From Spirochaetaceae bacterium (GTDB taxonomy: Bacteria > Spirochaetota > Spirochaetia > DSM-2461), in NCBI GenBank assembly GCA_965232165.1, contig CBDDOY010000002.1, positions 479,478 through 543,477 on the forward strand: a stretch of DNA of 64,000 nucleotides. Reading direction: 5' to 3'. The notes under the pieces are model-generated. The model did no database searches. It worked only from the letters and a program-made list of their open reading frames with translations, and was not told the origin of the DNA. Shown here piece after piece: positions 1-64,000 of this stretch (its first letter is position 1; the number at the start of each line of letters is the position of its first letter). The position numbers were made by a program, and so were the translations under genes.

Positions 1-642
1 GAACCCCTCATCGGAAAGGTTCTCGGCACAGTCAAGACCGAACTCACGACATCAAGGGTCGCAGAGAGCAGCCTCGGCAATTTTATCACCGATGCCATGC
101 TCTACGATGTCCGGGATCAGGGCGTTCAGGTGGCCCTTACCAACGGAGGAGGAATCCGTGCCGATGTGGGAACCGGAGACCTGACCATGGGAAAATTGAT
201 GGAAGTTCTTCCCTTCGGCAATCTGATTGCGACATTTGAAATTAAGGGCTCGGACCTCCGCCAGGTGTTTGAGCACGGGGTGAGCAGGACCGAGGAACAG
301 CATGGCCGCTTCCTCCAGATGGCGGGTGCCAGGATCGTCTGGGATCCGGCGGGCGAACCCTTTGACTACGCCACTCAGACGGGAGGAAGGATAACCGAAG
401 TTTACATAGACGATAGAAAAGGCGGTTGGAATCCGCTGGACCCCGACGCGATCTACAAGGTCGCCGCCAATAACTACATACGGGCAGGGGGAGACGGGTA
501 CTTGGTTCTCAAGGAAAAGGCCATCGATCCCTACGATGCAGGAACACTTGACTTGGATGCGATTGAGATATACATGGAGGAAGTCCTCAATTCGGTGATT
601 GACTACAAACCTGAAGGAAGAATTCAGCGAGTCGGCCAATAA
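1..642 (+). CDS. 5'-nucleotidase/2',3'-cyclic phosphodiesterase family, C-terminal domain (5'-partial)
   Basis: Frame is open from base 1. Motifs ESSLGNFITDAM, NGGGIRAD, LPFGN and YKVAANNYIRAGGDGY are typical of 5_nucleotid_C. Confidence 0.85.
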   Translation, partial: EPLIGKVLGTVKTELTTSRVAESSLGNFITDAMLYDVRDQGVQVALTNGGGIRADVGTGDLTMGKLMEVLPFGNLIATFEIKGSDLRQVFEHGVSRTEEQHGRFLQMAGARIVWDPAGEPFDYATQTGGRITEVYIDDRKGGWNPLDPDAIYKVAANNYIRAGGDGYLVLKEKAIDPYDAGTLDLDAIEIYMEEVLNSVIDYKPEGRIQRVGQ

Positions 643-824
643 GTTGAGCGGGAGATTCTTTTGAAGAATTTATAGTGCCCAGAAGCTTAGCGGCGAGTTA
701 TAGTCTGGTAAAAAAACGAGTTACTGGAATGCTCTGAAGCTTTCTCTGCCGGGATTGCGCCAACTTCAGCTTAATCGGGCTGAATAACTGGAAGCTGTGT
801 AGATTCCATCACCAATGGGCTTCG

Positions 825-1374
825 ATGAAGCCCATTGGAATCAGTCTGCTGATTCTTTTCCTGACTGTGTTTAGGTGGATTCAAGAAGTCCCGGACCGCA
901 GCGAATTTATCATAAGGGAACAGCCACATTCTTCGGGACACTGCATGAAGAACTGCAAGAGGAGCAGGGCAGGGGGATGTTTATTGTGGCAGCCAGTGAG
1001 ATGGATCCGGAAATTCCAAAGTGATGAGCAAGTTATCTCCGTCTACAAAGACCAGGGGGGTATCGGTCGAACGGGGATTTCGTTTTCTCAAGGATCCCTG
1101 TTTTTACGCAGAGAGTTTGTACTCAAAGAAGCCACAGCGTATGATGGCGCTGATAATGGTGATGCCGTTATCGCTGCTGATTTATTTCTTAGCGGAAAAG
1201 AGGATACGGGAGGCTCTGGCATCAAATGAAGCTGCGATATGGGATCAGAAGAATAAACCGGTTCAACGTCCCGCTATTCGATGGGCATTCATGATATTTG
1301 AGAATGTTCTGCTGTTGTATTATGGGAACAAAACGATTGAGGCCATGAATGTACGAGAAGAATATTATTGTTAG
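825..1374 (+). pseudogene. IS1634-family transposase remnant (C-terminal, frameshifted)
   Basis: VERGFRFLKDP...KKPQRMMALIMVM..LLIYFLAE.RIR...QKNKPVQRP.IRW.F matches the C-terminal DDE region of IS1634 transposases. The N-terminus is degraded. Confidence 0.75.
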
Positions 1375-1697
1375 GATAATAATTCTCTCGAAATATTATT
1401 GCTTTTTGAGCATCGACTGTCCATATTGATTTAACTCCCACGAAACTTTTTCCCGTAATAGTTTTAACCGATATTGCCGACTGAAGAGCAGTATATCAAC
1501 CTCTGGTTCGGTGATAGGAATTTCAGTCTCAACATTTTCTTTACAAAATTTATAGATAAGAAAAGCTGCTATTATTCTTTAACGAAGAGAACCTACTTCC
1601 ATTCCAATTCTGCAAGCTGAAAGAAATGCGGTAACCGTTTCTTAGTTTTATTTATGAGTATGCTATCATTGAATATTTCTTCTATGTTATTCGGCAT
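1371..1697 (-). pseudogene. ThaI-family type II restriction endonuclease remnant
   Basis: Manual translation across frameshifts gives MPNNIEEIF..KKRLPHFFQLAELE / VGSLR*RIIAAFLIYKF.KENVETEIPITEPEVD / SVKTITGKSFVGVKSIWTVDAQKA..FRENYYP, resembling the ThaI family. It is truncated where it meets the IS1634 remnant. Confidence 0.65.
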
Positions 1698-1699
1698 AC

Positions 1700-2083
1700 G
1701 GAGGTGGACCCTGAAGGTTAGTAGACAGCAACGCTGCCTTTTTTTGGTGGATAACCAGGATTTAAATCCCGCTCACCCTGCCATTTAATCATATCATAAA
1801 GCATAACCGGTGTCCGCCCGTCAAGCAAGGCATGAGGTCTTTCCTCATTGTACTTGCTGATGAACTTCCTATCATTCTTTTCGCTTCCTCCATGTTTTCG
1901 TAGTCTTTGAGGTAAACCTCATCGTACTTGATCGTCCGCCAAAATCGTTCAATATAAACATTGTCCAGAGATCGGCCCTTACCGTCCATGCGCAGCTTTG
2001 TCTTGGTCTCCTTGAAAATCTCCTGAAACTCTTTGCTCGTGTACTGTGCCCCCTGATCTGTGTTGAAGATATCTGGCTCCCCG
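1700..2083 (-). mobile_element. IS3-family remnant (integrase-core C-terminus plus right end)
   Basis: GEPDIFNTDQGAQYTS and MDGKGRSLDNVYIERFWRTIKYDEVYL motifs. An IS3-like end GAGGTGGACCC lies at ~1701-1711. The element is cut at 2083 by IS1634. Confidence 0.8.
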
Positions 2084-4222
2084 TTAACCCAAGTTCACCA
2101 AAATACACCTGCTAAATATTTTTTTAACGACCAAGAAAACGAATTACTTCAAAAAAAGGCTTAAATATTTCCCAAAACCTCATAAATACCATAGAATATT
2201 TAGGGATTCCGCTTTTTGGGGACCTCAAATCACCTCAAATCAAAATGTAGTGCCTAACACTTTATTTTTCGCTTGCCTCTTTTGTGGCTGTGGTGTATCT
2301 TAGTGGTATGTATATAAGATCAATAAAAGTTGCCAACGGTAAAACGAAAAAACAGTACACCTACCTCAATCTTGTGGAAAATATCCGCACTGATAAAGGC
2401 CCCCGACAGCGGATTATTCTCAACCTTGGAAAACTGGATATTGATTCTTCTCAATACAAAGCTCTGTCAAAAAGAATTGAAAATATTCTTTCAGGAACCA
2501 GAGAATTATTCGACTTGGATGAAGACATTGAGAAAATCGCACAGCAGGTATCAGACCGCATTTTCACCAAGCGGGCAAAAGACGCACAACTAAAAGCTCA
2601 AGCGCAAGCCAATTTTGTAGCGGTCGATGTTAACAGCCTTGAAACAAAGAAAGTCAGAAGCCTAGGCCCTGAGTACGTCTGTCATCAGCAATGGAAAGAG
2701 TTGGAAATGGACAGAGTTCTAAGGAAATGCGGTGTGCCTAAGGGAACGATCCCCTTACTTGAAGCTCTAATCGTCGGTAGAATGATCAAACCAGCCAGCG
2801 AGCGATTTACCAGGCAGTGGGCGGAAAAACATTCTGCTCTTTTTGAGCTGTGCGGCTTACCCCATTCGTCCTCCCTGAATGCGTACTACAGGGCTGCCGA
2901 TGTTCTCTACCGCTGTAAGGACGAGCTGGAGAAGCATTTGGCTTGTAAAGAACAAGATTTATTCTCCCTCGACGAAAGCATTGTACTTTACGATTTAACG
3001 AACACCTACTTTGAGGGTCAGTGCAAAAAGAACCCAAAGGCATCTTATGGTCGCTCGAAAGAAAAGCGCAGTGACTGCAAATTGGCTACCCTGGGGTTGG
3101 TTGTCGATGCGGATGGATTTCCCAAGTATAGCAAGTTCCATCCGGGGAACCAGTGCGAATCCAAGACTTTTCAGGCCACGATTTTAGATTTGGAAGCCAA
3201 CGCGGGCCTAAAAGTCGGGGCAACTGTCGTAATGGATGCCGGGATTGCCACAAAAGAGAATATCGAATGGCTTAAAAAGCGAAAATGTACCTACCTTGTG
3301 GTTCACAGAGGGAAAAGTCCTTTGGAGCTTGAGCCATCGCAAGAGATGAATCTGGTCATGGAGGACAAGAAAACAGGTGCCAAGATTGAAGTATTCGGAA
3401 AAACAATCTCGGATGAGCATTGGGTTCTGGTAAAGAGCGAGCACAAACGTCTTAAAGAAGAGGCCATGGCTATGCGTACCGAAACCATCCTCCTTGAAAG
3501 ACTTCAATATCTTCGTGACGGATTAAACAAGAAAAACCGCATGAAACTGTATTCTTCGGTTCTTCAGAGCATTGGCAGGCTTAAGGAAAAATATCCAAAG
3601 GCTGCAAAACTTTATGAAATATCAGTTATTCCTGGGGAGCCTGCCAAGCGGACAGGAAAGTTGAATGCGATTGACATTAAATGGGAGAAGAAAACTCAGA
3701 CAGGAAACAGTGAAGGAACTTATACCCTTAGAACCAATCGAAAAGATTTGGATGACAAAAATATTTGGGAGCTCTATATAATGCTTGGCCGTATTGAAAA
3801 CTCATTTAGAGACATGAAGTCTCATCTTGGCTTTCGGCCTAACTTTCATCAACTGGAGGAGAGAGTGCAGTCGCATATGTTTATATCAGTCCTTGCGTAT
3901 CACCTGATGCATGCGACTGAATGTAAATTACGAAAAGGGGGAGATACACGGAGTTGGAAGACCATAAAAGAAGTTCTTTCTACCCACCAGAGGATAACCA
4001 TAGAGTACATTTCCAAGACTGAAGAGGGAGTGCTGATGAATAATGAAGTGAGACTCGACTCCCGACAGGAACTAGAACATCAGAAGATTTATGCGATGCT
4101 TGGGTTGTCGGGAAAGGCGTTGAACCGTCGGATGACGACTCACCAAATCCGTAGTGTAAATAAAAAATAGTAACTCCATTTATTATAAGGAATTACGTTT
4201 TTTAGTGGTGAACTTGGGTTAA
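2084..4222 (+). mobile_element. IS1634-family insertion sequence, apparently complete
   Basis: A perfect 17-bp inverted repeat, TTAACCCAAGTTCACCA (2084-2100) / TGGTGAACTTGGGTTAA (4206-4222), brackets a single transposase ORF. Confidence 0.9.
2308..4170 (+). CDS. IS1634-family DDE transposase
   Basis: MYIRSIKV...YLNLVENIR...PRQRIILNLG N-terminus, LYDLTNTYFEG, YGRSKEKRSDC, VVMDAGIAT, IENSFRDMKSHLGFRP. Confidence 0.9.
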   Translation: MYIRSIKVANGKTKKQYTYLNLVENIRTDKGPRQRIILNLGKLDIDSSQYKALSKRIENILSGTRELFDLDEDIEKIAQQVSDRIFTKRAKDAQLKAQAQANFVAVDVNSLETKKVRSLGPEYVCHQQWKELEMDRVLRKCGVPKGTIPLLEALIVGRMIKPASERFTRQWAEKHSALFELCGLPHSSSLNAYYRAADVLYRCKDELEKHLACKEQDLFSLDESIVLYDLTNTYFEGQCKKNPKASYGRSKEKRSDCKLATLGLVVDADGFPKYSKFHPGNQCESKTFQATILDLEANAGLKVGATVVMDAGIATKENIEWLKKRKCTYLVVHRGKSPLELEPSQEMNLVMEDKKTGAKIEVFGKTISDEHWVLVKSEHKRLKEEAMAMRTETILLERLQYLRDGLNKKNRMKLYSSVLQSIGRLKEKYPKAAKLYEISVIPGEPAKRTGKLNAIDIKWEKKTQTGNSEGTYTLRTNRKDLDDKNIWELYIMLGRIENSFRDMKSHLGFRPNFHQLEERVQSHMFISVLAYHLMHATECKLRKGGDTRSWKTIKEVLSTHQRITIEYISKTEEGVLMNNEVRLDSRQELEHQKIYAMLGLSGKALNRRMTTHQIRSVNKK

Positions 4223-4270
4223 GTGAAGTCTGATAAACTCCTGCATAATTTTTTAAGGAGGTTTATAGTT

Positions 4271-7200
4271 ATGAATCAATTAACAAGAGCGATACCCCTA
4301 GTGGCGCTCGTCGGATTTCTCGTCCTCATTGGATTGGGAGGCTGTCCCGCAGCAAGTGAGGGATTGAGTGATCAGGAATCGGTTGCTGCTGATAAGGCCG
4401 CACTAGTCATTGGCTACGCAGGTACAGACAGCGCAGCTTCGGTAACCCAGGCATTGACCCTGCCGACTTCCGGAGACAGCGGAACCGTCATAACGTGGGC
4501 CAGCGGCATGACCGATGTCATCGACAATGCCGGAACGGTTACCCGCCCGGATGTTAATGGTGCCGATACGTCTGTCACTCTCACCGCGACGATAACAAAG
4601 AATAATGAAAGCGACACACAGGTCTTCTTCCTGCAGGTTCTAAAAGCTCTGAACGATGCCGATTCGGTAGCTGCTGATAAGGCCGCACTGGTCATTGGCT
4701 ATGCGGGTACAGACAACGAAAATTCGGTAACCCAGGATTTGACCCTGCCAGGTACCGGATCCAACGGAACCACTATAGCGTGGGCCAGCAGCGTGACCGC
4801 CGTTATCGACAATGCCGGAACGGTTACCCGCCCGGCTGCTGATACTAACAATGAGTTTGTCACTCTCACCGCGACGATAACAAAGAATAGTGTAAGCGAC
4901 ACAAAGACCTTCACCCTGACGGTTAAAAAAGAGGCCGGCCTAAGCGATGCCGATTCGGTTGCTGCTGATAAGGCCGCACTAGTCATTGGCTACGCAGGTA
5001 CAGACAGCGCAGCTTCGGTAACCCAGGCATTGACCCTGCCGACTTCCGGAGACAGCGGAACCGTCATAACGTGGGCCAGCGGCATGACCGATGTCATCGA
5101 CAATGCCGGAACGGTTACCCGCCCGGATGTTAATGGTGCCGATACGTCTGTCACTCTCACCGCGACGATAACAAAGAATAATGAAAGCGACACACAGGTC
5201 TTCTTCCTGCAGGTTCTAAAAGCTCTGAACGATGCCGATTCGGTAGCTGCTGATAAGGCCGCACTGGTCATTGGCTATGCGGGTACAGACAACGAAAATT
5301 CGGTAACCCAGGATTTGACCCTGCCAGGTACCGGATCCAACGGAACCACTATAGCGTGGGCCAGCAGCGTGACCGCCGTTATCGACAATGCCGGAACGGT
5401 TACCCGCCCGGCTGCTGATACTAACAATGAGTTTGTCACTCTCACCGCGACGATAACAAAGAATAGTGAAAGCGACACAAAGACCTTCACCCTGACGGTT
5501 AAAAAAGCTCTGAGCGATGCCGATTCGGTAGCTGCTGATAAGGCCGCACTGGTCATTGGCTATGCGGGTACAGACAACGAAAATTCGGTAACCCAGGATT
5601 TGACCCTGCCAGGTACCGGATCCAACGGAACCACTATAGAGTGGGCCAGCAATGTGCCCGGCGTCATCGACAATGCCGGAACGGTTACCCGCCCGGCTGC
5701 TGATACTAACAATGAGTTTGTCACTCTCACCGCGACGATAACAAAGAATAATGAAAGCGACACACAGGTCTTCTTCCTGCAGGTTCTAAAAGAGTCCGAC
5801 CTAAGCGATGCCGATTCGGTAGCTGCTGATAAGGCCGCACTGGTCATTGGCTATGCGGGTACAGACAACGAAAATTCGGTAACCCAGGATTTGACCCTGC
5901 CAGGTACCGGATCCAACGGAACCACTATAGCGTGGGCCAGCAGCGTGACCGCCGTTATCGACAATGCCGGAACGGTTACCCGCCCGGCTGCTGATACTAA
6001 CAATGAGTTTGTCACTCTCACCGCGACGATAACAAAGAATAGTGAAAGCGACACAAAGACCTTCACCCTGACGGTTAAAAAAGCTCTGAGCGATGCCGAT
6101 TCGGTAGCTGCTGATAAGGCCGCACTGGTCATTGGCTATGCGGGTACAGACAACGAAAATTCGGTAACCCAGGATTTGACCCTGCCAGGTACCGGATCCA
6201 ACGGAACCACTATAGAGTGGGCCAGCAATGTGCCCGGCGTCATCGACAATGCCGGAACGGTTACCCGCCCGGCTGCTGATACTAACAATGAGTTTGTCAC
6301 TCTCACCGCGACGATAACAAAGAATAATGAAAGCGACACACAGGTCTTCTTCCTGCAGGTTCTAAAAGAGTCCGACCTAAGCGATGCCGATTCGGTAGCT
6401 GCTGATAAGGCCGCACTAGTCATTGGCTATGCGCAAGGAGATGACGCATCTTCGGTAACCCAGGATTTGACCCTGCCAGGTACCGAATCCAGCGGAACCA
6501 CTATAACGTGGGCCAGCGATGTGCACGACGTCATCGACATTGCCGGAGCGGTTACCCGCCCGGCTGCTGATACTTACAATAAGCTTGTCACTCTCACCGC
6601 GACAATAGAAAAGAATGGTGTAAGCGACACAAAGATCTTCACCCTGACGGTTCTAAAAGAGGCCGTAAGCAATGCCGATTCGGTTATGACTGATAAGGCC
6701 GCACTGGTCATTGGCTATGCGGGTACAGACAACGAAAATTCGGTAACCCAGGATTTGACCCTGCCAGGTACCGGATCCAACGGAACCACTATAGAGTGGG
6801 CCAGCAATGTGCCCGGCGTCATCGACAATGCCGGAACGGTTACCCGCCCGGATGTTAATGCTGCCGATGCGACTGTCACTCTCACCGCGACAATAAAAAA
6901 GAATGGTGAAAGCGGCACAAAGACCTTCACCCTGACGGTTCTAAAAGCTCTGAACGATGCCGATTCGGTAGCTGCTGATCAGGCCGCACTAGTCATTGGC
7001 TATGCGCAAGGAGATGACGCATCTTCGGTAACCCAGGATTTGACCCTGCCAGGTGCCGGAGCCAGCGGAACCGTCATAACGTGGTCCAGCGACAAAACCG
7101 CCGTCATCACCGTTGCCGGAGTGGTTACCCGCCCGGCTGCTTACGCTGCCGATGAGTCTGTCACTCTCACCGCGACGATAACAAAGAATGGTGTAACCGC

Positions 7201-7795
7201 CACAAAGGCCTTCACCCCGTTGGTCGTGAAAGCCCTAAAACAAGAGAAGATGTTTCTAATTGCCAGCGATGGTACTGATCCAAGTGATTCGATTCCTGAT
7301 CGTGGGACTGGTTCCCATACTTGGGTTAGAGGAACCGAAATCACACTAAATTCTGATGTTGGTGCGGCAGTTGATTCCTCTACTGGTGGGAATGAAGGTA
7401 TAACGAACGCTACTGGTGAGTTGATTCCCCCAATAGATGAGCAGAAGTACACTGGATTGGCACTACATCTTGGCAATTTTGAGGGTGGCCATTATAAAAT
7501 TCTTGATGGAGGTGCTGGAATAGCTTTGAGTTACACATTTTCAAAACCTGTTTCTGTAATATCAACAGAAATATATACTCGAGAGATTAGTGCTCCGACA
7601 AGAGGAGAAGGATGGAAAATAAAACTATTGGATAAGGATGATAATACTCTCGCTGAAAGTGACCAGGGACCTGGAACTTACACATTCCCTACGAAGATTG
7701 AGGGGGTCAAGCGATTGCAATTATATATATTTGCTATGACTGATCCTCAGAACATCATGCAATTTAATTTTATCAATGCACTAATAGAGTTCTAG
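4271..7795 (+). CDS. Large surface lipoprotein with 10 tandem ~95-aa Ig-like repeats and a unique C-terminal domain
   Basis: RBS AAGGAGG precedes the ATG at 4271. Signal peptide with lipobox LGGC. Repeats read SDADSVAADKAAL.IGYA..D....VTQDLTLP..G..GT.I.W.S....VI...G.VTRP.....VTLTATITK (bacterial Ig-like by inference). Confidence 0.85.
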   Translation: MNQLTRAIPLVALVGFLVLIGLGGCPAASEGLSDQESVAADKAALVIGYAGTDSAASVTQALTLPTSGDSGTVITWASGMTDVIDNAGTVTRPDVNGADTSVTLTATITKNNESDTQVFFLQVLKALNDADSVAADKAALVIGYAGTDNENSVTQDLTLPGTGSNGTTIAWASSVTAVIDNAGTVTRPAADTNNEFVTLTATITKNSVSDTKTFTLTVKKEAGLSDADSVAADKAALVIGYAGTDSAASVTQALTLPTSGDSGTVITWASGMTDVIDNAGTVTRPDVNGADTSVTLTATITKNNESDTQVFFLQVLKALNDADSVAADKAALVIGYAGTDNENSVTQDLTLPGTGSNGTTIAWASSVTAVIDNAGTVTRPAADTNNEFVTLTATITKNSESDTKTFTLTVKKALSDADSVAADKAALVIGYAGTDNENSVTQDLTLPGTGSNGTTIEWASNVPGVIDNAGTVTRPAADTNNEFVTLTATITKNNESDTQVFFLQVLKESDLSDADSVAADKAALVIGYAGTDNENSVTQDLTLPGTGSNGTTIAWASSVTAVIDNAGTVTRPAADTNNEFVTLTATITKNSESDTKTFTLTVKKALSDADSVAADKAALVIGYAGTDNENSVTQDLTLPGTGSNGTTIEWASNVPGVIDNAGTVTRPAADTNNEFVTLTATITKNNESDTQVFFLQVLKESDLSDADSVAADKAALVIGYAQGDDASSVTQDLTLPGTESSGTTITWASDVHDVIDIAGAVTRPAADTYNKLVTLTATIEKNGVSDTKIFTLTVLKEAVSNADSVMTDKAALVIGYAGTDNENSVTQDLTLPGTGSNGTTIEWASNVPGVIDNAGTVTRPDVNAADATVTLTATIKKNGESGTKTFTLTVLKALNDADSVAADQAALVIGYAQGDDASSVTQDLTLPGAGASGTVITWSSDKTAVITVAGVVTRPAAYAADESVTLTATITKNGVTATKAFTPLVVKALKQEKMFLIASDGTDPSDSIPDRGTGSHTWVRGTEITLNSDVGAAVDSSTGGNEGITNATGELIPPIDEQKYTGLALHLGNFEGGHYKILDGGAGIALSYTFSKPVSVISTEIYTREISAPTRGEGWKIKLLDKDDNTLAESDQGPGTYTFPTKIEGVKRLQLYIFAMTDPQNIMQFNFINALIEF
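4366..7235 (+). repeat. Intragenic tandem repeat, ten 285-291 bp units with 576-bp higher-order duplication
   Basis: Near-identical DNA at a 576-bp offset: 4381 vs 4957, 4647 vs 5223, 5508 vs 6084. Confidence 0.95.
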
Positions 7796-7804
7796 ATGAC
7801 AGCG

Positions 7805-7870
7805 AACCCAACATAGTTCCCTATGTTCTGACAGAATGAGTCTGATTATAGGGAGAACTATGTTGGGGTT
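7805..7870. terminator. Imperfect inverted repeat between convergent genes, possible terminator
   Basis: AACCCAACATAGTTCCCTAT pairs with ATAGGGAGAACTATGTTGGGGTT and is followed by a T-run. The left arm also contains an internal hairpin AACATAG-TTCC-CTATGTT. Confidence 0.45.
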
Positions 7871-7974
7871 TTTATCAGATTTAAGTTTGCTAATCTATAA
7901 ATTGTTCTGCTCATAGTTTGTTCCTTTTGGATTACTCAAACTATGGGCTTTTTTACTCTAAAACTTTGGTTTTT

Positions 7975-8548
7975 TTCTTAATCTCAAACGGATATATTTT
8001 TATTGAATTATATTTGGATATTTTATTAAATTCAAGTAGTTTCTCATTTCATTCTTCAGTGGGAATATAGAATCCAACCATATCAGGATGGAGCCATTCA
8101 TTAAATCCTGTTTTCTTTGATTTTTCATGGTGAATTGTCTTTGTGAAAATGGGTTTCCCTTTATTGAAATCATTATTCGTATAAGCAAAACAAGAAAGAA
8201 GCGGGTGTAAATCACGTTCCGAATATATTTTTCCACGTCTACAAGATTTTGTTTCTGTTCATCCTCATTTATTTCATCAGGAATTTCATCATCAATTAAA
8301 TGAAGGTTTTCTTTAAGAAAGAAACGTGCCGGATTACTGCCGACTTTTACAAAACGAGATTCATTCCTATTATCTCTAACTTCTACAAATAATCTTGCAC
8401 TCAATGTATTCCAAGGTGTTTTTCCTGTCAAAGTTAATTGACTTGCATATCCTTCAGACTTTCCCTTTTCCCCAATATCATTATATGTTAGTGGAATATC
8501 AGAAGATTTTAAGACATCATAGGCATAATCGAGAATGGTATACTTCAA
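7975..8548 (-). pseudogene. HARE-HTH + COG2958 (HrgA-like) putative nuclease pseudogene
   Basis: RBS AAGGAG and TTG start at 8548. N-terminal GKTPWNTLSARL wHTH. A -1 frameshift near 8230 restores ERDLHPLL..F...KTIHHEKS..G.NEWLHPDMVG, followed by a nonsense codon and truncation. Confidence 0.6.
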
Positions 8549-8634
8549 TTTGATTAACTCCTTCGGATATGAGTCATTTTTATCACCACTTTTTCCAGCG
8601 GAACAGCACACTTCCCATCATGAGAAGATTCTAG

Positions 8635-9678
8635 CTATGATTGGTTCGGTTTTCCCTCTCCAAGAAGTTCCTTTATACCGCCCAGAGATGAAAGAATCCC
8701 CGATGCTTCAAATGGAAGGTACACTACCTTGCTGTCTTTTCCAGACACCATCTGTTTTAAGGTGTCGATGTAGCGGATGGCCACCATGTAATTGACGGGA
8801 TCGCCTTTTGGGTCAAGGGACTCGGAGATAATTCTGATCGCTTCGGCCTCGGCATCGGCAACCTGTATTCTGGCCTTGGCCTCGCCTTCTGCCTGCAGGA
8901 TGGCGGCCTGTTTCAATCCTTCTGCCTTATTCACTTCTGCTTCCCGGAATCCTTCGGCCTCCAGAATACTCGCCTTCTTCTCACCCTCGGCGACTAGAAT
9001 GGCCGCTCTGCGATCCCGCTCCGCCCGCATCTGTTTCTCCATTTGATCACGAATATCCTCCGGGGGATTGATATCCTGTAATTCAACCCTGTTCACCTTT
9101 ACGCCCCACTTATCCGTGGCATCGTCGAGGATGGTTCGCAGTTTTGTGTTGATTGTGTCACGGGAGGTGAGACTTTCATCCAATTCCAATTCGCCTAAGA
9201 CGTTTCGGAGCGTTGTTTGAGTCAGTTTTTCGATGGCGTCCGGCAGGTTGGCAATTTCGTAAACAACCTTCACCGGGTCCGTGATCTGGAAATACAGAAG
9301 GGCATTGATCCCAATGCTCACATTATCTTTGGTAATGACATTCTGCTTCAGAAAATCGTAAACCTGTTCCCGCAAATCAATGTTCGAGGTTTCTTTCGTA
9401 ATAACGGCCCTCCTTTGGGCTACGTCGATCTTTTGGTAGTGCCACTGGATAGGCCTGGGGCGGTCTATAATGGGCCAAATTATGTTGATTCCGCTTTGCA
9501 GGGTGCGGTGGTAGTATAATGGGCCAAATTATGTTGATTCCGCTTTGCAGGGTCGGTGGTAGTTTCCTAGGCGTTCAATGACCATCGTCTCCGCCTGTCT
9601 TGCGATTTTGAATCCTTTCAGGGTGAGTATTGCAACGAACAGCAGTACTGCTCCTGCTATAATTATTCCACTTTCCAC
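8635..9678 (-). pseudogene. SPFH/band 7 (stomatin/QmcA-like) protein interrupted by a tandem duplication
   Basis: RBS GAGGAG and GTG start at 9678 give MESGIIIAGAVLLFVAILTLKGFKIARQAETMVIERLG. C-terminal QTTLRNVLGELELDE, KWGVKVNRVELQDINPP, AERDRRA. Premature stop inside the duplication at ~9524. Confidence 0.85.
9467..9563. repeat. 49/48-bp direct tandem duplication inside the SPFH gene
   Basis: ATAATGGGCCAAATTATGTTGATTCCGCTTTGCAGGGT(G)CGGTGGTAGT at 9467-9515 and 9516-9563. The second copy lacks one G. Confidence 0.95.
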
Positions 9679-9694
9679 TATGTATTCTCCTCTA

Positions 9695-9889
9695 GGGCAC
9701 CTCTAAGAAACAGCTTTAACAACTTGACGACGAAAAAATTTTTTGTCGATACAAGGCGGCCTGTCTGCGTGCGGACACGCACAGGCAGGCAAAAGCGGAG
9801 CTAGCTTAAGCTACGTGAGCATTTTGACAACACAGTGGCGGCGGAAAAGTTCGAGTCAAGAACTAAATGGGGTTTTTTTAGAGGTGCCC
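9695..9889 (+). mobile_element. MITE copy 1 (195 bp, carries a 30-bp hairpin insertion)
   Basis: TIR GGGCACCTCTAA...TTAGAGGTGCCC. Flanks TCTA/TGTA. Internal sequence is shared with the copies at 31806 and 40362. Confidence 0.85.
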
Positions 9890-10230
9890 TGTATTCAAAG
9901 CGAGGATACAACGTGGTGGATGGTTTATGTTGAGAATTCTCTCCGATATATTATGTTCGAGAATACGGCCGATAACTCTTTGACAAACGACCCTAATCAC
10001 CTCAACTGATTGTTTCCTCAGCCATGCGTCATGCAGAACATCTGTCTGTTTCCCGGCTAAAAGCAGCTCAGAAACATCATTCTCTCGCTGAGCGGCACCT
10101 GGCAAACATCTGCCTGAGCGGTAAGAACTCCGATTTCCCACTTTGCGGGGTTCTTGTTGCCGCGTTTTCGTGAAATCTCGCCCTCGACTGCAGTTTCGCG
10201 TTTATGTTCAAAGATAACCTATAACTCGGC

Positions 10231-11526
10231 TTAACTCCACTTTCCCATATCCAGTTCTTTTTCGCTTTTCGCCACCAGTACGGCTCCGGTCATATCCCCG
10301 GTGACGTTTACCGCTGTCCGTCCCATATCGAGGATGGCGTCGATTCCAAGAATCATGGCGTAGGCGGCGGCTACCGGTGTGCCCGCTTCCACGGGGAGAC
10401 CCACCGAATTCAGCACCATCAGGAGCATAATGGCTCCGGCCCCCGGTACTCCGGCGGTTCCAATAGAGGCCAGCACAGCGGTTAATATAACCGTAATCTG
10501 CTGCCCGAAGGTGAGGGGCATTCCGATGGCCAGTCCGATGAAGACGGCGCATACACCCTGATAGATCGCGGTGCCGTCCATATTGATGGTGGCCCCCAGG
10601 GGGAGGGTAAAGGAGTAGACTTTTTTATTCACCCCCAGGTTGGCATCCACACTGTTCATCGTTACCGGGAGGGTGCCGCTGCTGCTCCGGGTTACAAAGG
10701 CGGTTATAATCGCTTCCCTGGTCCCTCTGAAAAACCGTCCGGGGTTCAGGTTGTTCAGCATCAGCAGGCCAAAATAAACCACGACACAATGGAGGATATA
10801 GCCGATGTAGGAGGTGAGAGTCACCATTCCGAGAGCACCGATGGCTGCGGCTCCTTGTTTCGCGAATACCACCGCGATTAAGGCGAAAACGCCGACCGGG
10901 GCGTATTGGAGGATCCAGCGGACCACCATATACATAGTTTCTGCAGCACCGTCAAAAAAGGAGTAGAGCACCTCTCCTCCCTTTTGTTTTTTAGTATCTC
11001 TGCTTTCTTTCAAAAAGGCGATTCCTATTCCGAAGATAATGGAGAAGAAGATGACCGGCAGCACCTGCCCGTTGGTAATGGCGGAAAAGGGATTTTTCGG
11101 CACAATATTCAGCAGGGTATCTTTGAAGGCGGGCTTGATCAGCTCTCTTCCCGCCACGTCGGCAGCCGTTCCCAGAGCCAATCCCGCTCCCGGTCTGAAT
11201 AGGTTGGCCAGGAGCAGACCGATCGCCACGGCAAAAGCGGATGTGAAGAAATAGAATACGATAATTTTTATCCCCACCCGGCCGAGTTCTTTCGGGCTGA
11301 TGCTGGCAGCCCCGACAATAAGGGTAGAGAGGATAACCGGCAGAACAATCATTTTGAGCAGTCTGATAAAGAGGCTGCCCAGAGGATTCAGCCAGAGGAT
11401 TGATTCTCCGAAGATGATTCCGACGATGGCTCCCAAGATAAGACCGATTAGAATACGGAGCAGCAGATTGGATTTAAAATACCAGTCCATAGCCCCTTTT
11501 TTTCCGGGGGTGCTTGTGTTACTCAT
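10231..11526 (-). CDS. Dicarboxylate/amino acid:cation symporter (DAACS, GltP/GltPh-like)
   Basis: FVTRSSSGTLP, LPLGATINMDGT, LASIGTAGVPGAG and DMGRTAVNVTGD motifs. Confidence 0.93.
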   Translation of the reverse strand: MSNTSTPGKKGAMDWYFKSNLLLRILIGLILGAIVGIIFGESILWLNPLGSLFIRLLKMIVLPVILSTLIVGAASISPKELGRVGIKIIVFYFFTSAFAVAIGLLLANLFRPGAGLALGTAADVAGRELIKPAFKDTLLNIVPKNPFSAITNGQVLPVIFFSIIFGIGIAFLKESRDTKKQKGGEVLYSFFDGAAETMYMVVRWILQYAPVGVFALIAVVFAKQGAAAIGALGMVTLTSYIGYILHCVVVYFGLLMLNNLNPGRFFRGTREAIITAFVTRSSSGTLPVTMNSVDANLGVNKKVYSFTLPLGATINMDGTAIYQGVCAVFIGLAIGMPLTFGQQITVILTAVLASIGTAGVPGAGAIMLLMVLNSVGLPVEAGTPVAAAYAMILGIDAILDMGRTAVNVTGDMTGAVLVAKSEKELDMGKWS

Positions 11527-11906
11527 AAAAAACCTCCTGTTTTTTTCCATCTAACCATATTCGGAAGGGGGATGTATACTCTCCATTAGTAGGTTTTTTT
11601 CAGGGATAAACCGGTTTTTATACTCCATTTGGTGTATAACGCCTATTATTTGTACCCGTGTAAGGCCCTCCCTATTGTCCTCAATTAGAAGCGTGACAGG
11701 GACCTGAATACAAAGAAGAAGGAATAGCGGAAAAGTCGCCCGACCGGAGCCTGATAAGACGGGCCTGCCCGCGGCCTATGGCCGCTGCTCGGTATGCCGC
11801 AGAGAGGAGAAGCGGCTTTGCAGCGGGGGGAAGACCTTCCCCTTCAAATTCTTGGTTATGCGACGGGTGAATACAAAAGACAATGGGCTTTCGATGGAGA
11901 CTGAGA

Positions 11907-12545
11907 CTATGTCAATTTCTCTTCCAGCACTTTTTTCATAAATTCAACACGGGAACTTACATCAAGTTTGCGGTATATATGGAGAATGTGCTTCTTGACA
12001 GTGGAACTGGCGATATTGTGGATATCCCCGATCTCTCTGTAGTTGTAACCGTCCACAATTCCTTTAAGTATCTCCTTTTCCCGGGGGGTTAGGTTATAAT
12101 TCTGTTTCGATACGGTATCGTGGGTTTTTCTGAATTCCTGAAGGAGTTTGCGGGCCGCTCCGGGGCTTATGGGGGATCCGCCGGAGGCCATGGTTTTAAT
12201 TTGATTGATAAGCTCTCCCGGCTCCGTGTTTTTCAGAATATATCCGGTTGCACCGGCGGTAAAGGCATTGAGAATCCGGTTCTCGTCTTCAAATATGGTG
12301 AGAATTAGAATATCCGCCTTAGGGCAGTGCTCCTTCAGAATCTCCGTCGCTTCTATGCCGCTCATCCCCGGAAGACCGATATCCATTAGGAAAATATCGG
12401 GAGGGGGGAATTCGTCCAGTTCTTCAAGCATTTTTTCCGCGTTTTCAAAGGTGGCGGCAACGTGAATTTCCTTATCCATATTTAAAAGGTAGCGAAGCCC
12501 TTCCCTCACTTCCTGAAGGTCTTCCACAATAACGATCCTGATCAT
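11907..12545 (-). CDS. NarL/LuxR-family response regulator
   Basis: Receiver domain (IVIVED, LMDIGLPGMSG) and C-terminal LTPREKEIL...TVKKHILHIYRKLDV HTH. Confidence 0.93.
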   Translation of the reverse strand: MIRIVIVEDLQEVREGLRYLLNMDKEIHVAATFENAEKMLEELDEFPPPDIFLMDIGLPGMSGIEATEILKEHCPKADILILTIFEDENRILNAFTAGATGYILKNTEPGELINQIKTMASGGSPISPGAARKLLQEFRKTHDTVSKQNYNLTPREKEILKGIVDGYNYREIGDIHNIASSTVKKHILHIYRKLDVSSRVEFMKKVLEEKLT

Positions 12546-14321
12546 GAACTTTCCGCCTCTCCTGTGGGAAGGGTAAAATGATACCACGTTCCTTTCCCCG
12601 CTTTGGAATGAAGCTTCATGGTTCCCCCCATCTTTTCAACCCGGCCGGATATATTGGATAATCCGAACCCTGTTTCCTGGGGGGCACTGCGGTCGAATCC
12701 TATCCCGTTGTCCTCAAAGGAGAACCGCAGATTTTTTTCTTTTATATCCATGGTGATGGTTACCCGGCGGGCATCCGCGTGTTTTAATACATTGGTGGTC
12801 AGTTCCTGAAGCAGTTTTTCCAGATGGAGCCGGAGGTCTCTGTTCAATTTGTTGATCTCGTCGGAGGATTTGGTTTTAAAGCTGAGGGTTATCCCTTTCA
12901 GCTTTAGCCGATCCTCTATATTCACCCGCATGAAGTGGACAAAATTAATGGAAACCTTTCGGGGAGATTGAAAATCGAAGATAATGCGCTGCAGATCTTC
13001 AATCCCCGATTTTACGTTTTTTTCAATATGGTTAAGCATGTCCTGCAGCACAGAGGCGTCAGCAGGGTAGGCTTTTTGAGCCACCTGATTGCTTATATTG
13101 ATATTGGTGAGCCTGGCTCCCAGGGAGTCGTGGAGGTCTGCAAAAATCCGTTCCTTCTCTTCAAGAATCCTTAAAAGGGAGTTTTCCTGCTGCAGCTTAA
13201 TCAAGTCTTCCGTTCTTTCCCGGACTTTATCTTCCAGAATTTTGGCGGATTCTTCCGCTTTGTCGGATAATCCGTTGAACAGCTCCGCCATCATCCCGAA
13301 TTCATCCCTCCTTTCCAGATTTATCCGGGCCTTTATATCTCCCCCTTTCCTTTCTTCTAATGTGGAAATAATGCTTTCCAGGGGTGAGGTGATCATCCTC
13401 CAGGTAATGGAAATAATCAGGATAATTAAAATAACCATAAAAAGGATATTGGCTAAGAGAATAATCCGGACATTCTGATAAGATAAAGCCATGAGATCCT
13501 TATAATCGGTAGCAACCAGAACCTTCCAGCCGGTCACGTTGCTTTTCTTATAAGAAAGGAAGGTTTTTTTCCCATAAATGTTCTTTATAAGGGAACCCTC
13601 ATCCTCTCTTATCGAATCTGCATAAGGAAAAAAAAGGAGTTCTTTCCGGTTTCCTTCTATTCTATTCACCTGGTCTACAAGAATTTGATTTTTATGGTTT
13701 AAAAGGATAATTTTTCCCTGTTCCTGAAACTTCAGATCGGAAATGATATTGGAAAGGCTTTCAAAAATAATATCAATTCCCAAAACTCCGGTGAATTCAC
13801 CTGAAAAGTTGTAAACAGGAATAACAGCGGTGATTCCCAGGGCCTGAATGCTGGCATAGATATAGGGTTCGGAGATGGTGTAGTCCCCCGCTTTTACCGC
13901 AGTTTTGTACCACGGTCTCTCCCGTGGATCGTAATCCGGAGGAAATACAGGCTCATTATTAACAAGTCCTTCCCCAATTCCCCATTCGTGCATCTCTCCC
14001 CTGGCGGTGCCAAGGTAGATCGCCCGGATATACTCATTCCTCCATTTAACAATAGACAGAAAAATATTCTGCATCAGGATGGTATCCGGTTCCATTACGG
14101 GGTAAAACTCTGATACAGAGCGGGTTAACTGTTCTATTTCGATAAAGAACCGTTCAATTTTATGGTTTGTCTCATCCAGAATCAAAGTGGAAATTTCGTG
14201 AGCGGCAGTAAGGGCGTGGATTCTTCATCAACCGGTAACTCAAAAACAGAAAGGCTCCCCAGAAAATCATAACGGCCAGGGCAATAGCCAGGGTGTATTT
14301 TACTTGAATGCTTTTGAACAT
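12542..14321 (-). pseudogene. Cache-HAMP-HisKA_3 sensor histidine kinase with N-terminal frameshift
   Basis: ORF 12542-14185 has YDPRERPWY (Cache), HAMP (DEFGMMAELFN), DLHDSLG and EDNGIGF. The first TM segment MFKSIQVKYTLAIALAVMIFWG (ATG 14321) is in another frame. Shift at ~14220. Confidence 0.8.
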
Positions 14322-14484
14322 TTTCTCTAGGATATACCATTTTTTACCATCCGTAAAATAAAAGAGGAAAGAAATGTTCTTCCACGCCCCTTCTTTGTGC
14401 CGCCGTGTCTCAGTGTGAAGCATTTCCCATAAATAGAACCGCCTCTGAGTAAACAAAGGCGGCGTAATCGTTTCTTACAAGAGA

Positions 14485-14907
14485 TTAATGGTCTTTCTTG
14501 GAAGAATTGATAATATCCTGGGCGATTTTTCCTGAAACAGGGCCGTAATGGCTGAATTCCATATCGAATGCCCCGTTCCGGAGGTTCTGGAGCGTAGATT
14601 GATGGAATACCTCATCAACTCGCCCTGGGGAACCCGAGCCTTAATGGCCTGTATTCCCCCATCCGCAGCGGCTTGATCCTAGGCCCTGTTTTGCAGAGAG
14701 GTCAGAAAGTACATACCCCATGTACTGTCCGTCAACATACACCGTCATGTTCATAATGGGCTCCAGAAGGGGGGCTTTTCAAAAGCCGGCTTTGAGGCGT
14801 TTTTCCCGCCAGTTAAAAACCATTTCCGAAGAATCGGCAGAATGCTCCTTTTTGTCGAAAACAGCGACTCCCGCGTCCTCCATGAAATAACCCGCTACGT
14901 CCCTTTA
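14485..14907 (-). pseudogene. Elongation factor G paralogue, C-terminal fragment (domains IV-V)
   Basis: Manual translation gives VAGYFMEDAGVAVFDKKEHSADSSEMVF / LLEPIMNMTVYVDGQYMGYVLSDLS / IKARVPQGELMRYSINLRSRTSG / FDMEFSHY. It is frameshifted and its 5' part ends at the MITE edge. Confidence 0.75.
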
Positions 14908-15099
14908 GGGCACCTCTTAGAAACCGCTTCTGGAATTTGGCGCAGCTATTTTTCTTCGATGCAAGGCTCCAAGAATTCAAGCGCAACTGGGTTACGTGAG
15001 CTTTTTGGCAGCGCAGTAGCGGCCTGTCTGCGTGCAGAACATGCACAGGCAGGCGAAAGAGAGCAGGCCAGAAACGGAATGGATTTTTTAGAGGTGCCC
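14908..15099 (+). mobile_element. MITE copy 2 (192 bp, divergent interior, hairpin insertion)
   Basis: TIR GGGCACCTCT...AGAGGTGCCC. The 4-bp flanks do not match (TTTA/TAAA). Confidence 0.8.
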
Positions 15100-15286
15100 T
15101 AAATCAATTACATTAAATGTTCACTCAAGCCTGGATGCTGTCGGTCTAACCGCAGCAGTTGCAGCTAGGCTTTCTGTAGATGGCATCAGTGCAGACATCG
15201 TCGCAGAATATCATCATAACCATATTTTTGTAGAGGCTGAATTTTCTGAGAGAGCGCTTGAATCATTGATTGAATTAACAAATTGA
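15100..15286 (+). pseudogene. ACT-domain protein C-terminal fragment
   Basis: KSITLNVHSSLDAVGLTAAVAARLSVDGISADIVAEYHHNHIFV, with no start codon. It begins at the MITE edge. Confidence 0.65.
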
Positions 15287-15304
15287 CTTGATGCTCAGGG
15301 TGAA

Positions 15305-16363
15305 TTAAACAATTCTCTCTATAAACCTGACTGCTTCATCCATTGTTTCATCCCAATTTTGAAAAGTCGCGGCTTTTTCTGACAAGGCTGCGGACATTTT
15401 TCTTAATACCTCGGGATTATCAATTAAATCCCTGAGAAGCCGTTCCAGTAGGCCGTCATCTCCGGGGGAAACAAGAAATCCGCTTATTCCGTCCTCAATT
15501 ATCTCCGAAGCTCCGCCATTGTTTGACGCAATCGGAACAACTCCAGCCTTCAGAGCCTCAAGATAAATTATCCCGAAACCCTCCCAATCAGACGGGGATA
15601 TAAGAATATGGGCTTCGGCAAAGAATCCGGCAAGCTGCTCATTTGTTACCCTTCCGCTGTAGACTATCTGTTTATCTTCCTCAAATTCCGCTGACAATCT
15701 GTGAAGTATTTTCATGTAAGCCGGGTCATTATCTTCTGAGCCGCAGATATTGAGCTGCCATTTTTTTCCTGATATCTTTTTCAATACCCTTAGAACCATC
15801 TCAAGTTTTTTTCTCGGTATAAGATTTCCGGCAAATAATAATTTAAGTCTGCCAGAGTATACCCGGCTGCCTTCTCTATGAGGTAGATTATCCTTTCCCG
15901 GATAGATGATTTTGTAATATTCGATCTCTTTTTTCAGGAGCTTATTGACAGTCTGCAAGGTGCTGTTACTGTTTATGATATAGGCATCGCATCCGCCTAA
16001 AAACCATTTTTCAATTTTTCTCGTTATGATCTTGAATAATAAATTCATCTTCTCTTCAGATCGAAGATGATGAACCACCGAGATGATGGGTGCCCTTATT
16101 CCCGATTTCAGCCTCTTATTAATCAAAAAAAGACTCGTATGATTTAGCTCATCCTCTATTATCAGAGCCGGGGCATATTTTTTAACCTTGAAAAATAGAC
16201 TGTTTGAATTTTCAAAAAGACGGGTTATGAAGCCTCCTTCCCTCTGGGAAAAGACTTTCACATCATGTCCCCGCATCAACAAACTGTCGATTAGGCGCCT
16301 GTCGTACAGGAAGCCTCCGGAGCGCTCATCAGGTTCTCCGTAGAGAATAAACGCTATTCTCAT
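15305..16363 (-). CDS. Glycosyltransferase family 4 (GT-B)
   Basis: SGGFLYDRRL N-terminus, GNLIPRKKL, and EGFGIIYLEA (EX7E) motif. Confidence 0.9.
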   Translation of the reverse strand: MRIAFILYGEPDERSGGFLYDRRLIDSLLMRGHDVKVFSQREGGFITRLFENSNSLFFKVKKYAPALIIEDELNHTSLFLINKRLKSGIRAPIISVVHHLRSEEKMNLLFKIITRKIEKWFLGGCDAYIINSNSTLQTVNKLLKKEIEYYKIIYPGKDNLPHREGSRVYSGRLKLLFAGNLIPRKKLEMVLRVLKKISGKKWQLNICGSEDNDPAYMKILHRLSAEFEEDKQIVYSGRVTNEQLAGFFAEAHILISPSDWEGFGIIYLEALKAGVVPIASNNGGASEIIEDGISGFLVSPGDDGLLERLLRDLIDNPEVLRKMSAALSEKAATFQNWDETMDEAVRFIERIV

Positions 16364-16740
16364 TTCAGAGGCTGTTCCCAGGATGCCCAGGCAGAATCAT
16401 TTTCCCAGAGTCTTACTTCAATTGAATTGACAGTGTCTCCGCCGATTTTACCCGCAATCTCTGCGGCAATAATTCTGCTGAAGAGTTCGAGAGACGGATT
16501 AGTATCCTTGAAGGCGGGTAATTCATTGAGTGTTTTGTCTTCATAGAGATCAATCACCTGTTTCAGAATCTGTTCAACCAGAACAAGGTCTGCAAGATAG
16601 TTGTGCTCATCGAGTTTGCCGCCTATTAATCTGAGTTCCAGCTCGTAGGAGTGGGAATGCAGACTGTTCTCCGTGCCCCAGTCTCCTCCAGTCAGGAAAT
16701 GCTGTGCTATGAACTTTCTTTTTAAACATAATTTATGCAT
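16360..16740 (-). CDS. 6-pyruvoyl-tetrahydropterin synthase family (COG0720), atypical non-QueD subtype
   Basis: AQHFLTGGDWGTENSLHSHSY...LNELPAFKDTNPSLELF...VRLWE. It lacks the CxxxHGH signature of QueD. Confidence 0.85.
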   Translation of the reverse strand: MHKLCLKRKFIAQHFLTGGDWGTENSLHSHSYELELRLIGGKLDEHNYLADLVLVEQILKQVIDLYEDKTLNELPAFKDTNPSLELFSRIIAAEIAGKIGGDTVNSIEVRLWENDSAWASWEQPLK

Positions 16741-16744
16741 CTTT

Positions 16745-17725
16745 CTACCTCATATCAAGGACAACCTGGAGATATTCACCCCCCGGTTCATCAATTATTT
16801 TGTAGGCATCGGCGGCCTTTTCAAATTTAATTTCATGGGTAATCCATGAAGAATACTGATTAGCGGCGAGCCATTTTATGGCGGTGTTCATCCGTCTTTT
16901 GTAATCCCATCGGCCTCTTAAAGCCGGTGCTATGCCCGATACCTGACTGCTGATTATACGAAGCCTTTTTCTGTGAAACTGGCTGCCGAGTTCAAGGCAG
17001 ACCTTTTTACTTCCATACCATGAGCCGGCCAATATTCTCCCGTCATAATGCGCATGTTCAAGACAGGATTGCAGGGCTGCCGGGTTTCCTGACAATTCCA
17101 GGCTGAGATCATAATTTTCCGGAATTTCAGAAGCGGTAAGGGCCGCATCCTCAATATCAGAAGCAAAATCACGGCGATACCGGCTGGGATCAACTATCGT
17201 AAGATTCTCGAGAGGGAAGCCTGACAGCATTCTGGCTGTGATCTGACCGATGATACCCAGGCCGTAGAGGCAGACTCTCTCCCCCATTATGGGTGCCGAG
17301 TCATGGATGAAGGTTACCGCTGTCTCGCAATTAGGGATAAGAACGCATAACTCAGGTGAGATATCATCCGGCAGGAATATCAGCCGGTCAACACTCACTG
17401 CCGTCCAGTCCTGATGCGGATGAAAAATTAGTACTTTTCTACCCTCCATCCAGCTATTGTCTCTGTCTCCGGTGGTTACGACTTCCCCGATTAAGATATA
17501 ACCGTAGGGGAAGGGGTACTTTGCTTCACGGCGAAGTTCTTCGATTGATTCGTCCAGCAGAAGATTTTCCGGAAACTCACCCCTATAGGCCAATCTTTCG
17601 GTACCGGCACTGATACCGCAGTACAGGGCATGAACAAGTGCCTCATCTGTTGAGAGTTTGCCAATTGATACATCGGTAACGGTAATTTCTCCCGGTTTAA
17701 CAAACTGCAGCCTTCTGGCCGTCAT
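16745..17725 (-). CDS. MDR-superfamily (zinc-binding alcohol dehydrogenase-like) oxidoreductase
   Basis: GISAGTE, YPFPYGY, FHPHQ, GLGIIG Rossmann motif, ELSGNPAAL, FHRKRLRIISSQV. Confidence 0.85.
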   Translation of the reverse strand: MTARRLQFVKPGEITVTDVSIGKLSTDEALVHALYCGISAGTERLAYRGEFPENLLLDESIEELRREAKYPFPYGYILIGEVVTTGDRDNSWMEGRKVLIFHPHQDWTAVSVDRLIFLPDDISPELCVLIPNCETAVTFIHDSAPIMGERVCLYGLGIIGQITARMLSGFPLENLTIVDPSRYRRDFASDIEDAALTASEIPENYDLSLELSGNPAALQSCLEHAHYDGRILAGSWYGSKKVCLELGSQFHRKRLRIISSQVSGIAPALRGRWDYKRRMNTAIKWLAANQYSSWITHEIKFEKAADAYKIIDEPGGEYLQVVLDMR

Positions 17726-18432
17726 GGAGTCTCCTTATCTATCAGGCATATCCGATCTCTTCCTGCTTCTAACCAGCGGGAAGCTCCTGCTCTCAGCGGA
17801 GTGCCGAGAGTACTTGATGCGAGCAGATTATAACCGCCTAAAAACATCGGGCTTACAGTAACTGCCATCTTGTCCCATAAGCCCGATGCAAGAAAGGAAC
17901 GCAGAATTCCTGCTCCTCCCTCAACCATCAGGAGGCGGATTCCTCTTGCATAAAGGTTCTTTAATACTCCCGGAAATGATAAGCCCTCATCCTTCAAACC
18001 TGCCGACAAGATTAAGGCCCCTGCCTTCTCTAATGACAGCTTCTTTTCTTCATCAGTATCAGGTCCACAGAAGATTATCGGATGTCTGCGGCCTCCGAGA
18101 GCATTCGCAGCAGGAGGTGTTCTCAACTTTGAATCAAGGATTACCGGTACAGGATTGTTCCCTTCTACCAGCCGGACAGATAATCTGGGATTGTCCGATA
18201 GGATGGTGCCTATTCCAACCATAATGGCATCGCAGTAAGCTCTGATATAATGCACGAATTTCATTGATTCATTACAACTGATTGATGTCGGCCTGCCGGA
18301 TCCGGTGCTTAGCGAGCCGTCTAGGGACAGTGCAAAGCTGAGAATTACCTGCGGCTTATCCGGCCTGCCAGAGTTTGCTGATGATTGAAGCCAGTTTTCT
18401 ATTTCTGTTAAGGCCGGCCTGCTGCGATCCAT
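17722..18432 (-). CDS. Stand-alone RibD C-terminal-type pyrimidine reductase
   Basis: ALSLDGSL, HYIRAYCDAIMVGIGTILSDNPRLSVR, LMVEGGAGI. No deaminase domain. Confidence 0.85.
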   Translation of the reverse strand: MDRSRPALTEIENWLQSSANSGRPDKPQVILSFALSLDGSLSTGSGRPTSISCNESMKFVHYIRAYCDAIMVGIGTILSDNPRLSVRLVEGNNPVPVILDSKLRTPPAANALGGRRHPIIFCGPDTDEEKKLSLEKAGALILSAGLKDEGLSFPGVLKNLYARGIRLLMVEGGAGILRSFLASGLWDKMAVTVSPMFLGGYNLLASSTLGTPLRAGASRWLEAGRDRICLIDKETP

Positions 18433-19079
18433 TATCTGGTTTTATTGATGTCAATTAAATGATTCATACGGACGGCCTTGGTCTCGATATATCTGCGGTT
18501 ATCTTTGAGAATTTCTATTTCAATTGGAACTCGTTCGGTTATATTGATTCCATGATTTTCGAGACCCTCAATCTTTGCAGGATTATTGGTTATAAGTCTG
18601 ATATCGTTGAGCCCCATTTCCTTCAAAATAAACGCCCCTATGCTGTAATCTCTGCAATCGGCACCATGACCCAGCGCAATATTGGCGTCTACGGTATCCA
18701 TGCCGGCATCCTGTAGATTGTATGCTTTCAGCTTTTCAGTCAATCCAATTCCTCTGCCTTCCTGCCGCAGATAGATTACAGCACCTTTCTCTTCCAAGCT
18801 GATCATCTGCAGTGAGGCTGCAAGCTGAGGGCCGCAGTCACATCTGAGTGAGCCTAGAACGTCACCGGTAAAACATTCTGAATGAATTCTTATCAGTGGC
18901 GGTTTTCCTTCATTTAAATTGCCGAGGATGAAGGCCATATGCTCCTTTCCTGTGTCGGGGTCATGATACAGGCGGAGTTGGAACTCTCCATATTCTGTCG
19001 GGATTCTGGATATGACTATATTTTCGATTTTTGCTTCACGCAGCATTTTTTTGTCCTGTCTTTTGAGTTTAACACTCAC
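18432..19079 (-). CDS. ribA: GTP cyclohydrolase II
   Basis: RIHSECFTGDVLGSLRCDCGPQL, YLRQEGRGIGL, LITNNPAK. Confidence 0.92.
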   Translation of the reverse strand: MSVKLKRQDKKMLREAKIENIVISRIPTEYGEFQLRLYHDPDTGKEHMAFILGNLNEGKPPLIRIHSECFTGDVLGSLRCDCGPQLAASLQMISLEEKGAVIYLRQEGRGIGLTEKLKAYNLQDAGMDTVDANIALGHGADCRDYSIGAFILKEMGLNDIRLITNNPAKIEGLENHGINITERVPIEIEILKDNRRYIETKAVRMNHLIDINKTR

Positions 19080-19088
19080 TGGCTTTGT

Positions 19089-20333
19089 TCATATTGTATA
19101 TTCATTACTCAGGTCTTTGCCACAAGTTTTTTTTCTGATGCGTGCTGTCTCAGCGATTATAAGAAGGCCGCAGAGGATGGCTGCAAGCCGAAGCATCCAG
19201 GGAGTATCGAGAGACAGTTTTGAAGCAAGCAGGCCGCCTGTTATATAGCTGACAGGGAGGACTGCTGTAGCCGCTGCTTCAAGAAAGCCCTGCCGTGCGG
19301 CCGCCGAATTGGGCGGGCCATGAATAAATACCTGATGAACAGTAACAAGATGAATCCAGCCCAGAGAGACTCCGGAGATTATTAAGAGGATACAGGGCAG
19401 CAGGAAATCAAGGCCGACGGGGCTGGAAAAGCTCAGTTTCCCCGCAAAGAAGTAGACTATACAGGCTATTCCGGCAGCGGCAATAGTTGTCCTTGAGCTT
19501 GCTCTTGCGGCAAGTCCCGAAATCCCCATAATGAATCCGATTAAAATACTTCCACCCATCAATGCAGCGAGCCCGTAACCGATATACCTGGATTCAAATC
19601 CCAGTCTTCTGGTAATAAAAAAGGGCAGGTTCAGGATTATCAGACTGTTGATTGCCTGCATTCCGATGTATAAGAGAACAGGTGCATTTTTTTTGTTAAG
19701 ATCCTTGAATTCGCCGATGACTGATGAAAGGCTGATTCTTTTATGTGTTATTTTTTTATCAGTTTTCAGGCGCCGTGCTTCTGTTTCGGTCAGAAATAGT
19801 TCGGAGATACCGCTTGTCAGGAAGCACAGGCTGTTAATAAACAGTATGGAAACAAGCCCCAGAACAGGATGAAGCAATGCGCCCAGGCTCTGCCCTGCAA
19901 GGCTCGCAAGATGACCGCTTCCGGTCCGAAGACTGAGGAGATCGGCCTTTGTTTTTTTCTGATCGAGAATGAAACTTATGACAGCCGGTGAGAAATGCGC
20001 CTGCATTACAGCATTCATGAAAACCATCGGCAGAATCACAGCAAGAGGATGAATGCCTGCTGTCCCTGAAAGGAGCAGGGCTCCGGCTGCAAGGAACAAA
20101 CTTCTTATAAGGTCGGTTCCTGCAATAAGGGGCGGACGACGGCTTCTGTCAGCCCGTTTGCCGCCTTCAAGGCTGAAAAGGATCACCGGCAGGTAGACCG
20201 CCGCCTGAATTAACCCGATATATAAGGGATCAGGATAGGTATCCGAAACAAATATTATCAAGGCAACCACATACATACTGTTCCCGAGACTTGTAAGCAT
20301 ATTGCCCATGATGATCAGGACTGCGTTCATCAC
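19089..20333 (-). CDS. MFS transporter
   Basis: About 12 hydrophobic segments, motif A-like GGKRADRSRR, DLIRS. Confidence 0.8.
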   Translation of the reverse strand: MMNAVLIIMGNMLTSLGNSMYVVALIIFVSDTYPDPLYIGLIQAAVYLPVILFSLEGGKRADRSRRPPLIAGTDLIRSLFLAAGALLLSGTAGIHPLAVILPMVFMNAVMQAHFSPAVISFILDQKKTKADLLSLRTGSGHLASLAGQSLGALLHPVLGLVSILFINSLCFLTSGISELFLTETEARRLKTDKKITHKRISLSSVIGEFKDLNKKNAPVLLYIGMQAINSLIILNLPFFITRRLGFESRYIGYGLAALMGGSILIGFIMGISGLAARASSRTTIAAAGIACIVYFFAGKLSFSSPVGLDFLLPCILLIISGVSLGWIHLVTVHQVFIHGPPNSAAARQGFLEAAATAVLPVSYITGGLLASKLSLDTPWMLRLAAILCGLLIIAETARIRKKTCGKDLSNEYTI

Positions 20334-21976
20334 CTGGACTCCTCATCTGTATCCGGCGACAAGAGACTCATTATCAATCTGGGTATTTCCGCCATCTCAG
20401 GGATTCCATCGTAGCCGGAGGGCAGATCGGGGGGCTGGAGGCCATGGCTGAGCACCCATGATTCGGGGAATATCAGCGGGTTTTCCGCCGGTGCGATTAT
20501 ATGAAATGGAACAGGATAGCCCGGGTTCGGACCGCTCACAGGCTTTCTCGGCTGGTGATCTCCAATGATTACCATAAACTCCTGAGCCGAGAGAACCTCG
20601 GTAAGATACCTCACGGTAGTTTCAAGGCTGTAGGAAATTCCTTCCAGGTAGCCTTCAGCCAGCTCGTTGCCATAAAGCCAGTTGTTCTCAAAAAATTTCA
20701 GATAGCCATCTTCATATTCTTTTCCACTCCGGCTGAAATCCCAGTCTGGCTTAAACATGGGAATTCTCACGAAGGGGGTATGCGAACTGACCAGTAAATA
20801 AAATGCAAAATCATTTCGATTATCCTGAAGATAATTCTTAGAGAATACACTGAAAGCAAACTGATCAGTCAGGGTTCCAAATGCAACATTCGGACCCTCA
20901 TAACCGAAGTCATGTCTGATGATATAGTTTTCAAAGGGATATGCAATCTTCCATTCTTCCGATGCATCAGTGGTTCCCGGGGCAACATAATGCCGGCAGT
21001 AGCCTGCGTCGCCCATCAGTTCTAGAAGCTCAGCGGGGGAGCCTTCTGCTATCCTTTCATCGAACATCTGCTGGTTTACTATATGTACGCCTGTAAGCAG
21101 GGTGGCATCTGCAAGCCAGCTCCTGCCGCCGAAGGCTGGAGAAAGGACAAAACCGGTTCTTGTTGTCCAGCCGTCATCCTGCAGCAGGGGTTCAAGCCTG
21201 CTGTAGATATTCTCAATGGTTTCAATATATTCGGGCCTCTGGAAAAGTGTTGCGCCATAGGACTCCACCACGACAATATGCACATCCATGTCCTTTATAC
21301 CGGGAAATTTCCAGCTAATCCCGGGCTCAGCAGGTTCAGGAGCAACAGGCTTGTCGTAAGTCTCCGGTATATCCTCAATCTTTGCTCTGCCGTTCTCCGG
21401 GGCTGAGATATCTTTTGCAATCTGGATGATTGGAGAGTGATCCGGAAATATAAATATCAGTCCCAGTGCAATAGTTATGGTCGAAAAAAGTATGGGAAAT
21501 CGAATAGAAGTCGGATTTAGTTTCAGAAAAATTTTTGCTGGGATCAAAATGATCCAGGCAAGTGCCGTAATCAGACCAACTGTAAATATGACTGATAATA
21601 CCCGTATAAGGTATGGTGATAAAATGCCTTCAGGGGTCAACATGACGAACAGACCGGGAATGAGCGGAACATCTTTTAAAAGATGAAAATTCTCCATATA
21701 GAAAAAGCGGTAAAAAATCTCACCCATGTTGTATAAAAGCAGAGTTCCGGAAAATATCAGACATATCAGATATCTAATCCTTTGCAGTCTTCCGGGAAGA
21801 AGCAGTAATGCTATAAAAAATATCTCTCCGGCGGGGAGCAGGAACCGCAATGGAGCAGAACTTTCTATTGTGGGAAGCAGTCTGTAGGAAAAAAATACCG
21901 CCTGAAAAAAAATCAATAACAGGACCGACCTGTATAGTTTAACGGAGCTTCGCATAAATATCTCCGCTTCGGGCAC
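20330..21976 (-). CDS. Membrane-anchored alkaline-phosphatase/sulfatase-superfamily protein (LTA-synthase-like architecture)
   Basis: About 5 N-terminal TM helices, then VVVESYG, SPAFGGRSWLADATLLTG and IGDHQP motifs. Confidence 0.75.
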   Translation of the reverse strand: MPEAEIFMRSSVKLYRSVLLLIFFQAVFFSYRLLPTIESSAPLRFLLPAGEIFFIALLLLPGRLQRIRYLICLIFSGTLLLYNMGEIFYRFFYMENFHLLKDVPLIPGLFVMLTPEGILSPYLIRVLSVIFTVGLITALAWIILIPAKIFLKLNPTSIRFPILFSTITIALGLIFIFPDHSPIIQIAKDISAPENGRAKIEDIPETYDKPVAPEPAEPGISWKFPGIKDMDVHIVVVESYGATLFQRPEYIETIENIYSRLEPLLQDDGWTTRTGFVLSPAFGGRSWLADATLLTGVHIVNQQMFDERIAEGSPAELLELMGDAGYCRHYVAPGTTDASEEWKIAYPFENYIIRHDFGYEGPNVAFGTLTDQFAFSVFSKNYLQDNRNDFAFYLLVSSHTPFVRIPMFKPDWDFSRSGKEYEDGYLKFFENNWLYGNELAEGYLEGISYSLETTVRYLTEVLSAQEFMVIIGDHQPRKPVSGPNPGYPVPFHIIAPAENPLIFPESWVLSHGLQPPDLPSGYDGIPEMAEIPRLIMSLLSPDTDEESR

Positions 21977-23456
21977 TCTTTGGATAAGAGTAAATAAACT
22001 TCATTATTTCTACGTTTGACTGCCATTTCCGGAAGTGCAGTTTCATCGATTCTCCTCTTGAGAAATTGAAGGAATAATGCCCCAGCCGACTGATTTCTTT
22101 CAGACATTTAACAGCCCTCTGCGGCTGCTCTGGAAGGAATTCAAAACTGATATTTTTAACGGCTGTTGACAATCCCTGAAGAACATGGTGCTCGAAACCT
22201 TCAGTATCAATTTTAATAAACTGCGGAACTCCATATATTCCTATTGCAGTATCGAGGGATATCATTTTGATATCCAATTTCTCCGGCCATCTGACCCTTT
22301 TAAATGCGCCGTTCTTCCCAATCTCACTAACCCAGCCGCTGTCTACACTTGTCAGGGTGGGGTTTTCAGGAGAGATGAGAAGTTCTGTGCTGTTATCTCT
22401 ATCACCTAGTGAACAGAAGTTCAGGGAAACATTTTGGTTGTCCCCGAACCAGCTTGTCAGCAGTGCAGCGCAAACCGGCTGAGGTTCAAAGGCTGCTGCC
22501 CTGGCTCCTAAATCAAGAAATGTTCTGGTCCGGTTCCCAAGATGGGCTCCCACATCGAAGGCAATAGATCCCGCGGCGACAAATTTTTTGTAGAAATTTT
22601 TCATCCGGAACCTTCTGAATGGAATCGCATAGTAAATGAAATATGATGTTAAAATTCCTTTTCTATAACTACGGGGAACGAGGCTGCTGACAGTTCTTAT
22701 GCGAAAGTATCCTTCGACAATGAAACTGATCATAATCAGATAACTGACCATCGGGATCAGGATTCTGGTCTGGAGTATAAAAAAATATTGATAAAACTGA
22801 CTGCCTGGAATAAGCAGTGCCGAGGCCCAGATAAATCCCAGAAGAAACTGGAAGGCCGCGGCCGCAGTTTTTGAATACCAGAAATACCAAAGCGGAATTT
22901 CAGGCGTGACTGGAAACAGGAGATATACCGGACCGAATACATAACGCGCAATGGCCGGGAGGATGAGAATCAGGGGCATCTCTGTGAATGAAAATAGAAA
23001 TATGCAGTTTAGCAATATAATCAGCGCATCAGACTCTGCATCGAACCATCCTCCCCATTTTGCTGAAGGCGGTTTTTCTGCTTCGTGGCGGTCCAGCCAT
23101 CCATCAAGCAAATCTGCGGCGAATCCGATCATAATTAACTCAGCCGAAATTATTGCGTATATTCTGATTCCATATCTTTTTGAGTACAGGGCCATACCTA
23201 ATCCGGCGAGCATGAGTACGGCTCTTGAGAGGGTGGCTATATTCGCGGGTCTTTTAAAGAAAGTCATCAAATCTATACTGGAGTCTTTTAGGGCAATCTT
23301 TAAACCTATGATGACTGCCGGTAAATACAATAGCAGGCCCGCGGCAAGAAAAATGCCGGTGCTGCTGTTCAGTCTGAAAAAAATAAGGGTGTAGAGGACG
23401 GCCGCCAATGATGTAAACGGCAGCCAGTTAGTAAAAACCCTATTGAAGACATACAT
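21939..23456 (-). CDS. CDP-alcohol phosphatidyltransferase-family domain fused to an FkbM-family methyltransferase
   Basis: DLLDGWLDR...GGWFDAESD (CDP-OH motif) in the TM N-half. FDVGAHLG, AFEPQP and IKIDTEGFE in the C-half. Confidence 0.85.
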   Translation of the reverse strand: MYVFNRVFTNWLPFTSLAAVLYTLIFFRLNSSTGIFLAAGLLLYLPAVIIGLKIALKDSSIDLMTFFKRPANIATLSRAVLMLAGLGMALYSKRYGIRIYAIISAELIMIGFAADLLDGWLDRHEAEKPPSAKWGGWFDAESDALIILLNCIFLFSFTEMPLILILPAIARYVFGPVYLLFPVTPEIPLWYFWYSKTAAAAFQFLLGFIWASALLIPGSQFYQYFFILQTRILIPMVSYLIMISFIVEGYFRIRTVSSLVPRSYRKGILTSYFIYYAIPFRRFRMKNFYKKFVAAGSIAFDVGAHLGNRTRTFLDLGARAAAFEPQPVCAALLTSWFGDNQNVSLNFCSLGDRDNSTELLISPENPTLTSVDSGWVSEIGKNGAFKRVRWPEKLDIKMISLDTAIGIYGVPQFIKIDTEGFEHHVLQGLSTAVKNISFEFLPEQPQRAVKCLKEISRLGHYSFNFSRGESMKLHFRKWQSNVEIMKFIYSYPKSARSGDIYAKLR

Positions 23457-24260
23457 CTGTGAAATTATAGAGGAAAAACAAGTAAACTGTCCAATTATTT
23501 TTTTTGATACGGCTGATTTGGTGAATTATGATATTGACTGTCTACTCTGATGGGAGTAGAAGAAGTCCCATGAAACCATGTATGCGGCTTCATAACCACA
23601 TTGAAAAACAACCATCAACATGGGAGAAGAGCAGGGTATCTCCAAGACAGAAAAGGGAACCGCTTCAACAGGAAAGAACGACTCATTCTGGAAAGAATGA
23701 ACAGGCAAAAAGCAAAGGGAGCTTCTAAAAGATACGCCAGGCTCTTGACTCGATATTTCCTACTAAATTCATGGTAAAATAAAAGCATGGAAAGGCATGG
23801 AACCGGACGGCTTCGCTGTCGGCTAGCTTGGCTGTTTTACAAACAGAATAAATCTTTGTTAAATAAAAGAAGTACCAATACATAATAAAAATATGAACCA
23901 AAGAATCCTGCTCTCAAAATTTTGGATATTTGTGACTTTGAATTATCTGTATTGTGATCCCATGGGTGTAAAGGATGCAAATCGGATAAAACAATGCTTA
24001 ACGGGTGCTGTTCAAGGGATGGAAATGAATGAAGGCTTCCTTTTATAGAACAAAGCCGGATATTGCTTGCGCAATCTCCGCGCCAGCTCCGTAAACCCCA
24101 ACGATTTCATACCGCCATCCGTTGACAACAAATCTCTTCGCCAGATTTGCATTAGCGGCTTCTTCGACAACCTGACAGAATTGTCATTTAAGTACCCCAA
24201 GATTCTTCTGGAGGCTCGCCCTCTTTTTTGTTACATTGTGCTCAAAGGAGAAAAGTCAAT

Positions 24261-24965
24261 ATGTCAAATACCAGATTTGTTGCAGCCGGATCCCCGGCCC
24301 TTAGCCGAACCTTGATGAAAAATGTCTATCTCTGGATGACTGCCGGATTAGCATTGACGGCGGCGGTGGCCTGGTGGACGGCGACATCCCCCTCAGTCCT
24401 CAGATTTCTGTTCGGCAGTGGGCCGTATTTGTTTTTCGGGCTCATTATCGGCGAGTTCATTCTTGTTTTTTCGCTATCCCGCAGAATCATGCATATGAGT
24501 ATCAGGGCCGCCCTCGGCGGATTCGCTGCCTATTCAATACTCAACGGTCTAACCATCTCCCTAGTGTTTTTGAGATACACCGAAATGGAGGTTTTCCAGG
24601 CATTCGTCAGTGCAGCCGCAATGTTCGGAGCCATGAGCCTATGGGCGGTTACCACAAAGAAAGACCTTAGCGGGTGGGGCCATTATCTGTTTATGGGAAT
24701 CATAGGGCTGCTCATTGCCTCCCTCGTCGGCATTTTTATTGGGGGTACTTTCTATCACGTTTTGTTTTCCGTTGCCGGTGTGATATTGTTCACGCTTCTT
24801 ACCGCCTATGACACCCAGATGATAAAAAGAATGAGTGACGGGGCTGGAGCCTCCATCGGGGAAGATGATTTCATCCGGCTTTCCATTCTCGGGGCGCTGA
24901 AACTGTATTTGGATTTCATAAACATGTTCCTCTTCCTTCTGCATCTCTTCGGCCATCGGCAATAG
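24261..24965 (+). CDS. Bax inhibitor-1/YccA family membrane protein
   Basis: RBS AGGAG, seven TM segments, LTAYDTQMIK, ALKLYLDFINMFLFLL. Confidence 0.92.
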   Translation: MSNTRFVAAGSPALSRTLMKNVYLWMTAGLALTAAVAWWTATSPSVLRFLFGSGPYLFFGLIIGEFILVFSLSRRIMHMSIRAALGGFAAYSILNGLTISLVFLRYTEMEVFQAFVSAAAMFGAMSLWAVTTKKDLSGWGHYLFMGIIGLLIASLVGIFIGGTFYHVLFSVAGVILFTLLTAYDTQMIKRMSDGAGASIGEDDFIRLSILGALKLYLDFINMFLFLLHLFGHRQ

Positions 24966-24989
24966 CCTCAGCGGAAGAGTTCAATCCTT

Positions 24990-26381
24990 ATGCGGCATAG
25001 AGGATTCATCGCAGCGGGCACCCATTCAGGATGCGGGAAAACCACCCTGACTATGGGATTGATTGCCGCCCTGCGGGACCGTGGACTTCGCGTTCAGCCC
25101 TTCAAGAGTGGACCGGATTACATTGATTCGGGGTTTCTCACCTTAGCCGCAGGGCGGCCCTGCAGAAACCTTGACACAAGGATGCTGGATGATGCCATGG
25201 TGAGAGAACTTTATCGCCGTCAGGCCGAAAAAGCCGATATATGCATCGTCGAGGGTGTGATGGGCCTTTTCGACGGTGCAGGTGCCGATGACGAACGGGG
25301 GAGTGCGGCGCATCTGTCCAAGGTGCTTGGCCTTCCCGTCATCCTGATTCTTGATGCTCGGGGCATGGGAAGATCTGTGGCGGCCTTAGCAGGCGGATTC
25401 GCCGATTTCGATCCAGATATCCATGTCGCCGGTTGTCTGCTGAACATGATTGGGTCAGATAGACATGCCGCATTGCTCACCCGCTCGCTGGAATCGAATA
25501 CCGGTTTATCCGTCCTAGGCTGCATAAGGAGAGATGAGCGATATAAACGCCCGCAGCGGCATCTCGGACTCGTACCGGCATGGGAGGAGGATGGAGCCAA
25601 ACGGGGGATGGATGATGTTATGGCGGGAGTGAATAATGCCGTTAAACTGGATGACCTTATCTTACAGGCCGAGAAAACAATACCTCTTCCTGAGGAAGCA
25701 GGCAGGCTGTGCAGTGTTTCTTCACGAGACCGTGACCATAAGCCGGTGATCGCCCTGGCCCGTGATAATGCATTTTGCTTCTATTATCAGGATAATCTTG
25801 ACCTATTGGAGGCCTATGGGGCCCGTTTGGCGGAGTTTAGCCCTCTCTCTGATGAAGAACTGCCGCATAATACGGCAGGAATCTGGCTTGGCGGCGGATA
25901 TCCTGAGCTACATGCCAAACTGCTGTCTGAGAACATATCGCTCATCAAACGGTTACGCGATGCTGCGGCGGATAATATGCCGATTTTCGGAGAATGCGGC
26001 GGATACATGTACCTCTCACAGGCCATTATCGACAGGCAGGGTCGCCGCCATTCCATGGCGGGAATACTGCCGGGCACCGCTGTCATGGGGGACAGACTTG
26101 CCTCATTGGGCTATTGTACCGCGACTATCGCCTCTGCATCAGTCTTCGGACCCGCAGGAGTCAGCTTTGAGGGGCATGTTTTTCATTGGGCCATGATGAG
26201 GGAACTGCCTGCAGATTCCCAACCCATGTTCCGGGTATGCAAAGACGGTGTCGAACAGGGCGTCGGCGCCGTACGGGGCAATAGCGTTGGAAGTTGGCTG
26301 CATGTCCATTTTGCATCCAATCCCGAAGCACTGGGAAGCTTTGTCGCATCGGCCGCAAAATGGAAGGAGGAGAACCGTTGA
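24990..26381 (+). CDS. cbiA: Cobyrinate a,c-diamide synthase
   Basis: SGCGKTT, FKSGPDYID, EGVMGLFDG, GECGGYMYL (GATase). Confidence 0.95.
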   Translation: MRHRGFIAAGTHSGCGKTTLTMGLIAALRDRGLRVQPFKSGPDYIDSGFLTLAAGRPCRNLDTRMLDDAMVRELYRRQAEKADICIVEGVMGLFDGAGADDERGSAAHLSKVLGLPVILILDARGMGRSVAALAGGFADFDPDIHVAGCLLNMIGSDRHAALLTRSLESNTGLSVLGCIRRDERYKRPQRHLGLVPAWEEDGAKRGMDDVMAGVNNAVKLDDLILQAEKTIPLPEEAGRLCSVSSRDRDHKPVIALARDNAFCFYYQDNLDLLEAYGARLAEFSPLSDEELPHNTAGIWLGGGYPELHAKLLSENISLIKRLRDAAADNMPIFGECGGYMYLSQAIIDRQGRRHSMAGILPGTAVMGDRLASLGYCTATIASASVFGPAGVSFEGHVFHWAMMRELPADSQPMFRVCKDGVEQGVGAVRGNSVGSWLHVHFASNPEALGSFVASAAKWKEENR

Positions 26382-27016
26382 GGACACCGGGAATCCGTCA
26401 GTATCTGGAGCCAAAGGAAATCTATCGCCGGAGCTATGCCGAAATCGCTAAGGAATTCGGCGATTATACGGGACCGGCCGATGAAATGCTTATTCGCACC
26501 CGGATAGCTCATGCCATGGCCGACGTAGAATTGGCCAAGACCTTCGTTCTTCATCCCAAAGCCGTAAGTTCCGGTGTTTCGGCCCTGAGTTCGGGAGCCA
26601 ACATCGTCACCGATGTCACCATGGTAGAAGCGGGCATCAAGTCCCGCCTTCCGGAGGACTATGGCGGCCGATTGTCCTGTTTCCTTAACCACGCCGGTGT
26701 TGCCGAGGAAGCCAAGCGGGTCGGCGGAACCAAGTCGGCCGTCGCCTTGGCTCTCGGTATCGGAGAGTTTGACGGCGGCATAGTGGCCATCGGGAATGCA
26801 CCTACCGCCCTGTTCGAGTTGATTGACCTCATTGGCGAGGGCAGGGCAAGTCCCGCCCTGGTCGTAGGTGTTCCGGTAGGATTTGTAGGCGCAGCAGAAT
26901 CGAAACTGGAACTCATGGAATTGGATGTTCCATATATAAGCAATCCTGATCGCCGAGGCGGGAGTCCCCTGGCGGCGGCCATCGTAAATGGCCTGCTGCA
27001 CCTAGCCTTCGCATGA
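26378..27016 (+). CDS. cbiC: Cobalt-precorrin-8 methylmutase
   Basis: AIGNAPTALFEL, GVPVGFVGAAESK, RRGGSPLAAAIVN. TTG start overlaps the cbiA stop. Confidence 0.93.
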   Translation: MRTPGIRQYLEPKEIYRRSYAEIAKEFGDYTGPADEMLIRTRIAHAMADVELAKTFVLHPKAVSSGVSALSSGANIVTDVTMVEAGIKSRLPEDYGGRLSCFLNHAGVAEEAKRVGGTKSAVALALGIGEFDGGIVAIGNAPTALFELIDLIGEGRASPALVVGVPVGFVGAAESKLELMELDVPYISNPDRRGGSPLAAAIVNGLLHLAFA

Positions 27017-28125
27017 CTTCGGATTCCACAGACTATCGAAGGGTTCTGGGAAGTGTAGAAGGGATGCGCCGGGGCTTCACAACGGGAACCTGTGCTCAGG
27101 CGGCATCTCTTGCAGCGGCAAAGATGCTCATCGACGGGAAAACACTGACCGAGGTGACGATTAGCCTCAAGGACAGCCGCCGCCTCACCATACCCGTCGT
27201 CAATGCCCGCATCGGCCCGGAACATGCTGAATGCGGTGTTATTAAGGATGCAGGCGACGATGAGGATGTGACAGACGGTGTCGAAGTGCATGCCGCTGTC
27301 AGATACATTGAACAGCCGGGTGTGACTATATTGGGCGGACAGGGAATAGGCCAGGTAACGAAGCAGGGCCTCCCCGTAGCGCCGGGAGAGGCGGCGATCA
27401 ATCCAAACCCTCGGAAACAGATAATCAGGGAGCTGACCTCCCTCAAACAGGCCGGCAGAGGGTTTCAAGTGTTCCTTACCGTGCCTGAGGGAGAAAGGCT
27501 GGCAAAGAGCACCTGGAATCCACGGCTCGGAATTGAAGGGGGCATCAGCATAATCGGAACCACCGGTGTGGTGGAGCCGAAATCCTCGGCTGCCTTCAAG
27601 GCATCCATCGCCCTCAATCTCAACATCCTTAGAAAGAGTGATCTGAAAACTGCGGCACTGGCCTTTGGCTATGTGGGTGAGAATTGGTACAGACATCGAC
27701 ATGGCTGGGGTCAAGATATGGTGGTTAAATTCGCCGACCATTTTGGATATACCCTGGATATGGCCGCTTCCAAGGGTTTTACCAGGATAGTACTGGCCGG
27801 TCATGTCGGTAAGATGGTCAAGGTGGCGGCTGGTTTGTTTGACACGCATTGGACCAGCGGTGATGCCAGGCTGGAAACGGTGGCGGCCTGGGCCGGAGCT
27901 GCCGGTGCCGATAGGGCTGTGATAAAGGAACTCCTGACTCAAGACTCGGCAGAGGCCGCCGTTGCCATCCTGGATCGGAACGGACTCAATGAAACCTGGG
28001 AACTGATAAATAATCGGCTTCTGGAACGCTGCCGTCTCCGATTAGAACGGGGCGGTTCTGATGCGGTTTTTGAATCGGTGCTGTTGAATCTTGAAGGGAG
28101 AGAACTGGCCCATGAAAAAATTTAA
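27013..28125 (+). CDS. cbiD: Cobalt-precorrin-5B C1-methyltransferase
   Basis: RRGFTTGTCA, IKDAGDDEDVTDG, NPRLGIEGGISIIGTTGVV, KVAAG.FDTH. Confidence 0.95.
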   Translation: MTSDSTDYRRVLGSVEGMRRGFTTGTCAQAASLAAAKMLIDGKTLTEVTISLKDSRRLTIPVVNARIGPEHAECGVIKDAGDDEDVTDGVEVHAAVRYIEQPGVTILGGQGIGQVTKQGLPVAPGEAAINPNPRKQIIRELTSLKQAGRGFQVFLTVPEGERLAKSTWNPRLGIEGGISIIGTTGVVEPKSSAAFKASIALNLNILRKSDLKTAALAFGYVGENWYRHRHGWGQDMVVKFADHFGYTLDMAASKGFTRIVLAGHVGKMVKVAAGLFDTHWTSGDARLETVAAWAGAAGADRAVIKELLTQDSAEAAVAILDRNGLNETWELINNRLLERCRLRLERGGSDAVFESVLLNLEGRELAHEKI

Positions 28126-28762
28126 GATTGTCGGCATGGGGCCAGGAGGCCGGGATTACATCATTCCGGCCGCGTTACAGGCAATACATGAGGCCCAAAT
28201 CCTCATAGGAGCGCCCCGGCACCTCAACGCTGCGGCGCAGTATTCTCAGGGCGAAGATAAGAAGACCTTCACCTATAAGGCCAATCTCGATGCCCTCATA
28301 TCCTTCATCCGGGCTAACAGAGATAGACGCATCGCCCTGCTGGTCAGCGGTGATCCGGGTTTCCACAGCCTGTTGGGGCATGTCGTTAGAAATTTCCAGG
28401 CGGAGGAATACAGCGTCATTCCCGGAATCAGCAGTTTTCAAACGGCCATGGCCAGATTGGGTGTGCCCTGGCAAGAGGATTTAACCATTAGCTGTCACGG
28501 GAAACCCTTCCGTGAGATACGACATAGGGTTCTGAAAACCCTTAAAGAAGGCCGACGTGTCATCCTCCTCACCGATTCAAAGAACAGTCCCCGCATCATC
28601 GCCGCCGAGCTATTGGACTTGGACATAGGTGACCGCAGGGTATGGCTGGGTGTGAGCCTTACCCTCCCCGACGAAGAGATGGCGGAAACAACACTTCAGG
28701 CGCTGGCCTGGGGGGAGAATGCGGAGGAATCACCCCGACTATGTGTGATGGTCGTGCAATGA
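28112..28762 (+). CDS. cbiE: Cobalt-precorrin-7 C5-methyltransferase (stand-alone, no CbiT fusion)
   Basis: IVGMGPG, VSGDPGFHS, IPGISSFQ, SCHG. Confidence 0.9.
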   Translation: MKKFKIVGMGPGGRDYIIPAALQAIHEAQILIGAPRHLNAAAQYSQGEDKKTFTYKANLDALISFIRANRDRRIALLVSGDPGFHSLLGHVVRNFQAEEYSVIPGISSFQTAMARLGVPWQEDLTISCHGKPFREIRHRVLKTLKEGRRVILLTDSKNSPRIIAAELLDLDIGDRRVWLGVSLTLPDEEMAETTLQALAWGENAEESPRLCVMVVQ

Positions 28763-29466
28763 AGGGCGCACTATACGGCATCGGCCTGGGCCCGGGGGAT
28801 CCGCAACTGATAACCTTGAAGGCTCATGTTATTCTACAAGAGGCTGATATTATCCTCATCCCTCAGAGCGCCAAAACGGGCAGGTCTGCGGCCAGAGATA
28901 TTATCGACGGCTTAGCGATTACCGGAAAGGCCGAATACCGTGAATTGCGTTACCGCATGGATAAAAAAAAACTGGATGAGTTCTGGAAAGAGCAGGCCGC
29001 CAAGGTGGTGAGGGAAATCGAGGCCGGCAAGGTCTTGGCCTATGTCACCCTGGGAGATGTGGGGATATACAGCACATTTGGATACCTTCAGCAAGCTCTT
29101 TCAAGAATAGGCTCCTACAAAGTGGTACGCATCCCGGGTATTTCCTCCTTTCAACTGGCTGCCGCGCGATTGGGTTTGGATTTGGCCTTGGGTGAAGAAA
29201 ACCTGGGCATCTTTCCTCTTCCAAAAGATATAAATGACCTAGACGGCATCATCACGGCCCATGATGCCGTGATATTGATGAAGATAGGAAAGCGGCTGCG
29301 GGAACTTCGTGATTGGCTTTGTAAACGCGAAATGGAGATGACTGCATCCTTTGCCCGGCGGGTGGGATTTGATGATGAGTACGTGATACAATCCTTCAAG
29401 GAGCTTCCTCTAGGTGAGGCTGGAGGGCTGTCTGTGGTGATAATCCGTAAGGTGAGAGATGTATGA
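28759..29466 (+). CDS. cbiL: Cobalt-precorrin-2 C20-methyltransferase
   Basis: LYGIGLGPGDPQLITLKA, TLGDVGIYSTF, IPGISSF, LMKIG. Confidence 0.93.
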   Translation: MKGALYGIGLGPGDPQLITLKAHVILQEADIILIPQSAKTGRSAARDIIDGLAITGKAEYRELRYRMDKKKLDEFWKEQAAKVVREIEAGKVLAYVTLGDVGIYSTFGYLQQALSRIGSYKVVRIPGISSFQLAAARLGLDLALGEENLGIFPLPKDINDLDGIITAHDAVILMKIGKRLRELRDWLCKREMEMTASFARRVGFDDEYVIQSFKELPLGEAGGLSVVIIRKVRDV

Positions 29467-30215
29467 AGGTGTACTTCGTAGGCGCAGGTCCGGGCGATCC
29501 ACAGCTCATCACGGTCAAAGGCCGCGATCTTCTCACGCAGGCGGACATCGTCATTTACACCGGCAGTCTGGTGCCGGATAAGATCCTTAAATGCTGTAGA
29601 GCCGAAGCAAGACTCCTGGATTCCGCCGGAATGAACCTCGATGAGATTCTCAAGCTGTACTTTGAGGAGCGGGGAAATCAAGGCATCATCGTCCGTCTGC
29701 ACACAGGCGATCCGGCACTGTACGGAGCGATTCAAGAACAGATTGACCAATTACACGCCTGGGACATTCCTTTCCATGTCGTTCCGGGAGTATCATCCTT
29801 TCAGGCGGCTTCCGCCATTTTGGAGAGACAATTCACCCTCCCTGGGGTGAGTCAGACCATCGTCCTCACCCGGCTGGAGGGCCGCACCGCCGTCCCAGAG
29901 TCCGAAAGACTGGAAGTTTTGGCGGAAAGCCGGGCCACGCTGGTTATCTTCCTGTCGGTGGACAGGGCCGGGGAAATTCAGCGCCGTCTCATACCCATAC
30001 TTGGGCAGGAAATGCCCATCGCTGTCGTCTATAGGGCGACCTGGGAAGATCAGGTATTGCTGAAAGGCTGCCTGGGCAATCTTGAACATCTCTGTAACGA
30101 GGCCGGCATCAGCAGGCATGCCCTCATCATTGTCGGACGGGTGCTGGATTGTGAATACGAGAAATCAAGACTCTATTCTGCGGACTTCAGTCATGGATAC
30201 CGTCAGGGGCAATAA
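29463..30215 (+). CDS. cbiF: Cobalt-precorrin-4 C11-methyltransferase
   Basis: VYFVGAGPGDPQLITVKG, RLHTGDPALYGAIQEQ, SRLYSADFSHGYR. Confidence 0.95.
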   Translation: MKVYFVGAGPGDPQLITVKGRDLLTQADIVIYTGSLVPDKILKCCRAEARLLDSAGMNLDEILKLYFEERGNQGIIVRLHTGDPALYGAIQEQIDQLHAWDIPFHVVPGVSSFQAASAILERQFTLPGVSQTIVLTRLEGRTAVPESERLEVLAESRATLVIFLSVDRAGEIQRRLIPILGQEMPIAVVYRATWEDQVLLKGCLGNLEHLCNEAGISRHALIIVGRVLDCEYEKSRLYSADFSHGYRQGQ

Positions 30216-30970
30216 TGACGGCAATCAGTTTTATTACCGACAATGGCCGGCTTAGCGCCGAATTCCTTCAAGACAAGCTTGAAGATTCTCAGCTCATTGA
30301 TCTTCGCGGGAAAGGACTGCTGCGAAACTGGGTTGACAGGCATTTTCATGATTACAGCGGGCACATCTTCATCATGTCTCTCGGCATAGTCTACCGCATG
30401 ATAGCCGGGCACATCACAAATAAGTATCAGGATCCGGCCGTCGTCGTCGTAGATGATGCGCGGCGCTACGCCATCAGCGCATTGAGCGGTCACGAGGGCG
30501 GGGCCAATGCCCTCACCTGGAAGGTGTCCGCTTTGGTCGGCTGTGAGGCCGTGATCAGCACCGCCTCGGATACGAACCGGCGCATCACCATGGGCATAGG
30601 CTGCCGCAGGGGGATAGGCATTCCGGCCGTTGAGAAGACGGTCATGAGCGTGCTCGAAAAACATGGATTGAGTAGTCATGATGTGCGTGTGGCCGCAAGT
30701 GTCGATATCAAGAGAGACGAGCAGGGTTTGATCATGGCTTTTGAAAACATGGCCATGCCCTTGGTTTTTCTCGATTCCAGCCGAATCAAAGCCTTCTCGG
30801 GTTTTTCCACCCCATCCAAGGCGGCCATGAAGAATCTTGGCCTGCCCGGTGTGAGTGAACCCTGCGCCCTGCTGCTGGGCAGAAGGGCTGTCCTGATACA
30901 GCCCCGCTACGCCGCCGATGGTGTCACCGTGGCACTGGCCCGGGAGGATGAGCAGGAGGACGTACATTGA
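30215..30970 (+). CDS. cbiG: Cobalt-precorrin-5A hydrolase (short form)
   Basis: DPAVVVVDD...ISALSGHEGGAN, MGIGCRRG, VSEPCAL. Confidence 0.9.
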   Translation: MTAISFITDNGRLSAEFLQDKLEDSQLIDLRGKGLLRNWVDRHFHDYSGHIFIMSLGIVYRMIAGHITNKYQDPAVVVVDDARRYAISALSGHEGGANALTWKVSALVGCEAVISTASDTNRRITMGIGCRRGIGIPAVEKTVMSVLEKHGLSSHDVRVAASVDIKRDEQGLIMAFENMAMPLVFLDSSRIKAFSGFSTPSKAAMKNLGLPGVSEPCALLLGRRAVLIQPRYAADGVTVALAREDEQEDVH

Positions 30971-31725
30971 AGGGGTTCATGCATGTTGTCAGCATAGGTC
31001 CCGGAGATGCCGATCATCTCACCGCAGGGGCGAATATGGCACTTCAGGCTGCCGATGTAATTGCCGGTTATGACGGCTATCTGCAATACATAGCCGACTA
31101 TCTCGAAGGAAAGGAAGTCATTTCCAGCGGCATGCGCGGCGAGGTTGAACGCTGCCGGAACGCCCTTTCCCAGTTTCGCGGGGGCAGACGGGTTGTTCTG
31201 GTATCGGGGGGAGACGCTGGGGTGTATGGCCTGGCCGGTCTTGTTTTAGAACTGATGTCCCCTGCAGAGCGGGCCAGTCTTCTCATCCTGCCGGGTGTCA
31301 CTTCGGCAACCGCCTGCGCCGCGCTGCTCGGCGCTCCTCTCACCCATGACTTTGCAGTTATTTCGCTCAGTGATCTGCTCACCGATGCGAAACTCATCGA
31401 GAAACGCCTGGACTTGGCCGCAAAGGGGGATTTTGTCACCGTGCTTTACAACCCCCGAAGCCTTAGCCGGCGGCATTTGTTCCTGAGAACCATAGATATT
31501 TTTCTTAAGCATAGGGAAGCCCATACCCCTGTTGGATTGGTTCGCAATGCCTACAGAGATGAACAGAGGGTTGAAATCGTTCAGTTAACCGACTTATACG
31601 CTCAAGACTGGGTGGATATGAAAACAACCGTCATCATTGGAAACAGTCAAACCATGTCATCGGGACACAGAATGATTACACCTCGCGGATACCAGATATG
31701 CCGGACTGACGAAGCGGTTGTGTAG
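30967..31725 (+). CDS. cbiH: Cobalt-precorrin-3 C17-methyltransferase
   Basis: VSGGDAGVYGLAG, GAPLTHDFAVISLSDLLT, LYNPRS, MITPRGY. Confidence 0.95.
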   Translation: MKGFMHVVSIGPGDADHLTAGANMALQAADVIAGYDGYLQYIADYLEGKEVISSGMRGEVERCRNALSQFRGGRRVVLVSGGDAGVYGLAGLVLELMSPAERASLLILPGVTSATACAALLGAPLTHDFAVISLSDLLTDAKLIEKRLDLAAKGDFVTVLYNPRSLSRRHLFLRTIDIFLKHREAHTPVGLVRNAYRDEQRVEIVQLTDLYAQDWVDMKTTVIIGNSQTMSSGHRMITPRGYQICRTDEAVV

Positions 31726-31739
31726 GATCTCGAAGATTG

Positions 31740-32290
31740 TCGGCCTGCAAGCGATGTATTCACTAAGCTTCTGGTCTGTTCACGGCTCTGATAAATTCGT
31801 TTTATGGGCACCTCTAAGAAACAGCTTTAGGAAATTGACGAAGAAATTTTTTGTCGATACAAGGCGGCAAAAGCTCAAGCGCAGCTTAGGCTACGTGAGC
31901 ATTTTGACAACGCAGTAGCGGTGGAAAAGTTCGAGTCAAGAACTAAATGGGGTTTTTTAGAGGTGCCCTTATATCAGTATTGGATATATTCGGCTCATTC
32001 CACAATGGCAATCACTTCAATGCCGCAACAATACGGAGTCATGACTGAAAAACTGGCACAGGGTATAATTGTCTTCAAGAAGTTTATCAATGAGGGCTGC
32101 TACATGCGGTCATCAGTAATGAGTATCATTTCTTACTGGATATCCTGAAGATTATGAAATCAGCGGGCATAAGATCAGCCGTTCTCTGGCCAATGAAGCA
32201 TCTACCTGAAGATATTCCCGCAATCCTGGAATTTTATGGATCAGGCTGCAGCCGTTAATCAGGATTCTTGTAACTGCTTCGGCCATGAAA
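31740..32290 (-). pseudogene. Possible NYN/YacP-like nuclease pseudogene split by MITE copy 3
   Basis: Fragments RILINGCSLIHKIPGL...LARERLI and LITDDR, with multiple stops. Weak resemblance only. Confidence 0.35.
31806..31968 (+). mobile_element. MITE copy 3 (163 bp)
   Basis: TIR GGGCACCTCTAA/TTAGAGGTGCCC with a perfect 4-bp target duplication TTAT. Confidence 0.9.
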
Positions 32291-32382
32291 TTAACTATCA
32301 TTGAGGATAAGATAGGGGACAAACAAAAATTGCCGGAATCATGAAATCTCAGTCATCCGGCATTTCTTTGAGTTAGAATGGG

Positions 32383-33612
32383 TTAGTTCTGTTCTTTATA
32401 TTTCCTCAGGACATCGAGCACATAGTCGATATCGGCTTCCTGATGATCAGCATTTACCTGGAACCTGATTTCTTCATCTCCCTTTGGAACAACTGGGAAA
32501 TTCAGTCCAGTGGCAAGAACACCATGGTCAGTTAGAAATTTAACCAGCTCAGCCGTTTTCGGTGTATCCCGAACCATGAGGGGAACAACCGGGTGATCAC
32601 CTTCAATCGTCTCGTAGCCGTACTTGTTCAGGCCAGCTTCAAAGCGTTTGGTCATGGAGCGCAGGTGCCTGAGGATTTTCAGACCACTTGGACTGTCCAG
32701 CAGCTCCAGTGCAGCCATTGCAGCGGACGCTTCTGAGACAGTGATCGGATTGGAGTAGATGTACATGGGAGATGTCTGACGCAGATAGTCCACAATTTCC
32801 TGGGATGTGACAACATAACCGCCATTCACACCAAATCCTTTACCAAGTGTGCCGATGATGAGATCAACCTTTGTTCCGCAGTATTCTTCTGTCCCGCGGC
32901 CAGTTGGACCAATTCCTCCAACACCATGGGAGTCATCGATAACAGTCAGCAGACCTTCTTCGAATTGGCCAGCATACTTTGCACAGATTTCTGCAAATTC
33001 TTTCAGAGGAGCATTATCACCGCGCATACTGAAAATACCATCTGTCACAACCAGGGCTCTTCTGGCAACGCCTGCCCATTCCTGAAGTTTAGCCTCCAGG
33101 TCGGCCATATCATTATGTTCATAGACGGCTTTGCCTTGGGGGCGTGACAAACGCATGGCCTGGATAATGCTGTTGTGATTCAGTGCATCGCTGATATAAA
33201 CAGTTTCCTTTGAAGCCAGCGGCATGAGTACGCCAAGACTGGTAACATAGGCTGAACTGAAAATCATTCCGGCTTCTTTTCCATGAAATTCGGCCAGTCT
33301 TTCTTCCAGGTCAGTATGCGCTTTGTAAGTTCCGCTGATAAAACGGACAGCACCTGGGCCTGTGCCAAATTCCTTGACGGCAGCTTCTTCAGCTTCAATC
33401 ACTTCAGGTCTCATGGACATTCCCAGATAAGAATTAGAATTCATTTTGATGAATTCTTTATTTCCGAATCCTTCGATGAAATAACGTGGACCTGTGGTTT
33501 CTGCTGCAGGTTTGATACCAGTAACCACCATCTCTTCACCTTTGGCAATGCCTTTGGTTTTCAGGTCATCTACGGCTGCCTTAAGGACGGCATTCAATCT
33601 TGTAATGGACAT
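32383..33612 (-). CDS. kbl: 2-amino-3-ketobutyrate CoA ligase (glycine C-acetyltransferase)
   Basis: NSNSYLG, GAVRFISGT, SDALNHNSII, TDGIFSMRG, DDSHGVG, GTLGKGFG (PLP Lys). Confidence 0.92.
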   Translation of the reverse strand: MSITRLNAVLKAAVDDLKTKGIAKGEEMVVTGIKPAAETTGPRYFIEGFGNKEFIKMNSNSYLGMSMRPEVIEAEEAAVKEFGTGPGAVRFISGTYKAHTDLEERLAEFHGKEAGMIFSSAYVTSLGVLMPLASKETVYISDALNHNSIIQAMRLSRPQGKAVYEHNDMADLEAKLQEWAGVARRALVVTDGIFSMRGDNAPLKEFAEICAKYAGQFEEGLLTVIDDSHGVGGIGPTGRGTEEYCGTKVDLIIGTLGKGFGVNGGYVVTSQEIVDYLRQTSPMYIYSNPITVSEASAAMAALELLDSPSGLKILRHLRSMTKRFEAGLNKYGYETIEGDHPVVPLMVRDTPKTAELVKFLTDHGVLATGLNFPVVPKGDEEIRFQVNADHQEADIDYVLDVLRKYKEQN

Positions 33613-33627
33613 CGGTTCCTCCTGCTG

Positions 33628-34575
33628 TCAAAGTTTTTTTGACAGAACGTCAAGCATATCTTTTGTCATGGTATCCAGATCGTATTCCGGTTTCCATCCC
33701 CATTCATCCCGTGCTGCTGAATCATCCATGCTGTTTGGCCAGGATGCGGCAATTTTCTCTTTCAAGCCATCTACATTGTAATCCATTTTGAATTCAGGAA
33801 TGTATTTGCGGATAGATTCTGCAATGATTTCAGGGTCGAAACTCATGGCCGTAACATTGAAAGCATTTCTGTGGATCAGTTTTGCAGGATCAGCTTCCAT
33901 CAGGTCAATGGCGGCTTTGATGGCATCCGGCATATACATCATGTCCAGGAACGCACCGGCAGGCAGATTGCAGGTGTATTTTTTATTCTTGACGGCTTCA
34001 TAATAAATCTCAACAGCATAATCTGTCGTGCCGCCGCCTGGCAAAGTTTCGTTGGAGATGATGCCGGGATAACGAACACCGCGAGTATCAACACCAAAAC
34101 GCGCGAAATAATAATCACAGAGCAATTCTCCGGCAACCTTTGTTACGCCATACATTGTGGAGGGACGCTGAATTGTGTCCTGCGGTGTGTTGTCCAGTGG
34201 AGTAGAAGAACCGAAAGCACCAATTGAACTGGGTACAAATACAGCACAGTTATATTCGCGGGCAACTTCAAGGACATTGGACATACCATTGATATTCACA
34301 TCCCATGCCAGGACTGGATTGGCCTCAGCCGCTGCAGACAGAATAGCTGCGAGATGGTAGATCGTATCAATACTGTATTTCTTCACAACATCAGAAACAG
34401 CGTTTTTATCGATACAGTCCACAACTTCAAAAGGACCTGAATTCAGCAATTTTTCGCTGGGTGGGGTTTTTCTTCCGCCGGCAGCCACATTTTCATTGCC
34501 GTAGCGTTCACGGAGAGCCATCGTGAGTTCCGAACCAATCTGACCTACAGCTCCTGTTACAAGAATTTTCTTCAT
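33628..34575 (-). CDS. tdh: L-threonine 3-dehydrogenase, SDR/NAD-dependent epimerase type
   Basis: GAVGQIG, PSSIGAFG, MYGVTK (YxxxK), PGGGTTDYAVEIY, WPNSMDDS. Directly upstream of kbl. Confidence 0.88.
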   Translation of the reverse strand: MKKILVTGAVGQIGSELTMALRERYGNENVAAGGRKTPPSEKLLNSGPFEVVDCIDKNAVSDVVKKYSIDTIYHLAAILSAAAEANPVLAWDVNINGMSNVLEVAREYNCAVFVPSSIGAFGSSTPLDNTPQDTIQRPSTMYGVTKVAGELLCDYYFARFGVDTRGVRYPGIISNETLPGGGTTDYAVEIYYEAVKNKKYTCNLPAGAFLDMMYMPDAIKAAIDLMEADPAKLIHRNAFNVTAMSFDPEIIAESIRKYIPEFKMDYNVDGLKEKIAASWPNSMDDSAARDEWGWKPEYDLDTMTKDMLDVLSKKL

Positions 34576-34675
34576 GGGCCTCTCCAATTTTATTTCTTGG
34601 ATATCTTGAGATAAAAATATCCACCCCAGTTCATGATAGGAGAAGTTATATTTCCTGTCAAATGAATGATAAAAA

Positions 34676-34735
34676 ATGGACCGCCTTCAAGAATGGAAGC
34701 AATCCATTCTTCAAAAAGCATTTTCCGGTGAATCA
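34676..34735 (+). pseudogene. Type I R-M specificity subunit (HsdS) C-terminal relic
   Basis: LQEWKQSILQKAFSGE resembles the conserved HsdS terminus LKQSILQKAFSGEL. Very short. Confidence 0.4.
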
Positions 34736-35011
34736 GCCTCAAATCCTGATAAAGCACTAAAGGGCGCAGATATGTTTAATGAAAAGAGGGCTCCAAGAAA
34801 TATCTTCCGGCATTCTTGCCAGACTTCTTTGCGGGCTTTACTTGAAATATCACATTCCGTTTCGTCCGGAAAGTTTTCCTCTAAAAAAGTCTCCAGTTGA
34901 TTAGCTCTCCAGCCTATGGGCGCATATCTGACTATTCCAGGTTGTGCCGTCCATTTCCCTCTGGTACGGGAAGCGTATTATTGCTAAATACCCCGAACCT
35001 TGTGTTCACCT

Positions 35012-35523
35012 CTAAACCTGGATGTACAGGGGGCTGTAGCGATTAACCTTCACCCCGGGATTACGCCACTGACTGAACCAGGTCTTGCCCTCTTCCGCAC
35101 CCAGTCTGAGCTTGCTCAGGAATGGCCGCTTCAGCCAATACTTGCCGATTATTTTGTCCAGGTCTGTACGATTAAATCCGGCCTCTTCCACGTGTGTTGT
35201 CATGTCTTTTTTTCGGGCTTCCTGAACCCGCCGGGCAATCGGCGGTAGACGGCCATGCGCGTCATCATCGCACTGGGACACCGTGCAAACTGTACCGTCT
35301 GCCGCACATGATTGCAGGCATCTTTGCGAATCTGACGGTCAAGGTAATTCACAGGGAATAGTGGATTGTCTTTATTCCTGAACTCATTTGAGGATATACA
35401 TTCATGAAGAAAGTATTTCCTGAAATCCTCAATCTTGGCGAAGGCCCGTGTATACTATTTGTGAAGGTCTGTCGTCAATATCTTTCCGGTAACCTTCTTA
35501 TCTTCAAGCAGTTGAATAAGACC
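35012..35523 (-). pseudogene. C-terminal fragment of an unclassified putative transposase
   Basis: LTTDLHK*Y...ISSNEFRNKDNPLFPVNYLDRQIRKDACNHVRQTVQFAR. I recall this motif from spirochaete IS-like hypothetical proteins. Cut by the IS30 end. Confidence 0.45.
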
Positions 35524-36393
35524 TTCCCCGCGTTCAATGAGTCAAAGCAACACCGGCGACATATTCATAAGGGGTCAGAAAGCCAAGGCGCTTCCTGGGA
35601 CGTGTGTTTAACCTGTATTCGAGCATAGCCACATCTTCATCGGAGATCAAGGCGTAGCTGGTCTTTTTAGGCCAAACCCGGCGAGTCAGACCGACGGCAT
35701 TCTCAACACTGCCCTTTTCCCAGGAGCTGTAGGGATTACAGAAATAAGTATTGATCCCCAGCTTATCCCGAAGAGGATGATGACGGCGATTTTCCTGACC
35801 GTTATCAAAAGTAATAGATCGGCGCATAGAGGGGGGCAGATCAATCAGCTTCTCAACGAGGGCTGCATTCATTTCCTTAGGAGCACACCGAGGCAGCTTT
35901 GCCAGAAGTGTAATTCCCAGAACTCGCTCCTGAAGAACCATGAGAGCTTCTTTGCTCTGTCTGCTGACGGCTGTATCGGCCTCTCAGTGTCCTGCCTCCT
36001 GCCGAAGACCGACTTCGTCAGGACGATCTTCGATACCGGTCCGATTGGGTATTAGTGTGCGCCTGCCACGCTTTTGGTGCCGTTTTCGCCGATTTTTCCG
36101 TCCATAGACGAGATATTGTGTCAAATCCCGCCTTTTTTCAAAGATATACATGTATATGGTCTCATGGCTGATGCTTTTCCCTGGAAGATCAATCTCAATT
36201 CTCCCTGCAATTTGCCGGGGACTCCATCCGAGTTCCAGTTTTTCAATGACATATTCACGTATAACCGGATCGCTGATCCTCTCACGTTTCCTGCTTTGCC
36301 GCCTCCGGATCTGTGACCTGCTATTGGCCCAGTATGCCTGATATCGATTGTCTTCGGCGCTGTTGTTTTTGATCTCTCTCGAAATGACCGAAG
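35524..36393 (-). mobile_element. IS30-family transposase pseudogene (5'-truncated, internal TGA)
   Basis: PSVISREI, WSPRQIAGR, SHETIY, GH*EADT (W to stop at 35984), SITFDNGQE, NPYSSWEKGSVEN, LNTRPRKRLGFLTP. Confidence 0.88.
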
Positions 36394-36395
36394 GG

Positions 36396-37885
36396 GGTAC
36401 GGGTTCAGGACATAGGTAACAGATTTCAAGGTTCAGAAGAGGCATCACCCCCCACTTCTTGTGGAGGTAAGTTTTTCTGATTGAAAGGCTTGAAACCATA
36501 GGTTTCTCTGTCGATCAATCCCAGCTCAATATAATGGGCACCTCTAAAAAACCTTATTTCGTTTTTGGCTTGATCTTTTTCCTCGCTGCTGCGTTGTCAA
36601 AATGCTCATGTAGCTTAAGCTAGCTCCGCTTTTGCCGCCTTGCATCAAGAAAAAATCTCTGCGCCAAATTCCAAAAACGGTTTTTTAGAGGTTGCCTAAT
36701 CAAAATAGATCGAGAAGAACGATTCATCAAGATCTGTGATTCCAATTGTTTCCCCCGCAAGAGCCGTACTGATATAAATACTGCTGCGGTCCAGTTTCAG
36801 ACAGCCCGAACGCGAGAGTTTCCGTACCCTGTAAAATAACGGATACCCGATTTCAGTCTTTTCAGATGTATACACTTTCTTTGACTTTTGGTACACATCT
36901 CCCGGACATTTCATACCCAGCTTCTCATGAGGTCTGACCGTGTTGAACTCATGCCGCCACAAATCAGGCGCTTTCTGAATTTCCAAAGCGTCTGATTTAA
37001 TCTGCTTCTGGATATCGGCTTTGATATCCCTGTGCATTCTTTCGTGTCCTCCATTCTGAGACGGCCTGCCCGGATCGATCCGCTCCAGCTGGATTCCAAG
37101 TGAAATCCGCCAGGCCGAAAGCCTTGTAAGACCTCTGACAGAGACGGCGCCGGCAAAGGGGCTTCCGTTATCGCTTTTGATGACTTTGGGCAGGCCGTAG
37201 AGCTTGAAAGTCCTCTCAAAAGCACTTTTAACGTCCTCTGTGCGGGTTGAGCCGAGTATTCCCGCCTCCAGAACGAAACAGCTGAACTCGTCACGGACAG
37301 TTAGCGGTTCACACCGTGAGCGATCTTTGGAGTACCGCCGGCCCTTGAAGTCAACAGTCCAGATATCGTTGGGAGCCAGCGCCTGATGAGGCGCATTGAT
37401 TCGTTCCACAGGGGTTGTTTTACGGTATTTTCTTTCCTGGACAAACCCGCTTTTTTTCAAGACTCTTTTGACACTGCTCAACGAAATGGCATCATTGACC
37501 CTGTTCAAATACAGGGCATGAATTTTCTTCGGTCCCCGCCTGGGATGATCTTTCTTCAACCGGATAATCCTGCAGACAGCCGCTTCTTCCAGCTGATTCG
37601 GACTTACCCTGGGCTGTCGGGATTGATCTTCCAGCCCTTCAAAGCCGTCCTCTGTGAACCGGTTCATCCACTTGTAACCAGTTTTCCGGCTAATTCTGTA
37701 CTCTAAGCATAAACTGCTGAAGTTCTGCTTTCCCTGCTGAACTCGAATAACGAATTCTTCTTTCAAATCCATGGTATTTCTCTCCTGCCACGGCATGTTT
37801 CCACCTCCAAGGTGTTACCATGCTCGGCTAAAAGTGTTACCTATGTCCTGAACCTCGAGTGTTACCTATGTCTTGACCCCTCCCT
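36396..37885 (-). mobile_element. IS481-family element; transposase ORF 36696-37796 truncated by MITE copy 4
   Basis: MPWQE start, ISRKTGYKW HTH, WTVDFKG, IKSDNGSPF, QNGGHERMHR. End motif TGTTACCTATGTCYTGA occurs twice at 37835-37877 and inverted at 36405-36421. Confidence 0.88.
36536..36696 (-). mobile_element. MITE copy 4 (161 bp) inserted in the IS481 transposase
   Basis: TIR GGGCACCTCTAA/TTAGAGGTTGCC with target duplication TAAT. Removing it restores the reading frame ...YFDYIELGLIDRE. Confidence 0.9.
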
Positions 37886-37898
37886 CAGAACCAAAAAT

Positions 37899-37918
37899 CC
37901 CCCCCCCCCCCCCCCCCC
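37899..37918 (+). repeat. Poly-C tract (C20)
   Basis: Homopolymer read directly, lying between the IS481 end and a lipoprotein pseudogene. Confidence 0.85.
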
Positions 37919-37954
37919 GCACAAGTCTAGCCGTTTACTCCTATCATCTCCTGA

Positions 37955-39150
37955 CAGCAGTATTCCTTCAGGCCGCAAAATCGGCGGCGCAAGCAGCATC
38001 TAACTCTTCTACTATCAGTGCCGATCATTGCATTCATCATTGCCTGCAGTGGCGGCAATGATTCTAACTCTTCCAGCGAAGCCCAGATAACCCAGTTGAG
38101 TGTCACCATTAACGGCAAAGATTATGATGTCAGCTTCGTAAACAATGCGGCAGCAGTGGCCATCCCCTCTAATCAAACAATCCCGCAGACGATAACGGTA
38201 AAGAGTGCGGCCCTCTCAGCCGGTGCATCCGGCCCTGACGGACTGGCGGCAGGGCAGCCGCTTACCCTGACTGACGGCAGTGTGAGGCTGACGATAACCG
38301 CCGGGGACGGCATCGCCACAACTGATTATACCATCACCGTCGCCCACCTAATCAGTGCGGCGGAACTGGCGCGTTCCGACACCACTGTGGACGGCAGCAA
38401 GCCGGATGCGTACCGTATTAATTATGGGGCCTTCAGCATCGAAACGACTGCGGCGGGTGCCGGGGATTACCGCCTGGCTGTCCGGGCCGCCTCGAAAACC
38501 GCACCAAATGCCGCGGAAATCCCGAAGCTTCTGCCGCCATCGTCAGAAACCTGTCATCCGCCCCTGTCAATGTGTTCATGAGCTTTCATATAGACACCGA
38601 TCTTTTTGATGCTGATACCGATTGGGCAGGCGATAGCTACAGGGGGGCGAAGGATAAAACTCTGAAAAAAGCTAAGGTGGATTCCGCTGTTCTCCAGGCT
38701 GATACCGAATACAAGCTCTATGCCGTATCGGGAGATCCTTCCATTTCCGATGTCCACACCCTGCTCACCTTCAGAACCGATCAGGGCACGGGTCCAGACT
38801 CAGGAACCTTTTACAATACACCAGTGGGATACACCTATACTGTAAAAGCTGGGGAATCTTTTTTGTTACGCACGTCTTTCAACGGTTCGCTAACTGGGCT
38901 TGTTAGGTATGAGAGAATTGATGGTTCGGACTTGGCTTTTGTCTCTCATAGCAGTGATAATGGAGTAGTCCCTAATGGTGGCAGAGGAAAAACTTTTTAC
39001 TCAAGTCAAGTGGAATCATCACCTACTAATTTGACTATGCTTTCAACGAACTTTGACATCGAACTGATTGGAGTCAATAATGCTGGAGAAGGGAATCTTC
39101 GGATAAGCTATAGAGGCATGAATTTTGACTTTAACTTCATTGTTCAGTGA
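37955..39150 (+). pseudogene. Surface lipoprotein with beta-sandwich domains (no clear start, frameshift at ~38530)
   Basis: In-frame signal peptide RPQNRRRKQHLTLLLSVPIIAFIIA-C lacks an upstream ATG. ORFs 38018-38581 and 38572-39150 join by a frameshift. Confidence 0.65.
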
Positions 39151-39475
39151 AAACAATGAGCCGTCAATTTTGTCGAGGCCGCAGAGTTCTCAGCAGGAGC
39201 AACTGGCATAGAGTTCGCTTTTTGGATTTGTTAATTAATGTGAAATTATTCTGCTTCAAAGAGTTGCTGATTTAGTCAACTCATAGGGAAGAATTATCGT
39301 CCGTTCCATCCTGAGTCCTTCCTGAAATTGGAACAGGAAAAAACTCTGCAGGCACAGCAGCGGAACGATACAATATGATAGGAGAGACTTCTGTACTGTT
39401 ACCCCCTCAAGAGCAAATTATTGATTTTGAGATTGAACTAGCAACTACTCTCAGTCCGATAAACGCGGCTGAAGC

Positions 39476-40345
39476 TCAGTTCTTGCGGGTAAGCCGCCGG
39501 ATCAGGCTGGAGGTATCCCAGCGGCCGCCGCCCATCTCCTGAATTTCACCGTAGTAGTCGTTCACAACTCGAGTGACGGGCAGTTCAGCACCGTTATTAG
39601 CGGCCTCAGCAAGGCATATCGAGAGGTCCTTGCGCATCCAGTCAACAGCGAATCCAAAGCAGAACTCGTCATTCAGCATGGTATTACCGCGATTCTCCAT
39701 CTGCCAGGAACCGGCAGCGCCCTTGGAGATAACATCGACGACCTTGTGTCCATCCAGTCCGGCACGCTGAGCGAAATCAAGGCCCTCTGAAAGGCCCTGT
39801 ACCAGTCCGGCAATACAAATCTGGTTGACCATCTTGGTCAGTTGTCCGGCACCGACACCGCCCATCAATTCGGCAGAGCATGCGTAACTCATAATCACAG
39901 GCCGCGCTTTTTCAAAGGCATCCGCCTCGCCGCCGATCATCACCGTCAGCACACCGTTTTCCGCACCGGCCTGCCCGCCCGAAACAGGCGCGTCCAGGAA
40001 GGGCACCTCGGACTGGGCGGCGATCTCTCGCTCCACATTGGCAGAAGCCGTGGTATGGTCTACTAGGACAGCGCCCTGTTTGCACCCGGCCAGCACACCG
40101 TCATCACCAAAAACCACCGACCGCAGGTCATCATCGTTACCGACACACATGAAAACAAAATCGGCTCCCTCGGCAGCTTCTCGCGGTGTTGCCGCGTTGT
40201 CTCCTTCATAATCCTGACACCACTGTTCGGCCTTTGCGGCAGTACGATTGTAGACCCGTGTTTTGAAACCAGCCCTGGAGAGATGGCCGGCCATCGGATA
40301 ACCCATGACCCCGAGTCCGATAAAGGCAGCCTGTTGTTTGCTCAT
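39476..40345 (-). CDS. NAD(P)-dependent beta-hydroxyacid dehydrogenase (GarR/MmsB family)
   Basis: FIGLGVMGYPMAGHL, DAPVSGGQAGA, GQLTKMVNQ, GFAVDWMRKDL. Confidence 0.92.
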   Translation of the reverse strand: MSKQQAAFIGLGVMGYPMAGHLSRAGFKTRVYNRTAAKAEQWCQDYEGDNAATPREAAEGADFVFMCVGNDDDLRSVVFGDDGVLAGCKQGAVLVDHTTASANVEREIAAQSEVPFLDAPVSGGQAGAENGVLTVMIGGEADAFEKARPVIMSYACSAELMGGVGAGQLTKMVNQICIAGLVQGLSEGLDFAQRAGLDGHKVVDVISKGAAGSWQMENRGNTMLNDEFCFGFAVDWMRKDLSICLAEAANNGAELPVTRVVNDYYGEIQEMGGGRWDTSSLIRRLTRKN

Positions 40346-40361
40346 ATTGATTCCTCATTAA

Positions 40362-40522
40362 GAGCACCGCTAAAAAACCCGTTTACTTCTTGACTCGACT
40401 TTTCCGCCGCTACTGCGTTGTCAAAATACTCACGTAGCTTAAGCTGCGCCTGAGCTTTTGCCGCCTTGTATCGACAAAAAATTTCTTCGTCAATTTCCTA
40501 AAGCTGTTTTTTAGAGGTGCCC
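40362..40522 (-). mobile_element. MITE copy 5 (161 bp)
   Basis: TIR GAGCACCGCTAA/TTAGAGGTGCCC with target duplication TTAA. Near reverse complement of copy 3. Confidence 0.9.
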
Positions 40523-40854
40523 TTAAATATTTTGCTGCGGCGATTCTACACGAGCCGACGGGCATTCGCCGCCATCCGTTTCAAAATAATGACAGAACTT
40601 CTTTTAGTCAACGTGCCTGCTGTTTTCAGGCCCCGTCAAATGCCTGGATGGCCCGCCGGGATCTGTTCATATCGCCAAACCCTGCTTAGGGGCTTAATAC
40701 AGTGTGAATGAGGAGGCCGGAAGCCAAACCGCTTCCTGGTTCTGGGAAGGCATATGAAATACGGGAAGATGCTCTTTGCTGTGCTGTACACAACACAATA
40801 CTGCACAGCAATAGCCGCGCAAGGGATTGAAACGGAAATGCCGCTGGCTGCCCC

Positions 40855-40943
40855 GGCGATTGGCAATGAGCCGGAGGACAGGCTGCCAGAGTAAGGCATT
40901 GCAGTGAAAAGCCCGACCCGAAGGGTTGCGCCCAGTTATTGAT
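40855..40943 (+). repeat. ~90-bp dispersed repeat, copy A
   Basis: GGCGATTGGCAATGAGCCGG...GGCTGCC.GAGT.AGGCATTG.AGTGAAAAGCCCGACCCGA matches the reverse complement of 56409-56497. Confidence 0.8.
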
Positions 40944-41007
40944 GACAATGTCTGTCAGACTCCTAGACCAATAATGAATAGTTGAGATATGCTTATAAAA
41001 TCTGTTT

Positions 41008-41172
41008 GCCGACAGTGTTCTGATTTCTAGAACCTAAGAGGGAATCCGGTGAGAATCCGGAACGATCCCGTCACTGTGATTTGGGCAAGGTTCACCTTAT
41101 TGCCACTGTTCCGAATGTGGAATGGGAAGGCGGTGGACGCATACCAATAAGTCAGGAGACCTGCTAATCGGC
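41008..41172 (+). ncRNA. Cobalamin (AdoCbl) riboswitch
   Basis: AAGAGGGAATCCGGTGAGAATCCGGAACGATCCCGTCACTGT, GCCACTG, GGGAAGGC and AAGTCAGGAGACCTGC (B12 box), upstream of cbiK-btu. Confidence 0.92.
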
Positions 41173-41264
41173 GTATCACAGATAACACTCTTCGAGGAGA
41201 GAGGTGTTATCCTGGATTTCTAATCCGAAGACCCATCTCCTCCAAAGAAAGAATTGGAGGCTCA

Positions 41265-42128
41265 ATGCGACACAGAATGCTCCCCCTTCTTCCCATAGTT
41301 CTCGGTGTTATCAATATGCCGGGCTGCACCCCGAAGAAGTCATCGGAACCCGTGATTCTTATAGCGGCATTCGGCAGCAGTTATGAGAGGGGCTTGGGAA
41401 ATCTCGCTGATTTCGACAGGGCTGTACGCTCGGCATTTCCCGGTAACGAAATCTATTGGGGTTTTTCGGCTTCCTTCATCGTAAAGAAGCTGCAAAACTT
41501 GGGTATTAAGACTCTCTTTGACTCTCAGGTGCCCTTGCTTGACATTGAGCAGGCTCTCTCCCATCTGCGTGCTCTGGGGAAATCAAAGGTTCTCGTCGTG
41601 AATTTTCTCATCATGAGAGGTGCAGAATACCGACAGATACTGAACACGCCGACTGCCGGTCTCAATGTCAAATATGTGCATCCCATCCTCTACTATGAAG
41701 AAAGTATTCAAAACACTGTGATGGCCTTGGAAGACTTGATAGCAGACGGCAAGGAGACGGCAACGATTTTCTGCGCGCACGGCAATGGCCGTGATATCCA
41801 ATATAACATCGAACTCGAATTATTAGACGAATATCTCAAGAGGAATTACCAAAACGCCTATTTGGTGAGTTTGGAAGGCACTCCCAGTTGGCCGCCGGTA
41901 CGGGATGCGGTTCTCGGCTCCGGCGTGAACCGTGTGCGTTTCGTTACCTTCATGCTGACTTCGGGTGATCATATGGCGAATGATGTCATGGGGGAAAGTC
42001 CTGAATCTTTCAGAAGGCAACTCGGTTTGTCCGCCGAATCCACCGACGGACTGGCCAGTATTCCCGAATTCCAACGGATGTTCATAGACCGGATGCATCA
42101 GGTGATGGCTCAGTTTGAGGGAATGTGA
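41265..42128 (+). CDS. cbiK: Sirohydrochlorin cobaltochelatase CbiK with a predicted lipoprotein signal
   Basis: LIAAFGSS, FCAHGN, SLEGTP, FMLTSGDHMANDVMG. N-terminal hydrophobic stretch ending MPGC. Confidence 0.85.
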   Translation: MRHRMLPLLPIVLGVINMPGCTPKKSSEPVILIAAFGSSYERGLGNLADFDRAVRSAFPGNEIYWGFSASFIVKKLQNLGIKTLFDSQVPLLDIEQALSHLRALGKSKVLVVNFLIMRGAEYRQILNTPTAGLNVKYVHPILYYEESIQNTVMALEDLIADGKETATIFCAHGNGRDIQYNIELELLDEYLKRNYQNAYLVSLEGTPSWPPVRDAVLGSGVNRVRFVTFMLTSGDHMANDVMGESPESFRRQLGLSAESTDGLASIPEFQRMFIDRMHQVMAQFEGM

Positions 42129-43180
42129 GAGCAGCGCTTCAGATAATTAGGCCGTCTCCTGATTTTCTCTTGGCGGCCTTGTTCTTACTCATTTCCGGCG
42201 GCATGATCATGGCCCTGGGCCGGCCGGAGTCCCGGGTTTCTCCAAGGGCTGTCATTCTTAACGATGTCGATGGGCGTGAGGTAGCGGTGGAACTGCCGGT
42301 CAATTCGCTGATTTCCTTGAATTCCGGATTGTCAGAGATTGTGGCAGCCCTGGATGCCGGTGGGCGCATCATAGGCCGGGACAGTTTCAGCAGCTTCCCC
42401 TCATTCCTGAATAAGATACCGGTGGTGGGCAGGAATTCATCGGGGGTGAGTATGGAAAGCATACTGGCCCTTCAGCCCGATCTCATATTGGCCGATGCGA
42501 TGTTCGATGAGAGTCATATTGAAATTCTTAGGAAACAGGGAATCCCTGTGATCATCGAATCCACAAGCAATCCGCTTCGGATTGCATTGATGGTAAGGAA
42601 TATGGGAAGAATTCTCCAGGTTGAAGAGAGGGCTCAGCACATTATCGCCGTTATAGATGAGATATTGGGGGAGGTTGATATGGCGGTGGAAGGACTCGGT
42701 CTCTCCGATGAAGAGAAGATGGCGGTGTTCTACGAAAACCGCAAACCGAACAAGAGCGCCTCCGCGTTAAGCGGGCACGATTTCTTCATCAGACATGCGG
42801 GAGGAATCAGCATCGCCGCAGATGAACCGGTAAGATTTCCCGAATTGAGCCCTGAGTACATCGCTGTGAGGAATCCCGATGTAATCATCCGCCGGGTCAG
42901 TGGTGACATCACCCGCAAAGCCATGGAATCCATGCGTCAGGACATCATGGCCAGGCCCAGCCTTCGGTCGGTGAATGCCGTCAAGAATCACCGGGTTCAT
43001 ATCGTGAAATCCGATCTTTTCATCTCCTTGAGATATCCGGTAGGCATCGCATACCTGGCCAAACTCTTTTATCCCGATAGTTTTGGACTGGACCCACAGA
43101 AGATGTACCGGCGCTATGTGACGATGCTCTACGGCGAAGAGGAGTGGGGGAGGATGGATGAGATATACGTCCATCCCTAA
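42125..43180 (+). CDS. btuF: Cobalamin/Fe-siderophore ABC transporter substrate-binding protein
   Basis: ESILALQPDLIL, EYIAVRNPDVII, AVKNHRV. Under B12 riboswitch control. Confidence 0.8.
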   Translation: MRAALQIIRPSPDFLLAALFLLISGGMIMALGRPESRVSPRAVILNDVDGREVAVELPVNSLISLNSGLSEIVAALDAGGRIIGRDSFSSFPSFLNKIPVVGRNSSGVSMESILALQPDLILADAMFDESHIEILRKQGIPVIIESTSNPLRIALMVRNMGRILQVEERAQHIIAVIDEILGEVDMAVEGLGLSDEEKMAVFYENRKPNKSASALSGHDFFIRHAGGISIAADEPVRFPELSPEYIAVRNPDVIIRRVSGDITRKAMESMRQDIMARPSLRSVNAVKNHRVHIVKSDLFISLRYPVGIAYLAKLFYPDSFGLDPQKMYRRYVTMLYGEEEWGRMDEIYVHP

Positions 43181-44222
43181 TACCGGCCTGATGCTCAGCA
43201 TCAGGAACCGTAGGCGCAAGAGACTCTTCGTACTTTTTGGTGCCTTCCTCGGCTTGATTCTTCTGGCGGTGCTATCGTCCGTTCTGGGTTCCGTCAAACT
43301 GAGTCCTGCGGAAATCTGGGTATTTATTAAGTCGGGTATATCAGGCCGGTATCCGAGTACTCTGCATTGGGGTAAATTCTCTGTCGTCTGGGATATCCGG
43401 CTGCCGCGCATTGTCATGGCCCTGTTTGCAGGAATGAGTTTGTCGCTGGGAGGAGCGGCCATGCAGGGCATTATGCGCAATCCCCTCGTGAGTCCCTACA
43501 CCTTGGGCATTTCCGCCGCTTCAGCCTTCGGGGCTTCTCTGGCCATTGTTCTGGGTTCTCCCGCATTCGTGATGCCGGCCGCCTTCATTTTTTCCCTGAT
43601 TTCGTTAATGCTTGTGCTGTTTTTCTGCCGTGGCGACCGGCTGCAGGCTGAAAGCCTGATTCTGACGGGAATCGCCGTTATGTTTATCTTCTCGGCGGGC
43701 ACCTCGCTTCTTCAATACCTCGCATCCCAGGATGAATTGGCGAGAATTGTGTTCTGGCTCATGGGTTCGTTAAGCTCTGCCACTTGGCCGAAGACCCTGG
43801 CGACGGCAGGCATCTCCATGATATCGTCTTTGCTGCTCTACACGTTTTCATGGCCGATGAATCTTCTCTCCTCGGGAGAGGAGAGCGCCATGAGCATGGG
43901 AGTCGATCCCCGAGTCCTGCGGATGAGGGTGATACTCATCGTCACGGGAATGACGGCGGTCATCGTAAGTCATACCGGCATCATCGGCTTCATCGGCCTG
44001 GCCGCACCCCATGTCGCCCGCATGCTGCTGGGCAGCGATCACAGGCTGCTGTTCCCGGCGGCGGCTGTTGCCGGGGCCTTTTTCCTGCTCGTTTCCGACA
44101 CGCTCGCCCGCTCCTTGCTGAGTCATACAGAGCTGCCCATCGGCATCATCACTTCCTTTCTCGGTGTTCCGTTTCTTATATCCATCCTGGCTAAACGCCG
44201 CAGGATGAGGAGTGTGCCGTGA
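43158..44222 (+). CDS. btuC: FecCD/BtuC-family ABC permease
   Basis: IRLPRIV, RNPLVSPYTLGISA, GIIGFIGLAAPHVAR, ELPIGIITSFLGVPF. Confidence 0.85.
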   Translation: MRYTSIPNTGLMLSIRNRRRKRLFVLFGAFLGLILLAVLSSVLGSVKLSPAEIWVFIKSGISGRYPSTLHWGKFSVVWDIRLPRIVMALFAGMSLSLGGAAMQGIMRNPLVSPYTLGISAASAFGASLAIVLGSPAFVMPAAFIFSLISLMLVLFFCRGDRLQAESLILTGIAVMFIFSAGTSLLQYLASQDELARIVFWLMGSLSSATWPKTLATAGISMISSLLLYTFSWPMNLLSSGEESAMSMGVDPRVLRMRVILIVTGMTAVIVSHTGIIGFIGLAAPHVARMLLGSDHRLLFPAAAVAGAFFLLVSDTLARSLLSHTELPIGIITSFLGVPFLISILAKRRRMRSVP

Positions 44223-44980
44223 ATATCAGGGTTCGAAATCTCAGCTTCGCCTACGGGAATTCACCCGTGCTCAATGACTTGAATTTCGATTGCGAATCGG
44301 GGCAGATCGTGGCTATTCTTGGTGAAAACGGCTCGGGTAAGTCAACATTGCTCGCCTTCCTAGCCGGACTCAAGGACTCCATTGCCGTCGAGTGGGACGG
44401 TCATGCCCCATCCTGCCAGTCCTTAGAGGAAAGGGCCTGTCTGCGCACCCTGGTGCCCCAGCATTCCGTCTTCGATGCGGCTATGCCGCTCTACGACTAC
44501 ATCCTCATGGGCCGAAAGCCCTGGTTCGGATGGAATGAGTCTTCCGGCGATCATCACATCGTTGCAGAGATGCTTCGACTGTTTGAGCTGACCGATCTGG
44601 CCTTTCGCCCTCTTTCGAATATCAGCGGAGGTGAGCGGAGGAAGGCCGTGCTGGCCCGGGCCTTCGCCCAGGACACTCCATTGCTTCTTCTGGATGAACC
44701 GCTGAACAATCTCGACTTGAGATTTCAGCTCAAGTTTCTCAACCTGCTTAAACGGCGCGCTGAAGACCCCGGCGTGCTCATTATCATCGTTTTGCACGAC
44801 ATCAATGCCGCCCTCAACTGCTGTGATTCGGCTGTGCTTTTAAGGGAAGGCCAGATTATTGCCCATGGCCCCATCGAAGAATCCATAACTGCAGAAACGG
44901 TGGAATCCATGTTGGGAGTAAAAGGTTCCTTCTATGAAATAGATGGAAGGCGGCAAATGGCGATGCCTGCAACAGTCTGA
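44219..44980 (+). CDS. btuD: ABC transporter ATP-binding protein
   Basis: GENGSGKST, ISGGERRK, LLLDEP, LHDIN. Confidence 0.88.
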   Translation: MNIRVRNLSFAYGNSPVLNDLNFDCESGQIVAILGENGSGKSTLLAFLAGLKDSIAVEWDGHAPSCQSLEERACLRTLVPQHSVFDAAMPLYDYILMGRKPWFGWNESSGDHHIVAEMLRLFELTDLAFRPLSNISGGERRKAVLARAFAQDTPLLLLDEPLNNLDLRFQLKFLNLLKRRAEDPGVLIIIVLHDINAALNCCDSAVLLREGQIIAHGPIEESITAETVESMLGVKGSFYEIDGRRQMAMPATV

Positions 44981-44990
44981 TGTCATGAGA

Positions 44991-45500
44991 CTATTTCTCG
45001 ATGCCCATCCGAGCCGGCACACCCGCCTGGAAATAATGTTTAACGACCTGCATTTCGGTTACCAAATCGGCCCGCTGTATCAGGCTCTGCGGCGCACCCC
45101 GACCGGTGCAGATCACTTCCATGGACTGGGGCCGCAAATCCAGCAGGCCGTGGAATTCATTTTCATCCACCAGGGCGCAGCTAAGCGCAACATTGATTTC
45201 ATCCAGTATCAGGATATCGGAACCGGCATGGACGAATTGCCGCCGCATCTCGCCCAAACCCCGCCGGGACGAAGCAATGTCTGCTTGGGAAACCGGTCTT
45301 CCAAACAAGACACCACTGCCGAATTGACTCACCTTCACACCGATTTTCCTCAGCATCGCCGTTTCCGAACTTGGTTTGTTCTTGATGAATTGGATGAGAT
45401 GAACCCGAAGATTGACGCCTCTGGCCCTGAGCGCCAGTCCGAAGGCCGCCGTGGATTTACCCTTGCCGTCACCGGTGTACACTTGGAGATATCCTAGCAT
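44991..45500 (-). CDS. cobO: Cob(I)yrinic acid a,c-diamide adenosyltransferase (CobO/BtuR), antisense to its operon
   Basis: MLGYLQVYTGDGKGKSTAAFG, IQFIK, LILDEIN, CTGRGAP, ADLVTEM..VKHYFQAG.PARMGIE. Confidence 0.93.
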   Translation of the reverse strand: MLGYLQVYTGDGKGKSTAAFGLALRARGVNLRVHLIQFIKNKPSSETAMLRKIGVKVSQFGSGVLFGRPVSQADIASSRRGLGEMRRQFVHAGSDILILDEINVALSCALVDENEFHGLLDLRPQSMEVICTGRGAPQSLIQRADLVTEMQVVKHYFQAGVPARMGIEK

Positions 45501-46473
45501 GGAAGACATACTAGCACATATTGCGTTTCATGTATTGGCGCTGACCTCTGCGGGAGCACTGGACTGTATGCTGGGCGATGCACCGACTCAATTCCATCCG
45601 GTGGGATGGATGGGGAAGGGTATCGCGTTTTTATGGTCAAAAAGACCTCATGGCGCCCGTATGCGTCTCTTCCTGTGGGGCCTCTTCATTGTCATCTTCG
45701 GCCTTGCCGTGACACTCGTCTTAACCTGGCCGCTTCAATGGCTGCTTAAGTCCGGCAGAGAAATTTCGGCTGCCGCCGCGGTCTTCATCATGGCCATCTT
45801 ATTCAAACCCAGTTTTTCGATAAGAGGATTGATTCGGGGGGCACGGCAGGTGGAAAAGGCCATCAATACGGGAGACATTGAATCGGCCCGTCTGCTCACG
45901 GAGACGAATTTGGTAAGCCGATCTCTCGATGGGGCGGATTCGTCATACATTGCCTCTGCGGCAATTGAATCTCTGAGCGAGAATTTTACCGACAGCATTG
46001 CAGGCCCGTCGCTGTTCTTCCTGTTAGGCGGACTCCCCGGCGCATGGGCTTACCGCTTCGTCAACACGGCAGATGCGATGTTAGGCTATCATGGCGGACA
46101 GCACGAATGGGGAGGAAAGGCCGCCGCGAGACTCGACGATGTCTTCAATCTCTTCCCCGCCAGGATTTCAGGCATCATACTCATTGCGGCCGCCTATCTG
46201 CTCGGCTATGATGGCAGGGGAGCCCTGCGAATGATGAAACATGATTCGATGAAGTGTCTCAGCCCCAATTCCGGCTGGACCATGGCCGCGGCGGCCGGGG
46301 CTTTGGGGGTCAGGCTGGAGAAGCCCGGCTTCTATGTCCTCAATGACATGGGTCTAAGGCCCTCAGCAAACGATCTCCGAAGGGGCATCGTCCTTATTCT
46401 CGTCTCGATTGGCCTTTTGATGTTTCTGATAACGATACCGGTCATGACCGCCTGCATAATACTGAAGCCCTAG
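45499..46473 (+). CDS. cbiB: Adenosylcobinamide-phosphate synthase
   Basis: HPVGWMG, IESLSENFTD, YRFVNTADAMLGY, AARLDDVFN, SPNSGW.MAAAAGALGVRL. Confidence 0.93.
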   Translation: MEDILAHIAFHVLALTSAGALDCMLGDAPTQFHPVGWMGKGIAFLWSKRPHGARMRLFLWGLFIVIFGLAVTLVLTWPLQWLLKSGREISAAAAVFIMAILFKPSFSIRGLIRGARQVEKAINTGDIESARLLTETNLVSRSLDGADSSYIASAAIESLSENFTDSIAGPSLFFLLGGLPGAWAYRFVNTADAMLGYHGGQHEWGGKAAARLDDVFNLFPARISGIILIAAAYLLGYDGRGALRMMKHDSMKCLSPNSGWTMAAAAGALGVRLEKPGFYVLNDMGLRPSANDLRRGIVLILVSIGLLMFLITIPVMTACIILKP

Positions 46474-46474
46474 G

Positions 46475-47017
46475 ATGATTCTAATACTCGGCGGTATAAA
46501 AAGTGGAAAAAGCGCCTTCGCTGCCGCAATGGCCGAGAAGAGGGAGACTCTGGGGCCGATTGTTTACCTGGCTACGGCGCAGGCTGGCGACGAGGAAATG
46601 GCCGAACGCATTGATGCGCACCGAGCCAGAAGACCTGTTCACTGGCAGACCAGGGAGGAATCAACGGACCCGTCCAGAGTCTTCATTGACAACCTCGGCG
46701 CCAAGACCGTCATTCTTGATTGTGTGACGAATTGGCTCACCAATTTGATTTCCCATCTGAGCGATGAACCCAGTCGCAGCGAAGTGATCCGAATCGGCCG
46801 GAAAGCGGTGACCGGGCTGATAGCGGCCGTTGGGAAGTGGGAAAATCACGGCGGCAAGGCCCTGCTCGTCTCAAATCAGGTTGAGACAGGGCTCATCTCG
46901 CCCTGGCCCCTAGGCCGGTATTTTCAAGATCTGGCCGGTCTGACTCATCAGCAGATTGCCGAGGCGGCGGAGGCCGTATATCTGATTAATGCGGGTTTAC
47001 CGCTGAAAATAAAATAA
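46475..47017 (+). CDS. cobU: Bifunctional adenosylcobinamide kinase/phosphate guanylyltransferase
   Basis: LGGIKSGKS, DEEMAERIDAHRARRP, DCVTNWLTN, VSNQVETG. Confidence 0.93.
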   Translation: MILILGGIKSGKSAFAAAMAEKRETLGPIVYLATAQAGDEEMAERIDAHRARRPVHWQTREESTDPSRVFIDNLGAKTVILDCVTNWLTNLISHLSDEPSRSEVIRIGRKAVTGLIAAVGKWENHGGKALLVSNQVETGLISPWPLGRYFQDLAGLTHQQIAEAAEAVYLINAGLPLKIK

Positions 47018-47028
47018 GGACCGAGAAT

Positions 47029-48072
47029 ATGCGGTATCGATTAATAGATGAAATGGCTTTGAGCATAGCCCCGCTTGATGAAGAGGCAAAGCGGAAAGCG
47101 GTCTTGAGAATGAATTCCTTGCTAAAACCGCCTGGCTCCCTGGGCCGCCTGGAAGAACTCGGCATAATGCTGGCCGGCGTTCAGGGAAGGGAAAAACCCG
47201 TGGTGAATTCCAAACTCTCCCTTATTTATGCCGCCGATCACGGGGTGACGGCCGAATCTGTTTCGACGGTGCCGTCTGCCGTGACGGGTGTTATGGTGAG
47301 GGCCTTCTGCTCTGGAAAGGCCGGTATCAATGTACTCGCACGGCAGGCCGGAGCGCGTATCCGGGTGATTGATATCGGCATTGCCAACGACTATGCCATA
47401 CCAGACGAGGTCATACTTCGCCGTATCCGCCGAGGTACCGGCAATATGCGCATTGAGGAAAGCATGACCAGGGAAGAAGCGATACTGGCGATTTCCACTG
47501 GTATAGAAACAGCGGCAGGCGAAGTCCGCGCTGCCGGAGCACAGGTGGTTGGGGTAGGGGAGATGGGCATAGGTAATACAACCTCGGCGGCAGCCCTAAC
47601 GGCCGTGTTTACAGGCAGGGATCCAGCCGAAGTTACCGGCACTGGAACAGGGCTTGATGATGCCGGTTTAGAACGGAAGATACGAATCATCAGGGAAGCC
47701 TGCCTGCTTCATCGGCCGGATCCCCAGGATCCGATTGGCGTACTTTCAAAAATCGGCGGACTGGAAATTGCCGCCATGGCCGGAGCGATGGTGGGAGCCG
47801 CATCGGAAGGCGCTCTAGTATTGATCGATGGATTTATCAGCGGCACGGCTGCCCTTATCGCCATACAAATGGCTCCGGCTCTGCGCGACAGGGTGGTCTT
47901 GAGCCATTTATCGTTAGAACCCGGGCATGGAGTGATCGCCCGAAGACTGGGACTCATACCCCTTCTGGATTTGGGGCTTAGGCTGGGGGAGGGAACCGGC
48001 GCCGCGCTTGCCATGAATCTTGTCGAATCCTCGGCGGCCTTACTCAGTGAAATGGGCACGTATGAATTGTGA
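47029..48072 (+). CDS. cobT: Nicotinate-nucleotide--dimethylbenzimidazole phosphoribosyltransferase
   Basis: KPPGSLGRLEE, AADHGV, GEMGIGNTT, GGLEIA, LRLGEGTGA. Confidence 0.95.
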   Translation: MRYRLIDEMALSIAPLDEEAKRKAVLRMNSLLKPPGSLGRLEELGIMLAGVQGREKPVVNSKLSLIYAADHGVTAESVSTVPSAVTGVMVRAFCSGKAGINVLARQAGARIRVIDIGIANDYAIPDEVILRRIRRGTGNMRIEESMTREEAILAISTGIETAAGEVRAAGAQVVGVGEMGIGNTTSAAALTAVFTGRDPAEVTGTGTGLDDAGLERKIRIIREACLLHRPDPQDPIGVLSKIGGLEIAAMAGAMVGAASEGALVLIDGFISGTAALIAIQMAPALRDRVVLSHLSLEPGHGVIARRLGLIPLLDLGLRLGEGTGAALAMNLVESSAALLSEMGTYEL

Positions 48073-48384
48073 ATTATCTGCCTGAGCGGTACACGCAGAC
48101 AGGTGATTTCATCTCTGAGTGCCGGCCGGGCGGTGAATCCACAAGTCAAATTGGCCGCTTTCCGAGAAATCGGCAGACCAGCCCAGTGCTCCTGCTCACC
48201 GGCCTTAGGCGAGGATTTAAGCAGTAGGAGATCTAAGCCAGATGCTAGCCTGTCGGGGAATTTGCCTTATGGCCCCAATTTCCGGTTTATCCGCAGATGA
48301 ACGCAGTGCGGAAATTTCTTGAACCACGAATGGCCATGAATGGATACGAATTGTTGTTTTGACCGCAGATAAGACACGGATTGT

Positions 48385-51105
48385 TTTGCACGATGTCTTC
48401 ATAAAAATTTATGAGCATTGAACTTTCGTGTCTTTCGCTGTTGAAATCCTTCCGTGTATTCCGTGTGTTCTGTGGTTAAATCCGCAAGATGAACGCCGAT
48501 GGAATGCTTTGGACGGCTTCATAGAAGACTCATGAGTATCAGCTTTTCGTGTTTTTCGTGCTTTTCGCGGTTGAAAACCTTCCGTGTATTCCGTGTGTTC
48601 TGTGGTTAAATCCGCAAGATGAACGCCGATGGAATGCTTTGGACGGCTTCATAGAAGACTCATGAGTATCAGCTTTTCGTGTTTTTCGTGCTTTTCGCGG
48701 TTGAAAACCTTCCGTGTGTTTCGTGGTCAAATCCGCAGATGGCACCGATGGATGCCGATGGAGTACTTGGGACGGCTTCATAGAAGACTCGCGTGTATCT
48801 GCTTTTCGTGTTTTTCGTGCTTTTCGCGGTTGAAAACCTTCCGTGTGTTCCGTGTGTTCTGTGGTTAAATCCGCAAGATGAACGCCGATGGAATGTTTTG
48901 GACGGCTTCATAGAAGACTCATGAGTATCAGCTTTTCGTGTTTTTCGTGCTTTTCGCGGTTGAAAACCTTCCGTGTGTTCTGTGGTTGAATCCGCCGATT
49001 GCGCCGATGGACGCAGATGGAGTACTTTGGACGGCTTCATAGAAGACTCATGAGTATCAGCTTTTCGTGTTTTTCGTGCTTTCCGTGGTTGAAAACCTTC
49101 CGTGTATTCCGTGTGTTCCGTGGTTAAACCCGCAAGATGAACGCCGATGGAATGCTTTGGACGGCTTCATAGAAGACTCATGAGTATCAGCTTTTCGTGT
49201 TTTTCGTGCTTTCCGTGGTTGAAAACCTTCCGTGTGTTCTGTGGTTAAATCCGCAAGATGAACGCCGATGGAATGCTTTGGACGGCTTCATAGAAGACTC
49301 ATGAGTATCAGCTTTTCGTGTTTTTCGTGCTTTTCGCGGTTGAAAACCTTCCGTGTATTCCGTGTGTTCTGTGGTTAAATCCGCAAGATGAACGCCGATG
49401 GAATGTTTTGGACGGCTTCATAGAAGACTCATGAGTATCAGCTTTTCGTGTTTTTCGTGGTTGAAAACCTTCCGTGTGTTCTGTGGTTGAATCCGCCGAT
49501 TGCGCCGATGTTCTGTGGTTAAATCCGCAAGATGAACGCCGATGGAAACGGCTTCATAGAAGATTCGCGTGTATCAGCTTTTCGTGTTTTTCGTGGTTGA
49601 AAACCTTCCGTGTGTTCCGTGGTTGAACGATTGCGCCGATGGACGCAGATGGAGTACTTTGGACGGCTTCATAGATGACTCATGAGTATCAGCTTTTCGT
49701 GTTTTTCGTGCTTTTCGTGGTTGAAAACCTTCCGTGTATTCCGTGTGTTCCGTGGTTAAATCCGCAAGATGAACGCCGATGGAATGTTTTGGACGGCTTC
49801 ATAGAAGATTCGCGTGTATCAGCATTTCGTGTTTTTCGTGCCTTTCGTGGTTAAATCCGCAGATGATGCCGATGGACGCCGATGGAGTACTTGGAACGGC
49901 TTCATAGAAGACTCATGAGTATCAGCTTTTCGTGTTTTTCGTGGTTGAAAACCTTCCGTGTATTCCGTGTGTTCCGTGGTTAAACCCGCAAGATGAACGC
50001 CGATGGAATGCTTTGGACGGCTTCATAGAAGACTCATGAGTATCAGCTTTTCGTGTTTTTCGTGTTTTTCGTGCTTTTCGTGGTTGAAAACCTTCCGTGT
50101 ATTCCGTGTGTTCTGTGGTTGAATCCGCAAGATGAACGCCGATGGAATGTTTTGGACGGCTTCATAGAAGACTCATGAATATCAGCTTTTCGTGTTTTTC
50201 GTGCTTTTCGCGGTTGAAAACCTTCCGTGTGTTCTGTGGTTAAATCCGCAAGATGAACGCCGATGGAATGCTTTGGACGGCTTCATAGAAGACTCGCGTG
50301 TATCAGCTTTTCGTGTTTTTCGTGCTTTTCGTGGTTGAAAACCTTCCGTGTATTCCGTGTGTTCTGTGGTTAAATCCGCAAGATGAACGCCGATGGAATG
50401 TTTTGGACGGCTTCATAGAAGACTCGCGTGTATCAGCTTTTCGTGTTTTTCGTGCTTTTCGCGGTTGAAAACCTTCCGTGTATTCCGTGTGTTCTGTGGT
50501 TAAATCCGCAAGATGAACGCCGATGGAATGTTTTGGACGGCTTCATAGAAGACTCGCGTGTATCAGCTTTTCGTGTTTTTCGTGCTTTTCGCGGTTGAAA
50601 ACCTTCCGTGTATTCCGTGTGTTCTGTGGTTAAATCCGCAAGATGAACGCCGATGGACGCAGATGGAGTACTTTGGACGGCTTCATAGAAGACTCATGAG
50701 TATCAGCTTTTCGTGTTTTTCGTGTTTTTCGCGGTTGAAAACCTTCCGTGTATTCCGTGTGTTCTGTGGTTAAATCCGCAAGATGAACGCCGATGGAATG
50801 TTTTGGACGGCTTCATAGAAGACTCATGAATATCAGCTTTTCGTGTTTTTCGTGCTTTCCGTGGTTGAAAACCTTCCGTGTGTTCTGTGGTTAAATCCGC
50901 AAGATGAACGCCGATGGAATGTTTTGGACGGCTTCATAGAAGACTCATGAGTATCAGCTTTTCGTGTTTTTCGTGCTTTTCGTGGTTGAAAACCTTCCGT
51001 GTGTTCCGTGTGTTCTGTGGTTAAATCCGCAAGATGAACGCCGATGGAATGTTTTGGACGGCTTCATAGAAGACTCATGAATATCAGCTTTTCGTGTTTT
51101 TCGCG
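48385..51105. repeat. Non-coding tandem array, 21 units of ~130 bp plus a degenerate first unit
   Basis: Anchor GGACGGCTTCATAGAAG recurs at 48511, 48641, 48770, 48900, 49029, 49159, 49280, 49410, ~49547, 49661, 49791, ~49894, 50015, 50154, 50275, 50405, 50535, 50675, 50805, 50926, 51056. Confidence 0.95.
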
Positions 51106-51406
51106 AAGGAAGGCACACAGAAGTAACAGGCCCATTTACCAGGCCGTGCTGGGCCTATGGCTGCCCAGAATTTGGGATACAGGAAAAGACACAGCTTTCT
51201 CCGTCCACCGTGAATTCCTGCTATGCGATCCGAAGCCTCTGAGATTCATCAAGGGGGGCATCGGTCAGAAGCGAAACCGCTTTTGCTCCTACACAGAATA
51301 TATCCGGATCATGAATCTGGAAACCGAATTGCCTCGTTAACCAAATATGGGTTCTATTGCATGGTCCTGAATCGATGGGTTATTATACTCCTATTGACGG
51401 ATTAAC

Positions 51407-51480
51407 GGGTGAATAGCTCAGTTGGTTAGAGCGTCGGCTTTACACGCCGGAAGTCCTGGGTTCGAGTCCCAGTTCGCCCA
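51407..51480 (+). tRNA. tRNA-Val (anticodon TAC)
   Basis: Acceptor GGGTGAA/TTCGCCC, D-arm TAGCTCAGTTGGTTAGAGC, anticodon loop CTTACAC, T-loop GGTTCGAGTCC. CCA is not encoded. Confidence 0.93.
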
Positions 51481-51513
51481 AAACTCACTCGGTGCCATAT
51501 TAAGAGGTTCCCA

Positions 51514-52599
51514 ATGGCAGAACATAAAACAATTGCGTTTACCGGAGGAGGAACGGCTGGCCATGTGTTTCCAGCGTTTCCCGTGATAGAGCGGCTGAAG
51601 AACGCCGGATACAGAGTGCTTTGGATGGGATCGGAAAATGGCATGGAACAGGAATTGGTGATGCAGGCCGGAATTCCCTATTTCGCTATACCCGCCGGTA
51701 AATTCAGGCGCTATTGGTCATGGAAGAACTTCACCGATGTTTTTCGGATTGTCTACGGGATATTCTGTTCACTGAGGATTCTTAGGAATAACAGGCCGAA
51801 CCTGCTCTTCTCCAAAGGCGGGTTCGTCTCCGTTGCTCCTGTGATAGCGGCATTTTTACTCCGCATACCAACCCTCACTCACGAATCAGATGTTAATCCG
51901 GGTTTAGCAACCAAATTGAATCTCAAGCTTAGGGCATGTCCTCTAGTCAGTTATGATACAACCTTGAATCATCTGAATGTTTCTTTGAGGTCCAAGGCTC
52001 ACGTTGTAGGCAATCCGGTCCGGGATGCCGTCTTCCAAGGTGATCGGGCGGAAGGCAGGAGAATTGCAGGGCTTAGTCCTGATGATAAGCGGCCATTACT
52101 CCTTGTCCTAGGGGGGTCTCAGGGTGCAAAAGAAATCAACGACCTTATATATGCGGCCCTGGATGAAATTCTCCCCTTGACTTCCGTTGTTCACCAGTGC
52201 GGCCTAGGCAATTCAGGGATACCCAGCCGCTACGGCTATACAAGCCGTGAATTCTTTCGTGAAGAGATGCCCCATCTCCTTGCTGCCGCCGATCTTGCGG
52301 TTTCCAGGTCGGGGGCAGGGGCACTGTGGGAGTTGGCGGCAAGTTCCACACCAGCAATCTTCGTACCGCTTAATACGGCCACACGCGGTGATCAAATCGT
52401 CAATGCCCTCCTAGCCGAGGAAATCGGCTTCTCCGTCACATTGAAAGATGGTTCCAATGCCAGGGAATTGCTGCATATTGTCAGGGGGCTTCTTTCCGAT
52501 ACGATGACCTTAACTAAGATGAGAAACGCCGCATCTAAGCTGCCGGTAAGAACCGCAGCCGATAAGATTACAGAGATCATCGAGAGCATGATAGCATGA
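51514..52599 (+). CDS. murG: UDP-GlcNAc--lipid I N-acetylglucosamine transferase
   Basis: GGGTAGHVFP, FSKGGFVS, HESD, GNPVR, VLGGSQGA, SRSGAG, DQIVNA. Confidence 0.95.
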   Translation: MAEHKTIAFTGGGTAGHVFPAFPVIERLKNAGYRVLWMGSENGMEQELVMQAGIPYFAIPAGKFRRYWSWKNFTDVFRIVYGIFCSLRILRNNRPNLLFSKGGFVSVAPVIAAFLLRIPTLTHESDVNPGLATKLNLKLRACPLVSYDTTLNHLNVSLRSKAHVVGNPVRDAVFQGDRAEGRRIAGLSPDDKRPLLLVLGGSQGAKEINDLIYAALDEILPLTSVVHQCGLGNSGIPSRYGYTSREFFREEMPHLLAAADLAVSRSGAGALWELAASSTPAIFVPLNTATRGDQIVNALLAEEIGFSVTLKDGSNARELLHIVRGLLSDTMTLTKMRNAASKLPVRTAADKITEIIESMIA

Positions 52600-52635
52600 G
52601 CTGCAGCATATTTATCCTTCTGTCGGAGTCGATTC

Positions 52636-53796
52636 ATGTATGAGAACCTGCTTTTTCAAGACAGGATAGTTCAGGGGCTGAGTCATGATATCACTCATAA
52701 CAGCTTACCTCCGGCGTTACTGTTCTCGGGGCCGCCCTTTGTCGGCAAACTCACCGCGGCATTGGAAACAGCCCGAGTGCTTTCATGCCGAGAGAATGCA
52801 GCCTGGGGCTGCAACTGTGCCTTGTGCCGAAAGCATCGTGTCTTAACGCATACCCGCACCGTGCTCGCGGGAACTCGATTACTCACCCCAGACATCGCCG
52901 CTTCTGCTGATGTATTTAGACAGCATGTTTCCGATGCTTCCCGATACCGCCTGATTCGCTCCGTCGGAAAACTCCTTCGCCGATTCGATCCCATCCTATG
53001 GGAAGGAGAGGAAACAAGAATAGCCAAATTCAGACAAATTACGGAAAGACTCTCAGAAAGCCTGGATGAACTCATGCCCGGGAAAAACCTGCCTGGCGGC
53101 AAGCCGTTAATCAAATTCTTGGATACCTTGGAAGGAGATTGCCGACTTCTGCAGGGCCATCTGCCCGGCGGCATACCGATCTTCCAGATAAGGCATCTCA
53201 CCAAATGGGCAGCACACTCCTCAGGAAATGATCATAAGACCGTTATTATCGACTCAGCCGACCGTATATCAGTCTCAGCCGTCAGCGCCCTGTTGAAATT
53301 TCTTGAGGAGCCGCCGCCGGAAACGACAATCATCCTCATTACCGATAGAAAATCAGTCCTGCTTCCGACCATTGTGTCACGGCTCAGAGATTATTCCTTT
53401 GTCGCCAGGAAGCCAGCCGAGGAATCAGAAGTTCTCCGCCGAGTCTTCAAGGTGAGAACAAATAAGTTCAACAGCCTGAAAGAGTATATTCAATCCTGGC
53501 AAACCCGTTCTCCGGACCGGATACAAACCCTTGCCGAGGATTTCATCAGCGGCGCACAAAACGGATACTTCCCGGAGGAAGTGATTTCCATCAATAATCA
53601 GGCCGATTTGTCCGTATTACTCAGCACCATCAGCGGATTGCTGCATGAGAAATGGGTGCTCAACGAACACAGCTTGGCTATGTACGAGCGGCAGCTAATG
53701 TGGGTGAGACAGGCGAGAGGCCGAGCGGAGTATCTGAACATTCCCATCCATCTCATACTGCGAAACCTCCAGCTTAATTTGAGACTTCATCTGTGA
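52636..53796 (+). CDS. DNA polymerase III delta'/clamp-loader-like protein
   Basis: LLFSGPPFVGKLTAA, CxC..C Zn motif, IIDSADR, ALLKFLEEPP, LLPTIVSRL. Confidence 0.8.
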   Translation: MYENLLFQDRIVQGLSHDITHNSLPPALLFSGPPFVGKLTAALETARVLSCRENAAWGCNCALCRKHRVLTHTRTVLAGTRLLTPDIAASADVFRQHVSDASRYRLIRSVGKLLRRFDPILWEGEETRIAKFRQITERLSESLDELMPGKNLPGGKPLIKFLDTLEGDCRLLQGHLPGGIPIFQIRHLTKWAAHSSGNDHKTVIIDSADRISVSAVSALLKFLEEPPPETTIILITDRKSVLLPTIVSRLRDYSFVARKPAEESEVLRRVFKVRTNKFNSLKEYIQSWQTRSPDRIQTLAEDFISGAQNGYFPEEVISINNQADLSVLLSTISGLLHEKWVLNEHSLAMYERQLMWVRQARGRAEYLNIPIHLILRNLQLNLRLHL

Positions 53797-54953
53797 AGAA
53801 GCTTTACCGCCGTATTCTCAAGAGTCTCCACAGGCTCAATCCCGAACGAATGCGGGTACTGATTCATGATTTAATTGATTACAATGAACAACTTGAAATG
53901 GTTCTCTCTTCCATTCCCGGCGGAGTTGTCGTCATCGGGCCGAATAACAGGATACTGCTTCTGAATAGACATGCGCTTCGTCTGCTTCCACTAACTGCTG
54001 CCGATCCGATTGGCCGGAATGTCTGGGAGGTTCTCTCAGTGCAGAGTCTCGCTAAATATGTTAGGGAAGCGCTAGAAGAAGACAGAGGCACTCCTATGAA
54101 GGACTTCTCCATAAGTTTCCGAGGAAGAAGCGCTGTCCTGAGTTGTGGAGTTCTCACCCTCGTCAGTGGAGGGCACATCAAGGGCAGCATGCTGTATGTC
54201 GAGGATGTTACGGAAGCCCATGCCGAGGCCATTCGGAGAAAAAGAACAGAAGAGCTGGCATCCCTCACGACTATGGCGGCCGGGGTTGCTCATGAAATCA
54301 AGAATCCGCTGGCTTCCATGGGCATCCATATCCAATTGATGCGCCGCAGGCTGGGCAGTGGTTCGGTCCAGATCGATGAATATCACGATACCCTGAACAT
54401 CCTGGAGGAAGAGCTGGAACGCCTGAACACCATTGTGTCAAACTATCTCTTCACCGTCCGTCCGATAGCATCCAACCTCAATCCAGTGGATATCAATGCC
54501 ATGATCAGCGATTTAATTCAGTTTCTGCGTTTTGAGGTCGAAAAATCCAATGTCCATGTGTCATTACATCTGGATGAGAACATCTCGGCCATTCCCCTAG
54601 ATGAGGGGGCGATGAAGCAGGTATTGTTGAACCTCATTAAAAATGCCTTGGCAGCGATGCCAAATGGGGGAGGATTGAAACTCGAAACAAACCTGGAACA
54701 AGAAGGTGTTGCGATTTCGGTATCCGATACCGGTCACGGAATACCGGAAGACATTCAGGACAAAATATTCGAACCATATTTTACCACACGGGATACGGGT
54801 TCAGGATTGGGGCTTACCGTCGTATACAAAGGGCTCAAAGAGCATGGAGGCAGTCTCCTGCTGGACAGCAAACCCGGTCAGGGAACAACATTTCGTATCC
54901 ATATACCATTTTCAGGCCATAGGCGAAAATTGTTATCAGGAGGGAGAGCATGA
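53793..54953 (+). CDS. PAS-domain sensor histidine kinase (Hk2/NtrB-like)
   Basis: PAS region, GVAHEIKNPL, QVLLNLIKNA, SDTGHGI, FEPYFTT, GSGLGL. Confidence 0.92.
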   Translation: MKKLYRRILKSLHRLNPERMRVLIHDLIDYNEQLEMVLSSIPGGVVVIGPNNRILLLNRHALRLLPLTAADPIGRNVWEVLSVQSLAKYVREALEEDRGTPMKDFSISFRGRSAVLSCGVLTLVSGGHIKGSMLYVEDVTEAHAEAIRRKRTEELASLTTMAAGVAHEIKNPLASMGIHIQLMRRRLGSGSVQIDEYHDTLNILEEELERLNTIVSNYLFTVRPIASNLNPVDINAMISDLIQFLRFEVEKSNVHVSLHLDENISAIPLDEGAMKQVLLNLIKNALAAMPNGGGLKLETNLEQEGVAISVSDTGHGIPEDIQDKIFEPYFTTRDTGSGLGLTVVYKGLKEHGGSLLLDSKPGQGTTFRIHIPFSGHRRKLLSGGRA

Positions 54954-56320
54954 ATTTCTGCATACTCATTGTCGATGATGAGAAGAACATAAGAATCGGA
55001 TTGGCGAGAGCCATGGAGATGGATGGATACAGGGTTCTCCATGCGGAGAATGGCCAAGTAGCCCTTGAAATCATGCTTGAAAACGATGTTGATTTGGTAA
55101 TCGCCGATTTGAGAATGCCCAAGGTATCGGGTGAAGAACTGCTCAAAAAGGTTACAGTGAGTTATCCAACCGTCCCCGTGATAATCCTGACAGGACATGG
55201 AACAGTCAATAATGCCGTGCAGGCCATGCGGGACGGGGCCTATGATTTCATCACAAAACCCGTCAATCTCGATCGTTTGGGACTGTTGATCAAGAGGGCC
55301 TTGAGCCGCCGCGAGTTAGCGATAAAGCATCGTGAACTTCAAAAAGAAGTGAGCAAGATGGAGCGCCGCCGGTATGGCCGTCAAATGCTCGGGAAGAGTG
55401 CAAGTATGGTTCGAATATTTGAACTCATCGACCAGGTCGCTCCGACAAAGGCCAGTGTACTGATTACCGGCGAAAGCGGCACGGGCAAAGAATTGGTTGC
55501 AAATGCCATTCACCAACAGTCGCCGCGTAAGAATTCCCCGTTCATCAAGGTGCACTGTGCCGCCCTGTCGGAGTCACTGCTCGAATCGGAGTTATTCGGC
55601 CACGAGAAAGGTTCCTTTACCGGAGCCATCGGATTGAGAAAGGGCCGCTTTGAACTGGCCGACGGGGGCACAATACTCCTTGATGAAATCGGAGAAATAA
55701 ATCAATCGATACAGATCAAAATTCTCAGGGTGCTGCAAGAGAAATCATTTGAAAGGGTAGGGGGAGAAAAAACCCTTTCTGTAGATGTCCGCATAATTGC
55801 GGCAACCAACAAAGACATGAAAAAAGAGGTAGCTGAAGGGCGATTTCGGGAAGATCTCTATTACAGACTCAATGTGGTCAACATAGAAATTCCTCCCTTG
55901 AGAGAAAGGACGGAAGACATCCCGCTGCTTGCGGCTCGATACCTCAAACTCAACGCCGAAGAGCATGGAAAAAACATCCTGGGCTGGGAGCCCAAGTCAG
56001 CAGCCAAGCTGAAGAAGTATTCTTGGCCGGGCAATGTCAGAGAGCTTCGCAATGTCATAGAAAGCGCTGTTATTCTGTGCAAGGGAAACTACATCGATGT
56101 TGATGATCTGCCGCTTCAGTTAAATGAATCAGGAAACGAGAATAATGTTATGGTTCCCCTCGGCGCCCCGATGTCTGAAATCGAGAAAATCGTGATTAGG
56201 GCAAATCTTAACATGATGAATGGAAACAAGAGCCGCACCTCTGAAATACTGGGTATAGGCCGTAAAACGCTTCATAGGAAAATACACGATTATGGCATGG
56301 CGGAGTTTTTACGAGACTAA
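54950..56320 (+). CDS. Sigma-54-dependent response regulator (Rrp2/NtrC-like)
   Basis: Receiver domain, GESGTGKE, ESELFGHEKGSFTGA, RVLQE, WPGNVREL, Fis HTH. Confidence 0.95.
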   Translation: MNFCILIVDDEKNIRIGLARAMEMDGYRVLHAENGQVALEIMLENDVDLVIADLRMPKVSGEELLKKVTVSYPTVPVIILTGHGTVNNAVQAMRDGAYDFITKPVNLDRLGLLIKRALSRRELAIKHRELQKEVSKMERRRYGRQMLGKSASMVRIFELIDQVAPTKASVLITGESGTGKELVANAIHQQSPRKNSPFIKVHCAALSESLLESELFGHEKGSFTGAIGLRKGRFELADGGTILLDEIGEINQSIQIKILRVLQEKSFERVGGEKTLSVDVRIIAATNKDMKKEVAEGRFREDLYYRLNVVNIEIPPLRERTEDIPLLAARYLKLNAEEHGKNILGWEPKSAAKLKKYSWPGNVRELRNVIESAVILCKGNYIDVDDLPLQLNESGNENNVMVPLGAPMSEIEKIVIRANLNMMNGNKSRTSEILGIGRKTLHRKIHDYGMAEFLRD

Positions 56321-56340
56321 CCCCCCCCCCCCCCGCCCCC
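56321..56340 (+). repeat. C14-G-C5 tract immediately after the response regulator stop codon
   Basis: Read directly from the sequence. Confidence 0.8.
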
Positions 56341-56408
56341 ATATTTCATCTCTTACATACCGGCTTCCTGGCTGAAACACAGGAAAGCAAGTGTGCCATG
56401 ATTCCAAA

Positions 56409-56497
56409 AATCAATACTTGGGTGCGCCCCCTCGGGTCGGGCTTTTCACTTCAATGCCTCACTCCGGCAGCCTGCTCCCCGGCTCATTGCCAATCGC
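56409..56497 (-). repeat. ~90-bp dispersed repeat, copy B
   Basis: Reverse complement of 40855-40943 with scattered substitutions. Confidence 0.8.
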
Positions 56498-56521
56498 CGA
56501 GGGGGGGCAAGTGCCTTTATT

Positions 56522-57835
56522 TCATTTGCTCCGAACCCTCATGATGCGTACTTCCAGCGGCGAATTTGAAATCTGATATTCCAACGGCACCGACATCATC
56601 ACAGGGAACACACGGCGTTCTTCCCTTGCCATCGGGACAGACCAGGTATCAATAGGAGTGTAAACATGGGGGAACTCTTTCATATCGAAGCTGATCTCAA
56701 AGGTCAGCGCCGCTACCGTCGCTACTCCGATATTAGTCAATGCCAAGTCCATCAGAAGCACCTGTCGGTCGTATGCCTCAATGAACCGGCTATTACGAAT
56801 ATGAGCCGCAAGGTCCATGCCTTTCAAACGGGGCATGCCCCAGTACAGCTTGACTTCGATGGGTTCACCATCATTGTCGTCGGCTGAGTATAGAATTTTC
56901 TTAGCCTGCAAATCGACTTCTCGGATATCTGCTTCATTTTCCGCCAGCCAGTGATAGGCCAGAAGAGCTTTGGTATCACCACTCTGCAGCGGCGGATCAT
57001 CCGGCTCAAGAACAACTAATGGCAGGGAAAACAAGGTCTCGTTATCGCCTCCTCTGCCTCTAAGCAGGAGAGACAGGGCTTCCAGATTATGCCCGGGCGA
57101 TGAAACTCTGCCTTTCAAATGGAAGTAAGACGATTCGTTTCTACGCCCAGCCTCAGCAAGAATGATTTCAGTGGTCAAAATTCCTTCCTCTATTTCATCC
57201 ATATTCACTTCGATGGAACGAGATGAGACAATGGACGGGTCTATGGTCTTATCACTTATCGCCGCAATCGGTATTGGCCCCCGGAAGAATCGAATAATCC
57301 ACTCCCTGGTCCGCCATGCAGTCCCTGCAATAATTAGAAAGAGCAAGGCCGATATAAGAAGCGCTAAACGATAACGGAATTGCCTGGTGCCAATCCTCAA
57401 TTCAGGGTGTTCCTTAAGGAATGCCTGAAGCATCTGGTTTTTGGGCTGCAGGGCCATTGCCGCCCTGATCAGATTAAGTGCTTGCCGTCTGTATTGCGCT
57501 CGATTGACACCTTCTCGCCTATGCATCAGATAAGCTCCCGCCAGTTCAATTCTGGGTTCTGGATCCCTCGGTTTAAGCTGTGAGGCGCGAGCAAGTTCCG
57601 CAATAGCCTGATCATAGTTTCTGTCGGCAAGAGCTGTACGACTTCGCTCAATATGATTTTGAGCGAGTTTCGATATGGTCGCATATTCTTCCTGGGTAAG
57701 GAGAATTTCCTTCTGAAGGGCCATGATCTCATCTTGAGTCGGAGGATTATCTTCCTTCCAATCCTTTAATCGCTCAATATATCGACGAAGATAGCGGTCC
57801 TTCTCATCATTTGAATCATGATTTGGCATGAGCAA
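56522..57835 (-). CDS. Hypothetical membrane protein with a TPR-like N-terminal region
   Basis: 437-aa ORF, helical YDQAIAELARASQLKP repeat-like segment, one TM helix. Confidence 0.7.
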   Translation of the reverse strand: MLMPNHDSNDEKDRYLRRYIERLKDWKEDNPPTQDEIMALQKEILLTQEEYATISKLAQNHIERSRTALADRNYDQAIAELARASQLKPRDPEPRIELAGAYLMHRREGVNRAQYRRQALNLIRAAMALQPKNQMLQAFLKEHPELRIGTRQFRYRLALLISALLFLIIAGTAWRTREWIIRFFRGPIPIAAISDKTIDPSIVSSRSIEVNMDEIEEGILTTEIILAEAGRRNESSYFHLKGRVSSPGHNLEALSLLLRGRGGDNETLFSLPLVVLEPDDPPLQSGDTKALLAYHWLAENEADIREVDLQAKKILYSADDNDGEPIEVKLYWGMPRLKGMDLAAHIRNSRFIEAYDRQVLLMDLALTNIGVATVAALTFEISFDMKEFPHVYTPIDTWSVPMAREERRVFPVMMSVPLEYQISNSPLEVRIMRVRSK

Positions 57836-57953
57836 ATACTAATATGGATCAGCCCGTAAGGAAACATACCGATAAATGAATAGGGAGCAACTCTATAAAA
57901 ACTGTTTCGCTTCTGCTTCGTTTTTTCAAGAGGCTCCCTGGAACTGTATAACA

Positions 57954-58265
57954 ATGAAAATCGATTTTTTTTGTGAAGCCTGCGGAGCATCGGTAGAAGC
58001 CGATGATGCTTCTTGTCCGGAGTGTAAGAAGCATTTCAGAGGAGTCCGCTGCCCTCAATGTTCTAGGAAGGGAAGCGTTAAAAGCTTCCTAAACGGCTGT
58101 CCAAAGTGTGGGTATCAAGCAGAAATTATCCCCTTGGAAATGATTGACGGAAGTTCCTTTCGGAGCAGATGGCCTCGGAAACCCGGCTGGCCGGCTTCCA
58201 GGTATTGGACAATGAGTGCTTTTCTTGTAATGATTATTACAATCGTGCTGTATTTTTGGGTCTAA
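57954..58265 (+). CDS. Double zinc-ribbon membrane protein
   Basis: Four CxxC pairs (CEAC, CPEC, CPQC, CPKC) and a C-terminal TM helix. Confidence 0.75.
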   Translation: MKIDFFCEACGASVEADDASCPECKKHFRGVRCPQCSRKGSVKSFLNGCPKCGYQAEIIPLEMIDGSSFRSRWPRKPGWPASRYWTMSAFLVMIITIVLYFWV

Positions 58266-58271
58266 AAAACT

Positions 58272-58823
58272 ATGATCAATAAAAAGTTCATGGCCATCCT
58301 GACTCTCTCCATGATTAGCATGGCGGCCTCTTCGATCCTGGCGCAGGAATCCTCTGTCCGGCAGTTGTCAAGAAATTATCGCGGGATTGAGTTGGGCATG
58401 CTTCCAGAAGAAGTGAAAAATCTCCTGCTGGCCGATTCCTGGTTCGAATACAGGGGAGATGCATCGGTGAGTCTTCTTGAAAGACCAAGAGCCTCCGTAA
58501 TTGATGCCGGCGGTTCGATATTCATTTCGCGCGGCCTATTCCAATTTGAAGATGAATCTCTCGCCGCAATCATACTCGAACTCAATCCCGGAAGAATCGA
58601 TTGGTATACGGTTTATACCGCACTGGAAAACAAATACGGCCAGCCGCTGGAACTGAATCCTGAGAAAATTTGGTGGACTGACGGTAGAACCCGCATCGCT
58701 CTGGAGCGTCCCCTAACGGTGAAATATTTGGATCTTGGGGTATTCGAATCAGCACTGAGAGAGCAGGAAGACCGTAGAACCTGGCATGAAAATGCACGGG
58801 AAGACTTCATCAAAGAATTTTAG
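58272..58823 (+). CDS. Hypothetical exported protein
   Basis: Signal peptide MINKKFMAILTLSMISMAASSILA. Sits in an operon with its neighbours. Confidence 0.7.
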   Translation: MINKKFMAILTLSMISMAASSILAQESSVRQLSRNYRGIELGMLPEEVKNLLLADSWFEYRGDASVSLLERPRASVIDAGGSIFISRGLFQFEDESLAAIILELNPGRIDWYTVYTALENKYGQPLELNPEKIWWTDGRTRIALERPLTVKYLDLGVFESALREQEDRRTWHENAREDFIKEF

Positions 58824-58825
58824 AG

Positions 58826-59266
58826 ATGACCTATAAGTATACGTTATTGCCCTGTCTATTTCTTCTGCTTCCCTTCGCATCCTGTGGGAATGAAGCCGAA
58901 ACCATTTCTATCGATGTCGCCGGCCATACCTTGCAGGTGGAAATCGCCGACACCCAGGAATTGCGGGCCGCCGGGCTCATGAACCGCCGAAGTCTGGCCG
59001 AGAACCACGGCATGCTCTTCGTCTTTGAATCGGAAACCCGGCCTTCCTTCTGGATGAAGAATACCAGCATACCGCTGTCATTGGCCTTCATCTCCAGTGA
59101 CGGAACCATACGCCAGATAGAACACCTAAGCCCTCATTCGCTTATGTCGGTCGTATCGAAAAGATATGTCCGCTATGCCCTGGAAGTGAACCATGGATGG
59201 TTTGAGAAGAGAGCCATCATCCCAGGGGACAGAGTGATTATTCCGAAAGACAGAGATAATAGCTGA
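58826..59266 (+). CDS. DUF192 family lipoprotein
   Basis: VEIADT...GLMNR..L....GMLFVF, FWMKNTSIPLSLAFI, YALEVN. Lipobox FASC. Confidence 0.9.
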   Translation: MTYKYTLLPCLFLLLPFASCGNEAETISIDVAGHTLQVEIADTQELRAAGLMNRRSLAENHGMLFVFESETRPSFWMKNTSIPLSLAFISSDGTIRQIEHLSPHSLMSVVSKRYVRYALEVNHGWFEKRAIIPGDRVIIPKDRDNS

Positions 59267-59283
59267 GATTTCTTGATGATGCG

Positions 59284-59520
59284 CTATTTCTCCTCGGGCT
59301 CAAATGGCTCAATTTCCAGTTCATCACCCCCCTGGACATCGGGCAGATTCACCAGTTTGTCAACTTTTAGTTCATACCCCTTTAATTCCTTCTCTAAATT
59401 CTTGGCGATCTCGTTTCCCTCTTCAAAAAGCGCCATCACCTCTTCTAACGGCACGGCGCTGTCCCTCATCAATTCTGCGATTTTTTCCAATCGCTCTAAT
59501 CCCTCTTCAAAAACAGCCAT
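59284..59520 (-). CDS. xseB: Exodeoxyribonuclease VII small subunit
   Basis: FEEGLERLEKI...VPLEEVMALFEEG. Adjacent to xseA. Confidence 0.9.
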   Translation of the reverse strand: MAVFEEGLERLEKIAELMRDSAVPLEEVMALFEEGNEIAKNLEKELKGYELKVDKLVNLPDVQGGDELEIEPFEPEEK

Positions 59521-59521
59521 A

Positions 59522-60724
59522 TCATTCCTTAATCACGGCATGGGCTCTATCTTGAGCAAATCGAATTTCAATATCATCTCCGGAGCTTAGCATCTTGGCC
59601 GAACTGATACAGACCCCATTTCGTTCGACGCGGGCATAGCCCCTGGTCAACACCGCCTGAGGAGAGAATTCGCTAATGCAGAACAATGCCTGTTCATATC
59701 GCATCCTTGCTTTCTTCAGACGGCTTCTCGACTTCATGAGCATACCCAGACGGGCATCATCGGCACGCCGCGTCATGGTTTCCCGCCTCTCCCTTTCCAG
59801 TTTAACCAGGAATCCAGTACTGACACGATCCAGGCGGCGGCGGGATTCGCTAAACCGTCTCATAATAGCATCCTCCCCCGAATCGACAAACCCCTTCACC
59901 CTCAACAGCAGATCTTCAGAACGGTCGCTGACCAGCTCCGCCGCCGCCGATGGTGTGGCAGCCCTCACATCCGCCGCCAAATCCGCCAGGCTCACATCGA
60001 TTTCATGTCCTACACCGCTGATAACAGGAGTGCTGCACGCTGCGATTACGCGAACAAGAATCTCCTCATTGAAGGGCATCCGGTCTTCATCGGATCCGCC
60101 GCCCCTGGCTAAGATGATCACATCACCAAGCCCATACCGATCCGCCCTTAAGATTTGTTCGGCCATCATGGCAGCAGCCTCTTTGCCCTGAACCAGAGCA
60201 GGAAGAACGGTCACCCGAGGCGCGGCCTCTCTCCGGGCGAGCACTTGCAGAATATCCCTCAAAGCCGCACCCGTAGGGGAGGTCACTACAGCCACACGCC
60301 GTGGATAGGGCGGCAATTGCCGCTTGAGTTCCTGTGCAAACAGACCTTCGGCGGCCAGCCGGTGTTTGAGTTCTTCCAATGCCTTGAGCATGCCGCCTCT
60401 GCCGGATTCTTCGAGACAGTCGACGATAATCTGGTAGGATCCCCTTATCTCATAGACCCCGATTCTCCCGCCTGCGATAATTTTCATACCGTCAATCGGC
60501 TTAACGGCGGATTTAGCGGCCTGTCCGCGAAACATTACCGCCGCAATCATCGCGCCGGAATCTTTGATGCTGAAGTACACATGCCCGGCGCCCGATGGAC
60601 GGCAGTTGGAAACCTCTCCCTCCACTTGGACAAAGGGAAAGTTTGCATGGAGCAAGTCCTTTATTTTCCTGGAGAGTTCGCTGACGGTCCACACTCTTTT
60701 GATACCATCGACAAGCATATCCAT
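59522..60724 (-). CDS. xseA: Exodeoxyribonuclease VII large subunit
   Basis: VEGEVSN, GHVYFSIKD, VTSPTGAALRDI, ARGGGS, SGVGHEID, AATPSAAAE. Confidence 0.95.
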   Translation of the reverse strand: MDMLVDGIKRVWTVSELSRKIKDLLHANFPFVQVEGEVSNCRPSGAGHVYFSIKDSGAMIAAVMFRGQAAKSAVKPIDGMKIIAGGRIGVYEIRGSYQIIVDCLEESGRGGMLKALEELKHRLAAEGLFAQELKRQLPPYPRRVAVVTSPTGAALRDILQVLARREAAPRVTVLPALVQGKEAAAMMAEQILRADRYGLGDVIILARGGGSDEDRMPFNEEILVRVIAACSTPVISGVGHEIDVSLADLAADVRAATPSAAAELVSDRSEDLLLRVKGFVDSGEDAIMRRFSESRRRLDRVSTGFLVKLERERRETMTRRADDARLGMLMKSRSRLKKARMRYEQALFCISEFSPQAVLTRGYARVERNGVCISSAKMLSSGDDIEIRFAQDRAHAVIKE

Positions 60725-60787
60725 ACAGGGTTAATATGGAAGGAAGCAGCAGACAGGGTCAACCCTTAAGATTGAGGAGAGCGCTTC

Positions 60788-62323
60788 ATGGGCAATATTG
60801 CCTTCGTTAACATTTCCCGCCTGACACCACGGGCCTACAAGCCTATATTGAATGGTCCGTCGGCCTTTGAACGAGTTGTTGAATGGGCCAGAGGAATCCC
60901 CAATTACATCGGCATGATACTCATCACAGATGAGGATGAGGAAATTGACCTTTCCTTCCTCGAGCCGAATCCGCTGCAGTTGTTTCATCGGGAACCTTGG
61001 ACGGAAGAAGAATTCATAAACACCCTGGCCGAAGGAGTTTCTCTGACCGAGAAGATGGAGCCGGAAGCCTTCTTCTACGCCTGGGGAGACAGCCCTCTCA
61101 TTGATGCCGCGACGACAGAAACCCTTTGGAAGCTCCATTACAAGTATGATGCCGAATATACCTTCGCCGACGGCTATCCCTACGGCCTTTGCCCCGAAAT
61201 TCTTTCTTCAAAACTGCCCGGGAAACTCCTAAGCCTTGCTTCAGGAAGGAATGGTCCGCTGCGCCGCAACAGTCTATTCGAGATACTTCGCCAGGATATC
61301 AATGCCTTCGATGTCGAAACCCACCTCTCTCCGAAGGATTTGCGTATGGACCGCATCTCCATCACCTGCGACACTCGGCGCAATCGAAACATTGTGGAAA
61401 AACTCCATGCCGCCGGAGGAACAGATGCCGAATCTCTCTGCCGGATAATCCCCGAAAATCGGCGGCTGCTTCGCGATCTTCCGGCCTATTTTCCAATCCA
61501 GATTACCGATCACTGCCCTCAGGCTTGCTCTTACTGCCCATTCCCAGACTTTTTCGGCAATCCGCTCAACGGCCAGTCATTTATGGAACTCAATCAATTC
61601 ATCCGACTCTGTGACCGCATCGCTGAATTCGCCGATGATGCTGTCATAGCGCCTTCCCTTTGGGGTGAACCGGCTTCCCATCCACAGATTGGCCTCATGA
61701 TCAGACGGGTACTGAATAAATTTCATGGAAAACCCGTCAAGATTCTTATCGAAACCTCCGGAATTGGCTGGGATAAATCGGTATTGGAGGAACTGGGCCG
61801 GGATTTCGCCGATGGCCGCCTGCTGTGGATTGTCAGCCTTGATGCGGCCGATGAATCCCTGTACAGGAAGCTGCGCGGTGAAGGCATGGTCCAGGCCGAA
61901 GAAACAGCAAGATTGCTGGCCGACCTCTTCGGCAAGAACTGCTGGATGCAGGCGGTCCGCATGAATGAGAACGAAGAAGACCTCGAATCCTTCTATCAGA
62001 AGTGGAAGGATGTCGGCGGCGGCGCCATTATCCAGAAACATGACTCCTATGCCGCCTATCTCGAAAATCGCCAACCGGCAGATCTTTCTCCTCTCGACCG
62101 CTTCCCCTGCTGGCACATGAAACGCGATATGCCCATCCTTATAGATGGAACCGTCCCTGTCTGTCGAAGCGACCTGGGCCGCCGCAAGGCGCTTGGCAAT
62201 GCATTCGACGAGGAGCTTGATGTTATCTGGACACGTGGAAATGAATTACACAGCATCCATGTCCGTTCAGAATATCCCGGACCCTGTGCGGAGTGTGATG
62301 AATATTACACCTTCAATTTCTAA
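60788..62323 (+). CDS. spiro-SPASM radical SAM protein with an N-terminal cytidylyltransferase-like region
   Basis: CPQACSYCP (CxxxCxxC), C-terminal SPASM Cys motifs CWHMKRD..C...CAEC, N-terminal WGDSPLID/YTFADGYPYGL. Confidence 0.85.
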   Translation: MGNIAFVNISRLTPRAYKPILNGPSAFERVVEWARGIPNYIGMILITDEDEEIDLSFLEPNPLQLFHREPWTEEEFINTLAEGVSLTEKMEPEAFFYAWGDSPLIDAATTETLWKLHYKYDAEYTFADGYPYGLCPEILSSKLPGKLLSLASGRNGPLRRNSLFEILRQDINAFDVETHLSPKDLRMDRISITCDTRRNRNIVEKLHAAGGTDAESLCRIIPENRRLLRDLPAYFPIQITDHCPQACSYCPFPDFFGNPLNGQSFMELNQFIRLCDRIAEFADDAVIAPSLWGEPASHPQIGLMIRRVLNKFHGKPVKILIETSGIGWDKSVLEELGRDFADGRLLWIVSLDAADESLYRKLRGEGMVQAEETARLLADLFGKNCWMQAVRMNENEEDLESFYQKWKDVGGGAIIQKHDSYAAYLENRQPADLSPLDRFPCWHMKRDMPILIDGTVPVCRSDLGRRKALGNAFDEELDVIWTRGNELHSIHVRSEYPGPCAECDEYYTFNF

Positions 62324-63272
62324 TCACGACCAGCCTATCGGCGCAAGATTCTATACCATTGCCGGGGGGAGACTTTCTCCGGAAAAACCTCCTGGTGCGG
62401 AAGACCTTTCCATCATACTTTTCAATCCAGGAACCGGTCCATTTCGAGAGCCGCGGCTCGATGAGCTGAGCCATCTCAATGCCCGGGAAATCTTTTCCAT
62501 TGAATCAGAGCCTGGCCCAAAGGAAGCCCTGAACTTGGTCAAGCGGTATAGGAATTTAAGATTTCTGCTCTTTCCCAATGTTGTCAATAATGGAACACGG
62601 ATTAATACAGCGATCAGTGAAGCATCAAGCGCTCACTGCCTCATTCTGCCTGGCTATGCACAACTGGGGCTTACACCTCATGCCATGCAGAGAATATGGA
62701 GGAAAAGCCAGCTCTGCTCCGTTCCTATATTGCTGGATAAGGACGGCGGCATTCTGCCTACCGCGGTTGGCCCCATGCCTGATATCGACAGCAGATTCCA
62801 GGCCCTGCCGACAGCGCCGGGCCAAGGCGATTCCCCGACACTGCTTCCCTGGGATTTCTGTGGAATCTATCTCAGGGACAGACATCTTGCTCTAGGCGGA
62901 TTCGACCAGGCCATTGGTGAAGACTGGTGGCAGCTTCTGGAATACGGCATGCGGGCCTGGCTATGGGGTGAGGAAATATCGATAGACCCCGTATGCCAGG
63001 TCAGATACCTAACGGATCCCCCAACGGCGGACATGAGTCCAAGGCAGGGATACCGGCGATTCTTCCTCAAGACCGTTGCGGTTCAGCGGAACGGCGGCAT
63101 AGGCCGTCTCACCCGATTCCAATGGTGGGCGTATTTACGCGATTCAAAAGACAGCTCTGCCGCCGCCGGTGCCGACTGGAAAGATATCAGCCGTTGGGTG
63201 CAGAGAAACCGTCATCGCTTCGTCATGGATGCAAAGGAATTGACCGAAAACTGGCAGTGGACGCAGGAATGA
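62298..63272 (+). CDS. Hypothetical protein, glycosyltransferase-like fold suspected
   Basis: Overlaps the spiro-SPASM stop. LGGFDQAI...WQLLEYGMRAWLWG resembles GT2 C-terminal motifs. Confidence 0.6.
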   Translation: MNITPSISNHDQPIGARFYTIAGGRLSPEKPPGAEDLSIILFNPGTGPFREPRLDELSHLNAREIFSIESEPGPKEALNLVKRYRNLRFLLFPNVVNNGTRINTAISEASSAHCLILPGYAQLGLTPHAMQRIWRKSQLCSVPILLDKDGGILPTAVGPMPDIDSRFQALPTAPGQGDSPTLLPWDFCGIYLRDRHLALGGFDQAIGEDWWQLLEYGMRAWLWGEEISIDPVCQVRYLTDPPTADMSPRQGYRRFFLKTVAVQRNGGIGRLTRFQWWAYLRDSKDSSAAAGADWKDISRWVQRNRHRFVMDAKELTENWQWTQE

Positions 63273-63949
63273 CCGGCGTTTTCCTCCAAGTGAGACTCAG
63301 TTCTTCGAGGCTCCCGGGCAAGGCATTGCTCAAACTGGAAGGACAGCCGGTCATCACTCATGCCATGAGGGCCTTAAATAGGGTCAAAGCCGATGTATAC
63401 AGTCTATTGACAACCGAGGAATCGGCTTCGGTGCTGCGGATATTTGCCAAGCAGGAGAAATGGGAACTCTTCAGCGGACCAAGAGATGATGTGCTTGCCC
63501 GTTATGTCCTGGCTGCGCGTGAATTCGCCGTCACACGCATCGTCCGAGCAACCGGAGACAATCCCCTGGTATCGGGGCATTTGGCCAATGACACCTTGGA
63601 TTTGGCCTTTGAGACAGGAGCCCACTATGCGGGATTTACCGGCATGCCCATTGGGACAGGGGTGGAAGTGCTCGAAGTCGATGCCTTAGAGCAGGCCTAT
63701 GCCGAGGCGGAGGATTCTCATGAACGGGAGCATGTCTCCCCCTTTCTCTACCGCAGGCCTGAGCGTTTTAACATAGCATTACGGCAGGCACCTGATGAAA
63801 TGTGCGCACCGAAGATCCGTGTGACCCTCGACACCAAGGAAGACTATCAGTATTTGAGACGGCTGTATGCCGCGTTGTACAGCAATGAACCGCTCGAACT
63901 CCATGAATTTGTTCCATGGCTTAAGGAAAATCCCCCCCATGCAGACTAG
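63269..63949 (+). CDS. SpsF/NeuA-like cytidylyltransferase
   Basis: QVRLSSSRLPGKALL, DDVLARY, VRATGDNPL, REHVSPFLYR, RVTLDTKEDY. Confidence 0.88.
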   Translation: MTGVFLQVRLSSSRLPGKALLKLEGQPVITHAMRALNRVKADVYSLLTTEESASVLRIFAKQEKWELFSGPRDDVLARYVLAAREFAVTRIVRATGDNPLVSGHLANDTLDLAFETGAHYAGFTGMPIGTGVEVLEVDALEQAYAEAEDSHEREHVSPFLYRRPERFNIALRQAPDEMCAPKIRVTLDTKEDYQYLRRLYAALYSNEPLELHEFVPWLKENPPHAD

Positions 63950-64000
63950 ACATCTCATCCTTAGACCCTTGGACAAAGAGAACAGCGGCACGGGACATAT
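63939..64000 (+). CDS. Start of the next gene (3'-partial), possibly PseG-like
   Basis: ATG overlaps the previous gene. MQTRHLILRPLDKENSGTGH contains a GTGH motif. Only ~20 codons are visible. Confidence 0.35.
   Translation, partial: MQTRHLILRPLDKENSGTGH

Follow-up and report, generated by a model that had tools for sequence, protein, structure and literature searches.

What does a spirochaete make with an operon that pairs a GTP cyclohydrolase II with a glycosyltransferase and phospholipid-type enzymes, and in which the later riboflavin genes are missing? We examined this question for one such operon of a Spirochaetaceae bacterium, within a stretch of DNA of 64,000 nucleotides that is referred to here as the window.

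Organization of the locus

The open reading frames listed for the 64-kb window include eight minus-strand genes packed over 23456-15305 (-), overlapping or abutting, which bears out the co-oriented arrangement described in a first-pass annotation. In transcription order, the features are as follows:

23464-23493 (-), promoter-like TGGACA-18-TATAAT, a consensus match only, ending 8 nt upstream of the gene 1 ATG
21939-23456 (-), gene 1, 505 aa, CDP-alcohol phosphatidyltransferase::FkbM
20330-21976 (-), gene 2, 548 aa, membrane alkaline-phosphatase/sulfatase-superfamily protein
19089-20333 (-), gene 3, 414 aa, MFS transporter
18432-19079 (-), gene 4, 215 aa, GTP cyclohydrolase II, canonical RibA type
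17722-18432 (-), gene 5, 236 aa, stand-alone RibD-C-type pyrimidine reductase
16745-17725 (-), gene 6, 326 aa, MDR-superfamily NAD(P)-dependent oxidoreductase
16360-16740 (-), gene 7, 126 aa, PTPS-like T-fold protein
15305-16363 (-), gene 8, 352 aa, GT4 retaining glycosyltransferase

Successive reading frames are joined by a 38-nt overlap, a 4-nt overlap, a 9-nt gap, a 1-nt overlap, a 4-nt overlap, a 4-nt gap and a 4-nt overlap. The true start of gene 2 is probably Met8, at 21955, which shortens its overlap with gene 1 to 17 nt, as in database copy P0121. The gene 1 start at 23456 is backed by homologues beginning MY.F and by an upstream in-frame stop. The promoter-like site is the top consensus match of the region (11 of 12 positions) and lies within a block shared with locus L081, which is conserved to 23754. 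The neighbors of the block differ in two related genomes, and an ISL3 transposase adjoins it in one of them.

Because the block (15165-23754) has a counterpart of 88% identity in a second genome with different flanks, and because the gene set recurs across phyla as described below, the gene arrangement is far beyond chance. All eight gene identities of the earlier annotation were reproduced, including its guess of a sulfatase fold for gene 2 despite the lack of a Pfam match. Domain calls from Pfam and NCBIfam also confirmed that RibB, RibH, RibE and a deaminase are missing from the operon. The whole 64-kb window, the operon leader included, gave no match to an FMN riboswitch, the Pfam domain calls gave no FbiC at the locus, and a defence-system search returned no match.

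Recurrence and gene fusions in other genomes

The operon had been described as an orphan, and this view had to be abandoned: the gene 7 type of PTPS occurs in at least 579 species genomes, and the cluster type includes the Streptomyces SCO6650/SCO6655 locus, which has been known for a long time. For the comparison of loci we used the best 80 of at least 579 matching stretches, all from species-representative genomes and mostly from Chloroflexota. The core of RibA, RibD-type reductase, MDR, PTPS-like protein and GT4 keeps its gene order in most of these 80 loci. Within this set (the best 80 of at least 579), the RibA-reductase-MDR-PTPS order is seen in 46 of the 66 loci with enough upstream flank, and GT4 lies directly downstream of the PTPS gene in 64 of the 70 with enough downstream flank. 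The distribution is mostly Chloroflexota, with further occurrences in Spirochaetia, Streptomyces and other phyla.

Co-occurrence elsewhere had been set beforehand as the test of the operon, and the genes do co-occur across phyla and are pairwise fused in several genomes. The full eight-part set was found again in other Spirochaetia; in Salinispira pacifica it is shuffled into three transcription units and includes a RibD_C::MDR fusion of 603 aa. Locus L086 encodes a PTPS::GT4::methyltransferase fusion of 622 aa, and CDP-OH transferase::sulfatase-fold fusions of 710-822 aa occur within such clusters. The CDP-OH transferase::FkbM fusion is a conserved architecture, whereas some Chloroflexota loci have FkbM as a separate gene next to GT4. 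In locus L087 the gene immediately after GT4 is a homologue of gene 2.

Not every cluster carries the three membrane genes. Most loci from Chloroflexota consist of the soluble core and a methyltransferase only and lack a CDP-alcohol transferase within 10 kb, so the lipid link may be optional or encoded elsewhere. The CDP-OH transferase, together with the flippase-like, MprF-type LPG_synthase_TM, is present in approximately 22-24 of 80 Chloroflexota loci and also in the Streptomyces locus. The LtaS-like gene occurs mostly in Spirochaetia.

Enzymes of the soluble core

Gene 4 matches GTP_cyclohydro2 in Pfam (PF00925, E 1.5e-66) and TIGR00505 in NCBIfam with 245 bits against a cut-off of 205.85. 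In an alignment with E. coli RibA (2bz0) the Cys-x10-Cys-x-Cys zinc site is kept and Tyr120 is the equivalent of Tyr105. This tyrosine is kept in all 54 cluster-linked RibAs outside Streptomyces, where the enzyme has Met. Gene 5 carries RibD_C only (PF01872, E 4e-40), with the deaminase domain absent, and its best PDB matches are archaeal-type 2,5-diamino-6-ribosylamino-4(3H)-pyrimidinone 5'-phosphate reductases (6p8c, E 3e-31, and 2azn). The earlier reading of these genes as RibA acting with a stand-alone reductase thus holds, given the zinc cysteines and Tyr105 equivalent of gene 4 and the archaeal-type nearest relatives of gene 5.

Gene 6 gave a weak ADH_zinc_N match in Pfam, TIGR01202 (bchC, E 2.8e-15) in NCBIfam and weak PDB matches to threonine, butanediol, xylitol and idonate dehydrogenases. 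The usual catalytic-zinc ligands are missing from its family: position 36 is Ser for Cys in most members, and YGY replaces GHE. From these features we assign it, weakly, as a BchC/polyol-dehydrogenase-like oxidoreductase. Gene 8 belongs to PF00534 (E 7.8e-31), and its PDB matches, MshA, BshA, PimB' and the tetrahydrobiopterin glucosyltransferase BGluT, all have similarly weak scores.

Gene 7 is a PTPS-family protein (PF01242, E 5.6e-25) that falls under the NCBIfam cut-off for QueD (45 versus 89 bits) and has ENSLHSHSY at the position of the QueD CxxxHGH motif. An alignment of 18 homologues defines an ExxxHxH type (E24, H28, H30), in which H14, D44, H46 and E113 are also conserved. The family profile matches SCO6650 (3d7j, E 3.5e-17) well above QueD (approximately 1e-4). 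The published signature of PTPS-IV is FGPAQ (PMC5445326). Gene 7 has WGTEN in its place and retains HxH, which SCO6650 is without, and we rejected its assignment to PTPS-IV. Of what had been proposed for this protein, the missing QueD motif and the PTPS-IV-like cluster context stand, whereas membership of PTPS-IV does not. As judged from its motifs and profile, gene 7 is a sister type of PTPS-IV in the same kind of cluster.

The Streptomyces sister cluster

The Streptomyces SCO6650/SCO6655-type cluster, with its PTPS-IV of known structure (3D7J) and divergent GTP cyclohydrolase II, carries the same gene kit. Locus L085, whose SCO6650 orthologue is 98% identical, encodes a CDP-alcohol transferase, MDR, PTPS homologue, GT4, methyltransferase, LPG_synthase_TM and GTP cyclohydrolase II. 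No other solved structure comes nearly as close to the PTPS family of the window as SCO6650, but WGTEN and HSH in the window stand against FGPAQ and HGA in SCO6650, so that of the two only the window protein has a Glu base and a complete His triad. The cyclohydrolases differ likewise, with Tyr in the window and Met in Streptomyces. Moreover, the window adds a RibD-type reductase and an LtaS-like gene, its FkbM domain is fused to the transferase and an MFS protein replaces LPG_synthase_TM. In work of Spoonamore and colleagues from 2006, the Met-type cyclohydrolase of Streptomyces reportedly yields a 5-formamido compound, which speaks against a pterin as the end product shared by such clusters.

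Membrane-associated genes

Gene 1 combines a membrane CDP-alcohol phosphatidyltransferase (residues ~70-260) with a cytoplasmic FkbM-type SAM methyltransferase (residues ~298-504). The first domain matches CDP-OH_P_transf (PF01066) weakly in Pfam (E 8e-4; 20.2 bits, just below the curated cut-off of 22 bits), and FkbM is detected by PF05050 (E 6e-8) and TIGR01444 (E 5.6e-18). Residues D115, D118, G119, R123, G135, D139 and D143, which make up the D(x)2DG(x)2AR...G(x)3D(x)3D motif, are kept in 20 full-length homologues. The family profile is best matched by PgsA (7drj, E 4.5e-10), followed by CEPT1, PssA and PIS, and the AF2 model (pLDDT 91.6) consists of helices followed by a Rossmann methyltransferase domain.

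The gene 2 protein gave no sequence-family match in Pfam or NCBIfam and no PDB sequence match, although PF00884 is present in many of its homologues. Its AF2 model (pLDDT 86.5) has N-terminal transmembrane helices and an alpha/beta domain, for which the top Foldseek matches are LtaP (4uop), LtaS, full-length MCR-1 and EptA, GacH and PbgA/YejM. In the family alignment E238, S286, H399, D473, H474 and H492 are invariant, and we take these to be the putative metal ligands and nucleophile, as in the active sites of LtaS and EptA. The protein is confidently modelled as a membrane-anchored alkaline-phosphatase-superfamily phosphotransferase of the LtaS/EptA/GacH kind.

Gene 3 matches MFS_1 (E 1.9e-16) and MFS_3 (E 1.5e-8) in Pfam and TIGR00900 (E 4.7e-20) in NCBIfam, and weakly the LplT part of LplT-Aas (E 7.9e-7); no PDB sequence match was found. 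It is predicted to be either an exporter or a lipid flippase. The window holds no LPG_synthase_TM homologue, and gene 3 fills the slot that this protein takes in the Chloroflexota and Streptomyces clusters. Since its top scores are those of a drug/siderophore-type MFS exporter (TIGR00900, MFS_3) and it matches a lysolipid flippase only weakly, it may equally well export a soluble product.

A proposed pathway and its alternatives

We give about an even chance to the reading that the operon encodes a dedicated non-riboflavin pathway, in which a GTP-derived compound becomes a phospholipid head group and the lipid then acts as donor on the outer side of the cytoplasmic membrane. Strong homology underlies the early steps of this model; the structure of the product, its attachment to a lipid and the nature of the acceptor are inferred. 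Gene 4 would convert GTP to 2,5-diamino-6-ribosylamino-4(3H)-pyrimidinone 5'-phosphate, and the archaeal-type gene 5 enzyme, with no deaminase domain, would yield the ribitylamino form with the 2-amino group retained, both steps being well supported by sequence. The enzyme families and fusions suggest that a secondary alcohol of the ribityl chain may then be oxidized by the zinc-less gene 6 enzyme, and that the side chain may be rearranged or trimmed by gene 7 with its zinc His triad, Glu24 at the place of the QueD Cys and the D44/H46 pair, while E113 would anchor the 2-amino-4-oxo-pyrimidine. If the 2'-carbon were oxidized, the 5-amino group could close a dihydropterin ring, and the three enzymes would form a bypass of GTP cyclohydrolase I; alternatively, the product could be an open-chain pyrimidine.

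Sugar addition would fall to gene 8 and methylation to the FkbM domain of gene 1, joined in relatives by a CMAS-like methyltransferase. The motif, PgsA-like profile and conserved clustering of the CDP-OH domain point to it linking the alcohol to the phosphatidyl group of CDP-diacylglycerol. The lipid or product could cross the membrane via gene 3, by analogy with MprF-type LPG_synthase_TM in Chloroflexota and Streptomyces. Finally, the fold, catalytic residues and fusions of gene 2 are consistent with Ser286 taking the phospho-head group from the lipid and passing it to an envelope acceptor. Lipid linking, passage across the membrane and transfer, as proposed in the first-pass annotation, are just what the fusions suggest, together with the Streptomyces and Chloroflexota versions that pair a CDP-alcohol transferase with LPG_synthase_TM.

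A soluble product is unlikely. This would be a methylated pterin or pyrimidine glycoside, similar to the cyanobacterial or Chlorobium pteridine glycosides, that the MFS protein would export and that would function as a cofactor, pigment, antioxidant or signal. Its decoration, for instance with a phospho-alcohol from an ordinary phospholipid, would be the task of the CDP-alcohol transferase and LtaS-like protein, unless these two use another substrate. The reduced gene set of most Chloroflexota loci (RibA, reductase, MDR, PTPS, GT4 and methyltransferase) and the resemblance of gene 3 to small-molecule exporters are in its favor. The gene 8 match to the tetrahydrobiopterin glucosyltransferase (5ze7, E 1e-8) is about equal to those to MshA and BshA, which glycosylate small molecules, and the fold matches of gene 2 include the GacH type; OpgB- and GacH-type enzymes decorate soluble or wall glycans from phosphatidylglycerol. 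Against it, the tailoring FkbM domain is fused to the CDP-alcohol transferase in gene 1, that transferase is fused to sulfatase-fold domains inside clusters, and the usual partner in Chloroflexota and Streptomyces, LPG_synthase_TM, is known from a lipid translocase.

It is improbable that gene 2, instead of adding single units, acts as an LtaS-like polymerase that builds a teichoic-acid-like chain of phospho-(ribityl/glycosyl-heterocycle) units on a glycolipid anchor. Its best structural matches are the LTA synthases LtaP and LtaS, and a ribityl phosphate unit would resemble ribitol-phosphate teichoic acids; however, full-length single-transfer enzymes, EptA and MCR-1, match more columns in Foldseek, membrane part included, and the operon has no anchor-synthesis genes. 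Spirochaetes are diderm, and LTA is not known from them.

Supply of a flavin or deazaflavin precursor is very improbable. Here the PTPS would be the missing pyrimidine deaminase or similar, RibA, reductase and PTPS would yield 5-amino-6-ribitylamino-uracil phosphate, and the other genes would be unrelated. F420 is not known from spirochaetes, the locus has no RibB, RibH, RibE, FbiC or FMN riboswitch, and the link to GT4, methyltransferase and CDP-alcohol transferase extends across phyla and is fixed by the PTPS::GT4::methyltransferase fusion. By the general pattern of T-fold enzymes, E113 also suggests binding of the 2-amino-4-oxo face, not attack on it. In favor of this explanation, the operon has no deaminase domain, the deaminase for this step is not known in archaea (PMC5397151), and a 2016 review, on the basis of unpublished results, gives PTPS-IV a part in F420 synthesis (PMC5041015), which is at odds with a lipid role.

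An antibiotic or toxin made by hijacked riboflavin enzymes, with the MFS protein as self-resistance pump, is highly improbable: RibA/RibD paralogues with methyltransferases do recall the logic of the toxoflavin operon, and the differing neighbors and ISL3 transposase would suit such a cluster, but Pfam domain calls gave no ToxC/ToxD-like genes, and the very wide distribution, stable gene order and steady association with phospholipid-type enzymes are unlike a sporadic antibiotic cluster.

Relationship to known systems

The preferred reading, a GTP-derived lipid head group, follows the logic by which PgsA supplies phosphatidylglycerol to LtaS, GacH and OpgB, and phosphatidylethanolamine serves EptA and MCR-1: a CDP-alcohol transferase makes the phospholipid at the inner face and a membrane-anchored alkaline-phosphatase-superfamily enzyme uses its phospho-head group at the outer face. 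The gene 1 profile resembles PgsA and the gene 2 model LtaS, EptA/MCR-1 and GacH, but in place of glycerol or ethanolamine the head group would be a glycoside derived from GTP, and gene 2 is too divergent for Pfam. In phosphatidylinositol mannosides, phosphatidylinositol synthase and PimA/PimB' likewise combine lipid-linking of a polyol(-phosphate) by a CDP-alcohol transferase with GT4 glycosylation; in the operon, a ribityl-aminopyrimidine or pterin side chain would serve as the polyol.

The early steps share the cyclohydrolase II-then-reductase order of the archaeal and fungal riboflavin routes (RibA or ArfA/B, then ArfC/Rib7 before deamination), and the reductase is archaeal-like, but the operon is without the deaminase, RibB, lumazine synthase, riboflavin synthase and FMN riboswitch. 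The toxoflavin operon likewise diverts RibA/RibD paralogues from riboflavin, with methyltransferases; in place of ToxC and ToxD counterparts, the present operon has PTPS, MDR, GT4 and lipid enzymes. Bacterial pteridine glycosides, as with BGluT (5ze7), are also heterocycles derived from GTP with the help of a PTPS-family enzyme and glycosylated by a GT4, and cyanopterin carries methylated sugars, but those pathways start at GTP cyclohydrolase I and are soluble, and gene 8 is no nearer BGluT than MshA or BshA. There is a precedent in Chlamydia for starting pterin synthesis from what GTP cyclohydrolase II makes, instead of from cyclohydrolase I: a RibA and TrpF bypass leads to dihydroneopterin monophosphate (PMC4161248). 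Chlamydia uses an Amadori isomerase, whereas the operon would hypothetically need reduction followed by re-oxidation. For a pterin route, such reduction and re-oxidation of the same chain is odd.

In the searchable literature we found no description of such a pathway. If the proposal is true, the operon would represent an uncharacterized pathway, conserved over several bacterial phyla, that places a sugar-bearing pyrimidine or pterin derived from GTP on a membrane lipid and delivers it to the cell surface.

The eight genes and their transcription unit

Eight open reading frames run on the reverse strand from 23456 to 15305, and successive frames either overlap by 1–38 nt or are separated by gaps of 4–9 nt. 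The eight-gene operon reported in the first-pass annotation is real and its gene calls are right; Pfam and NCBIfam reproduced both the gene list and the domain identities, which in transcription order are a CDP-alcohol transferase::FkbM fusion (gene 1), a sulfatase-fold protein (gene 2, without a family match in these databases), an MFS protein (gene 3), GTP cyclohydrolase II (gene 4), a RibD_C reductase (gene 5), an MDR dehydrogenase (gene 6), a PTPS-like protein (gene 7) and a GT4 glycosyltransferase (gene 8). The absence of further riboflavin genes was also borne out, as Pfam and NCBIfam found no deaminase, RibB, RibH or RibE domain in the eight genes. With no FMN riboswitch detected by Rfam either in the window or in the 770-nt leader, the cluster was rejected as a riboflavin biosynthesis operon. 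The leader itself matched no Rfam family, even at E-values of up to 1.

A strong promoter-like site ends 8 nt ahead of the gene 1 ATG. No strong terminator-like hairpin occurs on the operon strand until 14438–14463 (−), about 840 nt beyond the GT4 stop and past a repeat element, so the 3′ end of the operon transcript is uncertain. In the locus of an 88%-identical relative (L081), gene 1 is annotated 55 codons longer (window 23457–23621 against L081 3089–3253). An in-frame stop closes this extension in the window and other homologues start at a conserved MY.F, suggesting that the longer call is probably an annotation artefact.

Expression data were available as assembled contigs. Among them, a marine-sediment metatranscriptome (run X5) yielded one contig of 197 nt that is identical to window 18611–18799 within gene 4. 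This is too little to show transcription of the operon, but it hints at the organism, or a close relative, living in marine sediment and transcribing gene 4 there.

Conservation as a unit and flanking sequence

The operon is conserved as a whole, and its grouping is not accidental. The genome of the relative (on a 3.5-Mb contig) carries the same eight genes, with 88% identity between window 15165–23754 and L081 2956–11576 and unrelated flanks on either side. This pattern suggests that the 8.6-kb operon block is mobile, or undergoes rearrangement, as a whole. In the window, Bax1-I and CobB-like genes lie upstream, with a repeat element and a two-component system downstream; in L081 a divergent CMAS-like methyltransferase lies upstream and an ISL3 transposase follows directly after GT4. 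The CMAS-like class-I methyltransferase adjoins the cluster in both this closest relative (L081 1868–2719, −) and Salinispira pacifica (L083 7438–8364, −), and is found in some Chloroflexota clusters between MDR and PTPS. No counterpart was found anywhere in the 64-kb window.

The repeat element directly downstream of the operon is one copy of a MITE-like repeat, about 165 bp long, whose terminal inverted repeats read GGGCACCTCTAAAAAA ... TTTCTTAGAGGTGCCC; an insert of about 30 nt occurs in some copies. Contigs of this repeat reach depths of 200–1000x against approximately 15x for their flanks (runs X1 and X3), and it must therefore be present in many copies in the genome. Beyond it, on the operon strand, lie a dCache/HAMP histidine kinase and a LuxR-type response regulator (11907–14185, −). 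An unrelated response regulator/kinase pair abuts the cluster in another locus, L084 (14699–16878), and these two-component genes may be chance neighbours or may have a regulatory connection with the cluster. Rfam matched nothing in the window besides a cobalamin riboswitch and a tRNA, neither of which falls within the operon. The neighbourhood of the riboswitch and the CobB/CbiA-type amidase is not common to the relative's genome, and thus no functional link to the operon is implied.

Features of the operon surroundings (window positions unless stated)
9690–9890, MITE-like repeat copy
14907–15023, MITE-like repeat copy
31806–31969, MITE-like repeat copy
36536–36692, MITE-like repeat copy
40357–40524, MITE-like repeat copy
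L081 939–1100, MITE-like repeat copy in the relative
24990–26381 (+), CobB/CbiA-type amidase gene near the operon; co-oriented open reading frames run on to about 31725
40996–41183 (+), cobalamin riboswitch (Rfam, 113.6 bits)

The soluble enzymes

Gene 4 has the features of a true RibA: the zinc cysteines HSECFTGDVLGSLRCDCG are present, Tyr120 aligns with Tyr105 of E. coli RibA (2bz0), and the TIGR00505 score of 245 bits exceeds the RibA equivalog cut-off of 205.85. Gene 5 is a stand-alone RibD-C pyrimidine reductase domain (PF01872, E 4e-40) whose best PDB matches are 6p8c and 2azn. It falls narrowly under the NCBIfam equivalog cut-offs (144.8 vs 150.15 for TIGR00227 and 139.7 vs 186.45 for TIGR01508), making it a member of the RibD_C family rather than an assured riboflavin orthologue. 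Its nearest relations are archaeal-type reductases, whose step precedes deamination, and two steps from GTP the expected product is therefore 2,5-diamino-6-ribitylamino-4(3H)-pyrimidinone 5′-phosphate.

Gene 6 is a weak MDR/BchC-like oxidoreductase, with weak matches to secondary-alcohol and polyol dehydrogenases, and the ligands that normally hold the catalytic zinc in MDR dehydrogenases are missing from its family. An anti-phage defence system was also considered and rejected, the PADLOC models giving a single chance-level match to the Rossmann segment of gene 6 (E 8e-4). For the GT4 enzyme, MshA, BshA, PimB′ and tetrahydrobiopterin glucosyltransferase match about equally well, so that the acceptor is not readable from sequence.

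Gene 7 and the PTPS subfamilies

Alignment of the gene 7 family shows that H14, H28/H30, D44, H46 and E113 are kept, while Glu24 falls exactly at the position of the QueD cysteine. By analogy with PTPS and QueD, we read these residues as a zinc-binding triad, an acid/base pair and a Glu holding a 2-amino-4-oxo-pyrimidine ring in place. The ExxxHxH motif is also present in the divergent PTPS proteins of S. pacifica and L084. Membership of QueD/PTPS-I was rejected: the motif reads E24-N-S-L-H28-S-H30 instead of CxxxHGH, the TIGR03367 score, 45.4 bits, is far below the cut-off of 89.25, and no que genes lie nearby. PTPS-III, the folate bypass type with ExxHGH, was likewise rejected, as the gene 7 Glu stands four residues before the first His and is followed by HSH rather than HGH.

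The proposed resemblance to PTPS-IV divides into motif and neighbourhood. PMC5445326 gives FGPAQ as the PTPS-IV signature, citing Phillips 2012, and describes a neighbourhood that includes PF00925 (GTP cyclohydrolase II) and PF01872 (RibD_C). The S. coelicolor PTPS-IV, SCO6650, has FGPAQ; gene 7 has WGTEN at the aligned site, with a family consensus of WGxEN, and by this motif it does not belong to PTPS-IV. The neighbourhood does agree, with genes 4 and 5 two and one genes upstream of gene 7 and the same arrangement in 46 of 66 related loci. SCO6650 is also the closest solved structure, the gene 7 family profile scoring 65.6 bits (E 3.5e-17) against 3d7j, compared with 35 bits for the next match and about 24 bits for QueD. 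The window PTPS type could correspond to PTPS-V, the function of which is described as unclear in a 2016 review (PMC5041015). An exact-sequence look-up of the window PTPS returned no record. Gene 7 might itself be the missing archaeal-type deaminase, but we consider this unlikely.

The membrane proteins

In its polytopic membrane domain, gene 1 carries D(x)2DG(x)2AR...G(x)3D(x)3D, the motif of the CDP-alcohol phosphatidyltransferases. Residues D115, D118, G119, R123, G135, D139 and D143 are invariant in 20 homologues; the motif's A position, occupied by A in 90% of homologues, is D in the window protein. The family profile best matches PgsA (E 4.5e-10). The Pfam CDP-OH score of gene 1 is weak, at 20.2 just under the cut-off of 22, with the S. 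pacifica orthologue reaching 27.3. The structure model is confident. Searching for folds with the full model retrieved methyltransferases alone, since its Rossmann domain outweighs the rest. The predicted transferase assignment rests on the motif and profile matches.

The sequence of gene 2 gave no match against the PDB, and only the model-based fold search was productive. The model (pLDDT 86.5) comprises predicted transmembrane helices and an alpha/beta AP-fold domain, and Foldseek matched it to LtaP/LtaS, full-length MCR-1 and EptA, GacH and PbgA, with LtaP, LtaS, MCR-1, EptA and GacH at E 7e-9 to 1e-6. E238, S286, D473 and H474 are invariant. These features agree with LtaS/EptA-type lipid head-group phosphotransferases of the alkaline-phosphatase superfamily, which combine an N-terminal transmembrane bundle with an extracytoplasmic AP-fold domain bearing a Glu/Asp/His metal site and a Ser/Thr nucleophile, and gene 2 is predicted to be such an enzyme. 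The gene 3 MFS protein had no match in the PDB and by NCBIfam resembles exporters of small molecules more than flippases.

Distribution and arrangement across phyla

The first-pass annotation called the operon an orphan, yet it is not unique to its source genome. When the PTPS alignment was searched against a collection holding a single genome for each species, this PTPS type turned up in at least 579 genomes, mostly Chloroflexota (Anaerolineae, Caldilineaceae), with others in Desulfomonilaceae, Thermodesulfobacteriota, Phycisphaeraceae, Polyangiaceae and Spirochaetia. Among the best 80 loci of these, GT4 lies directly 3′ of PTPS in 64 of the 70 with enough flank, and the order RibA-reductase-MDR-PTPS is kept in 46 of 66. 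Clustering of neighbouring open reading frames at the same 80 loci gave a class-I methyltransferase after GT4 in 50, a stand-alone FkbM in five, and a CDP-alcohol phosphatidyltransferase with an MprF-type LPG_synthase_TM and a small four-helix membrane protein in about 22–24. This small protein (approximately 115–150 aa, four predicted helices, no Pfam match) occurs in 24 of the 80 clusters, for example at L043 2668–3012 and L032 6202–6570, has a conserved LFTLNGLGYL motif and usually adjoins LPG_synthase_TM or GT4. The window encodes no equivalent.

Other genomes rearrange or fuse the same parts. Cultured S. pacifica (CP006939.1) has all of them spread over three transcription units, with reductase and MDR joined in a single 603-aa polypeptide. 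The named homologues of gene 2 are mostly from Spirochaetia, and more distant ones are CDP-alcohol transferase::sulfatase-fold fusions; full-length fusions of the gene 1 kind, CDP-alcohol transferase::FkbM, constitute a separate family. In L084 the transferase::sulfatase-fold fusion occurs with LPG_synthase_TM, GTP cyclohydrolase II, PTPS, MDR, GT4, methyltransferases and a histidine phosphatase. In a further locus, L086, it adjoins LPG_synthase_TM, cyclohydrolase II and a 622-aa PTPS::GT4::methyltransferase fusion, and in L087 one operon holds cyclohydrolase II, RibD_C, MDR, PTPS, GT4 and a gene 2 homologue, in that order.

A Streptomyces locus (L085) with the same architecture as the window cluster carries a 98%-identical SCO6650 orthologue, its genes encoding a CDP-alcohol transferase, MDR, PTPS-IV, GT4, a methyltransferase, LPG_synthase_TM and GTP cyclohydrolase II. 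Its cyclohydrolase (L085 13919–14608) differs in having Met where RibA has Tyr, a substitution confined to this locus among the cluster-linked enzymes, all 54 of the others having Tyr. SCO6655, the S. coelicolor cyclohydrolase, reportedly stops at the 5-formamido compound. In L086 (15318–15968; 16285–18153) an FGPAQ-type PTPS fused to GT4 occurs with a Tyr-type cyclohydrolase and no RibD_C nearby, so the type of PTPS does not strictly go with the type of cyclohydrolase. Kinship with SCO6650 and the shared architecture make the window operon a sister variant of a Streptomyces-type cluster whose pieces were noticed years ago; a 2026 review (PMC13151069) ascribes to the third S. coelicolor RibA a new function unrelated to flavin.

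We found no description of the pathway in the searchable full-text literature on PTPS-IV/COG0720, SCO6650/6655 or GTP cyclohydrolase II in lipid or pterin contexts, the key subscription papers lying outside its reach. The operon is a well-defined, testable and widely distributed orphan pathway.

A proposed pathway and its alternatives

The best-supported reading is a dedicated pathway that would convert GTP to a methylated glycoside. Its first two steps have strong homology behind them, and the later ones draw on families, conserved clustering and fusions. Fusions and gene order together suggest the sequence RibA, reductase, MDR, PTPS, GT4, methyltransferase(s), CDP-alcohol transferase, translocation and AP-superfamily transferase. 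The PgsA-like transferase would join the glycoside to a phosphatidyl group, and the resulting glycoside lipid would be translocated to the other face of the membrane and, in Spirochaetia, then act as donor for the LtaS/EptA-like enzyme. The comparative data lean towards the mechanism put forward in the first-pass annotation, namely a heterocycle glycoside that would be linked to lipid, exported and transferred to the surface. Oxidation of the 2′ carbon would permit ring closure to a pterin, and Chlamydia provides a precedent in which pterin is made from the cyclohydrolase II product (PMC4161248). The Met-type Streptomyces cyclohydrolase speaks against a pterin as the common end product.

The chief alternative is that the glycoside stays soluble and leaves the cell through the MFS protein. 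This would accommodate both the exporter-like character of gene 3 and the fact that most Chloroflexota loci have no lipid genes nearby. A role in supplying a riboflavin or F420 precursor is unlikely, even though PMC5041015 places PTPS-IV in F420 synthesis, citing unpublished work. A toxoflavin-like antibiotic cluster is also unlikely, as that type requires ToxC and ToxD alongside ToxA, ToxB and ToxE, and Pfam and NCBIfam found no such domains in the eight genes.

Taking the lipid-linked pathway to its conclusion, we tentatively suggest, while giving it rather less than an even chance, that these clusters are the source of a new class of bacterial membrane phospholipid, in which a ribitylamino-pyrimidine or pterin derived from GTP, carried as a methylated glycoside, forms the head group. 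The clusters themselves occur in Spirochaetia, many Chloroflexota and, in sister form, Streptomyces, and the spirochaete LtaS/EptA-like enzyme would use the lipid to decorate an envelope molecule.

Should this model hold, GTP cyclohydrolase II would serve the chemistry of lipids and the envelope as well as that of vitamins and cofactors. Two Streptomyces pieces have been puzzles since 2006–2008: the structure of SCO6650, and the cyclohydrolase SCO6655, credited with a "new function unrelated to flavin" (PMC13151069). The comparative evidence yields a concrete and testable order of steps, and Streptomyces coelicolor and cultured Salinispira pacifica offer tractable organisms. MAIT cells recognise ribityl-pyrimidine derivatives as a class of molecule and, more speculatively, a surface-displayed form would interest immunologists. 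On the same model, a cluster of hundreds of species, among them the model genus Streptomyces and Chloroflexota that abound in wastewater and sediment, would gain a function, and the envelope modification, if true, would be one without a known counterpart.

Follow-up and report, generated by a model that had tools for sequence, protein, structure and literature searches.

Opposite-strand genes among co-directional bacterial genes

The noncontiguous operon may be regarded, by analogy, as the closest known kind for the cobalamin (B12) locus described here; its described example is menE-menC-MW1733-ytkD-MW1731 of Staphylococcus aureus (Saenz-Lahoya et al., 2019), as outlined in a review (PMC7154746). 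As far as that outline goes, the two loci share an opposite-strand gene placed among co-directional related genes with no separating terminator, and in both of them the opposite mRNA would be complementary to an internal stretch of the read-through transcript. They differ in that co-transcription across the internal gene, cobO, is putative in the present locus, in that cobO acts in the pathway of the operon genes themselves, and in the extreme spacing (10 nt tail-to-tail and a 2-nt overlap of start codons) and the riboswitch control of the upstream part. A second related kind is the excludon or riboswitch-controlled antisense RNA, represented by AspocR of Listeria; in the known riboswitch-antisense cases the riboswitch is found immediately at the target's 3′-end, following the pattern of no B12, no B12-dependent pathway (PMC7154746, PMC9943018). 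If read-through occurs, the present locus would be similar in that a B12 riboswitch decides on antisense RNA to a B12-related gene, but in this case the riboswitch heads the operon at a distance of 4 kb, and repression of cobO at low B12 would have no obvious benefit. Head-to-head overlaps of genes account for ~1% of well-characterised overlaps, and all of the long ones are misannotations (PMC2478687). The cobO/cbiB pair resembles the known pairs in that two real opposite-strand starts, backed by the N-termini of homologues, overlap, and it differs in the shortness of the overlap (2 nt) and in its conservation across three lineages.

The cobalamin gene cluster

The window, i.e., the whole stretch of 64,000 nucleotides that was analysed, contains the gene order riboswitch-cbiK-btuFCD-[cobO]-cbiB-cobU-cobT, and every ORF from 41265 to 48072 is a B12 gene. 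A cobalamin riboswitch aptamer (Rfam RF00174, 113.6 bits; 40996..41183, plus strand) is located upstream of cbiK and is the only riboswitch of the cluster; in the relatives a riboswitch is likewise found before cbiK and none before cbiB. The plus-strand ORFs assigned with Pfam and NCBIfam to cbiK (41265-42128), a BtuF-like binding protein (42125-43180), btuC/FecCD (43158-44222) and a btuD-like ABC ATPase (44219-44980, TGA stop at 44978-44980) overlap or abut one another, and cbiB (45499-46473), cobU (46475-47017) and cobT (47029-48072), assigned in the same way and on the same strand, follow beyond cobO. Direct reading and the ORF listing both bear out the claim of an earlier note on this DNA that cobO (44991..45500, minus strand; TAG stop at 44993-44991) is the sole minus-strand member of the otherwise co-directional cluster. 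It is separated from btuD by a 10-nt spacer between convergent stops (44981..44990), and its intact 169-aa product is a CobA/CobO/BtuR ATP:corrinoid adenosyltransferase that matches Pfam PF02572 with 181.8 bits (cut-off 25.7) over profile positions 3-171 of 172 and scores just under the NCBIfam cut-offs for the subfamily NF004637 (168.9 versus 185) and the equivalog TIGR00708 (143.2 versus 167.75). The P-loop GDGKGKST is conserved, with GKGKST invariant among the homologues. Exact-sequence look-ups of the window CobO (as 172 aa and as 169 aa) and of CobU matched no record.

Reality, age and origin of the orientation

The antisense orientation of cobO is real DNA. Both of its junctions are spanned by Logan contigs from four runs of two samples (0 differences, unique depth 10–15x) and are present in an independent contig of a metagenome-assembled genome (MAG) of the same species (L169, NAUD01000059.1; 99.6% nucleotide identity). 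The contigs of the four runs share identical ends, at 40914 and ~48404-48477, which were considered as transcript boundaries and rejected on the depth profiles, which are those of DNA runs; the ends are shared because of high-copy repeats. The MAG that represents the species bears a label assigning it to a spirochete symbiont of Stewartia floridana, a lucinid clam.

Close relatives were obtained by a protein search with contig look-ups, and those obtained by scans of genome and metagenome contigs, all with ≤51% identity among the matches listed, were used as outgroup and background only. The order cbiK-btuFCD> <cobO cbiB-cobU-cobT> recurs in two circular genomes of 3.5 Mb with 92–93% identity (L081/L082), in L083 (68–70%) and in L085 (66%), which together with the window species make up four “embedded” lineages, while five “terminal” lineages (L084, L086, L088, L170 and L171; 61–67%) have a convergent btuD> <cobO pair that cbiB does not adjoin. 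In the CobO tree, the embedded loci make up one sub-clade and the terminal loci its sister. Since all the relatives with at least 61% protein identity that were found share the orientation, it is older than the divergence of these sub-clades; the comparison of gene order in relatives that the earlier note had proposed as a check thus yielded the shared antisense arrangement that it had listed as evidence against its own reading, a single-gene inversion of cobO. Among the distant matches listed, cobO is co-directional with btuD, cbiB, cobU or cobT in 30-odd loci, including btuD→cobO in seven loci and cobO→cbiB in L048, and no outgroup has the exact order btuD-cobO-cbiB. Because distant lineages are almost always co-directional in these matches, the antisense state appears to be derived and an ancient, fixed inversion of cobO is plausible; the gene order points to a rearrangement, possibly an inversion, in an ancestor of the spirochaete-like clade as the probable origin of the layout. 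The earlier option of a fixed rearrangement is therefore retained as regards an old, fixed layout and dropped as regards a fresh event.

Purifying selection acts on cobO. Its dN/dS is 0.145 (dS 0.27) in comparison with L081 and 0.20 in comparison with L083, and the ORF is intact in every lineage, indicating that cobO is not silenced, contrary to the earlier proposal that an inversion would silence it.

Overlapping starts and a putative promoter in the first codons of cbiB

The start codons of cobO (45500-45498, minus strand) and cbiB (45499-45501, plus strand) lie within one CATG (45498..45501) and overlap head-to-head by 2 nt, an arrangement that is shared by L169, L081/L082 and L083 and is absent in L085. 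The minus-strand ORF (44991-45509) contains in-frame ATGs at 45509-45507 and at 45500-45498, and the first of these, 9 nt upstream, was rejected as the start because the homologues all start at the ATG of the CATG, with the N-terminus M-x-(G/A)-Y-L-(Q/H)-V-Y-T-G in 9/9 lineages. The GTG of V7, which has an AGGA 9 nt upstream and is the choice of the gene caller, was also rejected: six lineages encode V7 by GTA or GTT, and conservation extends over residues 2–6. A start of cbiB at a downstream TTG was ruled out by the length of the N-terminus, with 20 residues before the conserved LD motif as against 21 in the non-overlapping cbiB of L085. Judging by the homologue N-termini, both overlapping start codons are true starts. 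Gene callers dodge the overlap by shortening one partner, and the database entries are a 163-aa cobO and a 207-aa cbiB.

Shine-Dalgarno-like motifs precede cbiK, btuF, btuC, btuD, cbiB and cobT, and none was found before cobO. The motif of cbiB, GGAGA (45485..45489, plus strand), is located 9 nt before its ATG and is the antisense of cobO codons Leu5-Gln6, so that the Shine-Dalgarno sequence of cbiB would be written in codons 5–6 of cobO; the same position reads GGAGG in L083 and GAAGG in L081. In relatives without an adjoining cbiB, the Leu-Gln codons are CTG, TTA, CTA or CTT followed by CAG, resulting in no Shine-Dalgarno sequence.

Leaderless mRNAs, which are common in Actinobacteria, Deinococcus and archaea, have a TANNNT −10 element a few nucleotides upstream of the start codon. 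A TAnnnT element ends 7 nt before the cobO ATG in 4/4 embedded lineages (TAGTAT, TAGTAT, TATACT and TACTAT), preceded by TGn in three of them, and the background frequency of TAnnnT is 0.0095 per position. In the window, the putative extended −10 (TGcTAGTAT; 45508..45516, minus strand) falls in codons 4–6 of cbiB. The element lies inside cbiB in 3/4 embedded lineages, where the encoded residues differ (DIL, NIL and ASI), and in non-coding DNA in L085; its conservation could in part reflect protein constraint on cbiB. A scan for sigma-70-type consensus promoters gave no site at a threshold of 9 of 12, and no good −35 was found for cobO. Among the terminal lineages, L084 and L170 have AATAAT 6 nt before the cobO ATG, L086 has an ordinary cobO leader with a Shine-Dalgarno sequence and L171 has a Shine-Dalgarno-like GGAAG; from these leaders, leaderless expression of cobO is predicted not to be universal in the clade.

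The conserved TAnnnT and the absence of a Shine-Dalgarno motif suggest that cobO has a small promoter to itself, an extended −10 lying among the initial cbiB codons, and that transcription from it would give an mRNA that is leaderless or has a 1-nt leader. For such an mRNA, no promoter region upstream and no Shine-Dalgarno sequence would be required, which would allow cobO and cbiB to abut without a spacer. The likeness to known leaderless mRNAs consists of the TAnnnT 6–7 nt before the ATG and the lack of a Shine-Dalgarno sequence; the cobO case differs in that the putative promoter lies inside the coding sequence of another gene and the 5′-end is a predicted one. The earlier remark that cobO has no ribosome-binding site agrees with the lack of a Shine-Dalgarno-like motif. 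A dedicated promoter inside cbiB, shared with relatives, had been named beforehand as an observation that would speak against the inversion, and a conserved promoter-like −10 does occur inside the start of cbiB. On this sequence evidence, cobO is likely to be a working adenosyltransferase gene whose place on the opposite strand is old and fixed, with its own −10 promoter and a leaderless mRNA.

Possible transcription across cobO

A riboswitch-controlled mRNA may run from cbiK through btuD, continue antisense across cobO, and enter cbiB-cobU-cobT. Such a noncontiguous operon is compatible with the leaderless reading given above, from which it differs only as to the transcription of cbiB-cobU-cobT and whether the layout is regulatory. 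The layout itself, with an opposite-strand cobO among co-directional B12 genes, is conserved in four lineages, and each locus has a single riboswitch, which precedes cbiK in every case and cbiB in none, in keeping with one transcription unit. Neither a terminator nor a stable hairpin was found in or around the 10-nt btuD/cobO gap (the terminator scan gave no site, and folding of the junction gave z-scores of +0.40 and −0.36, i.e., no unusually stable hairpin), and the promoter scan detected no promoter-like site for cbiB inside cobO. The RNA data consist of four short, unstranded contigs from one sediment metatranscriptome, one of which covers the riboswitch region (41004-41261) and another of which crosses the btuD/cobO junction (44840-45030); however, this 191-nt contig, being unstranded, could equally represent a 3′-extension of the cobO mRNA or DNA carry-over. 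Other observations also count against read-through: a perfect TTGACA, found by eye on the cbiB strand in the 140-nt cobO/cbiB spacer of L085, hints at a separate promoter for cbiB; convergence of btuD and cobO is maintained in the five terminal lineages, which have no downstream operon genes there; and the regulatory logic is awkward, as low B12 would induce an antisense RNA to an enzyme needed for AdoCbl. Transcription across cobO is thus a possibility to be taken seriously, although the balance tips slightly against it. If it occurs, the cobO mRNA and the polycistronic mRNA would be fully complementary over 510 nt.

The locus is otherwise ordinary, with one speculative extra, an open operon-strand ORF across cobO (44985..45497, plus strand; 170 codons in the codon-aligned antisense frame). 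Its ATG is located 4 nt after the TGA of btuD and its TAG ends 1 nt before the ATG of cbiB. The antisense frame is open across all of cobO in 4/4 embedded lineages, where 3.2, 3.6, 1.2 and 4.4 stops are expected from neighbour codon usage, and is closed by 2–5 stops in 5/5 terminal lineages. The position of the in-frame ATG after the cobO stop is conserved and its flanking bases are not. As a candidate bridging ORF kept open by selection, it may allow ribosomes leaving btuD to re-start at the ATG 4 nt after, or overlapping (ATGA), the btuD stop, and to translate across the 510-nt antisense stretch up to a stop 1 nt before the cbiB ATG; such translation would couple cbiB to the genes before it, shield the transcript from Rho-type polarity, and represent a new device holding a noncontiguous operon together. 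Alternatively, it is a shadow ORF. The antisense frame is also open in 9–33% of unrelated cobO genes at similar GC, a 254-codon antisense frame of cbiG in the window is fully open by chance, and the ORF of L083 runs 573 nt into cbiB, out of frame. The embedded lineages form one sub-clade with higher GC3, and the open-frame test was post hoc and of modest significance. Maintenance of this ORF by selection is regarded as unlikely.

The CATG tetramers and the proposed inversion

The sequence facts put forward in the earlier note were all reproduced: a second CATG is located at 44984-44987, 3 nt past the cobO stop, the two ATGs overlap in the first one, and flipping 44984-45501 in silico yields TGA-TGTC-ATG(cobO, 169 aa)...TAG-TCTC-ATG(cbiB), a collinear order with all ORFs intact, whose junction sequences are CAGTCTGATGTCATGCTAGGATATCTCC and GAGAAATAGTCTCATGGAAGACATAC, also written as caacagtctgatgtcatgctaggatatctccaagtg and gcatcgagaaatagtctcatggaagacatactagc. 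The symmetric 4-nt spacers are automatic once both tetramers are present. CATG occurs 297 times in the 64 kb (~1 per 215 nt), and the chance of a CATG inside the 10-nt btuD/cobO spacer is ~3–5%.

An exact inversion of cobO alone at this microhomology could have taken place in the ancestor of the clade, starting from a collinear btuD-cobO-cbiB, with the tetramers as relics. The collinear pairs btuD→cobO and cobO→cbiB in the distant matches listed and the ORF-preserving flip fit this scenario, as does the CATG 3 nt after the cobO stop in the window, L083 and L085, where the adjacent bases differ. However, L081/L082, the closest relative (92% identity), has CATA in place of the downstream tetramer, and L085, whose cbiB begins ~140 nt away, has TATG in place of the upstream one; a search for inverted repeats in 44700-45800 found none longer than 4 nt at the junctions, the CATG tetramers only. 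Furthermore, neutral relics should have decayed at dS >1, so that the conserved bases are more likely functional, for instance as an operon-strand ATG/ATGA next to the end of btuD; in the sister sub-clade, btuD and cobO are convergent and the genes upstream are unrelated ones, and the outgroup order that the scenario starts from is missing among the matches listed. An exact inversion between the two CATGs, the central claim of the earlier note, is accordingly unsupported for the present DNA and improbable for the clade ancestor.

A recent inversion or a reversible DNA switch that turns cobO off and on in a strain or population is more improbable still. Site-specific invertible switches are known from fimS, hin/hix and shufflons, which the cobO segment resembles in its inverted identical ends and in that a flip would change expression; it differs from them in having repeats of 4 nt (recombinase-site repeats being taken as roughly 9–30 bp), no dedicated recombinase and one orientation in all assemblies and lineages. 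All that speaks for such a switch is that both ends are palindromic tetramers and that the flip leaves the ORFs intact, whereas at contig level the collinear orientation is absent from the four run assemblies, the MAG, L081, L082, L083 and L085, purifying selection acts on cobO in its present orientation, and the cluster contains no recombinase. The nearest transposase-like ORFs are found at 35984-37796, ~7–9 kb upstream, in agreement with the earlier remark that no invertase is nearby. An assembly or library chimera, e.g., by ligation at NlaIII sites, has only the coincidence of CATG with the NlaIII site to suggest it and is effectively excluded, the arrangement being found again in each of the four run assemblies, in a MAG that is older and independent, and in circular long-read genomes of relatives.

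Implications

The locus reveals no new switch and no new mechanism of rearrangement. For annotation, it means that gene callers that forbid head-to-head overlaps truncate both partners. The sequence around the two starts would have a dual use, with a putative promoter in the codons of cbiB and a Shine-Dalgarno sequence in the codons of cobO. In this uncultured lineage of marine spirochaetes, the cluster is a candidate noncontiguous operon with a riboswitch at its head, both compact and conserved, and it suggests that a seemingly mis-oriented gene without room for a promoter or a ribosome-binding site can be a stable, functional design.

Arrangement and Reality of the Antisense cobO Gene

Family searches identified a gene run encoding CbiK, a BtuF-like binding protein, BtuC/FecCD, an ABC ATPase, CobA/CobO/BtuR, CbiB, CobU, and CobT, with a cobalamin riboswitch (40996–41183) upstream of cbiK; these searches and the ORF listing both place cobO (PF02572, 181.8 bits) as the sole minus-strand gene. 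A reading of the sequence at 44800–45700 together with the ORF listing located the btuD stop TGA at 44978–44980 (plus strand), the cobO stop TAG at 44993–44991 (minus), in-frame ATGs of the cobO ORF at 45509–45507 and 45500–45498 (minus), the cbiB ATG at 45499–45501 (plus), and CATG tetramers at 44984–44987 and 45498–45501, in agreement with every coordinate of an earlier note on this DNA. The layout is conserved and compact, with a 10-nt tail-to-tail btuD/cobO gap and a 2-nt head-to-head overlap of the cobO and cbiB starts. As that note described, flipping 44984–45501 in silico yields a collinear operon with every ORF intact, from which an exact inversion between the two CATGs, silencing cobO, had been proposed. 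CATG occurs once per 215 nt in the window, the chance of one in the 10-nt btuD/cobO spacer is approximately 3–5%, and the symmetry of the spacers is automatic once a CATG falls there.

An assembly or library chimera is ruled out, as Logan contigs from four runs (two samples) cover 44500–46000 as single pieces with 0 differences, and an independent metagenome-assembled contig labelled “spirochete symbiont of Stewartia floridana” (NAUD01000059.1, locus L169; 99.6% identical over cobO) contains both cobO junctions, including the two CATGs.

Gene Order in Relatives

A protein search recovered a small CobO clade at 56–92% identity, all other matches lying at or below about 55%, and loci were read by contig look-up for lineages with CobO identities of 61–93%. 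The order cbiK-btuF-btuC-btuD, opposite-strand cobO, cbiB-cobU-cobT recurs in the relatives L081 and L082 (two circular 3.5-Mb genomes; 92–93%), L083 (68–70%), and L085 (a circular 2.5-Mb genome; 66%), which with the window and L169 form four “embedded” lineages. In five “terminal” lineages (L084, L086, L088, L170, and L171; 61–67%), btuD and cobO are convergent and the other flank of cobO carries unrelated genes. Loci that extend sufficiently upstream each carry a single cobalamin riboswitch, before cbiK. In the CobO tree, the embedded and the terminal loci make up separate, sister sub-clades; the convergent btuD/cobO pair therefore predates their split. Among approximately 160 distant loci listed (≤51% identity), cobO is almost always co-directional with its B12 neighbors where these are recognizable, and the distant loci among the matches listed include at least seven with a same-strand btuD directly upstream of cobO and at least one with cbiB directly downstream. 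This distribution indicates that the antisense state is derived, old, and fixed in this clade.

The downstream tetramer is CATA in the closest relative (L081/L082), the upstream one is TATG in L085, where cobO and cbiB lie about 140 nt apart, and no inverted repeats were found at the cobO junctions beyond the tetramers themselves; an exact CATG–CATG inversion or a recombinase site is thus unsupported. Of the readings in the earlier note, only a fixed rearrangement survives, as an ancient event; an exact, recent, reversible, or silencing inversion, or an artefact, is not supported. Every clade relative read shares the antisense order, an outcome that the earlier note had named as refuting. In each of the four embedded lineages, a CAT past the cobO stop (ATG on the operon strand) keeps the same in-frame position, and its neighboring bases vary. 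In five lineages (the window, L081, L083, L085, and L084), an operon-strand ATGA (TCAT on the cobO strand) also recurs amid non-conserved bases, either overlapping the btuD stop or directly behind it (window 44978–44990 and equivalents); it may be a start codon for re-initiation or what is left of btuD stop codons that have shifted.

Repeats and Decay around the Cluster

Very high-copy repeats surround the cluster (34992–38311, 40304–40967, and 48272–51591), with Logan word depths of 100–3000x vs. an even 10–15x in unique sequence, a profile indicating that the four runs are DNA libraries. These repeats break the four assemblies at identical places, explaining the common contig ends at 40914 and about 48404–48477, and have many alternative joints (e.g., 36697 to 40505 and 40523 to 51413). 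Together with transposase-like ORFs at 35984–36499 and 36696–37796, they make the genome or its community appear rich in mobile elements. One joint, from 40525 to 44194 (DNA runs X1 and X3; 9.9x and 13.6x, genome-level depth; 23 nt on the shorter side), links a high-copy repeat end to sequence matching 44194 onward, near the btuC/btuD boundary, and is probably a repeat copy beside a paralogous stretch elsewhere. Relative to L081, where the riboswitch and cbiK directly follow cbiH at about 630 nt (12219–12847), about 9 kb is inserted in the window (31725–40995), containing kbl/tdh-like genes (minus strand), IS elements, and small ORFs. In L085 (8640–9950), the B12 transporter is decayed, with btuF and most of btuC gone and a frameshift in btuD near 8905, beside intact cbiK, cobO, cbiB, cobU, and cobT; this may mark a reduced genome that is losing corrinoid uptake, or reflect long-read indel errors.

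Start, Overlap, and Expression of cobO

The cobO ORF is unbroken and its P-loop invariant in all lineages, and dN/dS is 0.145 against L081 (dS 0.27) and 0.20 against L083, indicating selection on the CobO protein for the whole time in its present orientation and contradicting its supposed silencing. By sequence comparison, its true start is the ATG within CATG, from which the N-terminus reads M-x-(G/A)-Y-L-(Q/H)-V-Y-T-G in 9/9 lineages; the gene callers' GTG (V7) was rejected, this codon being GTA or GTT in six lineages. The cbiB Shine-Dalgarno sequence GGAGA (45485–45489) lies antisense to cobO codons Leu5-Gln6, with counterparts GGAGG in L083 and GAAGG in L081, and codons 5–6 form no such motif in lineages without an adjoining cbiB. 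CbiB has 20 residues before its conserved LD motif vs. 21 in the non-overlapping L085 gene, a match that supports the overlapping ATG as its start. Divergent overlaps are rare, at about 1% of well-characterized overlaps (PMC2478687), and gene callers evade this one by shortening one partner (163-aa cobO or 207-aa cbiB). Automatic calls at L081 7010–8000 and in the database proteins P0001, P0002, and P0006 start cobO from GTG (163 aa) or over-extend it (212 aa), and cut cbiB to 207 or 191 aa despite open full frames; database entries of this clade are thus mis-started.

All four embedded lineages have a TAnnnT hexamer whose end lies exactly 7 nt upstream of the cobO ATG (TGcTAGTAT in the window and L169, TAGTAT in L081, TGaTATACT in L083, and TGcTACTAT in L085), against a window background of 0.0095 per position. 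Being located in non-coding DNA in L085, the element is more than a by-product of cbiB codons, and the overlying CbiB residues differ between the other lineages (DIL, NIL, and ASI). AATAAT lies 6 nt upstream of the ATG in L084 and L170. As noted earlier, cobO lacks a Shine-Dalgarno-like motif, whereas cbiK, btuF, btuC, btuD, cbiB, and cobT carry one. A TAnnnT element just upstream of a start codon without a Shine-Dalgarno sequence is the architecture of leaderless mRNAs; the cobO mRNA is probably leaderless, with a predicted 5′-end. A second leaderless-type candidate in the window is a 505-codon ORF (21939–23456, minus) without a Shine-Dalgarno sequence, before whose ATG a perfect TATAAT ends by 7 nt.

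Possible Transcription across cobO

Read-through from the riboswitch promoter across cobO into cbiB-cobU-cobT, forming a noncontiguous operon, is a reading to which we give slightly less than an even chance: there is a single riboswitch, no terminator-like site or stable hairpin was found at the btuD/cobO junction, and a scan found no promoter-like site within cobO, but TTGACA in the L085 cobO/cbiB spacer, read by eye, hints at a separate cbiB promoter. Run X5, a marine-sediment metatranscriptome and the one source of RNA evidence, contains short, unstranded, 100% identical contigs at 41004–41261, 44840–45030 (spanning the btuD/cobO junction), and part of cobT, indicating that the organism is also free-living in sediment. 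The first, 258 nt over the riboswitch leader, ends 3 nt before the cbiK ATG (41265), consistent with an abundant leader RNA that undergoes termination.

In each of the four embedded lineages, the antisense frame codon-aligned with cobO is open over the entire gene; in the window, this frame forms an ORF (44985–45497, plus) whose ATG lies 4 nt past the btuD TGA and whose TAG lies 1 nt before the cbiB ATG, and in L083 and L085 the in-frame ATG overlaps the btuD stop as ATGA. Neighbor codon usage predicts 3.2, 3.6, 1.2, and 4.4 antisense stops in these lineages, against actual counts of 0 or 1, where the one stop is the terminal one, and the five terminal lineages have 2–5, at or above expectation where computed. 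This pattern would suit an ORF translated as a bridge that shields a read-through transcript, an improbable reading on this modest, post hoc evidence: the embedded lineages make up a single sub-clade, with elevated GC3, the frame is open in 9–33% of unrelated cobO genes of similar GC and in ~5% of 168-codon windows among genes of this window, and in L083 the ORF continues for 573 nt inside cbiB in a different frame. A 254-codon ORF (30203–30967, minus), fully antisense and codon-aligned to cbiG (30215–30970, plus), shows that no special context is needed here for a shadow ORF to span a whole gene, and is a control that guards against reading too much into the cobO antisense ORF.

The closest known kind for the locus is the noncontiguous operon described in Staphylococcus aureus (PMC7154746); if read-through occurs, the cobO mRNA would, as there, be fully complementary to the operon mRNA.

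Follow-up and report, generated by a model that had tools for sequence, protein, structure and literature searches.

The window, a 64-kb stretch of DNA from a marine spirochaete, contains a 2.7-kb non-coding array of approximately 21 head-to-tail copies of a 130-bp unit. On one side of the array lies tRNA-Val(TAC) at 51407–51480, with murG next after it, and on the other side a 347-aa ORF, the last of a row of genes led by a cobalamin riboswitch. Three relatives (L120, L121, and L242) keep the succession of tRNA-Val, murG, holB, HisKA, and a sigma54 regulator and have no array, which is thus lineage-specific. The GC skew across the window gives no information on the proximity of ori or ter. 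Tandem Repeats Finder (TRF) calls the array at 48459–51103 with a period of 130, 20.8 copies, and a score of 2776, together with a second period of 251; the start of this call falls inside a degenerate copy of the unit. The unit boundaries were set by splitting the array at the anchor ACGGCTTCATAGA, resulting in 20 full units and one 48-nt partial unit, in agreement with the 21 units counted in an earlier sequence-only reading, whose 130-bp consensus was also reproduced from the split units. The features are as follows.

48289–48318, plus strand: left-border D-type arm, ATCCGCAGATGAACGCAG then TGCGGAAATTTC, read directly from the sequence
48319–48353, plus strand: left-border inverted (A/C-type) arm, TTGAACC-ACGAATGGCC-ATGAATGGAT-ACGAATTG, partner type of the B arms
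48362–48387, plus strand: second inverted left-border arm, ACCGCAGATAAGACACGGATTGTTTT, partner of the C arms
48388–48512, plus strand: degenerate putative founder copy ("unit 0"), with core-like CTTCATAAAAATTTATGAGCATTGAAC, a decayed B arm, then C and D arms
48513–51057, plus strand: 20 full units, each with the core ACGGCTTCATAGAAGACTCATGAGTATCAGC first
48513–51057, plus strand: B arm of the full units, (TTTTCGTGY)2-4, terminus GGTTGAAAACC
48513–51057, plus strand: C arm of the full units, (TTCCGTGTR)1-2 then TTCTGTG, terminus GGTTAAATCC
48513–51057, plus strand: D arm and linker of the full units, GCAAGATGAA-CGCCGATGGA(-CGCAGATGGA), then ATGYTTTGG
51058–51105, plus strand: truncated last unit, core and two and a half B repeats
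51129–51145, minus strand: terminator-like hairpin at the right border, a consensus match only

The units contain nested sub-repeats of 9 bp (modules B and C) and 10 bp (module D), so that more than 100 short direct repeats are regularly spaced along the array. By motif count, GGTTGAAAACC occurs 19 times and GGTTAAATCC 15 times, and a search of the 64-kb window finds the sub-motifs confined to the array. All segments of the 130-bp unit recur in every unit, as the sequence-only reading had held in denying unique spacers, and a CRISPR array is rejected for this lack of spacers. The full units measure 130 bp (nine units), 121 bp (four), 129 bp (two), 139, 140, 136, 115, and 103 bp, and are 88–100% identical to the consensus. 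The earlier explanation of length variants by whole sub-repeats holds for the 121-, 139-, and 140-bp units, which differ by the clean gain or loss of a single 9-bp or 10-bp sub-repeat, but not for the 129-, 136-, 115-, and 103-bp units, in which module D takes an alternative form, part of the unit is duplicated internally, or module C is lost. The composition (T 891, G 679, C 514, A 509) confirms a T/G strand bias, but a moderate one (T+G = 60.5%) rather than the strong one first described. Likewise, the degenerate left border (48289–48512) fits the suggested polar growth, whereas the distribution of divergence does not, with unit 1 matching the consensus exactly and the divergent units being 2, 4, 8, 9, and 11.

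At the left border, the inverted arm at 48319–48353 carries the only A/C-type terminus in the window and is 88% complementary to GCCTTTCGTGGTTAAA of unit 11. The second inverted arm (48362–48387) is 77–82% complementary to all C arms at their start; the closest of these arms (48444–48460) lies 56 nt away. The adjacent D-type arm is of the same type, AACCGCAGATGAACGCGAATGGAC, as an arm in the unrelated locus L124. Within the array, all arms have the same polarity and consequently lack a pairing partner, and no inverted repeats were found there. The stretch 48319–48387, with the sole inverted partner arms (77–88% to B and C), may mark the founder element of the array.

By its sequence, each module of the array can be assigned to one arm of a repeat class that is widespread and apparently uncatalogued. 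The arms of this class are short tandem 8-10-mers (CACGAAnn / nnTTCGTG) with AACC/GGTT termini, an A/C-rich arm having the form AACC-(ACGAAnnnC)n and a T/G-rich arm the form (GnnnTTCGT)n-GGTT, and the core CRCRRA with its AACC/GGTT ends is conserved across phyla. The B (TTTTCGTGY), C (TTCCGTGTR), and D (GCAGATGRA-type) arms of the window fit the class core TYYGYG / CRCRRA (compare L024 and L112–L241), and their termini fit as well, with a GGTT(R)AAA end and a preceding AACC. Outside the window, the arms occur as complementary inverted pairs forming hairpins, as chains in smaller arrays, and as brackets around GxxExxY (PDDEXK_3) genes. The inverted arms pair as a 20–30-bp stem around a short loop, a nested hairpin, or a GxxExxY gene; among 41 arm pairs, 15 reach a complementarity of 90% or more over 24 nt, and the element-specific positions covary. 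Such pairing is not found inside the array; only the left-border arms offer complementary partners.

The class pattern is matched by 8 IMG/VR loci and 120 metagenome loci, and its members occur in Verrucomicrobiota, spirochaete relatives, a human-gut metagenome contig that we guess to be Bacteroidales, and many environmental and virus-like contigs. The Verrucomicrobiota MAG L024 contains a module chain of the type (TTYCGYGTA)n-GGTTGAAAACC; it is the only real match in a scan of genome contigs with GTTGAAAWCCTTCCGNGT, a pattern with too few fixed bases whose 111 matches otherwise look like chance. Smaller arrays of the same kind are present in L193 (49 bp x 8.8), L165, L190, L187, L239, and L141. 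In the viral contigs, sites of the phage single-subunit RNA polymerase promoter or stoperator type are rejected because the orientation to genes is mixed, and target-site duplications, judged by eye, are inconsistent. A pattern of two family-specific anchors had no match in JGI metagenomes, blastn of four array units against plasmids and phages returned none, an Rfam search with twenty hairpin loci of the class had none, and no description of the class was found in the searchable literature by family name or sequence string.

In the metagenome loci, GxxExxY/PDDEXK_3 genes lie between inverted arms of the CACGAA and CGCAGAT types, and the gene in L127 matches TIGR04256 (E = 1e-42). Such a gene is present in 9 of 120 arm-bearing loci and in 0 of 111 control loci (p = 0.0035), and PDDEXK_3 is the only recurrent Pfam family adjoining the arms in a sample of arm-bearing loci. 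The statement in the sequence-only reading that similar repeats flank GxxExxY genes, usually as inverted pairs, is thereby borne out; its other half, concerning four-helix-bundle genes, is not, since none adjoins the arms in the sampled loci. The left arm of the GxxExxY cassettes sits in the 5' UTR or the first codons. Among the ORFs of the 64-kb window, jackhmmer found no GxxExxY homologue. Since 2012, PDDEXK_3/GxxExxY has been on record as a family of unknown function (PMC3424549).

The array has most probably arisen by amplification of a selfish or neutral repeat, and is less likely to be an RNA gene or to dock proteins; of the three options offered by the sequence-only reading, the amplified selfish repeat is the best supported. 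Specifically, we favour, with a probability of about 0.55, a minisatellite restricted to this lineage that grew out of a resident hairpin element and whose transcription is probably only passive. One resident copy of a hairpin-type interspersed repeat would have been the source; the duplicated segment would have comprised one left-type arm (D), the 38-nt core, and two right-type arms (B and C), a unit resembling an empty cassette with non-matching arms, and would have reached about 21 head-to-tail copies by unequal recombination and replication slippage. Because the B and C arms have a single polarity and no partner inside the array, the copies are unable to form the hairpin, which makes the array most likely an inert or selfish by-product. 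The copies would then have been homogenised by concerted evolution, and transcription would probably be passive, for example by read-through from the upstream operon. We infer that the array lacks a dedicated function. A neutral repeat of 2.7 kb is unexpected under bacterial deletion bias, which counts against the minisatellite reading. Another genome carries a related array on a 2.12-Mb contig, recognised through P0001 (64% identity in translation), which hints at persistence or recurrence and also speaks against that reading.

As head-to-tail non-coding copies of a unit between 10 and 150 bp, the array is a minisatellite (VNTR), and no closer named class was found, as the sequence-only reading had stated. 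Like MIRU-VNTRs and other bacterial minisatellites, it consists of intergenic head-to-tail repeats of 40–130 bp with slippage size variants, but its copy number and length (~21 units, 2.7 kb) are far above typical and its unit contains nested sub-repeats. The parent class resembles the REP/BIME and REPIN elements of proteobacteria with their RAYT transposases, which are short interspersed extragenic hairpins at gene ends, can form tandem clusters, and are linked with a small gene of nuclease type, their presumed mobiliser. However, the arms of the class are themselves 8-10-nt tandem repeats with AACC/GGTT ends, its gene is PDDEXK_3/GxxExxY and not a Y1 transposase, and the array in the window is of single polarity and cannot fold. 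A REP/BIME/REPIN identity of the array is rejected, since the unit is no foldable palindrome (fold z +0.31/+1.25) and has no internal inverted repeat. Streptococcus pneumoniae has BOX elements (boxA-boxB(n)-boxC), which are scattered singly and give stably folded RNA; they share with the array a modular non-coding repeat with an internal module of variable copy number, whereas the array repeats the whole composite unit 21 times and is unstructured. The cyanobacterial STRR heptamers, genome-dispersed and of unknown function, are likewise intergenic blocks of tandem 7-10-mers; we know of no description of them as paired inverted GGTT/AACC arms or as a 130-bp higher-order unit. The parent class, in which long complementary arms surround a small gene (GxxExxY), recalls the intervening sequences of 23S rRNA, whose stem RNase III can cut, and other small ORFs bracketed by a stem, but the array in the window has neither an enclosed gene nor an rRNA context.

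A rather unlikely alternative is that a factor recognising the class, such as a GxxExxY nuclease or another host protein, binds the nonamer and decamer arms, all of the same polarity; the array would then be a sink or decoy for it, or would provide a nucleation or centromere-like site. The regular spacing of the direct repeats, the cross-phylum core and termini, which could reflect protein recognition, and the link of the class to a nuclease-fold family are all consistent with it, and plasmid or phage iterons and repeat-type centromeres similarly consist of many short direct repeats in one orientation. Against it, the whole window contains no match to parS (TGTTNCACGTGAAACA-like palindrome) at up to 3 mismatches, and the array has no perfect DnaA box (TTWTNCACA), its 12 one-mismatch matches being due to TGTGGTTAA, with which the C arm ends. 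Genes for an initiator or for partition do not adjoin the array. The 9-bp spacing would place successive sites on different faces of the helix, contrary to the roughly helical spacing suggested earlier; the iteron-like or centromere-like option thus receives no positive support. Replication-origin iterons are rejected, with no initiator gene in the flanks and periods of 9, 10, and 130 bp. Furthermore, the covariation of variable positions between class arms indicates that they are constrained by base-pairing and not by read-out through a protein, and the missing GxxExxY homologue in the window also weighs against a binding role.

It is unlikely that the array encodes a functional repetitive RNA, a long unstructured transcript acting as a sponge or trans-regulator, in which U/G-rich arms would be antisense to the A/C-rich 5' arms of cassette mRNAs or repeated GGA motifs would sequester an RNA-binding protein. 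Contigs of the array core (84–151 nt, 95–99% identity) occur in three independent marine-sediment metatranscriptomes, where the flanking genes of the array were not seen. This occurrence of array-specific sequence without flanks, from which a product might be abundant, counts against the minisatellite reading as well. On the plus strand, no terminator-like site separates the upstream ORF from the array, the single-polarity composition leaves an RNA unfolded, and the position of the left cassette arm in 5' UTRs or first codons suits an antisense role. However, the contigs may stem from either strand, and could also derive from leftover DNA, which the high copy number would favour. A structured RNA finds no support in the fold of two units (z = +0.31 on the plus strand and +1.25 on the minus strand), in covariation, which is lacking, or in Rfam, which gives no match to the array at the gathering threshold or at E <= 5; the repetitive ncRNA proposed from the sequence has in its favour the occurrence in metatranscriptomes. 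Promoter-like (sigma-70) sites number 0 in the array against 3.7 expected, and no target cassette is shown in this genome. Intrinsic terminators and sigma-70 promoters as the nature of the array are rejected after this site scan. The hairpin at 51129–51145 would block minus-strand transcription entering from the right. One further RNA contig (X5 record 2) carries a B'-39 nt-C hairpin directly after an apparent gene end and reads like a dispersed copy in the same lineage.

More speculative still, and doubtful, is a reading by analogy with RAYT-REPIN, in which the nonamer arms would serve, in cis, for pairing and recognition in a mobile cassette system, uncharacterised and spread across phyla, whose autonomous members carry PDDEXK_3 (GxxExxY) nucleases. 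The array would then be a chain of empty cassettes arising by insertion or duplication between GGTT and AACC, or a trans-acting antisense or decoy locus restraining the cassettes. A cassette-like chain joined at GTTRRRY-like junctions (GGTTAAAT, GGTTGAAT) recalls integron cassettes, and stop codons are often embedded in the arm junctions of related loci, but the units are empty and contain no attC-type imperfect palindrome. An integron attC/cassette array is rejected for want of a foldable imperfect palindrome in the unit.

Inflation of a short repeat by the assembler is very improbable. Short-read unitigs end at both array borders, and some join non-adjacent units, as an artefact would predict; these joints differ between the samples X1 and X2 and are indistinguishable from copies elsewhere in the genome. 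On the other hand, the k-mer depth at array positions is 11–46x that of the single-copy flanks in short reads from two samples of the same strain, so the array is no collapsed artefact; the window shows 0 differences from the short-read flanks, and many unit variants are backed by unitigs at >=99% identity. Many copies of the array unit really exist, the figure of 21 being the count in the assembly. By k-mer mass, the genome seems to contain further copies beyond those in the array, and such an excess would indicate that the repeat family is active or favoured, a further observation against the minisatellite reading.

The longest ORF in the array has 123 aa on the minus strand, and 15 of 21 units contain a minus-strand ORF of 32–40 aa that the sequence-only reading had not noted. 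Tandem genes for a basic peptide (MKPSKTFHRRSSCGFNHRTHGIHGRFSTAKSTKNTKS) are hardly credible: the ORF is intact in these units and 9-bp indels keep its frame, but the ATG lacks an upstream Shine-Dalgarno sequence, the alternative D module shifts the frame of the units that carry it, no reading frame is conserved, every readable residue difference between units is a replacement (T/A, R/G, I/T, K/E, A/T), a protein query built from the concatenated six-frame translation of four units had no match, and the sole database match to the minus-strand peptide, P0001, comes from another array translated in mixed frames.

Assemblies from short reads are broken by such arrays, which also yield spurious ORFs, of which P0001 is already one in public databases. 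The array may, less probably, have protein-binding or antisense-RNA roles. An odd bacterial "satellite" is now tied to an easily found repeat class, and, with its complementary tandem-repeat arms enclosing PDDEXK_3/GxxExxY genes, this class offers a concrete way into the study of that family.

The best reading of the array at 48459-51103, with a probability of about 0.55, is a hyper-expanded minisatellite, specific to this lineage, that arose from a single member of a widespread, GxxExxY-associated class of tandem-repeat-armed hairpin elements. TRF returned a period of 130, 20.8 copies, and a score of 2776, confirming the tandem array first proposed from sequence alone. Splitting at the anchor ACGGCTTCATAGA yields 20 full units (48513-51057) and one truncated unit (51058-51105), with unit lengths of 130 (nine units), 121 (four), 129 (two), 139, 140, 136, 115, and 103 bp. 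The unit contains a core and three short-tandem-repeat arms (modules B, C, and D):

Unit core: 31 nt, ACGGCTTCATAGAAGACTCATGAGTATCAGC
Module B: (TTTTCGTGY)2-4, closing sequence GGTTGAAAACC
Module C: (TTCCGTGTR)1-2, then TTCTGTG, closing sequence GGTTAAATCC
Module D: decamers GCAAGATGAA-CGCCGATGGA, CGCAGATGGA optional, then ATGYTTTGG

Within the window, these sub-motifs occur only in the array, whose plus strand is 60.5% T+G. The sequence-only reading ascribed most length variants to whole sub-repeats, and the 121, 139, and 140-bp units are indeed clean indels of one sub-repeat; the other variants show an internal duplication, lack C, or have the D module in an alternative form. The core alleles CATGAG and CGCGTG and the two D types are mixed in order along the array. 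The sequence-only suggestion of polar growth is only partly right, since unit 1 is the consensus and the divergent units are 2, 4, 8, 9, and 11.

The left border retains two arms whose polarity is reversed (A/C), the nearest C arm lying 56 nt from the second of them:

48319-48353: A/C-polarity arm TTGAACCACGAATGGCCATGAATGGATACGAATTG, 88% complementary to B-type arms
48362-48387: A/C-polarity arm ACCGCAGATAAGACACGGATTGTTTT, 77-82% complementary to C-type arms

Owing to these two opposite-polarity arms complementary to the B and C types, 48289-48512 looks, from its sequence, like a decayed complete element, and the array would be a repetition of only the right part of this founder, plus a D arm. 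On the plus strand, the unit layout is cassette-like (left-type arm D, a 38-nt center, and right-type arms B and C), without cargo and with non-matching arms. Closely spaced direct repeats would favor slippage and unequal exchange, consistent with indels of whole sub-repeats and with unit variants scattered along the array. In a marine-sediment RNA contig (X5 record 2), an apparent gene end is followed immediately by a dispersed B'-39 nt-C hairpin, and other contigs of the same strain hold further partial copies; hence, the lineage also carries ordinary class members.

The class pattern TTCGTGNNNTTCGTGGTTRAAAWYC, with 19 fixed and 3 two-fold positions, is present at eight IMG/VR loci and at least 120 metagenome loci, while chance matches in the viral set are estimated at well under one. 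There, an A/C partner frequently precedes the T/G arm, in the form TTT-AACC-(ACGAAnnnC)n, loop, (GnnnTTCGT)n-GGTT-AAA, with loops of 8 to ~250 nt. Complementarity of at least 90% over 24 nt was found in 15 of 41 distinct arm pairs (pairs within 300 nt), and element-specific positions covary (GAAGAAC/GAAGAGC in L128, GAAGCTC in L130, GAACCAC in L160, and CGCAAAGA in L215); arms of different elements agree at a mean of only 64%. Such arm covariation suggests that the class works by base-pairing. Arm types include CACGAAA/G/C/T, CACGGAT, CACAGAT, CGCAAAG, CGCGAAT, and CGCAGATGAA, the D type of the window, which is found in L124, and nested hairpins with differing arm types exist in L200 and L189. 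A Verrucomicrobiota MAG locus (L024, come upon by chance) contains the window-like module chain (TTYCGYGTA)n-GGTTGAAAACC; at its positions 4630-4790 and 2000-2126, it also has a tandem repeat of 16 nt, CTCTGCAGCCGTCCCG, which immediately precedes the arm chain, and a six-fold 21-nt repeat GTTGAGCGTTGAACGTTGAGC.

A single virus-like contig can hold several copies in both orientations, and the TAA stop of the neighboring gene often lies in the GGTTAA end. The IMG/VR contig L118 contains three copies of (TTTCGTGTN)2-TTTCGTGGTTAA (minus-strand coordinates 2493, 3031, and 10544), two of them with the neighboring gene's TAA within GGTTAA; one copy has an identical 12 nt (TTCTTTCTCCCC) on both sides, which hints at a target duplication. 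Small tandem arrays of class elements recur elsewhere:

L193: 49-bp unit, 8.8 copies
L165: 171-bp unit, 3.9 copies
L190: 284-bp unit, 3.4 copies
L187: 33-bp unit, 5.8 copies
L239: 54-bp unit, 4.6 copies
L141: 85-bp unit, 3.1 copies

Rfam has no family matching the class hairpins, and no description of them was found in the literature.

The link of similar repeats to GxxExxY and four-helix-bundle genes named in the sequence-only reading is borne out for the former, whereas the latter family is absent from this sample. Using local jackhmmer, GxxExxY (PDDEXK_3, TIGR04256) homologues were found, among the matches listed, at 9 of 120 arm-selected metagenome loci against 0 of 111 control loci (p=0.0035, Fisher's exact test), and none in the window. 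Among 85 small ORFs adjoining arms, PDDEXK_3 is the sole recurring Pfam family (five members). The L127 arms bracket an ORF of 133 aa matching TIGR04256 (E=1e-42), whose start, MNHEKHERHEK, is encoded by the left arm. L205 (1780-2900) contains two arm-bracketed GxxExxY cassettes in tandem, the second gene being broken into two ORFs (2375-2578 and 2599-2829), which shows head-to-tail duplication of entire cassettes followed by their decay.

The array is flanked by a 347-aa ORF (47029-48072), which we take, from its sequence, to encode a putative cobT-like product, and on the other side by tRNA-Val(TAC) (51407-51480) and then murG. This ORF is the last in a series of genes on one strand that a riboswitch heads:

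40996-41183: cobalamin riboswitch, 113.6 bits, upstream of the gene row 41265-48072

The nearest MurG proteins, named as Spirochaetes MAGs, are at most 66% identical. Three relatives (L120, L121, and L242) keep the order tRNA-Val–murG–holB–histidine kinase–sigma-54 regulator, and a comparable array is absent from all three; the 130-bp array is lineage-specific. In L120, the closest relative, about nine CCTCCGTG(N) repeats ending in AGAAACC occupy the same intergenic neighborhood upstream of tRNA-Val (2043-2125), and ten Shine-Dalgarno-like CACGGAGG motifs were observed on their other strand. L120 and L242 also contain a different ~150-nt element with terminal inverted repeats GGCACCTCTAAAAA ... 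TTTTTAGAGGTRCC:

L242 7520-7690 and 7840-7998: either side of tRNA-Val
L120 2210-2380: single copy upstream of tRNA-Val

Repeats evidently land in the stretch upstream of tRNA-Val, and the tRNA-Val–murG neighborhood appears to be a repeat-insertion hotspot. The contig of another relative, L243, starts just 215 bp upstream of murG, with no tRNA-Val visible by eye in 1-215, and may reflect an assembly broken by a repeat at the site that the array occupies in the window. Elsewhere in the window, a 285-bp tandem repeat (4379-7217, 9.9 copies, 85% identity) within a 1190-aa ORF (4223-7795) presumably codes for a repeated protein domain of 95 aa, and a 49-bp direct duplication (9466-9563, 2.0 copies, 98% identity) is intergenic (ORF end 9375, next start 10231).

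The array contains no inverted repeats and is not internally palindromic; it has lost the pairing ability of the class. As base-pairing is the probable class principle, its loss means that a dedicated function is not indicated, though a role as a protein sink retains a low probability. The array matches no known binding-site cluster: parS sites and perfect DnaA boxes are both lacking, and its twelve one-mismatch DnaA boxes derive from TGTGGTTAA.

The array-specific core is covered by contigs in three marine-sediment metatranscriptome runs:

Run X5: 151 nt matched, 2 mismatches
Run X7: 136 nt matched, 7 mismatches
Run X8: 84 nt matched, 1 mismatch

None of the array-flanking genes was seen in these runs, and the contigs could represent abundant RNA or residual DNA favored by the high copy number. 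Sigma-70-like promoters in the array number 0 on both strands versus 3.7 expected, and a single terminator-like hairpin occurs, at 51129-51145 of the minus strand. Since no plus-strand terminator-like site exists between the upstream ORF and the array, read-through is the simplest source of array RNA, and transcription of the riboswitch-regulated operon could reach the array; an antisense or sponge RNA is somewhat less probable than the protein sink. Structured RNA was rejected: the fold of a two-unit segment is no more stable than that of shuffled sequences (z = +0.31 and +1.25 for the two strands), and Rfam gave no match at the gathering threshold and none at E<=5.

An assembly artefact is very improbable, given that the k-mer depth of the array in short-read unitigs of the same strain is 11-46x that of the flanks, so that many copies exist, whatever their exact number, and that the flanks show 0 differences from the window. 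Tandem peptide genes are the least credible explanation: a minus-strand ORF of 32-40 aa is present in 15 of 21 units, but no ribosome-binding site accompanies it, its frame shifts wherever a unit has the other D type, and the only differences from unit to unit are amino-acid replacements. The sole database relative of an array ORF (P0001) is itself another array read in mixed frames, and the array is probably non-coding.

The known kinds concerned here are interspersed hairpin repeats and minisatellites, of which the array is a variant; the parent class is itself worth describing.
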